Positions 1 through 31,829 of a stretch of DNA of 31,829 bases are shown piece by piece. Both the position numbers and the translations under genes were made by a program. Below the pieces are notes generated by a model, which made no database searches, was not told where the DNA came from, and saw nothing but the letters and a program-made list of their open reading frames with translations. This stretch comes from an uncultured Leptotrichia sp. (GTDB lineage: Bacteria > Fusobacteriota > Fusobacteriia > Fusobacteriales > Leptotrichiaceae): positions 1-31,829 of the forward strand of contig CALIJH010000167.1 of NCBI GenBank assembly GCA_938017765.1, written 5' to 3'. How positions within the stretch are numbered: the stretch's first letter is position 1; every line of letters starts with the position of its first letter.

Positions 1-243
1 TTTTATTTTAGATGAACAAAAAAATTCTCTTAATAGAATTTATAAAAATAGTATTAGTAGTATCATTTAAAAAATAATATGAAGAACAAAAAAATAGAAA
101 AATATATATTTATTAAAAAATTATGATTAACTCCGAAAGGAGAGGAAACTTGATTTTTTTATTAATTTATGTTATAGTACAAATACCTTGAGGTAGACCC
201 CAAAAGGGTACTCGTATAGAAGTTTAAAATTTGTGAACAAAAA

Positions 244-268
244 AGACTGGAAAACTCCAGTCTTTTTT
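244..268. terminator. Bidirectional rho-independent terminator (AGACTGG-aaaact-CCAGTCT flanked by A-run and T-run)
   Basis: 7-bp GC-containing stem with an A6 run before it and a T6 run after it, so it reads as hairpin+U-tract on both strands. It lies 150 nt downstream of the clpB stop on the minus strand. Confidence 0.6.
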
Positions 269-324
269 GTTATAATTTTATCGGCTTCACAAAGCCGTAA
301 ACTTTTATACGAGGAGGTACTGCT

Positions 325-381
325 ATGTTTAAAATGGTAGTTGTACTGATTTTTTTATTTATCAGTTATAACCTGTTTTAA
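325..381 (+). CDS. Tiny hydrophobic ORF (18 aa, MFKMVVVLIFLFISYNLF) with strong SD, convergent with clpB 3' end
   Basis: GAGGAGG at 311-317 sits 7 nt before the ATG at 325. An extended -10 TGtTATAAT lies at 268-276. A small hairpin (ACCC-ttag-GGGT, 394-405) plus T-run follows. The ORF is too short for the supplied ORF track. Confidence 0.3.
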   Translation: MFKMVVVLIFLFISYNLF

Positions 382-410
382 TCATCAGACCTCAACCCTT
401 AGGGGTATTT

Positions 411-2984
411 TTATCTTTTTACTTTATAAGTAAGTTTTTCACCGTCTGTATCTATTAAAACTACACTATTCTCAGGTATTTCATTAGATAAAATCATTTT
501 TGAGAGATTAGTTTCTATATCTTTCTGAACAAATCTTTTCAGCGGTCTTGCTCCGTAAGCAGGGTCATAAGCTTCATCTACAATAAAATCAAGGGCTTTG
601 TCGGTAAATTCTATTTTTATAAACTGGTCTTTAAGTTTTTTGTTTATATCTTCAAGAATCAGACTTATGATATTTTTTACACTGTCTTTTCCTAATGACT
701 TAAATACTATAATGTCATCAATTCTGTTTAGAAATTCAGGTTTAAATCTATGTCTCATTTCTTCAAGTACAGCCTCTTTTGTGGTATCTGAAAGTTGCGG
801 GTCTTGAAGAATAATCTCGCTTCCTATGTTGGAAGTCATTATAACTATAGTGTTTTTGAAGTCCACAACTTTACCTTTCCCGTCTGTCAGTCTACCGTCG
901 TCAAGCAGTTGAAGCAGAACATTGAATACATCGGGATGGGCTTTTTCTATTTCATCAAATAGTATAACAGAATAAGGTTTTCTTCTGACAGCTTCTGTCA
1001 ATTGTCCGCCTTCTTCATATCCTACATATCCCGGAGGTGCTCCTATCAGTCTTGTAACGCTGAATTTATCCATATATTCACTCATATCTATTCTGACAAT
1101 ATTATTTTCATCGTCAAACAGATTGTGGGCAAGGGTTTTTGTGAGATAAGTTTTTCCGACACCTGTAGGTCCTAAAAATATAAATGAACCGATAGGTCTG
1201 TTAGGGTCTTTCAATCCTGCACGGGATCTTATTATAGTATCGCTTATGGTTTCAATGGCTTCATCTTGTCCAATTACACGGTTTTTCATATGTTCGGCAA
1301 GGTTCAATATCTTTTCTTTTTCTCCCTGCAACAGTTTGGAAACAGGTATCCCTGTCCATTTTCCTACAATTTCCGCAATTTCTTCACTGTCTATTTCCTG
1401 TTTTAATAATTTGTTGGAATTACCTGTGTTACGATCTTTCCATTTTTCTTCCTCAATTTCTCTCTCTTTTTCAAGAGGTGCCAGTTTTCCGTATTGGAGT
1501 TCGGCTAATTTATTGAAATCTGCTCTTCTCTGGGCTTCCTGAATTTCAAGTTTGACTCTTTCTATTTCCTCATTAATCTTTGTAAGCCTTCCTGCTTCCT
1601 GTTTTTCGCTTTCCCATTGGGATTTTAATGTTTTTTCTTCCTCTTTCAGTTCAGCTATCTCTTTTTCCAGAGATTCCAGTCTATCCATTGAAGCCTTGTC
1701 TTTTTCTTTTGTCAATGCCACTTTTTCAATCTCGAGCTGCATAAGACGTCTTGTTACTTCGTCAAGCTCTGTAGGCATTGAGTTGATTTCAGTTTTTACT
1801 TTTGCTGCCGCTTCGTCAATAAGGTCGATAGCCTTATCAGGTAGAAATCTGTCATTTATATATCTGTCGCTCATTGTAGCGGCTGTAACTATTGCGTTAT
1901 CAGTAATTCTAATTCCGTGAAATATTTCAAATTTTTCTTTTAGACCACGTAATATCGAAATAGTATCCTCTACGGTAGGTTCATTAACTAAAATAGGCTG
2001 AAATCTTCTTTCAAGAGCTGCATCTTTTTCAATGTATTTTCTGTATTCATCAAGAGTAGTAGCACCGATAACTTTGACTTCTCCACGGGCAAGCATAGGT
2101 TTCAGGAGATTTCCTGCGTCCATAGAACCTTCACTTTTTCCTGCTCCTACGATGTTATGGACTTCATCTATAAATAATATTATTCTTCCGTCACTCTTTT
2201 CGAGTTCATCGAGTACGGCTTTCAGTCTTTCTTCAAATTCTCCCCTGTATTTTGCTCCCGATATGAGTGCCCCCATATCAAGTGAAAATATAGTTTTATC
2301 TTTCAGATTTTCAGGTACGTCCCCTTTCAGTATTCTCTGGGCAATGCCTTCCGCAATGGCGGTTTTACCTACACCCGGTTCACCGATGAGGATAGGATTA
2401 TTTTTATTTCTTCTCGATAAAATCTGAATAGCACGTCTTATTTCCTGATCTCTGCCGATTATCGGGTCGATTTTACCTTTTCTCGCCAGTTCTACAAGGT
2501 CTTTACCGTATTTATCCAGAGCTTCATAAGAATTTTCAGGATTGTCGGACATAATTTTTCTGCCGCCTCTTATTTCATTCAGTACATTTTCAAACTGATT
2601 TTTTATAATTCCGTTTTCCTTTAAAAAATTGTTGTTGTCATAGCTTGCCAAAAATAGGTGTTCTGTACTTATATAGGCGTCTCCCATTTTTTTTGCATAA
2701 TCTTCGGCACCTACAAGAACTCTGTTCATTTCCGCATTGGGTCTTGGGTCTATACTTCCTCCCTCTATTTTAGGCATTCTGTCTAATTTGTCTTCGAGCT
2801 TTTTTGTCAGTTCAATAGTGTTTATCCCCATTTTTTTGAGTATATTGGGAATAAGTCCGTTCATCTGCCCAATCAGTGCAAGTAGTAAATGTTCTACTTT
2901 TATATCGGAACTTTTGTATCTAATCGCAAAATTATGAGCTTCGGAAATGGCTTCCATACTCTTTTGAGTAAATTTTTCTTCCAT
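411..2984 (-). CDS. clpB: ATP-dependent chaperone/disaggregase ClpB (two AAA+ modules with coiled-coil middle domain)
   Basis: 860-aa ORF with Clp N-domain repeats, two Walker A motifs ([16 protein letters not shown]) and a long coiled-coil M-domain typical of ClpB. The likely start is the second in-frame ATG (MEEKF..., 2984), because AAGGAG lies 10 nt upstream of it. The first ATG is at 2993. Confidence 0.95.
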
Positions 2985-3155
2985 ATTTATCATTCTCCTT
3001 ATTTTTCAGATTTTTTATTTAATATGCTTTATATAGTTAGTAAATTAGTAAAAATATTCATATTGTTAAAAATATTTGTATTATATATTAGAAGTATTAT
3101 TTTTATTCCAACTTACTATAAAATATTTTTGCATAAAATTTTATTTCTCTTTTTG

Positions 3156-3182
3156 TTAGCACTCTATACATATGATTGCTAG
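3156..3182. promoter_or_regulatory. CIRCE-like inverted repeat (TTAGCACTC-N9-GATTGCTAG) upstream of clpB
   Basis: The left arm matches the HrcA operator (CIRCE) consensus TTAGCACTC exactly. The spacer is 9 nt. The right arm matches GAGTGCTAA at 7 of 9 positions. It lies about 165 nt upstream of the clpB start, in the divergent intergenic region. Confidence 0.4.
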
Positions 3183-3454
3183 CAAAAATAATATATCATA
3201 TTTTTATTAATGTGTCAATGGTTTTTTTGAAAAAAACTATATTTTTTTGAAAGTAGTGATAAAGCTCAGATAGAACCGCATATTTGTTGTATAAAAATTA
3301 AAAATATAAAATTATCAAATAATCTGAATTATATATGAAAATAAAATCTCTCATTTTTCTTTAATCTTCATTTGCTAATATATACAAAATGAAACTTCAT
3401 AAGAAATTTTATGAAAAATAGAAATTATAGTTTATACAGGGAGATGATATTTTT

Positions 3455-4153
3455 ATGAAAAAATATTTGAATTTAAAAGTTTTAATAACATCTGCTATAT
3501 TGATACTTTGTGCGATGTGTATGGCAGTTTCATCAGGAAAGTCGACAAAATCGGGTAGGGGAGTATATGCAGGAGTTGATCACAGCGGATTCGATCAGGT
3601 GATTTATCTGAGAGACGATGGCACATATACAGAAGAATTAGGTAAGGCTGACTGGAAAACAAGAGTAGACGGAACATATACAATAAGCGGAAATAAGCTG
3701 ATTACAACAGATAAAAAAGGAATAAAGGACGAATATGAATATACAACGGCAGATAAAAATGCTATGTTGGCACCGGGTAGTTTCTATATGTTTAAGGCAC
3801 AGATACCAAAAAATAAAATCCCTGACGGCGTGTACAGCTTCTATGTAGGAACTGTATCAGGAAGTGCAGGAATAGGAGTCAGCGGAGCAGGAGGAAACGG
3901 ATATATAAAATTTGAAGGAAACAGATTTATAGAATATTCAGGTTCATTTTCTTCGATGTCCACTTCTTCAGCAGAAGGAGGTTCCAGCAGTTCAAATAAA
4001 GCTTCGGGAACATATACTATAAATAATGGTGATTTGACATTAAAATATAATAACGGTACAGTAAAAAGACACAGCTTTTTCTATGTTCCGCCAACTTCAA
4101 GCGGAAAAGGAGCAATGGTAGTTCTCGACGGAAGCATTTATTATGCTGATTAA
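3455..4153 (+). CDS. Secreted hypothetical protein with N-terminal signal peptide, Gly/Ser/Thr/Tyr-rich
   Basis: 232-aa ORF with RBS GGGAGATG upstream. The N-terminal sequence MKKYLNLKVLITSAILILCAMCMAVSS is hydrophobic. No recognisable catalytic motif. Confidence 0.7.
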   Translation: MKKYLNLKVLITSAILILCAMCMAVSSGKSTKSGRGVYAGVDHSGFDQVIYLRDDGTYTEELGKADWKTRVDGTYTISGNKLITTDKKGIKDEYEYTTADKNAMLAPGSFYMFKAQIPKNKIPDGVYSFYVGTVSGSAGIGVSGAGGNGYIKFEGNRFIEYSGSFSSMSTSSAEGGSSSSNKASGTYTINNGDLTLKYNNGTVKRHSFFYVPPTSSGKGAMVVLDGSIYYAD

Positions 4154-4338
4154 TAATATTGAACGAAAGTTTATAATATAAATAAGTTTTCAGTTAGAAT
4201 AAAGAAAGAGAATTGCGGCAATCTGTAAGAAAATAGCGGTTATTGGTTTTAGTTATTTGGATTTAACATTATCGGAATATCGGCTCAATCTATTTATCTT
4301 CGGGTAAATATGAATATTAAAAAGTCGGTATTTTTTAT

Positions 4339-4364
4339 TTTGAATTTAGAATTCTAAATTCAAA
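4339..4364. promoter_or_regulatory. 26-bp perfect palindrome TTTGAATTTAGAATTCTAAATTCAAA (putative operator) upstream of GT4 gene
   Basis: Perfect dyad symmetry centred on GAATTC. It sits in the 396-bp intergenic region about 185 bp upstream of the ATG at 4550. Confidence 0.4.
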
Positions 4365-4549
4365 GAGTAATATTTTTAATAGTATATATATTAGCGTATA
4401 CATTTAAGTATGTATTTAAAAGTATTTGTATAAATATTAAAGCATAAATACACCTTGATGATACAATACAAATATGCTACAATTCATCTAAATAAAAGGA
4501 AATAATTAAAGATAAAATACATAAAAATAGGCGGAGGAATAAAATAATT

Positions 4550-5815
4550 ATGAAAATATTGCATATATTGGCACAGTTACCTGTAAAGACAGGAAGTGGA
4601 GTTTATTTCACAAATGTCATTGACGGATTGAAAGAATATCGGGATATAGAGCAGGCATGTGTTTATGCTACGACAGCCGATTACGATATAAATATACTGG
4701 ACAGGAAAAATCAATATGAAGTAGTTTTTGAAAGTGAAAATCTCCCCTTTTCTATAGTAGGAATGAGTGATATTATGCCTTATCCCAATACGCTTTATCA
4801 TAATATGACCGACGAAATGTTCGGGCAATGGAAAAAGGAATTTCTGAAACAGTTAAATCTTGCAAAAAATAATTTTAATCCCGATGTAATATTGACTCAT
4901 CATCTTTGGATACTGTCATCAATGACAAGGGAGATTTTTCCCGATAAAAAAGTAGTTGCAGTATGCCATAATACTGATATAAGGCAGGCAAGGCAAAATG
5001 AAAGCCTGAAAAAAAGGCATATACACTCCCTGAAAGATGTGGATAATGTGCTGGCTCTAAGTAATAGACAGTTCAAGGATATAGAGGAAGTATTTGGAAT
5101 ATCGGAAGAAAAAATAATAGACATAGGGGCGGGATATAATGAAAAAATATTCTATCCGCCTGAACATTATCCTGAAAAAGAAAAAGTGGAATTAGTATAC
5201 GCAGGAAAGTTTGATGATTCCAAAGGGTTTTATGAACTGATAAAGGCATTTAGAAAAATAGAGGAAAATGACGACAGCGTTACGATAGATTTGATAGGTA
5301 ACATAACCGAACAGAATAGAGAAAGAATAAAAAAAGAAGTGGGAAATTCCAAAAATATTAATGTCTATAATGCTGTATCCCAGAAAGAATTAGCGGACAT
5401 TATGCGGACAAAGGATATTTTTATACTGCCTTCATATTTTGAAGGGTTGGGACTTATAGCTGTAGAAGCACTCGGGAGCGGTCTTAGAGTAGTTGCTACA
5501 AAGATAGACGGGCTTATAGAGCTGCTCGGAAAAGAGCTGAATGTTGATGAGATTATCGAATATGTCGATATGCCCACGATTTACGATACTGATAAAGCTG
5601 TGGAAGAAGAAAAACCTGCATTTGTATTGAGATTGGCAGATAAAATAGAAAATATGATAAAAAGAACAAGGGAAAAAAGAGAAATAGACAAGGCGTTGAT
5701 TGAAAAAATTCAGAAAAAATCATGGAAATCAAAAATAGAAGATATAAAAGATGTTTTGTGTAAAGATAATAACAGTTGCCACCAAACAAATATGAAAAAA
5801 GATATGGATAAATAA
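4550..5815 (+). CDS. GT-B fold glycosyltransferase, family GT4-like (retaining glycosyltransferase)
   Basis: 421-aa ORF with RBS GGCGGAGGA. The C-terminal sequence EGLGLIAVEALGSGLRVVATKIDGL matches the GT4 E-x7-E / 'EGFG...EAMA.G.PVV' signature. A 'KVELVYAGKFDDSKGF' nucleotide-sugar binding region is present. Confidence 0.8.
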   Translation: MKILHILAQLPVKTGSGVYFTNVIDGLKEYRDIEQACVYATTADYDINILDRKNQYEVVFESENLPFSIVGMSDIMPYPNTLYHNMTDEMFGQWKKEFLKQLNLAKNNFNPDVILTHHLWILSSMTREIFPDKKVVAVCHNTDIRQARQNESLKKRHIHSLKDVDNVLALSNRQFKDIEEVFGISEEKIIDIGAGYNEKIFYPPEHYPEKEKVELVYAGKFDDSKGFYELIKAFRKIEENDDSVTIDLIGNITEQNRERIKKEVGNSKNINVYNAVSQKELADIMRTKDIFILPSYFEGLGLIAVEALGSGLRVVATKIDGLIELLGKELNVDEIIEYVDMPTIYDTDKAVEEEKPAFVLRLADKIENMIKRTREKREIDKALIEKIQKKSWKSKIEDIKDVLCKDNNSCHQTNMKKDMDK

Positions 5816-5950
5816 AGAAAGAAAATCTCTATTTAACTTCTCCTTTTTATCGATATAAAACTGATTTATTGACATAAGACTAAGATAAAAGTAGTAAATA
5901 TAGAGATAAATGTCAGGAAAAAGTAAATAGAAAGAAATAGAGAAATATTT

Positions 5951-5990
5951 CTTATCATAATTTTATATTTTGATAATCAAATAATTTTTC
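5951..5990. promoter_or_regulatory. Fur-box-like GATAAT/ATTATC hexamer cluster upstream of efeO promoter
   Basis: The region reads CTTATCATAATTTTATATTTTGATAATCAAATAATT and contains TGATAATCA plus an inverted TTATCATAAT. It lies immediately upstream of and overlapping the -35 of the putative efeO promoter. This is consistent with iron regulation of an efe operon. Confidence 0.4.
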
Positions 5991-6019
5991 TTTACAAATA
6001 AAAAAATAAAAGATATAAT
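5991..6019 (+). promoter_or_regulatory. Putative sigma70 promoter for efeO operon (TTTACA-17-TATAAT)
   Basis: -35 TTTACA at 5991-5996, a 17-nt spacer, and -10 TATAAT at 6014-6019. It lies about 35 nt upstream of the efeO ATG. Confidence 0.5.
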
Positions 6020-6055
6020 TTGTTTGATTAAAAATATATTTTAGGAGGCTTCGGA

Positions 6056-6943
6056 ATGAAAAAAATGAAAAAAATTGCACTTTTGGCATTAGTAACAGCG
6101 TTAGTAATAACAGGGTGCGGAAAAAAGGAAAACAAGGAGGACGGAAAAAACGGAACAACAGCACAGGCAGAACAGAATAATGGGGCAGTAGATTTGAGCA
6201 AGGAAACGGCGGAATATAAAAAATTTGTTGAAGAGCAGATTGATATGCTTCTGAAAGATACTGAAAATTTTGCTCAATTATTGAAAAACGGAAAACTTGA
6301 AGAAGCTAAAAAAGTATATCCGTTAATACGTATGGCTTATGAAAGATCAGAGCCTATTGCTGAAAGTTTTGGAGAATCCGACATTAAGATAGATTACCGT
6401 TTAGTGGACTTTAAAGAGGAATTTAATACTGAAGAGGGTTGGAAAGGTTTCCATAGAATTGAAAAAATATTATGGGAGCAAAATACTACAAAGGGTACTG
6501 AAAAGTATGCTGATGAGCTTGTAAATGACATCAAGGAGTTGAAAGCCAAAATAGCGACTATAGAAGTAACTCCTGACATAATGCTTACAGGAGCTATAGA
6601 TTTATTAAATGAAGTTTCCACTCAAAAAATCACAGGAGAGGAAGAAGTATTCTCCCATACTGATTTATATGATTTTAGAGCAAATATTGAGGGAGCACAG
6701 AAAATATTTGAACTATTTAGGTCAAAATTAGAAAAAAAAGACAGCAAACTTGTAGCAACTTTAGATTCAGAGTTTAAAGCTGTAAACGGACTGCTTGACA
6801 AATATATGACAGATGATAAAAACTATAAACTGTACACTGACTTGACAAAGGAGGACACAAAAGCACTTGCGGAAGCTGTAACCAAGCTTGGAGAACCTTT
6901 ATCCCAAATGGGAATAATACTGGATGTAAAAGAAGGTAAGTAA
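6056..6943 (+). CDS. efeO: EfeO/EfeM-like iron-uptake lipoprotein (imelysin / peptidase M75 fold)
   Basis: Lipoprotein signal with lipobox (LVITGC). The M75/imelysin HxxE motif is present (GFHRIEKILW). RBS GGAGG lies 10 nt upstream. At 295 aa there is no N-terminal cupredoxin domain, so it is closer to EfeM-type. Confidence 0.8.
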   Translation: MKKMKKIALLALVTALVITGCGKKENKEDGKNGTTAQAEQNNGAVDLSKETAEYKKFVEEQIDMLLKDTENFAQLLKNGKLEEAKKVYPLIRMAYERSEPIAESFGESDIKIDYRLVDFKEEFNTEEGWKGFHRIEKILWEQNTTKGTEKYADELVNDIKELKAKIATIEVTPDIMLTGAIDLLNEVSTQKITGEEEVFSHTDLYDFRANIEGAQKIFELFRSKLEKKDSKLVATLDSEFKAVNGLLDKYMTDDKNYKLYTDLTKEDTKALAEAVTKLGEPLSQMGIILDVKEGK

Positions 6944-6944
6944 T

Positions 6945-8186
6945 ATGAGTGATGATAACAAAGAAAAAAAATGGTTTGATAAAAAAATATCCCGTCGTGA
7001 TTTTTTAAAAAAAGCGGGAATAGCCGGAGCAGGAGTTGCAGTAGGGGCGACAGGTGTCGGTGCCATTATGTCAAGCCTATTCGGCAATGTTGCCGAACAG
7101 TTTGAGGGGAAAGACGAAATTTCCTTTTATGGAAAACATCAATCGGGAATATCCACTCCCGTACAGAAAAATGTATACTTTGCAGTACTGGAGTTACATT
7201 CCGAAAATAAGGAAGAAGTCAAGGAAATGTTCAAGGAATGGACAGATTATACTGAAAAAATGATGAAAGGGGAGCTTATAGCTCCCGAATTGAAAAATCA
7301 TCTGTTGCCTCCTGTCGATACTGGGGAAACGGTAGGATTAAATCCTTATCGTTTGACTGTAACTTTCGGAATAAGTCCGACATTTTTGGATAAACTGAAA
7401 CTGGACAGTAAAAAAATTGAAGAATTTAAAGATTTGCCCCATTTCCCGAGAGACCAGATAAAAGAACGTTATAAAGGCGGAGATATATGTATTCAGGCTT
7501 GCGCCGATGACGCACAGGTGGCTTTTCATGCGGTGAGAAATCTTGTTCGTAAAGGACGTACACTCATTACACTGAAGTGGAGCCAGTCAGGATTTTTGCC
7601 TATAGGGAATGGAAAAGAAACTCCGAGAAATCTATTCGGATTTAAGGACGGGACTGAAAATCCGAAAAATGAAAATGATTTTAATAATATAGTATGGTAT
7701 GATAAGGATAACTGGCTGAAAGACGGAACATATATGGTGGTGAGACGTATCCAAATGCACCTTGAAACATGGGACCGTACTAATTTGCAGGAACAGGAAA
7801 ATACATTCGGAAGATATAAAGAAAGCGGTGCTCCTTTCGGAGAAAAAGATGAATTTGCCGTGATTGATATAAATAAAAAAGGACCTGACGGAAATCCCGT
7901 ACTTCCCATTGACTCCCATGTGTTTTTAGCAAAAAAGGCTGAAACGAAAATCTGTCGCCGTGCTTTTTCCTATTCTGACGGAATTAATGAAATAAGCGGT
8001 CAGTTTGACGCAGGACTGCTGTTTATATGTTTTCAGAAAAATCCTGAACAGTTTATCAAAATCCAGAACAGTCTCGGAAACGAAGATAAGCTGAATGAGT
8101 ATATTACTCACATAGGTACAGGGATTTTTGCATGTTTCGGAGGGATAAGGAAAGGGGAATATATTGGCCAAAAATTATTTGAATAA
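6945..8186 (+). CDS. efeB: Tat-secreted DyP-type peroxidase / deferrochelatase EfeB
   Basis: Twin-arginine signal SRRDFLKKAGIAGAGVAVGA. DyP-type peroxidase family similarity throughout. It follows efeO with a 1-nt gap. Confidence 0.9.
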   Translation: MSDDNKEKKWFDKKISRRDFLKKAGIAGAGVAVGATGVGAIMSSLFGNVAEQFEGKDEISFYGKHQSGISTPVQKNVYFAVLELHSENKEEVKEMFKEWTDYTEKMMKGELIAPELKNHLLPPVDTGETVGLNPYRLTVTFGISPTFLDKLKLDSKKIEEFKDLPHFPRDQIKERYKGGDICIQACADDAQVAFHAVRNLVRKGRTLITLKWSQSGFLPIGNGKETPRNLFGFKDGTENPKNENDFNNIVWYDKDNWLKDGTYMVVRRIQMHLETWDRTNLQEQENTFGRYKESGAPFGEKDEFAVIDINKKGPDGNPVLPIDSHVFLAKKAETKICRRAFSYSDGINEISGQFDAGLLFICFQKNPEQFIKIQNSLGNEDKLNEYITHIGTGIFACFGGIRKGEYIGQKLFE

Positions 8187-9846
8187 ATTCAGAATTACGT
8201 TATTAGTGTGTTTTGTTTTCTTCTGTGCTAATATTATTGCAAAAGAGAGTTACAGTGAAATTTATGTAAAAATAACCGATGCAACTACTGCCCTTAGAAA
8301 CAATGATAAAAAAGAAGCAGAAAAAATTGCAAAAGAAATAAAAGAAAAATTTAGGACTGTAAAAAATGCCAATTCTCCCCAAGGGTCAAAAGTACAGGAA
8401 CTTCTGAATAAAGGAGATGTAACTGAAGATAATCTGAAAGAGATTACAAAAGCACTTCTGGCATTTGAAAAGGAACAGAATCCTGTTGACGAAACTCAGG
8501 TGAAAAAAGATTTTAAAGCGAAAGTGTTTCCTGCTCTTGATACTCTGGAAAAAGTTATTCGGAGTAAAGACGTGGAAGCTATGAAAAAGGAATATCTGAA
8601 ATATAACGGCGTTTGGACAAGAAATGAAGCAGTAATTAGGGATAGAGACACCGTTTATTACGGAAAAGTCGAAACTGCCATGGCTTTCCTGCGAAGCTCC
8701 ATGGAAATGGAACCTTTCAACTACGACAATGTCATAAGCTCATTTAATGACCTGAAAACCGTTATTCAGGAATTTCTCGACGGAAAGAAAGTCGAAAATG
8801 CTTCTTCTGAAAACATTACTTTAAAACAGGCTGTAGATTTGCTGAAAGAGGGACTTGACGCATTTAAGTCAGGAGATAACGGTACGGGGCAGTCAAAAGT
8901 AAAAAAATTTATACAAGTCTGGCCTACTGTAGAGGGAGATGTAAGTACACGTAACGGTGCCCTTTATACAAAAGTTGAGACACAGACACCCGTAATAATG
9001 GTAAAAGGCGGAGAAAAGCAGTATCAGGAGCAGTTGCAGGGATTGATAGACGAACTGTCCCAAATTGACACAAAAGCCGAATATACTTTTTTGGATGCGA
9101 TGTTTATACTGCTTCGTGAAGGAGTGGAAGCATTGCTGATAGTATTGGCACTGGTGAGCGGACTGAAAGCTGCAAATCAGAAACGTGGACTGAAATGGGT
9201 ATACGCAGGAGCAGTAGCGGGAATTCTTGCGAGTATCGTTATTGCCGTTATTCTTCAAAAAGTGTTTCCGGCTGTGTCTTCGGGGACAAACCGTGAGATA
9301 CTTGAGGGATTTGTAGGTATATTTGCAGTAGCAATGATGATAGGAATAGGAGTATGGCTGCATAGCAGGTCTTCTTTGAAAGCTTGGAAAGACTATATGG
9401 AAAGAAAAATGAATATCGTAGTAAGTACGGGAAGTTTTATTTCGATGTTTGTATTGAGTTTTCTTGCCGTATTCAGGGAAGGTGCCGAAACAATACTGTT
9501 TTATGTAGGAATTTTACCTTTAATATCGGTGCAGAACCTCATCATAGGTATTTTGAGTGCCATCGTAATACTTATCATAATTGCATTGGTTCTTATATAT
9601 GCTTCTTCGAAAATAAAAGTACACAGAGTATTTTTTATACTCACATGGACTATCTATTTTCTTGCGTTTAAAATGTTGGGAACAAGTATTCATATGTTGC
9701 AGGTTGTGGGGGTTGTCCGTTTACATCTGATAAAATTTATACCTACGGTGGAAATATTAGGTATTTACGCGAACTGGGAAGTGTTTATAAGTCAGGTTAT
9801 TTTTATAATCCTGATTGCATCAATAACACTGAAAAGAAAAAAATAA
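8164..9846 (+). CDS. efeU: FTR1-family ferrous iron permease EfeU with ~290-aa N-terminal extracytoplasmic extension
   Basis: Two REGxE motifs (REGVEAL, REGAETI) in TM helices, typical of FTR1/EfeU. It has an N-terminal signal peptide. It apparently starts at TTG and overlaps efeB by 23 nt. Confidence 0.8.
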   Translation: MAKNYLNKFRITLLVCFVFFCANIIAKESYSEIYVKITDATTALRNNDKKEAEKIAKEIKEKFRTVKNANSPQGSKVQELLNKGDVTEDNLKEITKALLAFEKEQNPVDETQVKKDFKAKVFPALDTLEKVIRSKDVEAMKKEYLKYNGVWTRNEAVIRDRDTVYYGKVETAMAFLRSSMEMEPFNYDNVISSFNDLKTVIQEFLDGKKVENASSENITLKQAVDLLKEGLDAFKSGDNGTGQSKVKKFIQVWPTVEGDVSTRNGALYTKVETQTPVIMVKGGEKQYQEQLQGLIDELSQIDTKAEYTFLDAMFILLREGVEALLIVLALVSGLKAANQKRGLKWVYAGAVAGILASIVIAVILQKVFPAVSSGTNREILEGFVGIFAVAMMIGIGVWLHSRSSLKAWKDYMERKMNIVVSTGSFISMFVLSFLAVFREGAETILFYVGILPLISVQNLIIGILSAIVILIIIALVLIYASSKIKVHRVFFILTWTIYFLAFKMLGTSIHMLQVVGVVRLHLIKFIPTVEILGIYANWEVFISQVIFIILIASITLKRKK

Positions 9847-9936
9847 TAAAAATAAAATGATTTTGTCTACTTTTGTCCGTATAATGACAGTAGCCATAGC
9901 AAAAAAATAAAAAAGAAAAAAAGAAAGGATGTGTCC

Positions 9937-10647
9937 ATGTCGGAAGATAAAGCTCAAACATTAATAGAGCATATCGGAGAATTCAGGAAAAGGCTTATAA
10001 TAACAATAATATTTTTTCTGATTGCATTTTCAGTAAGTCTGATATTCTGTGCAGATATTTATAAAATGCTGACATATCCTTTTTCAAAAAAACTTGTCGT
10101 GTTAGGGCCTAACGATATTCTTGAGATATATATTACACTGGCAGGGATATGTGCTTTCAGTTTTACACTGCCTTTCGCGAGTTATCAGCTGTGGGCGTTT
10201 GTAAAACCGGGACTGAAAGAAAAAGAAGCTAAAATGGTGCTTTCATATATTCCCGCAATATTTATTCTGTTTGTTTCGGGACTTGCTTTCGGCTTTTTTA
10301 CGGTAACACCTGCACTTTTGAAAGTACTGCTTTCTATCGGGGAAGACCTGTTTAGTGTGCAGGTTACTGCACAAAGTTATCTGAAATTTGTAATACATAC
10401 TTCATTGCCTATTGCATTTGTTTTTGAACTGCCTGTTATAGCGGCTTTTCTGACATCATTACATATTTTGACCCCTGCTTATCTGGTAAAGAACAGAAGA
10501 TACGGATACTTTATATTGCTTGTACTGGCAGTCATTCTGACTCCTGCCGATTTCATAAGTGATTTGGCAATGACAGTACCGTTAATTCTGATTTATGAAG
10601 TAAGCGTCGTGGTCAGTAAATATATTTATAGGAAAAGGAGAGGATAG
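9937..10647 (+). CDS. tatC: Twin-arginine translocase subunit TatC
   Basis: Six-TM protein with the TatC N-terminal 'HIGEFRKRLI' region. AAAGGA lies 7 nt before the ATG at 9937. The ORF track starts 6 nt earlier at GTG 9931. Confidence 0.9.
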   Translation: MSEDKAQTLIEHIGEFRKRLIITIIFFLIAFSVSLIFCADIYKMLTYPFSKKLVVLGPNDILEIYITLAGICAFSFTLPFASYQLWAFVKPGLKEKEAKMVLSYIPAIFILFVSGLAFGFFTVTPALLKVLLSIGEDLFSVQVTAQSYLKFVIHTSLPIAFVFELPVIAAFLTSLHILTPAYLVKNRRYGYFILLVLAVILTPADFISDLAMTVPLILIYEVSVVVSKYIYRKRRG

Positions 10648-10650
10648 TAA

Positions 10651-10845
10651 ATGGGAATTTTTAGAGATATTGGGACACCCGGACTGATAGTCATAATACT
10701 GGGAGCATTACTTATTTTTGGACCTAAACGTCTGCCGGAACTGGGAGAAGCTGTAGGAAAAATGCTTAAAGAATTTAAAAAATCAATGTCTGATATAACA
10801 GATGAAAACGATACTAAAAAAAATGATGACAAAGAAAAACAGTAA
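10651..10845 (+). CDS. tatA: Twin-arginine translocase subunit TatA/E
   Basis: 64 aa. Single TM followed by the amphipathic helix LIFGPKRLPELG, the canonical TatA motif. Strong RBS GGAGAGG. Confidence 0.9.
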   Translation: MGIFRDIGTPGLIVIILGALLIFGPKRLPELGEAVGKMLKEFKKSMSDITDENDTKKNDDKEKQ

Positions 10846-10932
10846 AAAAGAAATAATACTAAGAAAAATAATAAAAAAAAGATGTAAATAACGGAAAAAA
10901 ATATTCAGGAGAAAAATCAAAAAAATAAATTG

Positions 10933-10963
10933 AATATGTAACTTTAGTTACATATTTTTTTTA
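10933..10963 (+). terminator. Rho-independent terminator after tatA (ATATGTAACT-tt-AGTTACATAT + T8)
   Basis: Perfect 10-11 bp inverted repeat followed by a T-run. It lies 90 nt downstream of the tatA stop. Confidence 0.6.
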
Positions 10964-11030
10964 TGAATATGATATAATTGGATATACAAAATAATTGAAT
11001 ATATAATTTTTTGATAGATTAAAGATAAAG

Positions 11031-11095
11031 TTTATAAAAAAAGAAAAAAGAAAAAAGAAAAAAAAGAAAGAAAATAGAAAAAGAAAGGCAGCATA
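11031..11095. repeat. Poly-purine simple sequence repeat (AAAAAAG)n
   Basis: Runs of A6-8 punctuated by single G (aaaaaaagaaaaaagaaaaaagaaaaaaaagaaagaaaatagaaaaagaaagg) in the intergenic region upstream of the DUF1858 cassette. Confidence 0.8.
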
Positions 11096-11212
11096 TCAAT
11101 AATATTGAACTAAAATTCTGAATATTCTTTATCTATAACTATAGAATAAAAAGAAAACAAATCAAAAATATCGAATTAAAATATAATTGAGATATAAGAA
11201 AGGAGAAATATT

Positions 11213-12439
11213 ATGAATAAATTTTTCGGCTTAAATGATACATTGTATCAAATTGTGGAAAAATATCCCGAAACACTCGAATTTTTTATAGCTAACGGAT
11301 TTGAGCAGCTAAAAAATAAACAGATGTTTGAGTCAATGGCAAAAAATATAAAACTCAATATGGCTTTAAAAATAAAGAAAATCAATCCTGAATTGTTTGA
11401 AGAAAAATTAGTTGCATTTTTGCAGAAAGACAGCGAAACTGATATCTCCCTTGAGGGGAAAAAGGAAAATGCCACGGGAGATATACTTATAGAGGGAGTT
11501 TTACCCTGTCCTATCAGGATACCTCTGCTGGAAGGCATAAAAAAATGGGCTGAAACGAGAAATAAAGAAGTAGATTATAAGATAGATTATGAATTGCAGT
11601 CGGCAAATCTGGGCTTGGACTGGGTTGTGGATAAAGTGAAAACAGGAAACCCTGATAAAGTCTCGGATATACTCTTATCGGCAGGGTTTGAGTTGTTTTT
11701 TGACAAGGAGCTTATGGGGCAGTTTATGGAAAAAGGAATATTTGAAACATATTTAAATGATATGAACAAAGATTTCTGTAATGAAGAAATTGACTTAAGA
11801 GACCCTAAAAAACAGTATGCCATAATGGGAGTAGTCCCTGCTGTGTTCCTTATAAATAAAACAGTTCTTGGAGACAGAAAGCCACCTGAAGTATGGGAAG
11901 ATATATTGAGCGAAGAACTGGAAGATTCGGTAGCTTTACCGATGAATGACCTCGACTTGTTCAATGCTCTCATTATCAATATATACAAAGACTACGGTTC
12001 TGAAGGTATTCAGAAACTTGCAAGGTCTTACAAGAAAAATCTTCATCCGGCACAAATGGTGAAAGCCAAAGGGAGAAGTGGAGACGCACCTGCCGTAAGT
12101 ATAATTCCGTATTTCTTTACACAGATGCTAATGGGAGCGACCGACCTCGAAGCCGTATGGCCGAAAGACGGGGCGTTACTCAGTCCTATATTTATGATTA
12201 CAAAAAAGTCCAAAAAAGATAAAATTCAGCCTTTTATAGATTTCTTTATGTCCGAAGAAATAGGGACACTGTTTTCCGCTAACGGAAAATTTCCGTCGAC
12301 AAATCCCAATGTGGACAATCATCTGAAAGAAGACCAGAAATTTAAATGGATTGGCTGGGATTTCATTCATAGCAATGACGTCGGAGGATTAGTCAGAAAA
12401 TGCGAAGATGAATTTAACGAAGCCATTATGAAATTATAA
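11213..12439 (+). CDS. Cytoplasmic DUF1858-like N-terminal domain fused to a periplasmic-binding-protein (PBP type II, SBP family 1-like) domain; function unknown
   Basis: 408 aa with RBS AAAGGAG. The first ~70 aa (…EKYPETLEFFIANGF…) resemble DUF1858/ScdA_N. The C-terminal part carries 'IQPFIDFFMSEEIGTLFSANGKFPS', resembling the SBP_bac_1-type 'FIDFLLSxEgQ' motif. No signal peptide. Confidence 0.65.
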   Translation: MNKFFGLNDTLYQIVEKYPETLEFFIANGFEQLKNKQMFESMAKNIKLNMALKIKKINPELFEEKLVAFLQKDSETDISLEGKKENATGDILIEGVLPCPIRIPLLEGIKKWAETRNKEVDYKIDYELQSANLGLDWVVDKVKTGNPDKVSDILLSAGFELFFDKELMGQFMEKGIFETYLNDMNKDFCNEEIDLRDPKKQYAIMGVVPAVFLINKTVLGDRKPPEVWEDILSEELEDSVALPMNDLDLFNALIINIYKDYGSEGIQKLARSYKKNLHPAQMVKAKGRSGDAPAVSIIPYFFTQMLMGATDLEAVWPKDGALLSPIFMITKKSKKDKIQPFIDFFMSEEIGTLFSANGKFPSTNPNVDNHLKEDQKFKWIGWDFIHSNDVGGLVRKCEDEFNEAIMKL

Positions 12440-12554
12440 TAAAATAACTGTGATGAAGATAAAGATCTGAATTATAGTTATAACAATATCAAAGAATATC
12501 AAGGTGTATGATAAGATATGATAAGACAAAAAAAATGATTATTCAGGAGGAAAT

Positions 12555-13259
12555 ATGAATTTAATAATAGTTTCAGGACCACCCTCATCAGGAAAAACAA
12601 GTGTAATATTGAAAACTGTTGACGCCCTGAAGAAACAGGGAATGTCAGTGGGAGTAGTAAAATTTGACTGCTTGTATACAGATGACGATATATTGTATGA
12701 AAAAGCAGGAATACCTGTAAAAAAAGGTATTTCGGGAGCATTATGTCCTGACCATTTTTTTGTATCGAATATAGAAGAAGTAGTACAGTGGGGCAGAAGT
12801 TTGGGACTTTCCATGCTTATAACCGAATCGGCGGGTCTTTGTAATCGTTGTTCGCCATATATAAAGGATATAAAAGGGATATGTGTAATCGACAATCTGT
12901 CGGGCATAAATACACCTAAAAAAATAGGACCTATGCTGAAAGCCGCAGATATAGTTATTATTACTAAAGGAGATATTGTTTCGCAGGCTGAAAGGGAAGT
13001 ATTTGCCTCAAGGGTAAATTCTGTAAATCCCGGTGCTATAACAATGCACGTAAACGGGCTTACAGGACAGGGAGCCTATGAATTAAGCACACTGCTTTAT
13101 GAAAAGGAAAAAGAAATAGAAACTGTTCAGGGGAAAAAACTCAGATTTCCTATGCCGTCGGCTCTATGTTCCTATTGTCTTGGGGAAACGAGAATAGGAG
13201 AAAAATATCAAATGGGAAATGTCAGAAAAATGAATTTAGGCGGTAATAACGATGAATAA
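12555..13259 (+). CDS. SIMIBI-class P-loop GTPase, G3E family-like (HypB/UreG/CobW-like putative metallochaperone)
   Basis: Walker A GPPSSGKTS at residue 8. Switch-II-like ESAGLCNRCSP (cf. HypB ENVGNLVCP). TKGD (NKxD-like) and a 'NGLTGQG' G5-like motif are present. Additional C-terminal CSYC motif. Strong RBS AGGAGG. Confidence 0.7.
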   Translation: MNLIIVSGPPSSGKTSVILKTVDALKKQGMSVGVVKFDCLYTDDDILYEKAGIPVKKGISGALCPDHFFVSNIEEVVQWGRSLGLSMLITESAGLCNRCSPYIKDIKGICVIDNLSGINTPKKIGPMLKAADIVIITKGDIVSQAEREVFASRVNSVNPGAITMHVNGLTGQGAYELSTLLYEKEKEIETVQGKKLRFPMPSALCSYCLGETRIGEKYQMGNVRKMNLGGNNDE

Positions 13260-14265
13260 AAAACTTGTAGATGAACTGAAAATGTCCGAATTACTGGACA
13301 AGTATCCTTTTACGGAAAATTTTTTCAGTGAAAATGTTATCGACATAAAAGGTCATGAAAATGAGACATTCAGTGAGTTCTTAGATAAATTTGCCGAAGA
13401 AGAAATAGAAGATATGGCATTGGATACAGAAAAAATAAAAGAGGGGTTAATCGAATATATCGAACAGATGAAGCTGTTTCTTGGAATGGAAGAAGAGAGC
13501 GGTGTCGAAGTTCTGACAATAATTGCGGGAAAAGATAAAACGGGTAATCCTGAAGGTTTTGAAAGACTTGATATAAACAAATCGGAAATAATATCTATAG
13601 TAGGGCCTACAGGCTCTGGAAAATCAAGACTGCTCGCAGATATAGAATGGACGGCTCAAAAAGATACGCCGACACAGAGAGAAATACTTATTAACGGGGA
13701 GCTGCCTGACAAAAAATGGAGATATTCATCAAACAATAAGCTTGTCGCCCAGTTATCCCAAAATATGAATTTTGTCATGGATTTATCCGTGAGGGATTTT
13801 TTGGAATTGCATGCTAAAAGCAGAATGATAGATGATATTCAGGGAGTAACTGATAAAATCATAGAAGAAGCAAATAAACTTGCAGGAGAGCAGTTTAATC
13901 TCGATACGCCGATTACAGCCCTCAGTGGGGGACAGTCAAGGGCATTGATGATAGCAGACACTGCAATACTAAGTTCTTCGCCTATAGTCCTGATAGATGA
14001 GATTGAAAATGCGGGAATTGACAGAAAGAAAGCCCTCGATTTACTCGTTTCATCAGATAAGATTGTACTTATGGCGACTCATGACCCCACATTGGCATTG
14101 ATAGCCGATAAAAGAATTATAATCAAAAATGGAGGTATTTCAAAAATAATAAAAACAAGCCCTAAAGAAAAGAAAATTTTGTCAAAGCTTGAAGAAATGG
14201 ATAATATTATCCAAAAAATGAGAACAGATTTAAGAAATGGGGAAATATTGACAGATAATAAATAA
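13252..14265 (+). CDS. Soluble ABC-type ATPase with N-terminal DUF1858-like module (no cognate permease in locus)
   Basis: Walker A GPTGSGKS, ABC signature LSGGQSRAL, Walker B IVLIDEIENAGID and H-loop MATHD are present. The N-terminus MNKKLVDELKMSELLDKYPFTENFF is paralogous to the N-terminus of the 11213 ORF. It overlaps the upstream GTPase gene by 8 nt. Confidence 0.8.
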   Translation: MNKKLVDELKMSELLDKYPFTENFFSENVIDIKGHENETFSEFLDKFAEEEIEDMALDTEKIKEGLIEYIEQMKLFLGMEEESGVEVLTIIAGKDKTGNPEGFERLDINKSEIISIVGPTGSGKSRLLADIEWTAQKDTPTQREILINGELPDKKWRYSSNNKLVAQLSQNMNFVMDLSVRDFLELHAKSRMIDDIQGVTDKIIEEANKLAGEQFNLDTPITALSGGQSRALMIADTAILSSSPIVLIDEIENAGIDRKKALDLLVSSDKIVLMATHDPTLALIADKRIIIKNGGISKIIKTSPKEKKILSKLEEMDNIIQKMRTDLRNGEILTDNK

Positions 14266-14434
14266 CCTAACTAAATAAATTAGGTTAAAAATAAATATAA
14301 AGTCCAAGAATAATTGTGAAACATAGTAAAAAATGAATTAACCAAAAGATTAAAAAAACGGAATAATCTAAGAATAAATATGGAATTATATTAAAAGTCA
14401 AGTTGTTTAAGAAATAAGGGAATATAATTTAATA

Positions 14435-14481
14435 TAATGAAAAAATAAAATAATGAAAAAATAAAATAATGAAAAATAAAA
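14435..14481. repeat. Tandem repeat, 16-nt unit TAATGAAAAAATAAAA x3
   Basis: Three direct copies. The last has a 1-nt deletion. It lies immediately downstream of the yoaK stop. Confidence 0.8.
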
Positions 14482-14485
14482 TTAT

Positions 14486-15157
14486 TTATATCTCATCTTT
14501 AAACATTATAACAAATACCGATAACAGTATAATACAGCAAACTAAAAGAGCTTTTTCCTTGAATATTTCGGAAAAAAATGAACCTGTAACAGCACCAATC
14601 ATAAAAAAAAGTATAAGACCGTAATAAGTCAGAAATTTATGCTTTGCATCTCTGTTCTTAGTTGACAGATAGTTATAGAGATTTTCCGTCCCGCTTCTCA
14701 GGTTTCCTGTACACATTGTTGTAGCGGAAAGGTTGCCTCGTGTTTTTCTGAATCCCTGTACCTGCAAGGAGCAGACAAATGATATTGCAATATTTACAAA
14801 AACATTCAGCTCTCCTTTAGGAATAAAAGAAGAGATGAATAAAACTGCAACTTCTATAAGGATAACAATCTGTCTCCAATGAATTTTGTTATGCTTGAAT
14901 TTCTTTTTGATAATCTCGGCAATCAGAATGCCCACTGCAAAAGCAAATATAGGTAAAAAGTAAAATAAAGCGTCTCTCCATCTTTTTTCGACTAACCTCA
15001 AAGCAAAAAAGACCATATTTCCTGTTTGAGCGTTGGCGAGAACTTTTCCTCTCATAATAAAAGTGTAAGCGTCAGTAAAGCCGCCTACAAGACAAAGCAG
15101 TAATGCCAGTCTGAAAGTATCCGAAGTCTGTTTTTTTGATTTTATGTTTTCTTTCAT
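14486..15157 (-). CDS. YoaK-family (DUF1275/UPF0700) inner-membrane protein
   Basis: 223 aa and multi-TM. 'GGFTDAYTF...LANAQTGN' matches the DUF1275 signature. RBS GGAGAG lies 9 nt upstream. Confidence 0.8.
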   Translation of the reverse strand: MKENIKSKKQTSDTFRLALLLCLVGGFTDAYTFIMRGKVLANAQTGNMVFFALRLVEKRWRDALFYFLPIFAFAVGILIAEIIKKKFKHNKIHWRQIVILIEVAVLFISSFIPKGELNVFVNIAISFVCSLQVQGFRKTRGNLSATTMCTGNLRSGTENLYNYLSTKNRDAKHKFLTYYGLILFFMIGAVTGSFFSEIFKEKALLVCCIILLSVFVIMFKDEI

Positions 15158-15330
15158 TATTTATATCTCTCCATTTATTTTGTTATTTTTTGGTCTGACT
15201 ATTATTCCAAAATTCTTAAAGTAATCATTATTACATCTAATTGTAACAGAAAACAGTATATTTTTAAAGAGCATAAATAAAATATTCCATAGTATAAAAA
15301 AATTAAATGAAAAAAACATATCTGATATTA

Positions 15331-15359
15331 TTGACATTCTTGCAAGTAAAAGATATAAT
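15331..15359 (+). promoter_or_regulatory. Perfect consensus sigma70 promoter TTGACA-17-TATAAT
   Basis: TTGACA at 15331-15336, a 17-nt spacer, and TATAAT at 15354-15359. No protein-coding gene lies downstream on this strand for more than 2 kb. Confidence 0.6.
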
Positions 15360-15366
15360 ATACTTG

Positions 15367-15590
15367 TAATCAGAAATAAAAAATTCTGGTCTATTCGTTA
15401 CCGACGATACAATTTTTGGGCTTTACTCTTTCTTAATGGGGTCAGACTTTTGTATTTTGAATCAGGCACATCACGGCGGTTCTATACTTTGCACGGATTC
15501 TGTACAATTTACAAATATGACTACCACCTGTACCAACTACAGGCGACCAAAAATTCAGTCGAAACGGTAGATTGGATTTTTTTAATTTGT
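15367..15590 (+). ncRNA. Candidate small non-coding RNA (GC-enriched structured region driven by consensus promoter); identity unknown
   Basis: About 220 nt with clearly higher GC than the flanking intergenic DNA. It contains several hairpins (e.g. CCTGTA-ccaac-TACAGG at 15528-15544) and no ORF longer than 16 codons. It ends in a T-rich stretch near 15590. Confidence 0.3.
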
Positions 15591-15832
15591 TAGATTTTTT
15601 ATATATATAATTTAAATTCTGGATAAAATAAAAATTTTTTTGAAAAAAGTTAAAAAAGTATATTTGATAAGAATACTGATTTTTATAAAAGTGAAAGAAA
15701 TATTTTTAGTTAGTAAAAAAAGTTTGTAAAAAAATCTCAAAAATATTTTGAAATTTAAAAAAAACAAGGTATATATTTAATGTACTTATTTTTGAAAAAG
15801 ATTTTATCTTTTTTGTCTTTTCATAGCGTTAC

Positions 15833-15866
15833 AAAAAGAGTGGAACCCCAACCACTCTTTTTTCTA
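15833..15866. terminator. Bidirectional rho-independent terminator (AAAGAGTGG-aacccca-CCACTCTTT + T-run)
   Basis: 9-bp stem flanked by an A-run and a T-run. It lies about 90 nt downstream of the Crp/Fnr gene stop on the minus strand. It also closes the plus-strand intergenic transcript. Confidence 0.7.
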
Positions 15867-15953
15867 TTCATTTTATACTATATTGTAATTTCAAAAAATT
15901 TTATAAATGGAATTGAATAAAATTGATAATTATAAATCCTGCATTGCTGTGTA

Positions 15954-16616
15954 TTATAATTTCGAAAAATCTACCTGATATTTATTGTTTTTAATTTTTT
16001 TCAAAATACCTCTATCGCATAATGTCGAGATTTCCCTCGAAAGGGAGGGTCTTGTAATTTCAAATTTTTTTGAAAGTTCGGATATATTGGGCTGAAATGA
16101 GATAATCCCGTCTTTTTGATTTTCCCTTATATAGCTGAGGATTTTGTCATTTATAGTTTTATTGACAAAATTAAACCATATTCTTTTGGATAAAAGCTGA
16201 CTTTTATTGGATATTTCATCGAGGAAATTTAAAAGAATTCTCTTATCCTCCTGCATAATTTCCACAAAATCTTTTTTATTCAGAAATAAATATTTGGATT
16301 TTTCAACGGAAATGAGGTCTACAGGGAAAACTTTAGTATCTCCGAATATAAATGCGGGAGCTATAATTTCGTAAGTTTTTATAAAGTCAATAGTGATAGT
16401 TTCTCCCCCTGATTTCTGCATTTCCCCTTTGGCAGAGCCTTCGAGGATAATGATGATATTTTCAATATTATCTCCTCTGAAAAATACCGTTTCATTTTTT
16501 TTATAATTTCTGATATGATAATTTATTTTTTTTAGTACGGCTTCTGTTTCATTTATGTCAAATCCTTTAAATAAGGAAACTTTTGATATTATTTTATAAA
16601 GTTCGTGGGGTTTCAT
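15954..16616 (-). CDS. Crp/Fnr-family transcriptional regulator (cNMP-binding domain + C-terminal HTH)
   Basis: 220 aa with an N-terminal cyclic-nucleotide-binding-like beta-roll. C-terminal HTH 'ISELSKKFEITRPSLSREISTLCDRGILKK'. There is no N-terminal Cys cluster, so it is not an FNR-type O2 sensor. RBS GGGAGG. Confidence 0.85.
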   Translation of the reverse strand: MKPHELYKIISKVSLFKGFDINETEAVLKKINYHIRNYKKNETVFFRGDNIENIIIILEGSAKGEMQKSGGETITIDFIKTYEIIAPAFIFGDTKVFPVDLISVEKSKYLFLNKKDFVEIMQEDKRILLNFLDEISNKSQLLSKRIWFNFVNKTINDKILSYIRENQKDGIISFQPNISELSKKFEITRPSLSREISTLCDRGILKKIKNNKYQVDFSKL

Positions 16617-16636
16617 AAAGACCTCCCTGTATAAAA

Positions 16637-17377
16637 TTATTTTATGTATTTTATAAATATTTCAGTAATTATGAGAATAAATACCGAAGGCAGCATATTT
16701 GCCACTTTTATATTTTTTTTCAGAACAATGTTGATACCTAAAGCACAAATCATTATTCCGCCTAAAAAGTCTAAATCCGATATTGCTTCAGGAGTCAGAA
16801 AAGATTTTATCTGCTGGGCAAAAAGATAAAATATTCCCTGATATATAAGTACCGAAAAAGCTGAAAAAATTACTCCTATACCATAAGTGGAAGCAAATAT
16901 TATAGCTGTAATTCCGTCCAGTACGGATTTTATGTTCAATATTTTATTATCACCGGCAAGACCGCTGTTTATAGGACCTATTATAGCCATTGCTCCTACA
17001 CAATACAGAATAGTAGTCATAGAAAGACCTTTGGCAAAATTGGAATCCTTTTCTTTATTTTCAATTGGATTTAAAAGATTATCATTTTTATAAGAAATAG
17101 ACGAAATTTTGGAAAATTTATTTTCTACGAAAATACTTAATTTTTTAATTTGAAAATCTATGTCAATAATTTGCCCAATAATTGAGCCGACCATAAAGTA
17201 TATAAGAATTTTGATTTCCCTGTCGGAATTAAATGTAGCTTTTATACCTGAAATAATAATAAATAAACCTATACAGTCCATTATAGTATTTCTGATATTT
17301 TCTTTAAACCTTTTTCCTATAACAAGCCCAAGCAGACTGCCTACTATAATAACTGCAAAATTAGTAATGATTCCCAT
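16637..17377 (-). CDS. DUF554-family (YqgA-like) membrane protein
   Basis: 246 aa. The N-terminus 'MGIITNFAVIIVGSLLGLVIGKRF' is typical of DUF554. Multi-TM. It is the first gene of a two-gene minus-strand operon with the Crp/Fnr regulator, separated by a 20-nt gap. Confidence 0.75.
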   Translation of the reverse strand: MGIITNFAVIIVGSLLGLVIGKRFKENIRNTIMDCIGLFIIISGIKATFNSDREIKILIYFMVGSIIGQIIDIDFQIKKLSIFVENKFSKISSISYKNDNLLNPIENKEKDSNFAKGLSMTTILYCVGAMAIIGPINSGLAGDNKILNIKSVLDGITAIIFASTYGIGVIFSAFSVLIYQGIFYLFAQQIKSFLTPEAISDLDFLGGIMICALGINIVLKKNIKVANMLPSVFILIITEIFIKYIK

Positions 17378-17646
17378 TGTTTTCCTTTCAAAATTTAAAT
17401 TTAACCTGTAGAATTATATCACAAATAAGTATAAAATTACAGTATATAAAAACTGATTTTACTGTAATTTCAAAGAAAATTTCTGATTTCAAAAATTTTA
17501 GGATTTATAACAGAAGGAAAATAATATCAATAAAATAATAAAAAAATAAAATAGTAAAAATAAAATGGTAGAAAAATAAAATAGAAATATAATTTATCAG
17601 ATTAATCAGTTTTATATTTTCTGAAAAAATAAACTCAAAAAATTAC

Positions 17647-17675
17647 TTGAAAATAATGTGGAAATATGGTAATAT
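17647..17675 (+). promoter_or_regulatory. Putative sigma70 promoter for rplS (TTGAAA-17-TGgTAATAT extended -10)
   Basis: -35 TTGAAA at 17647-17652, a 17-nt spacer, then TG-n-TAATAT at 17667-17675. It is followed by a ~100-nt leader containing a hairpin (CTGATA-cataa-TATCAG at 17719-17735). Confidence 0.5.
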
Positions 17676-17777
17676 ATTTCGTATATTGAATAAGGATATT
17701 CCGCTTTTATTGTTAATGCTGATACATAATATCAGTAAAGATAGAAAGAATATCGCGTAAAGAAGGGAGTGGATTTC

Positions 17778-18128
17778 TTGAAAGAGAAATTAATCGAACT
17801 GGTAGAAAAAGAATACTTAAAATCTGACATACCTCAATTTAAATCAGGAGACACAATAGCTGTCTATTATAAAGTAAAAGAGGGAAATAAAGAAAGAATA
17901 CAGGTATTCGAAGGTGTAGTTATAAGAGTATCCGGTGGCGGAATGGCTAAAAACTTCACTGTAAGAAAAGTATCTTCGGGAGTAGGTGTAGAAAGAATAA
18001 TACCTATAAATTCTCCGTTAATTGAAAAAATAGAAGTTAAGAGAATAGGAAAAGTAAGAAGAGCAAGATTATATTACTTGAGAAACTTATCAGGAAAAGC
18101 TGCTAGAATTAAAGAAATTAGAAAGTAG
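17778..18128 (+). CDS. rplS: 50S ribosomal protein L19
   Basis: Strong similarity to bacterial L19 (…[26 protein letters not shown]…RRARLYYLR…GKAARIKE). The likely start is TTG 17778 (MKEKLIELV), 9 nt after GGGAG. The ORF track starts at GTG 17769, directly abutting the SD. Confidence 0.9.
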
Positions 18129-18133
18129 CTAAG

Positions 18134-18156
18134 AGCTAGCATTTGCTAGCTTTTTC
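18134..18156 (+). terminator. Rho-independent terminator after rplS (AGCTAGC-attt-GCTAGCT + T5)
   Basis: 7-bp GC-rich stem, a 4-nt loop and a T-run, directly after the rplS stop. Confidence 0.7.
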
Positions 18157-18252
18157 TGTTTACAGATATAGATTACGGAATAAATATAAGTACGAATAAT
18201 AATTTAGAAATAGAAATTAGAAACAGAAATTAGAAATAGAAAGGAAAAAAAT

Positions 18253-19794
18253 ATGAATATATTATTATGGGGAATATTTTATATAATAACTTCAATAATT
18301 CTTTTATATTTTTTCTTAAGAGAAAAACAGGTAGTGAATTTTATAAGAAAAAAAGAAGACGATATACTGAAAAATATTCCCATAGGAGATGAGGGAGAAG
18401 GAAAAAGAATAAAACTCGGAAATATTATAACAGTTTTAGGGATAGCCGTTTCCGTTATTTTCTTTTTTATAGTGGATAAGGAACCCGATTATGTAATTAA
18501 GCTTAAAATCTGGGGAATATACGGAATGTTTATCCTGAATATGATATTTTTGGTTATGAGGGAACAGCATGAATGGATATTTCTTTCAAATCTGATAATG
18601 CTTTTTTTAGGAAAATTGATGTTCAATATTTTAGATACAAATTTTTATATATATCTATTTGCGACTATGATACTGTCATTTCCGTTGATTTTCCTTTATA
18701 GAAAACCTTCAAAAGAAAGAATTTTGGAGTCAACCGTAAGAAATGATTCAAAACCCGGAGAATTTACAAAAGCACTGGAAAAAATTCAAAAAGAAACAGG
18801 GATGAGTCAGGAAGATGCTAAAAAAGAGCTGATAGAAATAGAAAAAAGAAAACAGAGTACATTGGGAAGAGCTTTTGCAAGAATGGATACGGCGATAACT
18901 GCTGTAGTTCTCGTTCTTCTGATACAGGCATTTTATCTGGGGAATTATGTAATACCTACGGGTTCTATGGAGCCTACAATAAAAGTAAAAGACAGAGTGT
19001 TTGCCAATATGATAAAATACAAGTTTTCCAATCCGAAAGTTGGTGATATTGTAGCATTCAAAGAGCCTGTAACTGATAAAATAATGTATACTAAAAGAAT
19101 AGTGGGAGTTGCAGGACAGACGTTGCAAATTAAAGATATTTCCGTTATGACTTTGACAGACCCCTCGACAGATAGTTCCGAAGAAACCAATGCAGGCAGA
19201 ATTTATTTAGATGACAAACTGTCCGAAGTTTTAAACAGACCTTACAGTATAGAAGCTCTTTTGAAAGACAATAAAATATATATACCGAAAAAAGGGGATA
19301 AAGTCAAACTGGATAAAATTATAGCGATATCAAAATTGGCGGGTTATGCCACTAATTCCGATAAAGATAATTTTTATATAGTTCAAACAAACTGGGAAGG
19401 CTATAAACAAGGTCAGGATTATGAAGAAATGACCGCAGAGCAGTTTTTGAGTAGAATAAATACAAAAAAAGACTTTAAAAACATTATAGGAAATTCTTCA
19501 GGGGAATATAATGAAAATGACCCTAAAACAAATACATATTATACATTCACATTAAAAGTCGAAGGAAGAGATGAACTCGTTTTACCGATACAGGATTTTA
19601 AATATAACGATGAAATGTTTATGAAACTCTTAAACGGAGAAACAGTAACTCTTGATAAAAATTATTATATGGCAATGGGAGATAATACTACAAACAGTTT
19701 GGACTCGAGATTTTTCGGATATGTTGCCGAAGACAGGATAAAAGGAAATCTTCTTTTGAGATGGTGGCCTTTAAACAGAGTAGGATTGATGTAG
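18253..19794 (+). CDS. lepB: Signal peptidase I (S26 family) with ~200-aa N-terminal multi-TM extension
   Basis: The catalytic Ser box GSMEPT and the Lys box 'YTKRIVGVAGQ' are present. C-terminal box E reads 'YYMAMGDNTTNSLDSRFFGYV'. The N-terminal 200 aa carry about 4 extra TM helices that canonical LepB lacks. Confidence 0.85.
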   Translation: MNILLWGIFYIITSIILLYFFLREKQVVNFIRKKEDDILKNIPIGDEGEGKRIKLGNIITVLGIAVSVIFFFIVDKEPDYVIKLKIWGIYGMFILNMIFLVMREQHEWIFLSNLIMLFLGKLMFNILDTNFYIYLFATMILSFPLIFLYRKPSKERILESTVRNDSKPGEFTKALEKIQKETGMSQEDAKKELIEIEKRKQSTLGRAFARMDTAITAVVLVLLIQAFYLGNYVIPTGSMEPTIKVKDRVFANMIKYKFSNPKVGDIVAFKEPVTDKIMYTKRIVGVAGQTLQIKDISVMTLTDPSTDSSEETNAGRIYLDDKLSEVLNRPYSIEALLKDNKIYIPKKGDKVKLDKIIAISKLAGYATNSDKDNFYIVQTNWEGYKQGQDYEEMTAEQFLSRINTKKDFKNIIGNSSGEYNENDPKTNTYYTFTLKVEGRDELVLPIQDFKYNDEMFMKLLNGETVTLDKNYYMAMGDNTTNSLDSRFFGYVAEDRIKGNLLLRWWPLNRVGLM

Positions 19795-19935
19795 CAATGG
19801 CTTAAATAAAATTAGGATAACATAATATCAGCTGTTACAAATTATTTTTAATATAAGACAGGCTTTTTTGGAAATTTTTGTATTTTAGAGATTACAGAAA
19901 TTAGAGATTATAGAAAAGAATAATAAAAAATAATA

Positions 19936-20466
19936 ATGAAAAAAGATATATACGAACTTTCCATTAATAATATTGATGAAAGTAAAATAAAAGAATTAGT
20001 CAAAATTCATAATGAAAATTTTAAGAATAAAGTTGAAGGAAGCTATTTTAAAGATATTTTAGAAAATAACCTTTATACGGTTTATTGTACTAACTGTATT
20101 ATAGAAAATATGGTAAGAAATATCGAAGAAAATATGATTACGGAAAAAGAGGAGAAAATATCGGGATATATTATTTATTATGATACTTTTTCCTGTTTTG
20201 ATTTATTTGAAATTGCAGTGGATAAAGAATTTCAGAATAGAGGCATAGGAAATAGACTGTTAGTAAATTCGATGTCGGCATTGTTTGACAATGAAAAATA
20301 TGAAAACAGGACAAAAGAAGAAAAATCAATTCTTCTGGAAGTCAATGAAAATAACTTCAGCGCTATAAAATTGTATAGAAAAAATAATTTTAAAGAAATA
20401 TCTGTCAGAAAAAATTATTATGGCACAGGACAGAATGCTCTCATAATGATAAAGTCAAATGATTAA
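19936..20466 (+). CDS. GNAT-family N-acetyltransferase (RimI-like)
   Basis: 176 aa. Acetyl-CoA binding motif 'IAVDKEFQNRGIGNRLL' (Q/RxxGxG/A). Confidence 0.8.
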   Translation: MKKDIYELSINNIDESKIKELVKIHNENFKNKVEGSYFKDILENNLYTVYCTNCIIENMVRNIEENMITEKEEKISGYIIYYDTFSCFDLFEIAVDKEFQNRGIGNRLLVNSMSALFDNEKYENRTKEEKSILLEVNENNFSAIKLYRKNNFKEISVRKNYYGTGQNALIMIKSND

Positions 20467-20713
20467 AAATTTATATTTTCCGACAGATAAAATATAGTGA
20501 AATCAAAAAGAGTAAGCCCAATGCTTATAATAAATAAAATTTACAGGAATAAAAAATATAATGAAATCAGAAATAAATTTTAATACTAAATCATTCGATT
20601 TTGCAACCATTTAATTTTGCAACATCGTCATAAAGTAAAACAAATATCAGAAATAGGAGGTAAAGATTTTATCTGAAATTTATTTTTAAATTTTGGGAAA
20701 ATCATAACAGAAT

Positions 20714-23365
20714 ATGGAAAAAGAACTGAATAAAACTTATTCACCGAAAGAAATAGAAGAAAAATGGTATAAAATATGGGAAGAAAAAGGATATTTCAAT
20801 GCCCAGCATAATGATGAAAAACCGGGATATTCCATAGTCATTCCCCCTCCTAATGTAACAGGGATACTGCACATGGGACATATGCTTGACAATGCAATTC
20901 AGGACACAATTATAAGATATAAGAGAATGAGCGGATTTGATGCTTTATGGGTTCCGGGTACAGATCATGCGGGAATTGCTACGCAGAATAAAGTGGAAAG
21001 AATGCTGCTTGAGCAGGGGACTACTAAAGAAGAGATAGGAAGAGAAGAATTTCTCAAAAAAACGTGGGAATGGAAAGAAAAACATGGAGGGCTTATAACT
21101 AAACAGCTAAGAAGGCTCGGAGTTTCTTTGGACTGGTCAAGGGAAAGATTTACAATGGACGAGGGGCTTTCCCGAGCGGTAAAGGAAGTGTTTATAAAAC
21201 TGTACAATGACGGGCTTATTTACAGAGGGGAATATATAGTAAACTGGTGTCCTCACGACAAGACGGCTCTTGCTGATGATGAAGTAAATCATATTGATAA
21301 AAATGGAAAAATATGGGAAATAAAATATAAAATAAAAGATAGCGATGATTATGTGATAATCGCTACTACAAGACCCGAAACAATGCTTGGAGATACAGGA
21401 ATAGCTGTAAACCCTAAAGATGAAAGATATAGCCATTTAATAGGAAAAACTGTAATATTGCCGTTAATGGACAGAGAAATCCCTGTAGTTGCCGATGATT
21501 ATGTGGATATGGAATTTGGAACAGGAGTAGTAAAAATGACTCCGTCTCACGACCCTAATGACTTTGAAGTTGCTAAAAGAACGGGGTTACAATTTTTAAA
21601 CATATTTACGGAAGATGCCAAAGTAAATGAAAACGGCGGAAAATATTGCGGGCTGGATAGATTTGAAGCAAGAAAAGCAATACTGAAAGACCTTGAAGAA
21701 CAGGGATATCTCGCAGGAGTAAAAGAACATAAAAATTCGGTAGGGCATTGCTATAGATGTGATACGATAATCGAACCGAGAGTTTCCACACAGTGGTTTG
21801 TAAAAATGAAACCCCTTGCAGAAAGAGCATTGGAAGTAGTTAAAAACGGAAAAATACAAATAACGCCGAAAAGGTGGGAAAAAGTATACTATAACTGGCT
21901 TGAAAATATAAGGGACTGGACTATTTCAAGACAGATATGGTGGGGACACAGAATACCTGCATATTATGCGGAAGACGGTACAGTTTTTGTAGCAAGGGAT
22001 ATGGAAGAAGCGAGAGCGCAGGCAAAAGAAAAATTTGGAAAAGAAGTTGATTTAAGGGAAGAAACTGATGTTCTTGATACATGGTTTTCATCCGCTCTGT
22101 GGCCTTTTTCCACAATGGGTTGGCCTGAAAAAACAAAAGACCTTGAAAAATTCTTCCCTACAAATACATTAGTAACGGGTGCCGATATATTGTTTTTCTG
22201 GGTTGCAAGAATGATAATGATGAGTCTGTATATAAATGACGAAATTCCTTTCAGTTATGTGTATCTGCATGGCTTGATAAGGGACGAACAGGGCAGAAAA
22301 ATGAGTAAATCATTGGGAAACTCTCCCGACCCGTTAAATCTCATAGATAAATACGGAGCAGATGCCATAAGATATAGCTTTCTCTACAATACATCACAGG
22401 GACAGGATATACATTTTTCTGAAAAATTATTGGAAATGGGTTCCACTTTTGCCAATAAAATATGGAATGTTTCAAAATTTGTATTGTCAAATCTTGAGGA
22501 CTTTGACAAGGAAACCTCTGTTACGGATTTGGAATTTAAATTAGAAGATATGTGGATACTTTCCAAATTACAGAAAGCAGCTAAAAATATAAATGGATAT
22601 ATGGATAATTATGAGCTGGACAATGCGGCAAAAGCAGTTTATGAATTTTTCAGGGGGGAATTCTGCGATTGGTATGTGGAAATAGCCAAAACGAGAGTAT
22701 ACGGAGGCGAAGGAACTGATAAAATTACTGCCCAGTGGGTATTGAGACACATTTTGGACAGCGGACTTAAAATGCTTCATCCGTTTATGCCTTTTATTAC
22801 AGAAGAAATATGGCAGAAACTAAGTTTTGATGAAGAAACAATAATGTTATCAAAATTTCCTGTAGAGGATAAATTACTTATAAATGAAGAAGCTGAAAAA
22901 GAGTTTGATTATCTGAAAGAAGTCATTACCGCAATCAGAAATATAAGAGGCGAAGCAAATGTATCTCCGTCCAAAAAAATTGAAATTATATTCAGGACTG
23001 TTTCCGAAAATGAAAAGAAAATATTGGCAGATAATCCGAAAATACTCGATAAACTTGCTAATGTCGAAAAATATGATTTTACACCTAATGTTGAAATTCC
23101 TGAACTGGTAGGATTTAGACTGGTTGAAACGACTGAAATATATATACCTTTAGCTGACCTTATAGACAAGAAAAAAGAAATAGAAAAACTTGAAAAAGAT
23201 ATAGAAAAAACTCAGAAAGAACTGGACAAAGTTTTAGGAAAACTATCCAATGAAGCATTTCTGGCTAAAGCTCCGCAGGCTGTAGTGGATAAGGAAAATG
23301 CCATAAAAGAGGAACTGGAAACAAAAATAGCTAAATTCAGGGAAAGCATAAATCTATATAAATAA
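20714..23365 (+). CDS. valS: Valine--tRNA ligase
   Basis: 883 aa. Class I HIGH motif (PPPNVTGILHMGHM), KMSKS motif (KMSKSLGN) and a C-terminal coiled-coil are present. Typical ValS length. Confidence 0.95.
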   Translation: MEKELNKTYSPKEIEEKWYKIWEEKGYFNAQHNDEKPGYSIVIPPPNVTGILHMGHMLDNAIQDTIIRYKRMSGFDALWVPGTDHAGIATQNKVERMLLEQGTTKEEIGREEFLKKTWEWKEKHGGLITKQLRRLGVSLDWSRERFTMDEGLSRAVKEVFIKLYNDGLIYRGEYIVNWCPHDKTALADDEVNHIDKNGKIWEIKYKIKDSDDYVIIATTRPETMLGDTGIAVNPKDERYSHLIGKTVILPLMDREIPVVADDYVDMEFGTGVVKMTPSHDPNDFEVAKRTGLQFLNIFTEDAKVNENGGKYCGLDRFEARKAILKDLEEQGYLAGVKEHKNSVGHCYRCDTIIEPRVSTQWFVKMKPLAERALEVVKNGKIQITPKRWEKVYYNWLENIRDWTISRQIWWGHRIPAYYAEDGTVFVARDMEEARAQAKEKFGKEVDLREETDVLDTWFSSALWPFSTMGWPEKTKDLEKFFPTNTLVTGADILFFWVARMIMMSLYINDEIPFSYVYLHGLIRDEQGRKMSKSLGNSPDPLNLIDKYGADAIRYSFLYNTSQGQDIHFSEKLLEMGSTFANKIWNVSKFVLSNLEDFDKETSVTDLEFKLEDMWILSKLQKAAKNINGYMDNYELDNAAKAVYEFFRGEFCDWYVEIAKTRVYGGEGTDKITAQWVLRHILDSGLKMLHPFMPFITEEIWQKLSFDEETIMLSKFPVEDKLLINEEAEKEFDYLKEVITAIRNIRGEANVSPSKKIEIIFRTVSENEKKILADNPKILDKLANVEKYDFTPNVEIPELVGFRLVETTEIYIPLADLIDKKKEIEKLEKDIEKTQKELDKVLGKLSNEAFLAKAPQAVVDKENAIKEELETKIAKFRESINLYK

Positions 23366-23426
23366 CTTAAAAAAAATCAAAAAATGTAGTATAATATATT
23401 ATCAACATAAAAATACAGATATACTC

Positions 23427-23453
23427 TGTTAGGAGTGTTAGGAGTGTTAGGAG
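23427..23453 (+). repeat. Tandem 9-nt repeat (TGTTAGGAG)x3, i.e. three Shine-Dalgarno-like elements in a row
   Basis: Three perfect direct copies immediately upstream of the ATG at 23461. The last copy serves as the SD, with GGAGG 7 nt before the ATG. Confidence 0.8.
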
Positions 23454-23460
23454 GTAAAAA

Positions 23461-23580
23461 ATGAAAAAATTAATTATAGCTATATTATTAGGATTAACTT
23501 TAATGTCGTGTTCTGCGGGAATTGGCGCCAGTGTTGGTAAAGGCGGAATTAGAGGTAATGTAGGTGTTACTTTTAATTAA
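23461..23580 (+). CDS. Small (39-aa) glycine-zipper lipoprotein (entericidin/YMGG-like)
   Basis: The peptide is MKKLIIAILLGLTLMSCSAGIGASVGKGGIRGNVGVTFN. It has a signal peptide with lipobox LMSC, followed by GxxxG repeats. Strong SD. It is below the size threshold of the ORF track. Confidence 0.55.
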   Translation: MKKLIIAILLGLTLMSCSAGIGASVGKGGIRGNVGVTFN

Positions 23581-23635
23581 AAAAAATAAAATTTTAAAAT
23601 AATATTCTCAAAATTTTTAGAGAGGAGGGAGTGCA

Positions 23636-24061
23636 ATGGGAGCGATCTTCTGGGCAATTTTGACATCAGTTTTTGCTTTACTGGAAATTATTATTCCCGG
23701 ACTTGTAACAATATGGTTAGCCTTGGCAGCTCTTGTTGTAACAGCATTAGCAGGGTTTATTAATAATTCCTATATTGAAGCTTTTATATTTTCAGTATTA
23801 TCATTGATTTTTATTTTGTTTACAAGACCTGTTTTACAAAATTATCTTAAAAAAAGAAGAAAAAATGATTTCAGCTCGGCAATGACAGGCTCGGAAATAA
23901 AAATAGAAAAAGTCATAAATACTGATAAGCCAAGAAAAGAATATGAAGTAAGATTTAAAGGTTCTATATGGACAGGCATCAGTGAAGATTTTTTTAAAGT
24001 TGGAGATGTAGTAATAATAAAAGATTTTAAAGGGAATAAAATAGTATTGGAAAGAAAATAA
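23636..24061 (+). CDS. NfeD-family membrane protein (short form, C-terminal OB-fold; partner of SPFH proteins)
   Basis: 141 aa. It has two or three N-terminal TM helices and a C-terminal beta-rich domain (…KGSIWTGISEDFFKVGDVVIIKDFKGNKIVL). RBS GAGGAGGGAG. It lies directly upstream of the SPFH gene. Confidence 0.8.
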   Translation: MGAIFWAILTSVFALLEIIIPGLVTIWLALAALVVTALAGFINNSYIEAFIFSVLSLIFILFTRPVLQNYLKKRRKNDFSSAMTGSEIKIEKVINTDKPRKEYEVRFKGSIWTGISEDFFKVGDVVIIKDFKGNKIVLERK

Positions 24062-24121
24062 AAATTTTAAAAAAGATAAATGGCAAATAAAAATCGAAAT
24101 AATAAATTTGGGAGGAAATTT

Positions 24122-25045
24122 ATGGAATTTTTATTAGTACCTTTTGTTATAGTAATTATAACAATGGCATTGATTATAGTATTTAAATCTATAAAAATAG
24201 TACCTGAATCAAGAGTTTATATAATTGAAAAATTAGGAAAATACGACCAGTCATTGGAATCGGGTCTGAACTTTATAAATCCGTTTTTTGACAGGGTATC
24301 AAGAGTAGTTTCATTGAAAGAGCAGGTCGTGGATTTTCCTCCACAGCCTGTAATTACAAAAGATAATGCAACTATGCAGATTGATACGATAATATATTTT
24401 CAGATAACAGACCCTAAATTATACACTTATGGGATAGAAAGACCTATTTCAGCCATAGAAAATCTTACTGCTACAACATTGAGAAATATAATAGGGGATA
24501 TGACTGTCGACCAGACATTGACTTCAAGGGATGTAATCAATACAAATATGCGGGTTGAACTGGATGAGGCTACTGACCCTTGGGGAATTAAAGTAAACAG
24601 AGTAGAATTGAAGAGTATAATCCCTCCAGCTGATATAAGGTCAGCAATGGAAAAGGAAATGAAGGCTGAAAGGGAAAAAAGAGCCAACATTCTCGAAGCA
24701 CAGGCAAAAAGAGAATCCGCAATATTAGTGGCTGAAGGGGAAAAACAGGCTGCAATACTTCGGGCAGAAGCAAAAAAAGAACAGCAGATAAAAGAAGCGG
24801 AAGGGGAAGCGGCAGCTATACTGTCTATTCAGAAAGCGAAAGCGGAAGCTTTAAGACTGCTGAAAGAAGCAGGTCCTACAGCAGAAGTAATTTCATTGAA
24901 AGGAATGGAGACTTTTGAGAAAGTTGCTGACGGAAAAGCTACTAAAATTATAATTCCAAGCAATATGCAAAATTTGGCAAGTATGGTAACAGGATTTGCC
25001 GAACTGAATGAAAAATACGATAATAATGTTTCTAAGGAAAAATAA
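24122..25045 (+). CDS. SPFH/band-7 (stomatin/prohibitin-like) membrane protein
   Basis: N-terminal TM anchor, then the SPFH domain (…IDTIIYFQITDPKLYTYGIE…) and a C-terminal Ala/Glu/Lys-rich coiled coil. The likely start is ATG 24122 (MEFLLV), preceded by GGGAGGA. The ORF track extends to ATG 24080. Confidence 0.85.
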   Translation: MEFLLVPFVIVIITMALIIVFKSIKIVPESRVYIIEKLGKYDQSLESGLNFINPFFDRVSRVVSLKEQVVDFPPQPVITKDNATMQIDTIIYFQITDPKLYTYGIERPISAIENLTATTLRNIIGDMTVDQTLTSRDVINTNMRVELDEATDPWGIKVNRVELKSIIPPADIRSAMEKEMKAEREKRANILEAQAKRESAILVAEGEKQAAILRAEAKKEQQIKEAEGEAAAILSIQKAKAEALRLLKEAGPTAEVISLKGMETFEKVADGKATKIIIPSNMQNLASMVTGFAELNEKYDNNVSKEK

Positions 25046-25091
25046 TATTTAAATAATTAAGAGAATAAAAGTTAAAAAAAATTAGAAAAAT

Positions 25092-25118
25092 AGCCTTATT
25101 TTAAGGCTGTTTTTTTTT
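25092..25118 (+). terminator. Rho-independent terminator after SPFH gene (AGCCTT-atttt-AAGGCT + T9)
   Basis: GC-containing 6-7 bp stem followed by a T9 run, 46 nt downstream of the stop. Confidence 0.75.
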
Positions 25119-25411
25119 GCTGTTTCTAAAAAAAACTTTGTATATCAATAATTACATTAGGTTGAAATGATAATTAAAAAATAATAAAATTTTTAAAAAT
25201 AGATTTTTTTTATCAATATGGAGTAGACATAAAAATGAAAACGAGGTATATTTTATAAAAGAATATTAAATATTGTTTTATTTAGTATTAATATAATGGG
25301 CTATTTTTAAATTTTTGGCGAAAAAAGGAGAAAAAAATGAAAAATATATTTTAACAGAACTATTTATTCACTAAAAATTAAATTTTCAAGCATAAAAGGA
25401 GGAAAAAGTAT

Positions 25412-28400
25412 ATGATCAGTAATTTAGAAAAATTGAAAAAGGAGCTGAAATCTTTTGCAAAGAGGACAAAGGACTTTAAATACACGGATTCCGTATTGAT
25501 ATTGTTTCTTTTAGTAGGGGTTATAAGTCTTGTAGAAACGACTAATCTTTTCGCTGCCGGAGACAGTATAGGAGAGCAGAGAAAACAACTCAACAGTTCT
25601 ATCAGCAATATGAAACAGTCAATCAGAAAAGCACGGACAGAAAATAACAAACTTCTCAGTTCTGCCACAATAGAGCTTATCCAATTAATGGAACAGGGAG
25701 ATCATGTTGTAAAATCGCCTTGGAGTTCGTGGCAGTTTGGACAGAATTTTGAATATAATAATTGGCGTGGAACTTTTAAAGGGCGTGGAGACAAAACGGA
25801 AAAATATCCTTACGAAGGTTTATTTAAAAGGGGAAATTCCATATTTGAAAGATATGCTTCCCCTATCAGCCCAAACTATGACAGACTCTCGGCAATTTCA
25901 TCATTAAATAAAACGGATATATATTCGGCTTCATCGAATAATAGAGAAGGGATAGAGCCGGGTTATGGACTTGTGCGTATTCGTCAGGCGCAGGAGCCAA
26001 TTGTTGCAATTAATGTAGATGCTTCGATAAGACCAAAAGTGGTAGATGTGAGTATTCCAAATTTGGGAATACAGGCACCTTCATTAAATGCATTGAACGT
26101 ACCTAACTTAATTCCGCCTTCACTTAACATACCTACACCTGACCCGATTGTAGTACCTGACAAGACACCTAACATTGTGATAAATCCAACATTGGATTAC
26201 CGTTTTGCCGGGCGTAATATAGATGGTTTAGGATGGCCTCACAGAAGAGAAGCTAATGGACAAGGTAAACATTTCTGGTCCGGATGGAATCCGGATACAA
26301 ATCAGAAAGATAGAAGATCAGTATGGAAACATTCTTTAATTGGTGGGACACCTGATCCTATAAGAGTTCCAAACTTGATGTATGTAAATGCGGTAAACAG
26401 AAATCCGGGTTCAAGATGGAGAGCTTGGGATGCTACAATTGATATAGCCGGAGACCCTAGCTGGGGAGGAAGCGGACCAAATGATGCCAGAGGAACTATA
26501 GGAATCCATACAGTATGGGACGGAAGTATTGAAAACATACATGCAACTCTTCATGGATATTCAGCTTTTATTGCAACAGAAGGGTGGCATAGTGGAAAAG
26601 TAGATATAATTAATACAACTGTAGATGTTCAGGGAGAATACAATACAGTATTTCATAATTATCCGGGAGCATACTATACAATAGGAATAAATAATAATGA
26701 TTATCAGTCTTATCATCAAAGAGGGAAATATAGCGGAGATTTGAGAATAAATATAAATGCCAATAATAACTATATTTATACTGTTATGGGAGTTCAGGGA
26801 GCATATAAATATGACAATCTCTCAGACTATGTTATAAATGGTAATGGTAATATTGTTTATTTAGGAATAGGATATGTTCCAAATCTTGATACCCTTAGAA
26901 ATGGAGAAACAGGATTTCAAACTGGTAGGCCGATGATATCGGATTTGCGTCATGACGAAAACTTGACTCCTGTTATTCAGTTAGGAACACAAACAGGGGC
27001 GATACGTGTAAATGGTAATGGAAATGTTGGATTAATGTTTGAAAACTTGTATAGAAATTTCCATACCGGAGATAATTTGCCATACAATTCGCTTCATGAT
27101 TTCCGTGATTATGTTGAAGTAGAGCAAAATGGTTGGGCGAAAAGTGTAATAGGTATTTATCAAGGGGAAATTGAAATGGGAATGAAAATAGGAGAAACTT
27201 CTGAATCTAAAGGAAATGTAGGAATAATTTCAAGATCCGGTCAAAGGTCGTACATAATTCCAAGCTATGATTTGGGGGCACCTGATGATTATCTGAAACA
27301 AAAGTCTATAGATATAGCTTTTAATACAAAAGGAGTAACTTCACAGGGAATTCCGCTACTTGATGACGACCCGATACATAACCTTGAAATAGCAAAGGCT
27401 GAAATTTATTATGGTAAATATTCAACAGACGGAATATCTATTATAGCAGACAGAGGAACGGTAATAGATGTGGCAAGACCTGATAAAGCTAAAACTCCGT
27501 ATGTTCCTGATACAGATCCTAATGATGGCATTGATGACTCAAGAGCTGAACAACGTCAACCATACAAGGATGTAACTCCTTCAACTTCAATAAATGATTC
27601 AGCAGGAACAGTAATAAGTTCTGTAGATGATACAGTAAACCAAGCAGCGACAGGAACAATTATCGCTTATTCAAAAGGTGTTTGGAATAATGAATTTATG
27701 AACTCGAATATGTATAGCGATCCTATTGTAGATCTTTATGGTAAACCGAGTGAAGTTAATCTTTATGCGCCTGTAAGGCTGTCAGGAAGATCAGGATTTA
27801 CGCCTTCCGGTCAGGTAAATCCGTCAATTGCATTGTTTACCGAAGAATCCGGAATAATTAATGCTAAAGAAAAAGTTACTGCAATGGGATACGGATCAAT
27901 AGTTGCGTATGCAATGAACTATGGGGTTATAAATGCTGAAAAAGAAATTGTGGCTAAAGATGAATGGGCAGCAACAGATGACGCAACAAAGCCTTATCTA
28001 TATAATAATGTAGGGGCTTATGCCGGCTCTCTCGGTACAGTAAATGTAACTGGAAATGTAGATGTTCACGGTATAGGAGCTATGGCTTCAGGAGCGTATG
28101 CCGTCGTAAATCTTAACGGAACGGGAAATACAATCAGAACAGGAACAAAAGGTGGATTGGTCGCAACTCAAGGTGGAATAGTAAACTTTAAGGGTGGTAC
28201 AATTACACACGCTGAAAATGAAGAAGATGACCACGATTCAAGTACGCCAATGTTTGCTGATGCGACATCACACATAAACTTTACAGGACCTACAACAATT
28301 AACATTGCAAACGGTATCCTTATGCCGGGAACAACAGCCGATTATGAGGCAACAACTCCTAACGTTACAAAATATAACGGAATGAACAATGTAACAATAA

Positions 28401-31400
28401 ACTTGACAGGAGATGACGTTGTATTGCGTTCAAATAACGGACATGCACCTTTCCATTGGACCGGAGGTTCAATTATTGGAATAATAAAGAATGATATGAA
28501 ACTTGCAGCATTTAATGACAACGGGCATGTTCTTAAAATTTACTATATAAACGGACAGACATTTATAGATACTGATGTCAACTTGGATGACAATACAAAT
28601 GACTTTAACCGTATCAAAATGTCAAGAGAGCTTGTAACAATAAGTTCGGGAGTAGTAATAGGATCTTCTCAAGGAAAAGGGCTTGCAATGGGATCTAACA
28701 GCTCTGCGACGTCAGTTAATGATTCAGGGTATATAAATAAAGGCTCTTTAAACATTACTGGAGGAAATATTAACACAACAGCTGGACTTAATACAAGTTA
28801 CGGATTTATGGACAATCAGGGAATGGTTTATCTTGATAGCGGAATAGGTCTTTATGGAGTAAATGGAAGTAAATTCCTAAATAACACTAACGGAACAATC
28901 TATACTACCGGACAGGGAGTTGGAATGGCAGCGTTCGCTTCTGCTACATCGGGACTTCAAGACTACGGAACAGATAAAAAAATTAAAAACAGTGCATTAG
29001 GACTTCCAAATGGATTGACTGCCTCTGACAAAGTTCTTGATATGGAAAATAAAGGTATAATAGAAATAGATGGAGCACAGTCGGTAGGTATCTTTGGACA
29101 GACAAACGAAGTTGCCGCAACAAGAAGAACGCCGGCAACTCCAGCAGGACTTCTTACAGCACAAAACGGACTTATCACAAATACAGGTAGAATAATAATG
29201 AACGGAGACGAGTCTGTAGGTATCCTTGCCAAGAGAGTAACTGTAAATTTAGGCGGAACCGGAAGTTCGGATATTATTGTAGGAAATAAGGGTATTGGAG
29301 TATATACAGAAAAAACTCCTGTAAATATCGTATCTGCTACAGGAATTGAAGTGAAGGACAAAGGAGTCGGAGTATTCGTTAAAAATGACGGAAGTACAAT
29401 TTCAGGTTCGCCGCTTGAAATCAAATATACAGGTGCCGCTAATGAATCAGCAGCAGGAATATTCTATGAAGGCGGGACAAACCATACAAATACAGTAGAT
29501 GTAAATATGGTAAACAGAACAAGTGATAACGGAATTGTAGGAATATTCATAAATAACAGCGGAACACTTACAAATAACGCAACAATAAAAGACTTGAGCG
29601 GAAAAGGTTACGGAATCTACTCCCAAGGAGGAGATGTAGTTAATAACGGAACGCTCGTAATGGGAGAAGCCGGAAAAGGTATTTTAAGTACAGGCGGAAA
29701 TGTAACACTTGCACCCGGCTCAACAATCACATTAGGGCAAAATAATGCAATCGGTGTATATGCATTAGGTTCAGGAAGTACGGTTACAGCACAAAATGGA
29801 GCAAATATGACAATTGGAGACGGTTCATACGGATTCGTAAATAAAGGGAACGGAAATACGATAACAAGTAACGTGGCTTCACAAAGTCTACCAACTAACG
29901 CTGTATATGTTTATTCAGCTGACGGAGCGGGAACTGTAACAAATAATACACAGTTAGTTTCGACAGGTTCGGCTAACTATGGTATCTATGCAGCAGGAAA
30001 CATTGTAAATGATGCAGACATCAACTTCTCAAATGGAATTGGAAACGTAGGTATTTACAGTATAAATGGCGGTACTGCGGTAAATAAAATTGGAAGAAAA
30101 ATAACAGTAGGAGCTTCAAACCCGGATCCTAGGGAAAATCAATACGCAATCGGTATGGCGGCAGGATATGTAGGAGATTCGCAAATCGGTCCATATACAG
30201 GAAATATAACAAACTACGGTACAATTGATGTAAATGGTGAACTTGGTATCGGAATGTATGGAGCAACAGCTGGAACAACAGTAATAAATAACGGAACAAT
30301 AAACCTTAATGCAAGCAATACTACCGGAATGTACCTTGACAAAGGGGCATACGGTATAAACAACGGTATCATTAAATCTAATGGAACGGGACTTAAAAAA
30401 GTAATCGGAGTAGTTGTAAAATCAGGTTCGACTATTGAAAACAATGGAGTAATTGACATTGACGCTAAACAAGCGGTAGGATTGCTGACAAAAAGAGATG
30501 AAAGCGGAAACAATCCCGGAATTATAAGAAACTATGGAACATTGCACATAAGAGGGGTAGGCGCAACAGATGTCTATGAAACGCCTGCAAGGGAAGATAT
30601 TGGCAAAAATATGGCAGGAGTAAACATTCATGCACCGGCAGGGTCATCAGTAGCAACAATAACAGTAAACGGAGTACCTGTAGTACCTGAAATTGCAACA
30701 ACAACAGCTGAAGAATATACACCTATGGAAGTATCAACAATAGGAATGTATATTGATACGTCAAACAAGAGATTTACAACACCGGTTACAGGGCTAAGAT
30801 CGCTTGACAACCTTACAAATGCAGATTTGATAATCGGTACAGAAGCTGCTCGAAATACAACGAGCAAATATATCCAAATTTCTGAAAGAATATTGAAGCC
30901 GTATAACGATATGATAATTGCAAATCCTCAAATAGAAAAATGGAATATTTATGCAGGATCGCTTACTTGGATGGCAAGTATATCTCAAAATCAGACTGAC
31001 GGAACTATCCAGAATGCATACTTGGCTAAGGTACCATATACTGCGTGGGCAGGAGATAGAAGACTGTCAGGCATCAGTTCAGGTGATGAAGAGAGTAAAG
31101 CACCTAATACATTCAACTTTTTGAATGGTCTGGAACAAAGATACGGAGTGGAAGCAATAGGGACAGGAGAAAATAATCTGTTTCAAAAATTAAACAATAT
31201 AGGAAACAACGAAGAAGTGTTATTCTTCCAAGCAATAGATGAAATGATGGGACATCAGTATGCAAACGTGCAGCAGAGAATAAGCAGTACAGGAAAAGCC
31301 CTTGACAAAGAGATAAATAAACTGGGAAGAGAATGGGATACATCTTCGAAGAAATCAAACAAGATAACAACATTCGGTATAAGGGACGAGTATAAGACAA

Positions 31401-31829
31401 ATACAGCGGGAGTAATAAACTATACAAATAACGGATACGGAGTGGCTTATATAAATGAAAATGAAACGTTAAAACTTGGAAACAGCTCGGGCTGGTATGC
31501 AGGAGTAATACATAACAGTTTTAAATTTAAAGATATAGGAAAATCAAAAGAGAATACAACGATGCTGAAACTGGGAGTATATAAGACAAAAGCCTTTGAT
31601 AATAACGGAAGTCTGCAATGGACGATATCGGGAGAAGGATTTGTAAGTAGAAGTGAAATGGAAAGAAAATATCTTGTAGTAGATGAAGTTTTTAAAGCGA
31701 AGTCAGACTATACGTCATACGGAGTGGCAATGAAAAATGAAATCAGTAAAGAATTTAGAACGAGTGAAAATACAAGCATAAGACCGTATGGAAGTATAAA
31801 GTTTGAATACGGAAAGACAGGAAAGATAA
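25412..31829 (+). CDS. Giant type Va autotransporter (beta-helical passenger with beta-barrel translocator beginning near window end); partial, >2139 aa, 3' end beyond window
   Basis: A single open frame runs from ATG 25412 to the window end, preceded by GGAGG 10 nt upstream. It is absent from the ORF track only because it has no stop. The N-terminus MISNLEKLKKELKSFAKRTKDFKYTDSVLILFLLVGVISL is typical of Fusobacteriota autotransporters. The passenger has hundreds of Gly/Asn/Thr-rich beta-helix repeats. The last ~150 aa (…RPYGSIKFEYGKTGKI) look like the start of an autotransporter beta-barrel. Confidence 0.85.
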   Translation, partial: MISNLEKLKKELKSFAKRTKDFKYTDSVLILFLLVGVISLVETTNLFAAGDSIGEQRKQLNSSISNMKQSIRKARTENNKLLSSATIELIQLMEQGDHVVKSPWSSWQFGQNFEYNNWRGTFKGRGDKTEKYPYEGLFKRGNSIFERYASPISPNYDRLSAISSLNKTDIYSASSNNREGIEPGYGLVRIRQAQEPIVAINVDASIRPKVVDVSIPNLGIQAPSLNALNVPNLIPPSLNIPTPDPIVVPDKTPNIVINPTLDYRFAGRNIDGLGWPHRREANGQGKHFWSGWNPDTNQKDRRSVWKHSLIGGTPDPIRVPNLMYVNAVNRNPGSRWRAWDATIDIAGDPSWGGSGPNDARGTIGIHTVWDGSIENIHATLHGYSAFIATEGWHSGKVDIINTTVDVQGEYNTVFHNYPGAYYTIGINNNDYQSYHQRGKYSGDLRININANNNYIYTVMGVQGAYKYDNLSDYVINGNGNIVYLGIGYVPNLDTLRNGETGFQTGRPMISDLRHDENLTPVIQLGTQTGAIRVNGNGNVGLMFENLYRNFHTGDNLPYNSLHDFRDYVEVEQNGWAKSVIGIYQGEIEMGMKIGETSESKGNVGIISRSGQRSYIIPSYDLGAPDDYLKQKSIDIAFNTKGVTSQGIPLLDDDPIHNLEIAKAEIYYGKYSTDGISIIADRGTVIDVARPDKAKTPYVPDTDPNDGIDDSRAEQRQPYKDVTPSTSINDSAGTVISSVDDTVNQAATGTIIAYSKGVWNNEFMNSNMYSDPIVDLYGKPSEVNLYAPVRLSGRSGFTPSGQVNPSIALFTEESGIINAKEKVTAMGYGSIVAYAMNYGVINAEKEIVAKDEWAATDDATKPYLYNNVGAYAGSLGTVNVTGNVDVHGIGAMASGAYAVVNLNGTGNTIRTGTKGGLVATQGGIVNFKGGTITHAENEEDDHDSSTPMFADATSHINFTGPTTINIANGILMPGTTADYEATTPNVTKYNGMNNVTINLTGDDVVLRSNNGHAPFHWTGGSIIGIIKNDMKLAAFNDNGHVLKIYYINGQTFIDTDVNLDDNTNDFNRIKMSRELVTISSGVVIGSSQGKGLAMGSNSSATSVNDSGYINKGSLNITGGNINTTAGLNTSYGFMDNQGMVYLDSGIGLYGVNGSKFLNNTNGTIYTTGQGVGMAAFASATSGLQDYGTDKKIKNSALGLPNGLTASDKVLDMENKGIIEIDGAQSVGIFGQTNEVAATRRTPATPAGLLTAQNGLITNTGRIIMNGDESVGILAKRVTVNLGGTGSSDIIVGNKGIGVYTEKTPVNIVSATGIEVKDKGVGVFVKNDGSTISGSPLEIKYTGAANESAAGIFYEGGTNHTNTVDVNMVNRTSDNGIVGIFINNSGTLTNNATIKDLSGKGYGIYSQGGDVVNNGTLVMGEAGKGILSTGGNVTLAPGSTITLGQNNAIGVYALGSGSTVTAQNGANMTIGDGSYGFVNKGNGNTITSNVASQSLPTNAVYVYSADGAGTVTNNTQLVSTGSANYGIYAAGNIVNDADINFSNGIGNVGIYSINGGTAVNKIGRKITVGASNPDPRENQYAIGMAAGYVGDSQIGPYTGNITNYGTIDVNGELGIGMYGATAGTTVINNGTINLNASNTTGMYLDKGAYGINNGIIKSNGTGLKKVIGVVVKSGSTIENNGVIDIDAKQAVGLLTKRDESGNNPGIIRNYGTLHIRGVGATDVYETPAREDIGKNMAGVNIHAPAGSSVATITVNGVPVVPEIATTTAEEYTPMEVSTIGMYIDTSNKRFTTPVTGLRSLDNLTNADLIIGTEAARNTTSKYIQISERILKPYNDMIIANPQIEKWNIYAGSLTWMASISQNQTDGTIQNAYLAKVPYTAWAGDRRLSGISSGDEESKAPNTFNFLNGLEQRYGVEAIGTGENNLFQKLNNIGNNEEVLFFQAIDEMMGHQYANVQQRISSTGKALDKEINKLGREWDTSSKKSNKITTFGIRDEYKTNTAGVINYTNNGYGVAYINENETLKLGNSSGWYAGVIHNSFKFKDIGKSKENTTMLKLGVYKTKAFDNNGSLQWTISGEGFVSRSEMERKYLVVDEVFKAKSDYTSYGVAMKNEISKEFRTSENTSIRPYGSIKFEYGKTGKI

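Follow-up and report, generated by a model that had tools for sequence, protein, structure and literature searches.

A permease-free triad of a cytoplasmic binding protein, a G3E-type GTPase and an ABC ATPase in anaerobes, with a candidate role in NO-induced metal-centre delivery or repair

Introduction

Among proteins linked to nitrosative stress, YtfE of E. coli works alongside Hcp, an enzyme of the same Prismane family as its structural relative CODH. CODH requires the P-loop NTPase CooC for completion of its cluster (PMC9164220). Other metalloenzymes are served by GTPases with the hallmarks of the G3E family, such as HypB of the HypA/HypB pair ([NiFe]-hydrogenase) and UreG of the UreE/UreG pair (urease), the family being defined by a P-loop, a Glu in G3 and an [N/T]KxD G4 motif (PMC9164220). 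Operators of the HcpR2 regulon, which includes hcp and frdX, follow the consensus GTAAC-N4-GTTAC (Rodionov et al., 2005; PMC1274295); HcpR2 proteins are marked by a Pro at CRP position 181, and the HcpR motif of C. difficile differs (PMC1274295). The HcpR regulon descriptions that we consulted name hcp, frdX and various redox genes, and in them we found no mention of the GTPase/ABC ATPase/binding protein triad described here.

Results

Gene content of the triad

The window, that is the whole stretch of 31,829 nucleotides (31.8 kb) of DNA from an uncultured Leptotrichia sp. (GCA_938017765.1 CALIJH010000167.1:1-31829) that was analysed, contains three tightly linked ORFs, all on the + strand:

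11213-12439, + strand: g1, 408 aa, cytoplasmic binding protein, DUF1858 plus SBP_bac_6 (DUF1858 helical module, aa 7-62; disordered linker, aa 73-87; FbpA-like SBP_bac_6 domain, aa ~91-408)
12555-13259, + strand: g2, 234 aa, G3E-family P-loop GTPase
13252-14265, + strand: g3, 337 aa, soluble ABC ATPase (N-terminal helical domain of ~80 aa; nucleotide-binding domain, NBD, aa ~88-300)

Good ribosome-binding sites lie 5' of g1 (AAGGAG, 11200-11205) and of g2 (AGGAGG, 12545-12550), and the end of g2 and the start of g3 have 8 nt in common. The initial annotation had reported these ORFs with their overlap, their domains and the lack of a transmembrane subunit, together with a nearby Fur box and an N-terminal module common to g1 and g3. 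It is confirmed in part: the coordinates and the overlap were verified in the sequence, the domains were recovered and no transmembrane segment was found in g1, g2 or g3, whereas the Fur box was not found and the module in g3 is a weak assignment. PADLOC models of anti-phage defence gave no matches for g1 and g2 and only generic ABC/AAA-level matches for g3, and a defence system was rejected on the lack of a specific model match for any of the three.

The G3E-type GTPase

By sequence g2 is a member of the G3E superfamily, with a P-loop (G1, GPPSSGKT), a G3 motif ESAG followed by CNRC, a G4 motif TKGD and a match to PF02492 (cobW/HypB/UreG; 44.9 bits, cut-off 20.7); it also carries a CPDH motif, which aligns with the metal-binding CPH motif of UreG, and a C-terminal CSYC. 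These features agree with its earlier description as a HypB/UreG-like GTPase with a Cys-containing switch II and a C-terminal CxxC. Both ESAGLCNRCSP (residues 91-101) and CSYC (205-208) are invariant in nine cross-phylum sequences, and seven Cys of the protein are invariant. Identity of g2 is ~80% across phyla, the values for its partners from the same loci outside Leptotrichia being lower (42-64% for g1 and 58-75% for g3).

Assignment to a described family was rejected in each case. The HypB model (TIGR00073) gave 40.5 bits where 121.2 are needed, and no hyp genes occur in 83 neighbourhoods, which are also free of urease, hydrogenase, CODH and cobalamin genes; UreG (TIGR00101) gave 30.2 bits against 204.2, and MobB (TIGR00176) 27.1 bits against 76.2, the latter match being the P-loop alone (residues 4-38). 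For COG0523/CobW, where a conserved CxCC metal-binding motif and a CobW_C domain are expected, g2 has no CxCC and reached 12 bits against 332 (TIGR02475). With scores so far under the cut-offs, the GTPase is not a standard MobB or other known family, a check that the initial annotation had proposed, and it appears to represent an undescribed G3E subfamily.

The binding protein and the ABC ATPase

In Pfam searches of g1, residues 7-62 match DUF1858 (PF08984; 57.8 bits, cut-off 32.2) and residues 148-388 match SBP_bac_6 (E = 2.7e-82), and the N-terminus also matches 2FI0, the founding structure of DUF1858 (E = 6e-6). The AF2 model (pLDDT 84) has a class-D solute-binding protein (SBP) fold, nearest to FbpA/FutA, AfuA and P5PA. 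Ferric-binding proteins appear as the best fold matches of this model at scores about equal to those of other ligand classes, with Fe-, sugar-phosphate-, PLP-, thiamine- and polyamine-binding proteins all close together, and the Tyr/His/Glu ligand set of FbpA could not be aligned onto g1. Together with the motif PFIDFFMSEE (aa 340-349), the Pfam match and the model bear out the SBP-like fold and FIDFxxSxE-type motif noted earlier. Cys99 is invariant among homologues within the motif GVLPCP, and the DUF1858 module holds no conserved Cys.

No signal peptide was found in g1, the maximum 10-residue hydropathy of its N-terminus being 1.0, where the lipoprotein EfeO, from a nearby gene, reaches 3.1; the claim that it lacks an export signal and begins with DUF1858 therefore holds, the Pfam domain starting at residue 7. 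Homologues (74) have the same start point, without a hydrophobic leader, and the DUF1858 plus SBP architecture is common to at least 1274 homologues. Public annotations of g1 homologues read ‘iron ABC transporter substrate-binding protein’.

In g3 the ABC_tran domain (PF00005) covers residues 106-250 (59.5 bits, cut-off 25), with Walker A, LSGGQ, Walker B (IDE) and H-loop intact, and the motifs GPTGSGKS, LSGGQS, VLIDEIE and ATHD are each at least 95% conserved among 80 homologues. Judged by these motifs it qualifies as a canonical ABC-importer NBD (Walker A, Q-loop, LSGGQ, Walker B catalytic Glu, H-loop). Transporter NBDs are its best PDB sequence matches, its named NCBIfam matches are all weak with none specific, and PhnK is among the fold matches of a model of low confidence. 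A soluble ABC ATPase is thus retained from the initial annotation. For g3, a module shared with the N-terminus of g1 is weakly supported, with no Pfam match to DUF1858 in residues 1-103 even at E<=1, an hhalign alignment of the g3 and g1 N-domains that is colinear (9-73 with 9-73; E = 6e-4) at a probability of only 28%, and an AF2 N-terminus (pLDDT 70-86) whose helices at 11-17, 21-27 and 59-77 mirror those of g1. The N-terminal domain of g3 may be DUF1858-like.

Conservation as one unit

The ordered g1-g2-g3 triad was present in ~80 retrieved loci of anaerobes spanning at least five phyla, its hosts including Fusobacteriota, Bacillota, Bacteroidota, Spirochaetota, Acidobacteriota and Halanaerobiales, and recurrence of the same order in so many loci makes the arrangement far beyond chance; g2 is encoded by at least 570 species genomes. 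Natural g2-g3 fusion proteins exist (P0363, P0364). In distant branches, whose g2 is 45% and 35% identical, the GTPase and ABC ATPase remain together, in some cases with the SBP, in another gene order and without DUF1858; with the fusions, these variants indicate that the triad is one functional unit. The SBP of a distant variant has no signal peptide, and a complete, separate FecCD importer adjoins it. Some Treponema loci retain g2-g3 only, and at locus L089 the SBP has been lost and g2-g3 persist.

Neighbour clustering across 83 loci revealed no conserved permease or membrane protein, and with 74 leaderless homologues this does not bear out the possibility, raised at the outset, that homologues of g1 carry signal peptides and sit beside permeases. 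NCBIfam holds no specific model for the triad proteins and full-text literature searches found no paper describing them, as expected from the earlier statement that the combination matches no described system. On these searches, the triad appears to be an uncharacterised cytoplasmic unit.

Promoter, operator and regulator

The region upstream of g1 and a gene 1.7 kb downstream of the triad contain the following regulatory features:

10933-10956, no strand assigned: HcpR2-type operator, with the exact core GTAACTTTAGTTAC at 10938-10951
10970-10978, + strand: predicted extended -10 element TGaTATAAT, read from the sequence
10985-11212, + strand: long A-rich 5' leader, ~170 nt of it absent from other Leptotrichia loci
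15954-16616, - strand: Crp/Fnr-family regulator of HcpR2 type (Pfam cNMP_binding; recognition helix RPSLSR)

Membership of the HcpR2 regulon was judged by whether the promoter region holds a GTAACnnnnGTTAC operator and the genome a cognate HcpR2-type regulator. The operator is a verified 10-4-10 inverted repeat, AATATGTAAC TTTA GTTACATATT, around the core, and GTAACNNNNGTTAC has only one exact match in the 31.8-kb window, which is the operator. Its centre (10944.5) lies at about -41.5 from a predicted start site near 10985, a placement that would correspond to class II Crp/Fnr activation geometry, so that binding of the regulator would switch the operon on. The operator is conserved in two other Leptotrichia loci (L008, L009) and its spacing to the -10 element is kept in other loci of the genus; the distance from box to ATG is 275 nt in the window compared with ~80 nt elsewhere, and the leader (10985-11212) gave no Rfam match.

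Of 79 loci, 42 have an exact box in the 400 nt that precede the triad, and the number rises to 54 with up to one mismatch allowed. Exact sites number 67 in the 1.32 Mb of loci, and 42 of the 67 fall inside the 2.7% of sequence just upstream of the triad; second GTAAC-type sites precede hcp. About 25 of the 79 loci, including all those of Peptostreptococcus, have no recognisable GTAAC-type box, which could be explained by a different HcpR motif, as in C. difficile.

Against the PDB the regulator matches a Thermotoga Crp-family protein (1O5L, E = 6e-27) and 5V30/6NP6 (E = 1e-13), which we take to be P. gingivalis HcpR. It has a Pro at the HcpR2 signature position and, in its recognition helix, a P-S-x-x-R pattern that matches the reported DNA-contact residues of B. 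thetaiotaomicron HcpR, and homologous regulators adjoin the triad in 13 loci. The product of 15954-16616 is probably an NO-responsive activator of the triad, and the exact operator and HcpR2-type regulator in the same window would place the triad in the HcpR2 regulon.

Genomic neighbours

The gene hcp lies within 10 kb of the triad in 29 of 83 loci, and in 24 of those it is on the same strand and no more than 2.5 kb downstream, at least 2.5 kb of downstream sequence being present in only 61 of the 83. A flavodiiron protein (FDP) gene is nearby in 7 loci, and DUF2249, MOSC, DJ-1, AhpC and nitroreductase genes are other neighbours. An 80-aa Zn-ribbon protein that starts MH[DE]GC and is weakly HypA-like is encoded 3' of g3 in 33-35 loci. 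In the window neither hcp nor the 80-aa gene adjoins the triad; its upstream side is directly flanked by co-oriented genes for EfeO, EfeB, EfeU, TatC and TatA.

From this last arrangement the initial annotation had argued for a link to a Fur-box-preceded iron uptake block. Searching the whole window with the 19-mer consensus gave no Fur box at up to three mismatches, only a TGATAAT half-site being present upstream of efeO, and the adjacency of efeUOB-tat is unique to the window, occurring in none of the 83 related loci, five other Leptotrichia loci included. The gap of 367 nt between tatA and g1 holds an HcpR-type promoter of its own. A cytoplasmic, permease-free and undescribed system with a G3E-type metallochaperone GTPase thus survives from the earlier interpretation, and the iron-uptake context and Fur box do not. 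The decisive context, which it had missed, comprises the triad's own predicted promoter with a perfect HcpR2 box, the HcpR2-type regulator and the widespread link to hcp, which together point to nitrosative (NO) stress and not to iron limitation.

Discussion

Proposed function

Its conservation, the absence of an export signal and of a permease, the HcpR signature and the adjacency to hcp most likely mark the triad as a machine for loading or repairing metal centres, not a transporter. In its full form, as an NO-induced, nucleotide-driven system that delivers or repairs iron or Fe-S centres for Hcp-type enzymes, we consider this proposal about evenly balanced between right and wrong. The three genes would form one operon of the HcpR2 regulon, encoding a cytoplasmic, membrane-independent three-protein machine. 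NO would activate the regulator encoded at 15954-16616, which would then bind the GTAAC-N4-GTTAC box at 10938-10951. Within the complex, g2 would form a dimer whose invariant Cys/His bind a metal ion or small Fe-S unit, at a putative site made of CPDH and CNRC at a UreG/HypB-type interface plus the extra CSYC, and g3 would physically associate with g2 and supply an ATP-driven clamp or power stroke. FbpA-like and retained in the cytoplasm, g1 would capture or hand over the ligand, most likely iron, and the DUF1858 modules would act as tethers docking g1, and probably g3 too, onto the complex. The machine would in this way deliver or re-insert iron/Fe-S into NO-sensitive or NO-detoxifying iron enzymes. 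Iron is the likely metal, given that the modelled fold of g1 matches ferric-binding proteins and that both candidate clients are iron enzymes. Hcp of several organisms acquires its hybrid cluster on expression in E. coli, which is without the triad, so a dedicated maturase is not strictly required.

Alternative explanations

The regulon and neighbourhood evidence (HcpR2 boxes, hcp) would equally fit a triad that handles a nitrogen-oxide-related small molecule and does not build metal centres, g1 binding for example nitrite, hydroxylamine, a dinitrosyl-iron complex or an S-nitrosothiol, and the two NTPases passing the ligand to Hcp/FDP or signalling its presence. SBP folds accommodate a wide variety of small ligands, cytoplasmic SBP-like regulatory modules on ABC ATPases (cyanobacterial NrtC/CmpC) are among the g3 matches, and DUF1858 proteins occur in NO- and nitrate-responsive regulons of other bacteria. 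We nevertheless judge this whole account unlikely, since it leaves without explanation both the extremely conserved Cys-rich core of the G3E GTPase and the loss of the SBP with persistence of g2-g3 (Treponema, L089), and no soluble reductase is known to receive its substrate by an NTP-driven route.

Improbable, too, is an NO-stress metallochaperone for a metal other than iron, with many clients and not Hcp: Zn released from thiolates by NO, which the triad would buffer or re-insert, or Ni/Co. Such a role would suit a family with known subfamilies for Ni, Zn, Co or cobalamin (PMC9164220), a g2 site that is Cys/His-rich like those of UreG and HypB, an accessory 80-aa protein resembling the HypA-type Zn ribbon, and the many loci, the window included, without an adjacent hcp. 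It sits poorly with neighbourhoods in which urease, hydrogenase, CODH and cobalamin genes are absent (0 of 83) and iron enzymes recur, with the lack in g2 of the CxCC that defines the Zn-linked COG0523 group (PMC9164220) and with a g1 fold nearest to ferric-binding proteins.

There is little to be said for Fur-controlled trafficking under iron limitation, coupled to the EfeUOB-Tat uptake block: the same-strand Efe and Tat genes immediately upstream and the ferric-binding-protein resemblance of g1 would favour it, but the adjacency recurs in none of the 83 related loci, the HcpR-type promoter separates tatA from g1 and the window has no Fur-box match. An ordinary ABC importer of iron or similar, with its permease elsewhere and the start of g1 mis-called, can be set aside as highly improbable despite a g1 family named ‘extracellular solute-binding protein’ (SBP_bac_6), homologues annotated as iron ABC transporters and a standard NBD in g3 with transporter NBDs as best PDB matches, since a folded DUF1858 begins at residue 7, 74 homologues are leaderless, no conserved permease emerged from 83 loci, the G3E GTPase always lies between SBP and NBD and is fused to the NBD in some proteins, and the distant variant keeps a leaderless SBP beside a separate, complete FecCD importer.

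Comparison with known systems

FbpABC/AfuABC/FutABC importers resemble the triad in the SBP_bac_6 fold (g1) and canonical NBD motifs (g3), but the triad is without signal peptide, permease or any membrane component and adds N-terminal helical modules and an obligatory GTPase as third member; a canonical importer, which has an exported SBP and an encoded permease, was therefore rejected on the hydropathy of g1, the lack of transmembrane segments and the 83-locus clustering. Cytoplasmic ABC ATPases without a transmembrane domain, as g3 is, also occur as SufC in SufBCD Fe-S assembly and as PhnK/PhnL in C-P lyase, and by analogy g3 presumably clamps a partner complex at the expense of ATP. It is no close relative of SufC or PhnK, and its partners are a G3E GTPase and an SBP, not SufB/D or a PhnGHIJ core.

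RIC/YtfE/ScdA proteins have, like g1, an N-terminal ScdA_N/DUF1858-like helical module, and an association with NO stress is common to both systems. Membership of that family was rejected, the C-terminal hemerythrin-like di-iron domain being absent from g1, g2 and g3 (no Pfam match at E<=1); the triad would moreover be NTPase-driven, and its g1 DUF1858 lacks a conserved Cys.

Closest to g2 are HypA/HypB and UreE/UreG, with which it has the P-loop, ESAG and [N/T]KxD in common. As in HypB, Cys residues follow switch II, and the MH[DE]GC Zn-ribbon protein that accompanies g2 in a third of loci recalls HypA. A likeness in function to CooC/CODH may also be drawn, CooC being an NTPase and the likely client Hcp a member of CODH's Prismane family. 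The triad differs from all of these G3E systems in the unprecedented partners of g2 (a soluble ABC ATPase and a cytoplasmic SBP), in its predicted regulation by an NO sensor and not by Ni or Zn, in having no hydrogenase, urease or CODH genes nearby and in a g2 that scores under every subfamily cut-off. To the HcpR2 regulon (hcp, frdX) the likeness is direct: the operator of the triad is identical to the published consensus, the triad often adjoins hcp, and the regulator in the window has an HcpR2-type recognition helix.

The three genes and their products

The three genes, referred to here as g1, g2 and g3 and together as the triad, are arranged as listed below, and both their coordinates and the 8-nt overlap agree exactly with the initial annotation.

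11213-12439: g1, 408 aa, a DUF1858 and SBP_bac_6 protein, with a strong ribosome-binding site upstream
12555-13259: g2, 234 aa, a G3E GTPase, with a strong ribosome-binding site upstream
13252-14265: g3, 337 aa, a soluble ABC ATPase, sharing 8 nt with g2

Judged by its best named homologues, the window comes from Leptotrichia. No specific NCBIfam model was found for g1, g2 or g3, and a defence-system reading was discarded, PADLOC having returned generic ATPase matches alone.

Pfam assigned DUF1858 (aa 7-62) and SBP_bac_6 (aa 148-388, E 3e-82) to the g1 protein, the N-terminus of which matches the founding DUF1858 structure 2FI0 in a profile search against PDB sequences. In the AF2 model (pLDDT 84) a disordered linker (aa 73-87) connects a helical module to a binding-protein fold of two lobes, and the nearest solved folds are those of the ferric-binding proteins (FbpA/FutA), AfuA and P5PA. 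Across 74 homologues C99, in the motif GVLPCP right after strand 1, is the single invariant Cys, and several Asp, Tyr, His and Trp residues are also invariant. When a ligand was sought by searching PDB sequences, the DUF1858 structure alone matched at E<1e-3; the weaker matches to solute-binding proteins (P5PA, PotD and cFbpA) have ligand residues that are not transferable, and Foldseek ranked iron-, sugar-phosphate-, PLP- and polyamine-binding proteins nearly equally. We regard iron as the most likely candidate ligand of g1, and two other readings as possible, namely that the triad is a metallochaperone for a metal other than iron, or that it handles a small molecule related to the nitrogen oxides.

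The g2 protein contains a CobW/HypB/UreG nucleotide-binding domain (Pfam) and can be aligned with UreG (4HI0) and HypB (2HF8), its CPDH motif then coinciding with the CPH motif through which UreG binds metal. Its other features are a Glu-type G3 motif (ESAG), a G4 motif (TKGD) and seven invariant Cys. Four subfamilies of G3E GTPases have been described (PMC9164220), and judged by its sequence g2 is outside all of them, since identification as MobB, HypB, UreG or CobW had to be rejected on scores far under the curated NCBIfam cut-offs and the CxCC motif of COG0523 was not found in the protein.

In g3, Pfam recognised an ABC_tran nucleotide-binding domain (aa 106-250), in which every catalytic ABC motif is conserved. 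The initial annotation had given g3 the same N-terminal module as g1, an assignment that found weak support: Pfam returned no match in this region, hhalign linked the two weakly (E 6e-4, 28% probability), and the helices of a partly confident model follow a similar pattern. That model was built from a shallow alignment (14 sequences at 84-99% identity) and is poor (pLDDT 55), so its predicted fold matches, PhnK included, carry little weight and its N-terminal helices alone are usable.

Conservation and core of the triad

At least 1274 proteins share the architecture of g1, and a pattern search through genomes, one for each species, found g2 encoded in at least 570 of them. The 80 best loci come from Leptotrichia and Fusobacteriaceae, Clostridia and Tissierellia, Treponema, Bacteroidota (Labilibaculum, Ancylomarina), Aminicenantes/Acidobacteria and Halanaerobiales, and the order g1-g2-g3 is essentially invariant among them. 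In the same set g2 is 78-86% identical across phyla, whilst outside Leptotrichia g3 and g1 reach 58-75% and 41-64% respectively, which points to exceptional constraint on g2.

The core of the system is formed by g2 and g3, because some Treponema loci contain these two genes without g1, because the two occur as natural fusions, and because distant branches pair a GTPase with an ABC ATPase. Two homologues, P0363 (509 aa) and P0364 (613 aa), join a g2-type GTPase and a g3-type ABC ATPase in a single chain; the N-terminal helical domain of g3 is gone from P0363, while P0364 retains it after an Ala/Pro-rich linker. An apparent g1-g2 fusion, P0430, is probably a frameshift and was not counted as evidence. 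One distant branch is represented by locus L087 (810-3795), in which a divergent Crp/Fnr gene is followed by a GTPase (45% identity to g2), an ABC ATPase (244 aa) and a solute-binding protein (279 aa) that lacks both DUF1858 and a signal peptide; this branch thus has the order GTPase-ABC-SBP, and DUF1858 modules are absent from it. The L087 variant adjoins a complete, separate FecCD-type importer and nitrogenase-like Oxidored_nitro genes. In another branch, seen at locus L089 (2-2441), a radical SAM gene precedes a GTPase (35% identity to g2) and an ABC gene. As the DUF1858 modules vanish when the partners are fused or rearranged, they may serve as tethers.

A putative HcpR2 operator upstream of the triad

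HcpR has been demonstrated experimentally in other organisms to mediate the response to NO and nitrite. The window contains the following elements relating to this regulator.

10938-10951: the one exact match in the window to the HcpR2 motif GTAACnnnnGTTAC derived by Rodionov et al. (PMC1274295), within a 10-4-10 inverted repeat in the 367 nt that separate tatA from g1
10970-10978: predicted extended -10 element TGaTATAAT, read from the sequence, downstream of the HcpR box
15954-16616: gene for an HcpR2-type Crp/Fnr regulator with recognition helix RPSLSR

The arrangement of box and -10 element would put the centre of the operator near -41.5, as in class II Crp/Fnr promoters, and the spacing between operator and promoter is kept in other Leptotrichia loci. 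The g1 leader (10985-11212) has a stretch of about 170 nt, A-rich and of low complexity, without counterpart in other Leptotrichia loci, and because of it the HcpR box lies at -275 from the ATG, as opposed to positions of about -80 to -107 in other loci. A search of Rfam for an RNA element in this leader gave no match.

In 42 of 79 loci an exact box is present in the 400 nt that precede the first gene of the triad; with one mismatch allowed the number is 54 of 79. In total 67 exact sites occur in 1.32 Mb, and 42 of them fall in this 400-nt upstream zone, which makes up 2.7% of the sequence; many of the remaining sites precede hcp, the gene for the NO-detoxifying hybrid cluster protein (Hcp). 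In Treponema the box is 51 nt upstream of g2. Upstream of the Peptostreptococcus triads the HcpR2 box was not found, in keeping with a report that the HcpR motif of C. difficile diverges (PMC1274295).

The PDB matches of the window's own regulator are 1O5L, a Thermotoga Crp-family protein, and 5V30/6NP6, which we take to be the HcpR of P. gingivalis. Its recognition helix carries Pro in place of Glu181, the signature of the HcpR2 branch (PMC1274295), and fits the Pro/Ser/Arg DNA contacts reported for the HcpR of B. thetaiotaomicron. The operon therefore appears to be under direct HcpR control, and from the distribution of boxes across loci the triad is, as far as can be told, a widespread and apparently so far unreported member of the HcpR2 regulon.

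Gene neighbourhood

Neighbouring genes were clustered over 83 related loci. Directly behind g3, in 33-35 of these loci and in several phyla, lies a gene for an 80-aa Cys-rich protein (for example L073:6913-7155, L062:12091-12333 and L070:4103-4345) with an invariant N-terminus, MH[DE]GC, a CxxC...CPxC zinc ribbon and weak similarity to HypA (Pfam E 9e-4; TIGR00100 E 3e-3). It was not found in the window or in the Leptotrichia loci. Hcp (Prismane family) is encoded within 10 kb of the triad in 29 of the 83 loci, and in 24 of these 29 hcp is on the same strand no more than 2.5 kb downstream, a count for which 2.5 kb of downstream sequence is present in just 61 loci. A Crp/Fnr regulator is near the triad in 13 loci and a flavodiiron protein in seven; DJ-1, DUF2249 and MOSC genes occur in fewer neighbourhoods.

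The initial annotation had tied the triad to iron uptake through an adjacent, Fur-box-preceded efeUOB-tat block. The block itself, efeO-efeB-efeU followed by tatC-tatA (6056-10845), is real, but coupling to it or to Fur is not supported: the same context adjoins the triad in none of the 83 related loci, five other Leptotrichia loci included, and no Fur box was matched within three mismatches. EfeB has a Tat signal motif, and the efeU ORF has a TTG start overlapping efeB. The triad genes carry the label 'iron ABC transporter' in public annotation, wrongly; no hydrophobic leader or transmembrane segment was found in g1, g2 or g3, in contrast to the neighbouring EfeO, EfeU, TatC and TatA, and a mis-annotated importer is essentially excluded.

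Further features were noted in the window.

14486-15157 (-): DUF1275 membrane-protein gene, converging on g3
15380-15582 (+): gene for 6S RNA (Rfam RF00013; score 53.3 bits, gathering threshold 46.4), flanked by the DUF1275 gene and the gene of the HcpR-like regulator
18253-19794 (+): signal peptidase I ORF, unusually long (513 aa), with two separate Peptidase_S26 matches
about 25382-31829 (+): ORF of more than 2149 codons with an N-terminal hydrophobic segment, running past the window end, probably a giant surface adhesin or autotransporter

Besides the window, the DUF1275 gene adjoins the triad in just two loci, both of Leptotrichia (L009 and L010), and so probably reflects lineage-specific synteny.

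A possible role in the maturation or repair of iron centres

The unit thus consists of three cytoplasmic proteins without a permease, with a GTPase of the G3E metallochaperone type at its core, which gene overlap and natural fusions couple to a soluble ABC ATPase, and an FbpA-like binding protein retained inside the cell; it is preceded by HcpR-type operators, and iron-containing NO-detoxifying enzymes are often its operonic neighbours. We propose that NO stress would induce the operon, that g2 dimers could carry a metal or a small Fe-S unit on their CPDH/CNRC site, that g3 may perform ATP-driven conformational work and that g1 would capture or donate the ligand, most likely iron. The assembly would then load or repair iron centres, with Hcp as its prime client.

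In its fullest form this proposal is tentative, and we rate it as rather improbable: the triad, joined by the HypA-like 80-aa protein in loci that encode it, might be the first machinery dedicated to maturing or repairing the hybrid [4Fe-2S-2O] cluster of Hcp, and its clients might more broadly include NO reductases with their iron centres. Such an 'ABC transporter without a membrane' would be a machine of a new class: a binding protein that stays in the cytoplasm, an ABC ATPase and a fifth, hitherto undescribed G3E subfamily would together move iron or Fe-S units into a client enzyme under NO stress. Among the main arguments against the proposed role are that Hcp can mature in E. coli, which has no triad, and that in the window hcp is not adjacent to the triad.

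Among anaerobes, oral and gut pathogens and commensals included, Hcp has a central part in NO detoxification, and we know of no accessory factor for its unusual hybrid cluster. The triad is a candidate for iron-centre repair after NO damage in anaerobes that lack YtfE, and a concrete, genetically tractable one, present in at least 570 species and with a GTPase that retains about 80% identity from phylum to phylum. With it, the assembly or repair of Hcp-type iron centres under NO stress becomes directly testable. If the proposal is true, a fifth subfamily is added to the G3E metallochaperones, and solute-binding and ABC-ATPase parts have clearly been reused for a cytoplasmic task.

Comparison with known systems

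By sequence the parts of the triad belong to known superfamilies. Their combination joins a G3E subfamily that is apparently new to a soluble ABC ATPase and to a solute-binding protein of the cytoplasm, seemingly under the control of an NO sensor and with a link to Hcp, and no counterpart of it was found in curated libraries or in the searchable literature, which left out most subscription journals. The reading of g1-g3 as a metal-loading system is supported by analogy with HypA/HypB and UreE/UreG, which deliver Ni. HypA binds Ni through an N-terminal MHE motif, and the MH[DE]GC start and ribbon of the 80-aa protein, which are HypA-like, offer a lead in the same direction. A further analogy comes from CODH, a structural relative of Hcp. 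Completion of the CODH cluster requires the NTPase CooC (PMC9164220). The triad would be akin to such NTPase metallochaperone systems, with a real chance that it is something more distinct.

Follow-up and report, generated by a model that had tools for sequence, protein, structure and literature searches.

Homologous cysteine-less DUF1858/ScdA_N-type domains on an SBP-fold protein and an ABC ATPase in a conserved cassette of anaerobes with a predicted HcpR operator

Small helical domains of the DUF1858 family (PF08984) have been solved from Streptococcus pneumoniae (2fi0) and Clostridium thermocellum (2k53), with 2k5e as a further structure, and share a YP hallmark after helix 1. These solved domains stand alone and the family has no known function, so that membership in it explains little. 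TIGR03980 is the hybrid-cluster-protein-associated redox disulfide domain, and RIC proteins (e.g., YtfE of Escherichia coli and ScdA of Staphylococcus aureus) are di-iron proteins of the response to nitric oxide (NO) and nitrite stress. The literature links the regulator HcpR to these same stresses, and Hcp is a main NO defence enzyme of anaerobes, oral and gut pathogens included. The ScdA_N domain contains a DfCCgG cysteine motif (PMC9268430), and YtfE, a relative of ScdA_N, belongs to a pathway of NO/Fe-S repair of which Hcp is also part (PMC9052748, PMC9268430). The three genes analysed here, A, B and C, furthermore have likenesses to the G3E metallochaperones (HypB/HypA, UreG/UreEFH and CobW/COG0523), to the type I importers FbpABC and FutABC and to the HcpR regulon (hcp, frdX) of strict anaerobes.

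The stretch of DNA examined, hereafter the window, comprises 31,829 nucleotides from an uncultured Leptotrichia sp. (GenBank assembly GCA_938017765.1, contig CALIJH010000167.1). Gene A (11213-12439, + strand) encodes a protein of 408 amino acids in which a disordered linker joins a DUF1858 domain to an FbpA/FutA-like fold. Residues 1-75 (11213..11437, + strand) form a canonical DUF1858 domain (PF08984, E=1.2e-15) that resembles the Cys-less 2fi0 type: residues 7-62 reach 57.8 bits against a Pfam gathering cut-off of 32.2, the N-terminus scanned alone reaches 60.3 bits, and a profile of 42 gene A N-termini (A2) matches PDB entry 2fi0 with E=3.7e-9. The AlphaFold model places helices at residues 11-76, and its two confidently modelled domains are separated by a linker of low confidence (pLDDT<50) at residues 73-86. 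Residues 90-408 (11480..12439, + strand) adopt a cytoplasmic solute-binding-protein (SBP) fold of the FbpA/FutA class (Pfam SBP_bac_6, E=2.7e-82), in which the motif LPCP (Cys99) and His278 are invariant. A search of the PDB with full-length A by sequence gave no match. Foldseek placed P5PA, FutA1, cFbpA and FbpA on top for the SBP fold, at 11-18% identity; these fold neighbours are mostly iron-binding proteins, with P5PA, AfuA and PotD equally near. In public annotation A is named 'ABC transporter substrate-binding protein' or 'spermidine/putrescine-binding protein'. An exact look-up in a contig index found A on a 2.3-kb Logan contig only and C on none.

Gene C (13252-14265, + strand) encodes 337 amino acids that begin with a divergent DUF1858-like domain (residues 1-82; 13252..13497, + strand) and continue as a soluble ABC ATPase. 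A sequence-only reading of this DNA had proposed that A and C share a paralogous N-terminal module of 25 amino acids, and both open reading frames indeed begin with exactly the two peptides it quoted. Ten of the 30 leading residues are identical in an ungapped comparison (M1, N2, K3, K17, Y18, P19, T21, F24, F25 and N28), and BLASTP aligns the two proteins with 27% identity across 77 residues at an E-value, for the single pair, of 2e-4 that becomes borderline when every protein pair of the window is taken into account. Two N-termini rich in lysine and glutamate and encoded by an AT-rich genome could resemble each other at this level by chance, the more so given how little direct searches see of the C copy: the window's gene C N-terminus has no Pfam match even at E<=10, and a profile of 62 N-termini of gene C proteins (A1), used to search the PDB, found no DUF1858 chain but only chance matches such as GST and haemoglobin, which made a fold search necessary. 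Fold search and profile-profile comparison together refute such a low-complexity origin, which we regard as practically untenable. The fold of the gene C N-terminus is that of the solved DUF1858/ScdA_N members, and hhalign aligns profiles A1 and A2 over 66 columns with a probability of 95.8% (E=6.9e-9). Moreover, 27 of the 62 relatives in A1 match Pfam DUF1858 below threshold (best E=2e-4), the next commonest family being matched by three.

Profile and structure evidence thus settle that the N-termini of A and C are homologous, Cys-less members of the DUF1858/ScdA_N superfamily of helical domains. The sharing that had been noticed holds, and it extends well beyond the 25 residues first proposed, to a whole domain of 70-80 amino acids. 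For A the expected DUF1858 assignment is carried by the Pfam model itself; the C copy is too divergent for that model and contains an insertion of eight residues before the last helices, and its assignment to the DUF1858/ScdA_N type is made by profile-profile comparison and fold only. Because DNA identity between the 5' ends of the two genes is only 40-50%, the pair reflects an old duplication or fusion, and a recent DNA duplication is ruled out. Unlike the solved DUF1858 proteins, the A and C copies are each joined to a large catalytic or binding scaffold, a different one in each case within a single operon, as had been read from the sequence. The absence of the ScdA_N cysteine pair was likewise read correctly. 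There is no cysteine in residues 1-98 of A, whose first is residue 99 and which reads NGF at the position of the DfCCgG loop, and none anywhere in C. Neither module is thus an obvious metal or disulfide site. The hemerythrin di-iron domain of RIC proteins is missing as well, the partner domains here being SBP_bac_6 in A and ABC_tran in C, and regulation is predicted to involve HcpR rather than NsrR. With regard to TIGR03980, A has neither the Cys pair nor any assigned NCBIfam family, in a library for which the presence of TIGR03980 is unconfirmed.

Between the two genes lies gene B (12555..13259, + strand), a P-loop NTPase of the G3E type (HypB/UreG-like) that passes the Pfam cut-off for cobW (PF02492, E=1.3e-11; 44.9 bits against 20.7) and stays far below the NCBIfam equivalog cut-offs for hypB (40.5 against 121.2 bits) and ureG (30.2 against 204.2 bits). 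UreG and HypB are its nearest solved relatives, at an E-value of only about 1e-5; matches to 'RecA' at the top of its PDB list represent P-loop repeats and were disregarded. A link to selenoproteins (CobW_rel_Se and the DUF1858 selenoprotein families) was also rejected, the match being confined to the P-loop and no in-frame TGA being involved. B shares with the G3E metallochaperones the P-loop, ExxG, [NT]KxD and a Cys-Pro-x-His metal-type motif, and among 60 orthologues its motifs GPPSSGKT, ESAG, TKGD and CPDH are each at least 90% conserved. In contrast to the G3E systems, it has seven invariant cysteines that include two CxxC pairs (C39, C64 in CPDH, C96/C99, C110 and C205/C208), and its operon encodes no client enzyme. 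Membership of the G3E class makes GTP hydrolysis and metal binding candidate activities of B. To our knowledge, no known G3E system has an ABC ATPase and an SBP-fold protein as partners, as B has here.

The remainder of gene C (residues 83-337; 13498..14265, + strand) is a soluble ABC nucleotide-binding domain (Pfam ABC_tran, E=7e-16) with a complete set of motifs, namely GPTGSGKS, the Q-loop, LSGGQ, LIDE and THD; its Walker A, Q-loop, LSGGQ, Walker B and H-loop are conserved at 90% or more. This complete domain, together with the SBP_bac_6 fold of A, is what connects the cassette to importers of the FbpABC/FutABC type, and one could read it as an ordinary ABC importer of iron or polyamines, with the permease gene at some other place in the genome and with an N-terminal similarity that has no functional meaning. 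The Pfam matches and the public names of A speak for this, and so do the FecCD-type importer genes found near the cassette in about 12 loci. However, a folded domain of cytoplasmic type occupies the place in A where a signal peptide or lipobox would be, and A has no signal peptide, lipobox or transmembrane segment, its highest 19-residue hydropathy (1.57) lying inside the SBP fold. C contains no hydrophobic segment and no membrane domain, and neither signal peptide nor transmembrane segment is found in A, B or C. Furthermore, no permease belongs to the conserved unit across more than 60 loci, no family of permeases is a recurrent companion of the cassette in the 64 type-1 loci, and the nearby FecCD importers have an ATPase and a binding protein of their own. 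An ordinary importer is on these grounds very improbable; the cassette departs from FbpABC and FutABC in lacking permease, export signal and membrane segments and in carrying the same N-terminal domain on A and C.

A GTDB scan retrieved 80 loci. The order A-B-C is kept throughout L001-L064, which span Clostridia, Bacteroidales, Spirochaetota, Fusobacteriota, Cloacimonadota, Desulfuromonadales, Vibrio and methanogens, and B is the most conserved component. When the neighbourhoods were clustered, no fourth gene proved to be conserved throughout; the partners that recur do so in a minority of loci. In 20 loci C is followed by a small zinc-ribbon protein that is rich in cysteine and faintly resembles HypA (Pfam E=0.004), and Rrf2 regulators occur in about nine loci of both cassette types, six of them within two genes upstream of type-1 cassettes. 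The gene hcp adjoins the cassette in seven of about 64 loci, most neighbourhoods being unrelated. In the window, EfeUOB lies upstream of the cassette. None of A, B, C, the small protein D and the FeS-domain partner has a curated family in NCBIfam, and our literature search found no experiment or publication on the A-B-C cassette. The operon thus appears to be a widely conserved, membrane-free and unstudied machine of anaerobes.

The comparison of these loci also bears on what the two modules bind. The sequence-only reading had offered the GTPase as the common partner onto which both modules would dock A and C. B is placed between the two genes, is translationally coupled to C, whose start overlaps the end of B by 8 nt, and is the best conserved of the three proteins. 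Nevertheless, a sister system in 13 loci consists of a B'-C' pair that retains these invariant cysteines and has neither a DUF1858 module nor gene A, and in Fusobacterium the module has been lost from C, B remaining intact. Pairing of B with C consequently does not need the module, which leaves docking onto B decidedly unlikely and makes the GTPase the least favoured common partner. The C module tracks gene A and not gene B: it is present in 48 of the 53 complete loci with an A-like gene and in none of the 13 sister cassettes without gene A, a correlation confounded by phylogeny, since these are largely two clades. The modules are conserved among orthologues, and both are carried by 41 of the examined cassettes. 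The duplication is not universal, given the Fusobacterium C proteins and a module-less A-like protein in seven loci.

A further possibility is that the two DUF1858 domains are no docking elements but independent sensor or regulatory domains, each gating its own protein upon a redox signal or a small molecule (NO or nitrite, for example), in analogy to ScdA_N, which caps the channel of YtfE. We consider this rather unlikely. The cysteine pair on which ScdA_N function depends is absent from both copies (PMC9268430), and in the model of A the domain is predicted to be parted from the body by the disordered linker instead of packing on it. Independent sensors would also not lead one to expect that the module of C follows the presence of gene A, as it does in the loci just described.

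Upstream of gene A, the window contains a perfect HcpR2 operator, GTAACTTTAGTTAC (10938..10951, no strand assigned), the sole exact match in the window to the HcpR2 consensus GTAACnnnnGTTAC (PMC1274295). A TATAAT -10 hexamer (10973..10978, + strand) lies 21 nt downstream of the box, which is thereby centred at about -41.5 from the inferred transcription start, in the geometry of a class II activator at a predicted promoter. Spacings of 20-23 nt between box and TATAAT-like hexamer recur at nine or more further sites, namely in L001, L003, L011, L013, L016, L022, L054 and L055, and in the hcp promoter of L004. Among the 12 exact HcpR2 boxes in 603 kb of related loci, nine are located upstream of gene A at a distance of no more than 300 bp (P=3.5e-13); the other three are found upstream of an adjacent hcp (two) or of an Rrf2 gene that precedes A (one). 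In L004 and L011 hcp has an HcpR2 box of its own, and loci from Desulfuromonadales, Geobacter and Deferribacterales carry HcpR1/FNR-like boxes instead. Some features of the window's box speak against such regulation: it is 262 bp from the start codon, compared with 56-110 bp in other loci, and it sits in an 11-bp hairpin followed by T8 (dG -12.9 kcal/mol, z -4.96), a structure that could simply be the terminator of tatA. A relative similar to Leptotrichia shahii has only a variant with two mismatches, GTAATnnnnATTAC. CRP-like boxes of the form TGTGAnnnnnnTCACA are not enriched near the cassette, Rfam detects 6S RNA only in the window and no riboswitch in the 367-bp leader, and a scan for consensus promoters and terminators was uninformative in DNA as AT-rich as this.

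The window also encodes a regulator of the Crp/Fnr family (15954..16616, - strand; Pfam cNMP_binding and HTH_Crp_2) with the recognition helix TRPSLSRE. In L026/L011 a Crp gene located between C and hcp encodes the helix RPSLSRE too, and its product matches this regulator (BLASTP E=3e-13); the HcpR2 signature is a change of Glu181 to Pro in the recognition helix (PMC1274295). By its recognition helix the regulator is of the HcpR2 type, and it likely regulates the cassette. Operator, class II position and a nearby HcpR2-type regulator are thus shared with the HcpR regulon at the level of sequence prediction, and A-B-C is probably switched on together with Hcp in anaerobes. The HcpR regulon described for F. 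nucleatum contains only hcp (PMC1274295), and the cassette is not among the HcpR targets reported in the literature that we examined.

Taken as a whole, we favour the reading that the cassette is an NO-induced cytoplasmic system for the handling of iron or metal centres in which the twin domains serve as adaptors, and give this functional proposal about an even chance of being right. For the link to metal speak the hcp, Rrf2 and FecCD-type genes near cassettes, EfeUOB in the window, the mostly iron-binding fold neighbours of A, the invariant cysteines and HypB/UreG affinity of B, and the place of YtfE in NO/Fe-S repair. Such a system would be driven by nucleotides, would handle iron, or a centre that contains it, under nitrosative stress, and may serve to supply or mend the hybrid-cluster protein or Fe-S proteins that NO has damaged. 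A would be the cargo holder, B an inserter of the metallochaperone type and C the ATP motor. Lacking redox cysteines, the twin DUF1858 domains are most likely matched adaptors, which would couple A to the C dimer in place of the membrane domains of a real ABC importer or, alternatively, bring A and C to one client. This adaptor role would not be universal, considering the cassettes in which C or the A-like protein is without module.

A bolder form of this proposal, tentative and to our mind somewhat improbable, is that the cassette descends from an ABC importer that lost its membrane domains and became a soluble, NO-induced machine for metal delivery. The matched DUF1858 domains would then be the mechanical link that replaces the lost membrane domains. 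ATP-driven closure of the C dimer would force A to release an iron, Fe-S or Fe-NO species to B, and B would insert this species into Hcp or into Fe-S proteins damaged by NO, or would remove it from them. If true, it would represent a dedicated repair or maturation pathway of anaerobes and a functional counterpart of RIC/YtfE.

We know of no published account of the assembly or repair of the unusual Fe-S-O cluster of Hcp, nor of the way in which strict anaerobes restore iron centres damaged by NO. A-B-C is a concrete candidate for this task. It appears to share the regulator of Hcp and often its locus, and it brings together a metallochaperone-type NTPase, the fold of an iron-binding protein and an ABC motor. 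Genetically tractable carriers of the cassette exist in Fusobacterium nucleatum and Vibrio. For the long-orphaned DUF1858 family the twin modules provide a testable role as adaptors, and thousands of proteins that are at present annotated as subunits of transporters or as 'cobalamin synthesis protein P47K' would be due for renaming.

Two of the three proteins encoded in a conserved operon of the window begin with related domains. The operon, preceded by a 367-bp AT-rich gap, consists of the co-oriented genes A (11213-12439; 408 aa), which encodes a DUF1858 domain joined to a substrate-binding-protein (SBP) fold, B (12555-13259; 234 aa), which encodes a HypB/UreG-like P-loop NTPase, and C (13252-14265; 337 aa), which shares 8 nt with the 3' end of B and encodes an N-terminal module followed by an ABC ATPase. 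The sequence-only reading had described the N-termini of A and C as paralogous 25-residue, DUF1858-like modules, and the peptides it quoted are indeed the exact starts of both proteins. Compared without gaps, the first 30 residues are identical at 10/30 positions, and BLASTP aligns 77 residues at 27% identity with E=2e-4 (a single comparison), which alone is suggestive and not decisive. The 5' ends of the two genes share only 40-50% DNA identity, so a repeat of recent origin is ruled out.

The N-terminus of A is a plain DUF1858 member (residues 7-62; Pfam, 57.8 bits, cut-off 32.2), followed by SBP_bac_6 (Pfam, E=3e-82). In C, Pfam recognizes only ABC_tran, starting at residue 106, and the first 103 residues scanned alone give zero Pfam matches even at E<=10, so that the proposed likeness to the DUF1858 HMM stands for A and fails for C. 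Of 135 relatives matched for the C N-terminus, almost every one is an N-terminal piece of an ABC protein, and in an alignment of 62 of them (A1) Y18, P19 and M73 each reach at least 90% conservation. When the members of A1 are scanned singly, 27/62 touch DUF1858 (best E=2e-4), against 3/62 for the runner-up family. Comparison of A1 by hhalign with A2, an alignment of 42 A-type domains, gives a probability of 95.8% and E=6.9e-9 over 66 columns, i.e., the whole domain, with two compensating 8-residue gaps, at residues 38-45 and 54-61 of C, ahead of the last helices. The A-type profile also matches the sequence of 2fi0 (E=3.7e-9), a DUF1858 protein that is Cys-less, as is the module of A. Taken together, the Pfam assignment of A, the single scans, the hhalign result and the 2fi0 match identify the two modules as homologous domains of the DUF1858/ScdA_N superfamily; the homology proposed earlier thus holds, and the length is corrected to 70-80 aa. 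The module of C is a divergent subfamily beyond the reach of Pfam, placed in the superfamily by fold and profile-profile comparison where the Pfam model failed. Run against 1.84 billion cluster representatives, A1 finds 156 proteins, none of the SBP type; nearly all of them (the exceptions are three long multi-stretch matches) are ABC proteins or fragments that open with the module. The first Cys of A is residue 99, and C is free of Cys throughout; the absence of a Cys pair from both copies had therefore been noted correctly, and with neither this pair nor a hemerythrin domain in A or C, neither module qualifies as RIC/ScdA_N in the strict sense. A chance resemblance of the two N-termini is excluded.

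The cassette is widespread. Scanning one genome per GTDB species for the motifs IVGPTGSGK and SRLLADIEW yielded at least 80 loci, among which the A-B-C order recurs across L001-L064. These include Clostridia, Bacteroidales, Spirochaetota, Fusobacteriota, Cloacimonadota, Aminicenantes, Desulfuromonadales/Geobacter, Deferribacterales, Vibrio and Izemoplasmatales, as well as the methanogens Methanosarcina, Methanolobus and Methanocorpusculum. The closest named relatives are Leptotrichia, and the synteny A-B-C-DUF1275 is common to the window and a Leptotrichia shahii-like contig, which makes an origin in the Leptotrichiaceae probable for the window. Judged by HMMs of the two modules, both modules occur in 41 cassettes (window included), and single copies are found in others among the loci listed: on A only in 3 (two from Fusobacterium, the third a miscalled ORF), on C only beside a module-less A-like protein in 7, and on C without an A-like gene nearby in 7, some of them limited by contig ends. 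In the two Fusobacterium loci (L054:6770-7860 and L055:6920-7804), C lacks some 50 N-terminal residues, the last helix being all that remains of its module, DUF1858 is retained on A, and a perfect HcpR2 box is kept.

Public names of the three proteins are generic, e.g., 'ABC transporter substrate-binding protein', 'spermidine/putrescine-binding protein', 'cobalamin synthesis protein P47K / GTP-binding protein' and 'ATP-binding cassette domain-containing protein'; neither an NCBIfam model for the system nor a published paper on it was found. C contains, beyond its module, a complete ABC nucleotide-binding domain without a membrane part. B belongs to the G3E class of P-loop proteins (Pfam cobW) and is neither HypB nor UreG, which it matches only weakly and far under the equivalog cut-offs. 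Its conservation is extreme: all 7/7 cysteines, i.e., C39, C64 (CPDH), C96/C99, C110 and C205/C208, are invariant in 60 orthologues, and the motifs GPPSSGKT, ESAG and TKGD are also conserved.

The GTPase B had been suggested as the common docking partner of the modules, a reading retained as an alternative and argued against by a sister system found at 16 of the loci listed (L065-L080, 13 complete; e.g., L078:6995-9098) in Chloroflexota, Planctomycetota, Bacteroidota, methanogens and ANME. There, a short module-less C' (~260 aa) is followed by B', which has the same invariant cysteines as B, and by a Cys-rich protein with a PF04060 'FeS' domain; gene A and the DUF1858 module are both absent from these loci. 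Frequent neighbours are cysteine desulfurase, CysK, COG1900-type sulfur (homocysteine) genes and coenzyme M genes. The module on C thus travels with gene A and not with B, a contrast between two clades that amounts to about one evolutionary event and not to strong statistics. Coupling of A to C, or a client shared by the modules, is favoured.

Expression of the cassette is predicted from its operators to be under HcpR control. The window leader contains ATGTAACTTTAGTTACAT, whose core GTAACnnnnGTTAC (= GTAACTTTAGTTAC) at 10938-10951 matches exactly the HcpR2 consensus (Rodionov et al., PMC1274295) and is the sole exact match within the window, 262 bp from the ATG of A. Across 46 sequences with module-bearing A (603 kb in total), 12 exact boxes occur: 9/12 lie upstream of A and within 300 bp of it (binomial P=3.5e-13), 2/12 upstream of an adjacent hcp and 1/12 upstream of an Rrf2 gene preceding A. 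A predicted TATAAT (10973-10978) lies 21 nt past the box in the window, and the spacing of 20-23 nt to a TATAAT-like hexamer, found here and at no fewer than nine other sites, puts the box centre near -41.5; this arrangement precedes A in many phyla. Class II activators of the Crp/Fnr family bind near -41.5. One-mismatch boxes precede A in L001, L003 and L026, and the Leptotrichia shahii-like contig (L082:2186-2199) has only a symmetric variant, GTAATnnnnATTAC / GTAATATATATTAC, ~110 bp upstream of A. Desulfuromonadales, Geobacter and Deferribacterales loci carry instead the TTGACnnnnGTCAA type, assigned to HcpR of these lineages (PMC1274295). In Fusobacterium (L054, L055), perfect boxes lie upstream of A despite an F. 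nucleatum regulon published in 2005 with hcp as its sole member (PMC1274295). The window itself encodes a Crp/Fnr regulator (15954-16616, minus strand) with the recognition helix TRPSLSRE and the Glu181-to-Pro change that defines HcpR2 (PMC1274295); a regulator with an identical recognition helix lies between C and hcp in L026. The box in the window forms part of an 11-bp hairpin with T8 (U8) behind it; this structure (dG -12.9, z -5) could also, or only, be the terminator of tatA. A long purine-rich tract of (A)n-G repeats, aaaaagaaaaaagaaaaaag..., occupies 11040-11095 within the ~230-nt predicted 5' leader of A, and a 6S RNA (15380-15582, plus strand; Rfam RF00013, 53.3 bits) lies between the DUF1275 and Crp/Fnr genes.

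No further gene is universally linked to the cassette among the loci listed. Within the same set, hcp (Prismane) is a neighbour at 7 loci and absent from the window, a Crp/Fnr gene separates C from hcp in L011 and L026, and Rrf2 regulators occur at ~9 loci of both cassette types, 6 being within two genes upstream of type-1 (A-B-C) cassettes (Pfam). Class-V aminotransferases (cysteine-desulfurase-like) are recurrent minority neighbours. At 20 of these loci, in non-Firmicute lineages and not in the window, C is directly followed by an 80-aa Cys-rich zinc-ribbon protein (L009:8031-8276, L013:8031-8273, L022:8013-8270 and 17 others) with the pattern H-D-G-C...CxxC...CxxC...TPCH and a faint zinc-ribbon likeness to HypA (Pfam E=0.004), which with B echoes the HypA-HypB pairing. 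FecCD/Peripla_BP_2 importers occur at ~12 of the loci listed. FecCD/Peripla_BP_2/ATPase importer genes surround the cassette in L034, L036, L038, L044, L055, L057, L061 and L074, sometimes joined by a methyltransferase (class I) or DUF364-like gene, a setting that may connect the cassette with uptake of a metal chelate. In the window, the iron-uptake cluster efeO-efeB-efeU and then its own tatC-tatA immediately precede the cassette (6056-10845); EfeO is an imelysin, EfeB a Tat-signal Dyp peroxidase, and the 560-aa EfeU fusion has a long N-terminal extension before its FTR1 domain.

The AlphaFold model of A (pLDDT 85.8) comprises the DUF1858 domain, a disordered linker (residues 73-86, pLDDT<50) and a binding-protein fold (residues 90-408). 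Sequence searches detect no solved relatives; the nearest solved folds, at 11-18% identity, are P5PA, FutA1, C. jejuni cFbpA, FbpA, HitA and KfuA, mostly iron-binding proteins. The invariant residues include His278 and, in the LPCP motif that opens the fold, Cys99; a signal peptide, a lipobox and hydrophobic segments are all missing from A. An importer of the conventional type, its permease encoded elsewhere, is retained as an alternative; two hallmarks of ABC importers are missing from the cassette, namely an exported binding protein and a permease in the conserved unit. The cassette is a conserved operon of soluble, permease-less architecture, with HcpR-type operators and hcp adjacency, and would most likely form a cytoplasmic system, induced by nitrosative stress, that handles iron or an iron-containing centre. 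This assignment draws on the regulon, the iron-binding-protein fold of A with its invariant Cys and His, the HypB/UreG-like, cysteine-rich B, and the relatedness of the modules to ScdA_N of the RIC proteins, which act with Hcp in an NO/Fe-S damage pathway (PMC9052748, PMC9268430). Because they lack a redox pair and sit on flexible tethers, the twin modules would be adaptor and not catalytic domains; independent sensor or gating domains are the alternative kept beside this role. The domain observation alone is modest; the reason for following it up is a widespread, apparently HcpR-controlled SBP-NTPase-ABC machine.

Follow-up and report, generated by a model that had tools for sequence, protein, structure and literature searches.

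A G3E-type GTPase linked to a predicted cytoplasmic binding protein and a soluble ABC ATPase behind an HcpR2-type operator in Leptotrichia

Introduction

Characterised chaperones among the G3E GTPases deliver nickel, cobalt/B12 or zinc, as well as iron in the case of the Fe-type nitrile hydratase activator. Members of the COG0523/CobW family, including this activator and the zinc chaperones ZigA and ZagA, handle metals other than nickel. [quoted passage not shown] Hcp itself is a widespread anaerobic enzyme of NO detoxification, and we know of no route by which its unique Fe-S-O cluster is constructed or repaired. The enzyme matters for gut and oral bacteria, including pathogens, that have to survive host- or nitrate-derived nitrosative stress. 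The COG0523/CobW family has a literature of its own (PMC2770081), and in enterobacteria the di-iron protein YtfE, which carries a ScdA_N domain, is co-regulated with hcp as part of the NsrR regulon (PMC9052748).

Here we analyse a GTPase gene in a 31,829-nt stretch of DNA (the window) from an uncultured Leptotrichia sp. (contig CALIJH010000167.1). The original prediction regarded this GTPase as a lone gene, whereas its two flanking genes turned out to be obligate partners, and the HcpR2 box upstream is common to hcp. A search of the open-access literature found no experimental paper on the GTPase family or the operon.

Results

A minimal G3E GTPase outside the named subfamilies

The central gene of the operon (gene 2) and the motifs of its product are located as follows:
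12555..13259, plus strand: gene 2, G3E (HypB/UreG-like) GTPase of 234 aa (ORF with ATG start, Pfam match, AlphaFold2 model)
12576..12599, plus strand: P-loop/Walker A GPPSSGKT, residues 8-15 (G8, G13 and K14 invariant in 26 homologues)
12744..12755, plus strand: C64-P-D-H67, equivalent of the HypB 'CH' and UreG 'CPH' (conservation, and alignment to C95/H96 of HypB 2hf8)
12825..12851, plus strand: Walker B with Glu (E91-S-A-G94), followed by L-C96-N-R-C99 (conservation and HypB alignment)
12963..12974, plus strand: G4-like TKGD, residues 137-140, replacing NKxD (aligned to HypB 'NKID')
13167..13178, plus strand: C205-S-Y-C208 in the C-terminal low-structure tail (P201, C205 and C208 at least 90% conserved)

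An AGGAGG lies 6 nt 5' of the ATG, and the end of the GTPase gene, including its stop, overlaps the start of gene 3 (13252) by 8 nt. Several sequence features noted in the original prediction were borne out: the protein lacks a His-rich or N-terminal tail and its P-loop (GPPSSGKT, residues 8-15) directly follows strand 1, a second CxxC (CSYC, residues 205-208) lies near the C-terminus, and TKGD (residues 137-140) stands in place of NKxD. Within this G4 motif T137 is at least 90% conserved, while the Lys and Asp vary in distant members, the variants across the family including TKxD, TRxD, THGD and TKGE. The AlphaFold2 model of the protein has a pLDDT of 90.1; in residues 201-230, which hold the second CxxC, pLDDT falls to 66-76 and no secondary structure is predicted.

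The protein matches Pfam PF02492 (cobW) over residues 4-162 with 44.9 bits (cut-off 20.7), and carries the hallmarks by which G3E proteins are recognised, namely Walker A GxxxxGK[ST], Walker B/G3 ExxG and, between the two, a Cys/His motif (C64-P-D-H67). In a Foldseek search against the PDB, the top six matches of the model were all HypB (2hf8/2wsm/4lps) or UreG (4hi0/5xkt), with E-values between 1.5e-10 and 5e-9 and with TM-scores, normalised to the target, of 0.65-0.74. At the same time, every NCBIfam equivalog model scored below its cut-off: TIGR00073 (hypB) gave 40.5 bits against 121.2 and PRK10463 gave 17.9 against 385; TIGR00101 (ureG) 30.2 against 204.2; TIGR00176 (mobB) 27.1 against 76.2, with PF03205 at 19.2 against 26.6; TIGR00750 (MeaB) 13.4 against 240.75; and TIGR02475 (CobW) 12 against 332.1. 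Solved MeaB proteins matched the GTPase profile with E-values of 2e-6 or weaker, and neither the CxCC motif nor a CobW_C domain was found in the sequence or by Pfam search. These scores support the prediction of a metal-binding-type GTPase belonging to a G3E subgroup outside HypB, UreG, MobB, MeaB and CobW.

A few other database hits were set aside. Matches to MobB or other non-metal SIMIBI proteins cover the P-loop region alone (residues 4-38) with scores below cut-off. RecA proteins, which headed the PDB sequence searches, are an artefact of six-fold concatenated RecA chains of which only the P-loop region aligned. The match to the CobW-related selenoprotein family NF041053 (UxxC) is confined to residues 1-36, so the GTPase belongs to another family. 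Orthologues are labelled 'GTP-binding protein', 'hypothetical' or 'UreG' in databases, and the last of these labels is unsupported, with TIGR00101 below cut-off and urease genes absent.

Conserved cysteines align with the metal ligands of HypB

Among 26 GTPase homologues, extending to 29% identity, C64, C96 and C99 never vary, and conservation is at least 90% at C205 and C208; P65 is likewise invariant and D66 at least 90% conserved, as are E91, G94 and L95 (invariant) and R98 (at least 90%) around the Walker B motif. A wider set of 54 sequences retains C96 in 53, C99 in 50, C64 in 46 and H67 in 40. Identity within the family is 78-86% between phyla and 78-96% overall. Judged from these alignments, the conservation among homologues rules out chance as the origin of the Cys residues. 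The original prediction had named clustering with MobB or another non-metal SIMIBI family, together with unconserved cysteines, as grounds for abandoning it; neither was observed.

HypB (M. jannaschii 2HF8, H. pylori 4LPS) is both the best profile match (E = 1.4e-15) and the best fold match among solved structures. The two proteins have in common the P-loop, a Walker B with Glu, a Cys-His motif that lies between the two Walker motifs, and a Cys that directly follows Walker B. Alignment with the M. jannaschii protein (2hf8) corrects the position given to CNRC (residues 96-99, nt 12840-12851), whose double Cys opens switch II. This motif had been placed at the CH/CPH site of HypB and UreG, whereas it pairs with the post-Walker-B loop 'ENVGNLICP' of HypB, within which 'NLICP' contains the third Zn/Ni ligand Cys. 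It is C64-P-D-H67, overlooked at the time, that pairs with the 'CH' of HypB. The aligned Cys/His ligands are those of which the dimer-interface metal site of HypB is made. The GTPase differs in having CPDH and two cysteines after Walker B (CxRC), where HypB has CH and one, and in its additional C-terminal CxxC and its TKGD in place of NKxD. Moreover, HypB is partnered by HypA, whereas the partners here are a binding protein predicted to be cytoplasmic and an ABC ATPase, with an HcpR2 box upstream.

UreG (4HI0, 5XKT; fold match E ~1e-9 to 1e-10) resembles the GTPase in its minimal size and in a P-loop at the very N-terminus, and its CPH position is matched by Cys-Pro-(x)-His. Unlike the GTPase, it has neither the switch-II double Cys nor the C-terminal CxxC, and no ureABCDEF genes lie near the present gene. 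The COG0523/CobW proteins have the PF02492 domain in common with it and provide a precedent for G3E members that handle iron or zinc, but their CxCC and CobW_C are missing here, and in profile matching the solved YjiA (5e-5) falls far behind HypB and UreG.

The GTPase is obligately linked to a binding protein and an ABC ATPase

The two genes flanking the GTPase gene are:
11213..12439, plus strand: gene 1, binding protein with N-terminal DUF1858 and SBP_bac_6 (FbpA/FutA-like) domains (Pfam, AlphaFold2)
13252..14265, plus strand: gene 3, soluble ABC-type ATPase of 337 aa with a DUF1858-like N-terminal extension (ABC_tran E = 7.3e-16)

In the product of gene 1 (SBP_bac_6 E = 2.7e-82, DUF1858 E = 1.2e-15) no signal peptide or lipobox was found, the N-terminus being occupied by the helical DUF1858 domain instead, and the sequence indicates that this binding protein is cytoplasmic. 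The structures nearest to its AlphaFold2 model (pLDDT 84) are the ferric-binding FbpA/FutA/HitA, AfuA and P5PA, at 10-16% identity. Binders of sugar phosphates, pyridoxal phosphate, thiamine and polyamines belong to this fold cluster as well; given the low identity of the FbpA-like match and this mixture of ligands, iron is not established as the ligand of the protein. Its C99 (LPCP) is invariant in both alignments, and H278 shows no variation among 20 homologues and 97% conservation among 77.

Across 83 orthologues of the ABC ATPase, conservation reaches at least 95% in Walker A, LSGGQ, Walker B and the H-loop, and the same analysis found no Cys. Residues 11-83 of the ATPase are similar to DUF1858 in the gene 1 product (29% identity, E = 6e-4). 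A SufC-like identity for this ATPase is unsupported, its best solved relatives being nucleotide-binding domains of transporters.

The three genes are obligately linked. The order binding protein-GTPase-ABC ATPase is kept in 79 of 80 genome loci, a set spanning Fusobacteriota, Bacillota, Bacteroidota, Acidobacteriota and Spirochaetota. The GTPase and ABC ATPase occur as single-chain fusions in two proteins (P0123 and P0124), and in another fusion (P0190) the C-terminal part of SBP_bac_6 is followed by a partial cobW domain. Even distant GTPase homologues (31-46% identity) still adjoin an orthologous ABC ATPase (43-51% identity). Recurrent neighbours are limited to the three operon genes, an 80-aa protein, hcp and a Crp-family regulator, and no permease gene is conserved beside the operon in the related loci; the operon therefore lacks both the exported binding protein and the permease that define an ABC importer. 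The small 80-aa Cys-rich partner occurs in some related loci, and its gene is absent from the present window; its identification as a HypA homologue was rejected, the zinc-ribbon similarity being sub-threshold (E = 0.0064).

An HcpR2-type operator precedes the operon and is found upstream of hcp

Three features bear on the regulation of the operon:
10937..10952, no strand: HcpR2-type operator, perfect palindrome TGTAAC-TTTA-GTTACA (exact match to GTAACnnnnGTTAC)
10970..10978, plus strand: extended -10 element TGATATAAT (read from the sequence, conserved in loci L002, L003 and L004)
15954..16616, minus strand: Crp/Fnr-family regulator with the HcpR2 signature T-R-P-S-L-S-R in its recognition helix (cNMP_binding E = 7.5e-12, with HTH_Crp_2)

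The HcpR2 box consensus, GTAAC-N4-GTTAC, and its link to hcp were described by Rodionov 2005 (PMC1274295). An exact GTAACnnnnGTTAC occurs once in the window, and none of 100 shuffles matched. The centre of the box (10944.5) lies ~41 nt upstream (about -41.5) of the inferred transcription start, relative to which the box would occupy a class II activator position. Leptotrichia loci conserve the box together with the distance that separates it from the -10 element. Of 74 loci searched over the 400 bp that precede the first gene of the operon, 50 have a box with up to one mismatch; the remaining 24 have no canonical box and may use variant HcpR motifs. In the related loci, exact boxes number 37 in 28.8 kb of sequence upstream of the operon versus 20 in 782 kb elsewhere (~50-fold enrichment), and the majority of those 20 are directly upstream of hcp, a cis-element that the operon and hcp thus have in common. 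The long, A-rich leader gave no match when searched with Rfam for riboswitches and other RNAs.

The regulator gene at 15954..16616 is located 2.7 kb from the GTPase gene, and regulators similar to its product adjoin the operon in other loci. Its recognition helix carries Arg-Pro at the positions of CRP R180/E181, and a Pro at the E181 position is tied to the GTAAC box in HcpR2-type regulators (Rodionov 2005, PMC1274295). From its sequence, this protein is the likely regulator of the operon. In one locus (L077), an Rrf2 regulator gene precedes the operon. The paper on the C. difficile HcpR regulon gives frdX-hcp as the only direct targets.

Genomic context points to Hcp and Fe-S proteins

The sole recurrent enzyme neighbour of the operon is hcp, which adjoins it in 24 of 84 loci, a count that is phylogenetically inflated since the adjacency is restricted to lineages of Bacillota (Tissierellia, Clostridia and Halanaerobiales). 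No hcp was found in the window, nor within 6-10 kb of the operon in any Leptotrichia locus. The original prediction that the client is not obvious from the neighbourhood thus stands for the window alone, where hydrogenase, urease and nitrile hydratase genes are indeed absent, but comparative genomics points to hcp and the HcpR2 regulon. Hydrogenase, urease, Ni-CODH and Ni/Zn transporter genes were not recurrent in the 84 loci, and hyp genes were neither present in the window nor recurrent in these loci. One member of the GTPase family (P0171) carries a fused PF04060 [4Fe-4S] domain, a divergent member adjoins FeS-domain proteins, SufB-SufC-SufD and ferritin, and other divergent members adjoin radical-SAM enzymes.

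Immediately upstream of the operon, the window has efeO, efeB and efeU, all for iron uptake, along with tatC and tatA. A functional tie to these EfeUOB/TatCA genes was rejected, this neighbourhood being unconserved in other Leptotrichia loci.

Discussion

The kinship with HypB and UreG, the fixed partners and the HcpR box upstream together make metal or iron-sulfur handling tied to Hcp the likely job of this operon. We see an even chance that it is a NO-induced cytoplasmic module for the delivery or repair of Fe or Fe-S, with Hcp as its probable client. In a cytoplasmic machine of three proteins, the GTPase would then be the metallochaperone subunit, driven by nucleotide; NO-responsive HcpR2 would turn on the operon together with hcp. 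By homology with HypB, the protein would dimerise upon GTP binding, and C64, H67, C96 and C99 from each chain would meet at the interface in a site rich in Cys and His, with the flexible C-terminal CxxC arm handing cargo in or out. The FbpA-like protein may hold iron or a small Fe-S unit for the machine, and under nitric oxide this cargo would be inserted, or re-inserted, into a client protein. The leading candidate client is the hybrid [4Fe-2S-2O] cluster protein Hcp, followed by NO-damaged Fe-S proteins in general. Active Hcp is made in E. coli and other organisms without the GTPase operon, so the operon cannot be universally required.

A more ambitious version of this proposal, which we regard as unlikely, is that the operon encodes the first machine dedicated to maturing or repairing the Hcp hybrid cluster: a cytoplasmic complex, driven by GTP and ATP, in which an FbpA-like protein holds iron, a HypB-like GTPase dimer assembles or carries it on a six-Cys/two-His interface site, and the soluble ABC ATPase powers the transfer. 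The operon would in that case be the founder of a wider and hitherto unrecognised class of 'G3E GTPase + soluble ABC ATPase' systems for metallocluster assembly, other branches of which are paired with radical-SAM enzymes or SufBCD.

A possible though doubtful alternative is a general system for iron or Fe-S repair or scaffolding under NO stress, reaching beyond Hcp, in which a GTPase dimer with a bridging [4Fe-4S] cluster at its CxxC motifs (as in Nbp35/ApbC and NifH-type SIMIBI proteins) and an ABC ATPase in a SufC-like role would supply clusters to any nitrosylated Fe-S protein, analogous to the repair role proposed for YtfE/RIC. Such a broad role would fit an operon that is co-regulated with hcp yet stands alone in most phyla, as it would the Leptotrichia loci that have the box and no nearby hcp, the divergent member beside sufBCD and ferritin, and the PF04060 FeS domains fused to or beside other members; the enterobacterial co-regulation of YtfE and hcp offers a parallel (PMC9052748). 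It sits less well with the ATPase, whose sequence is not SufC-like and whose nearest solved relatives belong to transporters, and with the operon's lack of a SufB, IscU or Nfu-type scaffold. Cluster binding, moreover, is solely inferred, and hcp remains the only enzyme that recurs as a neighbour.

Two further readings retain a more conventional role. The GTPase could be a Ni/Zn chaperone of the HypB, UreG or COG0523 kind that serves some Ni/Zn enzyme or buffers the zinc that NO sets free, in which case the iron link would be coincidental; its closest solved relatives, HypB and UreG, do bind Ni/Zn, their CH-type and switch-II Cys ligands align with its own, and the 80-aa Cys-rich partner, where present, has a faint HypA-like zinc-ribbon match (below threshold). 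We nevertheless consider this distinctly improbable, as hydrogenase, urease, Ni-CODH and Ni/Zn transporter genes do not recur in the 84 loci, every subfamily model scores below its cut-off, and the context that does recur is one of Hcp, HcpR2 and Fe-S proteins. Least probable of all is that the GTPase is an accessory of an ordinary iron ABC importer with its permease encoded elsewhere, for example with the upstream EfeUOB/Tat genes. Database names given to orthologues (such as 'iron ABC transporter substrate-binding protein') and the five efe and tat genes directly upstream speak for an importer. The importer reading was rejected for want of a signal peptide and of a conserved permease gene; in addition, the binding protein has a cytoplasmic DUF1858 at its N-terminus and no lipobox, the ATPase, which some organisms make as a fusion with the GTPase, begins with a DUF1858-like region, and the Efe/Tat neighbourhood is not conserved even among other Leptotrichia.

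Two described systems offer parallels to the proposed NO-induced Fe or Fe-S module. Like YtfE/RIC with Hcp, the operon would form an accessory iron-protein system under a NO-responsive regulator in common with hcp, and for YtfE/RIC, too, a role in managing iron or NO in the vicinity of Fe-S proteins has been put forward. Both systems include a small N-terminal domain that is all-helical, ScdA_N in YtfE and DUF1858 here. However, YtfE is a di-iron hemerythrin that does not hydrolyse nucleotides, whereas the operon comprises a binding protein, a G3E GTPase and an ABC ATPase, and its DUF1858 domains lack a Cys pair. By analogy, CooC comes close as a SIMIBI NTPase whose dimer interface carries a Cys motif and which puts metal into the complex Fe-S-based cluster of a Prismane-family enzyme, but it is a MinD-type ATPase with nickel as cargo, the present protein is a G3E GTPase, and CODH is absent from the examined loci.

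A branch of G3E proteins coupled to NO stress would constitute a new branch of metal trafficking, its novelty being greatest in the partners, a 'periplasmic-type' binding protein predicted to reside in the cytoplasm and an ABC ATPase without a membrane component. The GTPase family is spread over many anaerobic phyla, and there would be direct use for an accurate annotation and for a client that can be put to the test; two database names in use within the operon family, 'iron ABC transporter' and 'UreG', are wrong.

A G3E GTPase outside the curated subfamilies

The GTPase is encoded by the second gene of an operon of three:

11213–12439 (+), binding protein, 408 aa
12555–13259 (+), GTPase, 234 aa
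13252–14265 (+), ABC-type ATPase, 337 aa

A good ribosome-binding site precedes its reading frame, whose stop codon overlaps the start codon (ATG) of the following ORF. Every motif named in the original prediction was present in the translated protein:

Residues 8–15, P-loop GPPSSGKT, directly behind the first strand
Residues 96–99, CNRC
Residues 137–140, TKGD
Residues 205–208, CSYC

Pfam assigned the protein to the CobW/HypB/UreG family (PF02492, 44.9 bits vs a cut-off of 20.7), whereas all NCBIfam subfamily scores were sub-threshold: hypB (40.5, cut-off 121.2), ureG (30.2, cut-off 204.2), mobB (27.1, cut-off 76.2; P-loop match only), MeaB (13.4, cut-off 240.75) and CobW (12, cut-off 332.1). 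It thus belongs to the G3E GTPases but to none of the curated subfamilies, in agreement with the unassigned subgroup proposed originally. The AlphaFold2 model was confident (pLDDT 90.1), and the nearest solved structures were those of HypB (2hf8, 2wsm, 4lps) and UreG (4hi0, 5xkt). High-ranking RecA matches in the sequence searches were rejected as an artefact of concatenated RecA chains, confined to the P-loop region. Its members form a compact, highly conserved family: a word-index search returned 6501 proteins, the best 120 of which shared at least 82% identity with the query, and exhaustively searching 1.84 billion representatives clustered at 50% identity gave only 471 matches.

A HypB-type ligand set with additional cysteines

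Residue conservation was read from an alignment of 26 members with identity down to 29%. G8, G13, K14, C64, P65, E91, G94, L95, C96, C99, V111 and E146 were invariant, while D66, R98, T137, P201, C205 and C208, among others, were at least 90% conserved. The profile of this alignment matched Methanocaldococcus jannaschii HypB (E = 1.4e−15), aligning C64/H67 with the HypB 'CH' motif and the LCxRC loop with 'ENVGNLICP', the loop bearing the third HypB metal ligand. The earlier placement of CNRC at the CH/CPH position was therefore wrong; the equivalent is CPDH (64–67), which had been overlooked. HypB has one switch-II Cys, whereas CNRC is an expanded version of it. In the M. jannaschii HypB zinc complex (2HF8), the equivalent ligands create a metal-binding site at the dimer interface, which is nucleotide-dependent; by this homology, each chain of the GTPase should contribute three Cys and one His to such an interface. 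The C-terminal CxxC belongs to a tail modelled with lower confidence and devoid of predicted secondary structure, as would be expected of a flexible transfer arm.

Conserved operon partners

The binding protein carries an N-terminal DUF1858 followed by an SBP_bac_6 domain (Pfam) and lacks a signal peptide. The three genes occur in the same order in 79 of 80 genome loci with a GTPase orthologue, drawn from Leptotrichia and Fusobacteriaceae, many Bacillota, Labilibaculum, Ancylomarina, Aminicenantes and other Acidobacteriota, Treponema and Oceanispirochaeta. Identity to the window proteins was 78–96% for the GTPase, 58–85% for the ATPase and 41–84% for the binding protein. Across Fusobacteriota, Bacillota, Bacteroidota, Acidobacteriota and Spirochaetota (window vs related loci L007–L080), the GTPase was 78–86% and the binding protein only 41–62% identical, a difference that suggests extreme constraint, horizontal spread, or both.

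Related loci contained no conserved permease gene beside the operon, the sole recurrent neighbours found being an 80-aa protein, hcp and a Crp-family regulator. The ATPase retains all catalytic ABC motifs, and its first ~80 residues are similar to the binding protein's DUF1858 domain. GTPase–ABC fusions occur on single chains, and one chain joins the C-terminal part of SBP_bac_6 to a partial cobW domain. Distant GTPase members (31–46% identity) still adjoin the orthologous ABC ATPase, with a varying third partner. Taken together, these features indicate that the three proteins act together; linkage of the GTPase gene to that of a soluble ABC ATPase is obligate, and in the query's subfamily it extends to the gene of the cytoplasmic FbpA-like DUF1858 protein. 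The binding protein model (pLDDT 84) was nearest in fold to the ferric-binding proteins FbpA/FutA/HitA, yet AfuA, P5PA, TbpA and PotD also matched, all at 10–16% identity, making iron a plausible ligand.

The third partner is a PF04060 FeS-domain protein in loci L087 and L089; L091 and L093 have a radical-SAM enzyme together with a second copy of the GTPase in its place. In L087 (1001–7725), where the GTPase is 46% identical to the query, genes for the ABC ATPase, GTPase, a 198-aa protein, the PF04060 protein, SufB, SufC, SufD and ferritin follow one another on one strand, directly linking the wider family to Fe-S assembly genes. In L091/L092 (3806–7233) and L093 (8001–11364), two GTPase paralogues flank the radical-SAM enzyme and the orthologous soluble ABC ATPase comes next, in what looks like a separate, undescribed cofactor-maturation cassette.

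The gene for the 80-aa Cys-rich protein lies behind the ATPase gene in 32 loci (e.g. L062 4103–4345, L012 7695–7937) of Fusobacteriaceae, Bacteroidota, Aminicenantes and Tissierellia; the window has no such gene. H2, C5, C37, C40, C53, C56 and C65 are invariant; similarity to zinc ribbons and HypA was sub-threshold only.

An HcpR2 box shared with hcp

The following elements relate to regulation:

10937–10952, perfect palindrome TGTAAC-TTTA-GTTACA, 268 nt upstream of the first operon gene
~20 nt past the palindrome, extended −10 element TGATATAAT
15954–16616 (−), Crp/Fnr-family regulator gene

From the position of the −10 element, the palindrome centre is predicted to lie near −41.5. The core, GTAACnnnnGTTAC, is identical to the HcpR2 box that Rodionov et al. 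(PMC1274295) described ahead of hcp in Clostridia, Bacteroides, Thermotogales and Treponema; it occurs once in the window and was matched in 0 of 100 shuffles. Box and spacing to the −10 element are kept in other Leptotrichia, and in 50 of 74 related loci the 400 bp preceding the first operon gene contain a box with at most one mismatch. Exact boxes numbered 37 in 28.8 kb upstream of the operon vs 20 in 782 kb elsewhere, most of the latter directly upstream of hcp, so operon and hcp have a cis-element in common. The recognition helix of the window's regulator reads TRPSLSR, the Arg-Pro signature tied to the GTAAC box (Rodionov et al., PMC1274295).

Between promoter and first gene lies a ~190-nt A-rich, (AAAGAAAAAAG)n-like stretch (10990–11200) that matched no Rfam family; the promoter regions of L002, L003, L004 and L082, conserved in other respects, lack it. 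In Oceanispirochaeta locus L077, an Rrf2-family (NsrR/IscR-type) regulator gene (4296–4745) sits immediately upstream of the operon, with a GTAAC-N4-GTTAC box in front of it.

Proposed function

We classified the GTPase as a G3E metallochaperone whose set of partners and regulatory setting are both unprecedented. The original picture of a lone GTPase gives way to one with two conserved operon partners and a box common to hcp; its caution over the client holds, and we still infer both client and metal. The three proteins would form a cytoplasmic, NO-induced machine handling iron or a small Fe-S unit, with Hcp, or more generally NO-damaged Fe-S proteins, as putative client. In 24 of 84 loci, hcp (Prismane family, ~550 aa) neighbours the operon, but these are all Bacillota, and such restriction by lineage argues against an Hcp-only role. 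So do the Leptotrichia operons, none of which has hcp nearby, the lack of the canonical box in a third of loci, and E. coli, where Hcp matures without this system. Co-regulation of YtfE and hcp by NsrR in enterobacteria (PMC9052748) offers a parallel that supports the logic, not the mechanism, of the proposed machine.

We found no description of the operon in the open-access literature searched, and the names its proteins bear in databases are either generic or incorrect ('GTP-binding protein', 'UreG', 'iron ABC transporter substrate-binding protein').

Other features of the window

Directly upstream of the operon lies a complete iron-uptake cluster (6056–10845, +) encoding EfeO (imelysin), EfeB (DyP peroxidase, Tat signal) and EfeU (FTR1), followed by tatC and tatA. 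In other Leptotrichia loci this neighbourhood was not found; they carry a divergent HMA P-type ATPase gene instead. A 6S RNA (15380–15582, +; RF00013, 53.3 bits vs gathering score 46.4) is encoded between the gene for a DUF1275 protein and that for the HcpR2-like regulator. A giant open reading frame (25382–31828, +) of at least 2149 codons continues past the window end and may encode a large surface or autotransporter-type protein.

Follow-up and report, generated by a model that had tools for sequence, protein, structure and literature searches.

What does a perfect consensus promoter transcribe when it fires into an intergenic gap of 800 nt that looks empty? The locus that raises this question lies in the genome of an uncultured bacterium, and 31.8 kb of DNA around it (hereafter the window, the whole stretch that was analysed) were available to us. 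The initial annotation regarded the promoter as an orphan and proposed that it drives a non-coding small RNA, either 6S RNA or a lineage-specific species. Rfam matches and covariation support the first of these options and leave no need for the second. The region 15331-15583 on the plus strand is almost certainly the 6S RNA gene, ssrS, of an uncultured Leptotrichia/Pseudoleptotrichia-like bacterium from the mouth, and the supposed orphan is the promoter of that gene. This assignment is based on family membership by sequence and structure, on covariation, on conservation of the promoter and on the absence of coding constraint. The features of the locus are collected in Table 1.

Table 1. Features of the 6S RNA locus, its neighbours and the conserved unit downstream
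Feature	Sequence	Position	Strand	Remarks
DUF1275 membrane protein	Window	14486-15157	-	Divergent neighbour
6S promoter	Window	15331-15359	+	-35 TTGACA 15331-15336, 17-nt spacer, -10 TATAAT 15354-15359
5' leader	Window	15366-15379	+	Between the presumed start site and the closing stem
6S RNA (ssrS) body	Window	15380-15583	+	About 203 nt: closing stem, central loop, apical stem, U-tract
Helices 1-3, 5' strand (closing and internal stems)	Window	15385-15419	+	Pairs with 15547-15580
Predicted pRNA template	Window	15411-15426	+	AAUUUUUGGGCUUUAC
Central loop, 5' strand	Window	15420-15436	+	GCUUUACUCUUUCUUAA; single-stranded in the MFE and consensus folds
ORF, ATG start, 44 aa	Window	15436-15570		Inside the 6S region
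Apical (terminal) stem-loop, helices 4-7	Window	15437-15526	+	28 pairs
ORF, TTG start, 47 aa	Window	15450-15593		Inside the 6S region
Central loop, 3' strand	Window	15527-15546	+	Holds the small hairpin CCUGUA-CCAAC-UACAGG, 15527-15543
U7 tract	Window	15577-15583	+	Directly after the closing stem; likely 6S 3' end or termination signal
Separate conserved unit, not 6S	Window	15748-15868	+	Promoter-like boxes, body of about 80 nt, hairpin and T-run
TTGAAA/TATAT promoter-like boxes	Window	15748-15777	+	Upstream of the near-invariant body
11-bp hairpin	Window	15833-15862	+	A-run before, T-run after; 250 nt past the 6S 3' end
Crp/Fnr-like regulator	Window	15954-16616	-	Convergent neighbour
DUF554	Window	16637-17377	-	Flanking gene
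rplS	Window	17769-18128	+	Flanking gene
Signal peptidase	Window			Flanking gene
Copy of the downstream unit	L002	1794-1935	-
Copy of the downstream unit	L007	5986-6127	+
Copy of the downstream unit	L030	about 3166-3300	-
Copy of the downstream unit	L031
Copy of the downstream unit	L032	3659-3800	-
Copy of the downstream unit	L033

A scan of the entire window against Rfam 15 returned a single match above a gathering score, to the 6S RNA family RF00013, at 15380-15582 on the plus strand (53.3 bits against a gathering score of 46.4; E 4.3e-8). The match spans positions 1-187 of the 187-position model, and its score lies only about 7 bits over the threshold. A permissive Rfam scan restricted to 15100-16000 gave RF00013 as the sole family with E < 0.6. 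Competing families in this interval amounted to noise, comprising L20_leader at 18.9 bits (threshold 58.7), which falls in the neighbouring conserved unit outside the 6S sequence, and SmY at 16.5 bits; no tRNA or tmRNA was found in the window. The cmscan search that the initial annotation had recommended thereby recovered a full-length 6S RNA in the window, and seven of the eight relatives tested with Rfam likewise scored at or above the gathering score; all eight (L002 and L030-L036) span 45.7-51.8 bits.

Relatives were gathered by three kinds of search. Contigs sought through the DUF1275 neighbour gave three loci, one of which ends just past the perfect promoter (L001) and another of which proved to be an unrelated Clostridia locus without 6S RNA. 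The L002 locus holds a full-length 6S RNA in the syntenic position, at 48.4 bits. A DNA pattern taken from the 3' part of the RNA matched 22 metagenome loci; 19 are true homologues, two of them identical to the window, and the remaining three (L006, L009 and L016) were discarded as chance matches in GC-rich DNA. With the adjacent Crp-like gene as the anchor, seven further, diverged loci were fetched, all of which carry a full-length 6S RNA beside that gene and six of which pass the threshold. The seventh, in L033 (3527-3731, minus strand; GCA_041779435.1), scores 45.7 bits, 0.7 below the threshold; it has the same promoter, synteny and fold as the others, and standard annotation would miss the gene. 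The RNA is present in nine other Leptotrichiaceae lineages, at 78-93% RNA identity to the window. As for the organism itself, the nearest genome matches are Leptotrichia MAGs with 79-80% protein identity, the Crp-like protein matches one from Pseudoleptotrichia goodfellowii at 84% identity in an alignment that covers 70% of its length, and proteins identical to those of the window occur on many human metagenome contigs, including one HMP sample.

The genes that flank the RNA differ by lineage and include nitroreductase-like, SelR, ToxN, MatE and autotransporter genes. Furthermore, in two loci, L035 (Leptotrichia sp. oral taxon 223) and L036 (a related metagenome lineage), the orientation of the 6S gene with respect to the Crp-like gene is reversed. 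Given this inversion and the changing neighbours, the RNA and its promoter form an independent unit. The inverted copies (L035 3175-3439 and L036 3175-3465, both plus strand) follow the Crp-like gene immediately and share its strand, and the perfect promoter overlaps the final bases of that gene (stop codon at 3178). Two further features of the neighbourhood may be recorded. Beside the DUF1275 gene, L030 carries a ToxN-family toxin gene (4702-5223, minus strand; type III toxin-antitoxin/abortive infection), and the window has no ToxN-family gene at this insertion point. The window also contains an operon-like set (11213-14265, plus strand), conserved beside the locus in the same species, which encodes a fusion of DUF1858 with a solute-binding protein, a GTPase of the CobW/HypB/UreG type and an ABC ATPase whose N-terminal extension is long.

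The 203-nt stretch folds with a minimum free energy (MFE) of -53.4 kcal/mol (z -4.06), a stability that none of 200 shuffled sequences equalled. In the MFE fold, which is a rod, a large asymmetric central loop separates a long closing stem from an apical stem. By the covariation test that the initial annotation had suggested, we analysed whether this rod is maintained by evolution. The first covariation set, made up of close relatives only, held just two compensatory pairs, and the more diverged loci were added because close homologues are too alike for a useful test. The resulting set comprised 14 distinct sequences, for which RNAalifold gave a consensus of 59 pairs in eight helices. Contigs of the BNJ* series (L010, L013, L019, L021 and L023) were left out; their 6S copies differ almost solely in the lengths of homopolymer runs, a pattern that resembles long-read sequencing error. 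Standard pairs filled 99.5% of the cells, compared with 31-42% when the partners were slid and 97.4% in shuffles. Eleven of the 59 pairs changed on both sides; the slid controls gave 0-3 such pairs and the shuffles 4.3 +/- 1.2, with none of 500 shuffles reaching 11. Compensatory changes were found in the closing stem, the internal stems and the apical domain. Helices 1-3 (25 pairs) were paired in 100% of cells, with five pairs changed on both sides, and helices 4-7 were paired in 97.6-100% of cells per helix, with compensatory changes in six pairs. Covariation thus lends strong support to exactly the 6S architecture.

The first nine nucleotides in the 5' strand of the central loop, GCUUUACUC, are invariant (alignment A3, columns 41-49), and GGGCUUUACUC is invariant save for one G-to-A change that is compensated on the opposite strand. 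GG/CC pairs stand at the end of helix 3 and again at the start of helix 4, such that the loop strand is bounded by G-C pairs on both sides. The 3' strand of the loop contains the hairpin that the initial annotation had picked out as CCTGTA-ccaac-TACAGG. This element, helix 8 of the consensus, has six pairs that form in 100% of cells across the 14 sequences, and its loop varies in sequence and length. Flanking it, ACCACCUG agrees with the Rfam 6S consensus CCACCUg, and the conserved motif AAACGG coincides with the Rfam consensus as well.

The modest Rfam score (53.3 bits, where E. coli 6S RNA reaches 139.8) and the one relative just under the threshold might be taken to mean that this is a lineage-specific small RNA whose likeness to 6S RNA is fortuitous and whose mode of action is a different one, such as base-pairing with mRNAs. 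We consider such a coincidence extremely unlikely: model positions 1-187 are covered in nine independent lineages with E values of about 1e-6 to 1e-8, the covariation fits precisely the 6S architecture, ACCACCUG and AAACGG fall on the motifs of the Rfam consensus, and no other family scores in the region. Every defining feature of 6S RNA that can be tested by computation is found in the Leptotrichia RNA. It matches RF00013 above the gathering score over the full model length, it has an evolutionarily maintained rod with closing stem, large central loop and apical stem, its 5' central-loop strand is conserved, single-stranded, capable of serving as a template and closed by G-C pairs on both sides, and it appears to be a stand-alone non-coding unit of about 180-200 nt with a housekeeping-sigma promoter.

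The GC content of the locus is 0.38-0.42 over about 15400-15550, compared with 0.13-0.21 in the flanking intergenic DNA and 0.30-0.43 in neighbouring coding DNA. The enrichment over the intergenic surroundings that had been noted before is therefore real, and its level resembles that of the neighbouring genes. The accompanying statement that no ORF exceeds 16 codons was mistaken, as ORFs of 44 codons (ATG) and 47 codons (TTG) are present in the window (Table 1). That one of these encodes a small protein is nonetheless vanishingly improbable. In relatives, premature stops appear from codon 2-7, indels shift the frame and the start codons are lost (to ACG, CTG or TTA), and variable columns are spread evenly across the three codon positions (18/22/19 and 18/15/19). 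There is accordingly no preserved small ORF with substitutions concentrated at third positions, and no gene was called in the 800-nt gap in four same-species metagenome assemblies. Since both ORFs are broken in relatives, the non-coding character claimed for the region stands, and comparison of these sequences indicates that the 6S region is not protein-coding.

Having identified the RNA, we turn to the promoter that precedes it. The textbook promoter described in the initial annotation is present at 15331-15359 on the plus strand, where TTGACA-17-TATAAT scores 12/12, a match seen once in the window and never in 100 shuffles that preserved dinucleotide composition. In 11 of 11 sequence variants the two hexamers are unaltered and stand 17 nt apart; the spacer and the surrounding sequence differ among these variants. 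TTGACA-N16-18-TATAAT occurs once per locus in all fetched Leptotrichiaceae loci that hold the 6S upstream region, a count that covered roughly 250-280 kb of partly redundant sequence, and it sits directly upstream of the 6S gene in every locus whose geometry was checked. Because the match is exact in all variants and found once per locus, at 6S, its conservation indicates that the maximal promoter match is under strong purifying selection. The strictly invariant 12/12 promoter of ssrS may have been selected if its consensus -35 element renders the gene resistant to inhibition by its own product. We rank this reading second to, and weaker than, that of the downstream small RNA discussed below.

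From the usual distance between a -10 element and the first transcribed nucleotide, we infer that 6S transcription starts at about 15366-15368. The segment between the -10 element and the closing stem has an unconserved sequence; its length is 20 nt in the window, and relatives have 23-59 nt. Such a variable leader would probably belong to a precursor that is trimmed at its 5' end, or else form an unconstrained tail; comparison of 15360-15379 of the window with L002, L007 and L036 suggests 5' processing of a precursor. The leader of the L004/L007 lineage holds a small inverted repeat, GGGAATTAATATAAATTCC.

The 3' end of the gene is marked in a different manner. The T-rich sequence that had been noticed after the RNA corresponds to a T-run at 15577-15583, and GGAUUUUUU follows the 3' strand of the closing stem in 14 of 14 aligned sequences (U6-7). 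Given that the opposing 5' nucleotides vary, pairing cannot account for the conservation of this U-run. L004 and L015, which have identical 6S RNAs and different neighbours, diverge within a few bases past it. This break in homology directly after an invariant U-run points to the U-tract as the end of the 6S gene. Termination may be signalled by the closing helix and U-tract together, or trimming may produce the end; a simple scan for local hairpin terminators called no canonical GC-rich terminator hairpin at the 6S 3' end.

Because the same scan called no terminator until the next strong plus-strand hairpin at 15833-15862, transcription could read through 15583, and the RNA could then be a precursor of about 500 nt that reaches this hairpin, or a cis-acting 5' leader such as a riboswitch, T-box or attenuator. 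We judge both forms of this proposal very unlikely. No gene downstream is co-oriented, those at 15954-17377 being on the minus strand, and no match to a riboswitch or T-box, or to any cis-regulatory leader family, was obtained. The 180 nt between the U-tract and the conserved unit downstream are poorly conserved and rich in indels, several lineages lack this unit beside their 6S gene, with homology breaking off past the U-tract, and the unit has conserved -35/-10-like boxes of its own. We therefore retain a 6S gene that ends at the U-tract.

The initial annotation had placed a strong bidirectional terminator after the RNA. A plus-strand hairpin preceded by an A-run and followed by a T-run does exist, but it lies 250 nt past the RNA, is not the obvious end of the 6S transcript and belongs to a separately conserved unit. 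This unit is about 98% identical in lineages whose 6S RNAs are only 83-93% identical. Eighteen loci contain an exact copy of its 22-mer core, among them lineages with 6S RNAs of 83-87% identity, and some 95 nt with the hairpin at their end hardly differ in L030 and L031. Alignment of eight lineages delimits a near-invariant body with sharp boundaries, about 80 nt long (AGUACUUAUUUUUAAAAAAGAUUUUAUCUUUUUUGUCUUUUCAUAGCGUUAC...), preceded by a conserved TTG some 16 nt upstream of a GGTATAT box, an arrangement resembling a -35/-10 pair. One compensatory change, from A-U to G-C, occurs at the base of the hairpin. In the L002 lineage the U-rich tail past the hairpin is confined to the 6S strand, which makes the hairpin a plus-strand terminator there.

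The predicted fold of the unit's plus-strand RNA (z -4.1) has one hairpin on either side of a conserved, single-stranded segment, UGUCUUUUCAUAGCGUUAC. A 46-codon ORF overlaps the unit, and its ATG is lost in L030 and L031. No Rfam family matched the unit. It usually lies 180-250 nt 3' of the 6S gene and in the same orientation; its conservation exceeds that of 6S RNA itself, and several lineages lack it beside 6S. These properties make it a candidate for a separate, unannotated Leptotrichiaceae small RNA that is not part of 6S. More specifically, the segment from about 15781 to 15868 on the plus strand might be a new small regulatory RNA of the Leptotrichiaceae, possibly linked to 6S RNA in function or expression, a tentative proposal to which we give somewhat less than an even chance.

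The conserved central loop of the 6S RNA also allows its product RNA (pRNA) to be predicted. We located the template by aligning E. coli ssrS to the same RF00013 model. The start of the E. coli pRNA, U44, corresponds to model position 45 and to window position 15425, an A flanked by U15424 and C15426. Since the equivalent of U44 is an A here, the exact start of the pRNA is uncertain, and the candidate 5' starts would be GUAAAGCCC or AAAGCCC. RNA polymerases favour initiation with a purine. Combined with the preference for GTP in B. subtilis, this makes a start opposite C15426 the likeliest, in which case the predicted pRNA would be 5'-GUAAAGCCCAAAAAUU. The predicted template/pRNA segment is identical in six of six lineages tested. 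When the template was blocked in silico, as a model of annealed pRNA, the adjacent helix 3 melted in all six sequences; an alternative fold formed in the window sequence alone and in none of the relatives among these six.

6S RNA binds the housekeeping holoenzyme and inhibits transcription, and annealing of the pRNA leads to a rearrangement that releases the enzyme (PMC3923129). By homology, we infer that the Leptotrichia RNA binds the RNA polymerase holoenzyme and inhibits transcription in the same way. The perfect sigma-70-type promoter at 15331-15359 would drive a transcript of about 215 nt, as estimated from its presumed ends. The 6S body would fold, like characterised 6S RNAs, as a rod that mimics an open promoter, and would occupy the active-site cleft of the housekeeping holoenzyme, damping transcription when nutrients are scarce. 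On the return of NTPs, the polymerase would copy the 5' strand of the central loop into a short pRNA, which would melt the adjacent helix and so release the RNA polymerase.

Comparison with known systems places this RNA more precisely. The closest by phylum is that of Fusobacterium nucleatum, also a member of the Fusobacteriota, in which tagged 6S RNA pulls down RNA polymerase subunits (PMC11039985); its pRNAs had been detected earlier by the same authors, as cited there (PMC11039985). The likeness rests on membership of the same RNA family and phylum, the F. nucleatum host belonging to the Fusobacteriaceae and not to the Leptotrichiaceae. As the F. nucleatum RNA binds the polymerase, the same function is expected in Leptotrichia.

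E. coli SsrS, the reference member of RF00013, shares the three-domain rod. Both RNAs align over 187 of 187 model positions, and in both the CCACCU and CGG motifs flank the loop. They are similar in length (183 nt in E. coli, about 203 nt in Leptotrichia) and differ in GC content (0.55 and 0.38, respectively). The neighbours of E. coli ssrS are zapA on one side and fau on the other, both on the same strand; the gene has two promoters and yields an RNA that is trimmed at both ends. The Leptotrichia gene, unlike that of E. coli, is stand-alone, with one perfect promoter, convergent neighbours and a U-tract at its end. It resembles in this respect 6S-1 (BsrA) of B. subtilis, a stand-alone, sigma-A-dependent gene in a low-GC organism. 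For 6S-1, synthesis of pRNAs of 12-14 nt sets off the rearrangement by which the polymerase is freed, and GTP is the favoured initiating nucleotide (PMC3923129); the predicted Leptotrichia pRNA would likewise begin with G if it is templated from C15426. B. subtilis has two paralogues, 6S-1 and 6S-2; within the 32-kb window scanned here, one 6S match is found. Modelling of pRNA annealing in the six Leptotrichiaceae sequences gave no conserved alternative fold like that described for E. coli and B. subtilis.

6S RNA is among the best-studied of bacterial small RNAs. The Leptotrichia gene is thus a known kind of gene with an ordinary housekeeping role, and it was already established that the 6S family exists, that Fusobacteriota have it and that Rfam detects it; the papers searched include none that mentions both 6S RNA and Leptotrichia. 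As a discovery it is minor, given that a standard Rfam scan detects the gene, and only the invariant consensus promoter and the adjacent ultra-conserved unit go beyond routine annotation. The 6S call nonetheless corrects the annotation where an uncultured oral Leptotrichia seemed to have an "empty" intergenic gap of 800 nt. Leptotrichiaceae 6S RNAs score near the Rfam threshold, with one lineage under it, and annotation pipelines can therefore miss them. The locus yields a testable pRNA prediction, and its 12/12 promoter could be put to use as a strong native promoter in genetic work on the Leptotrichiaceae.
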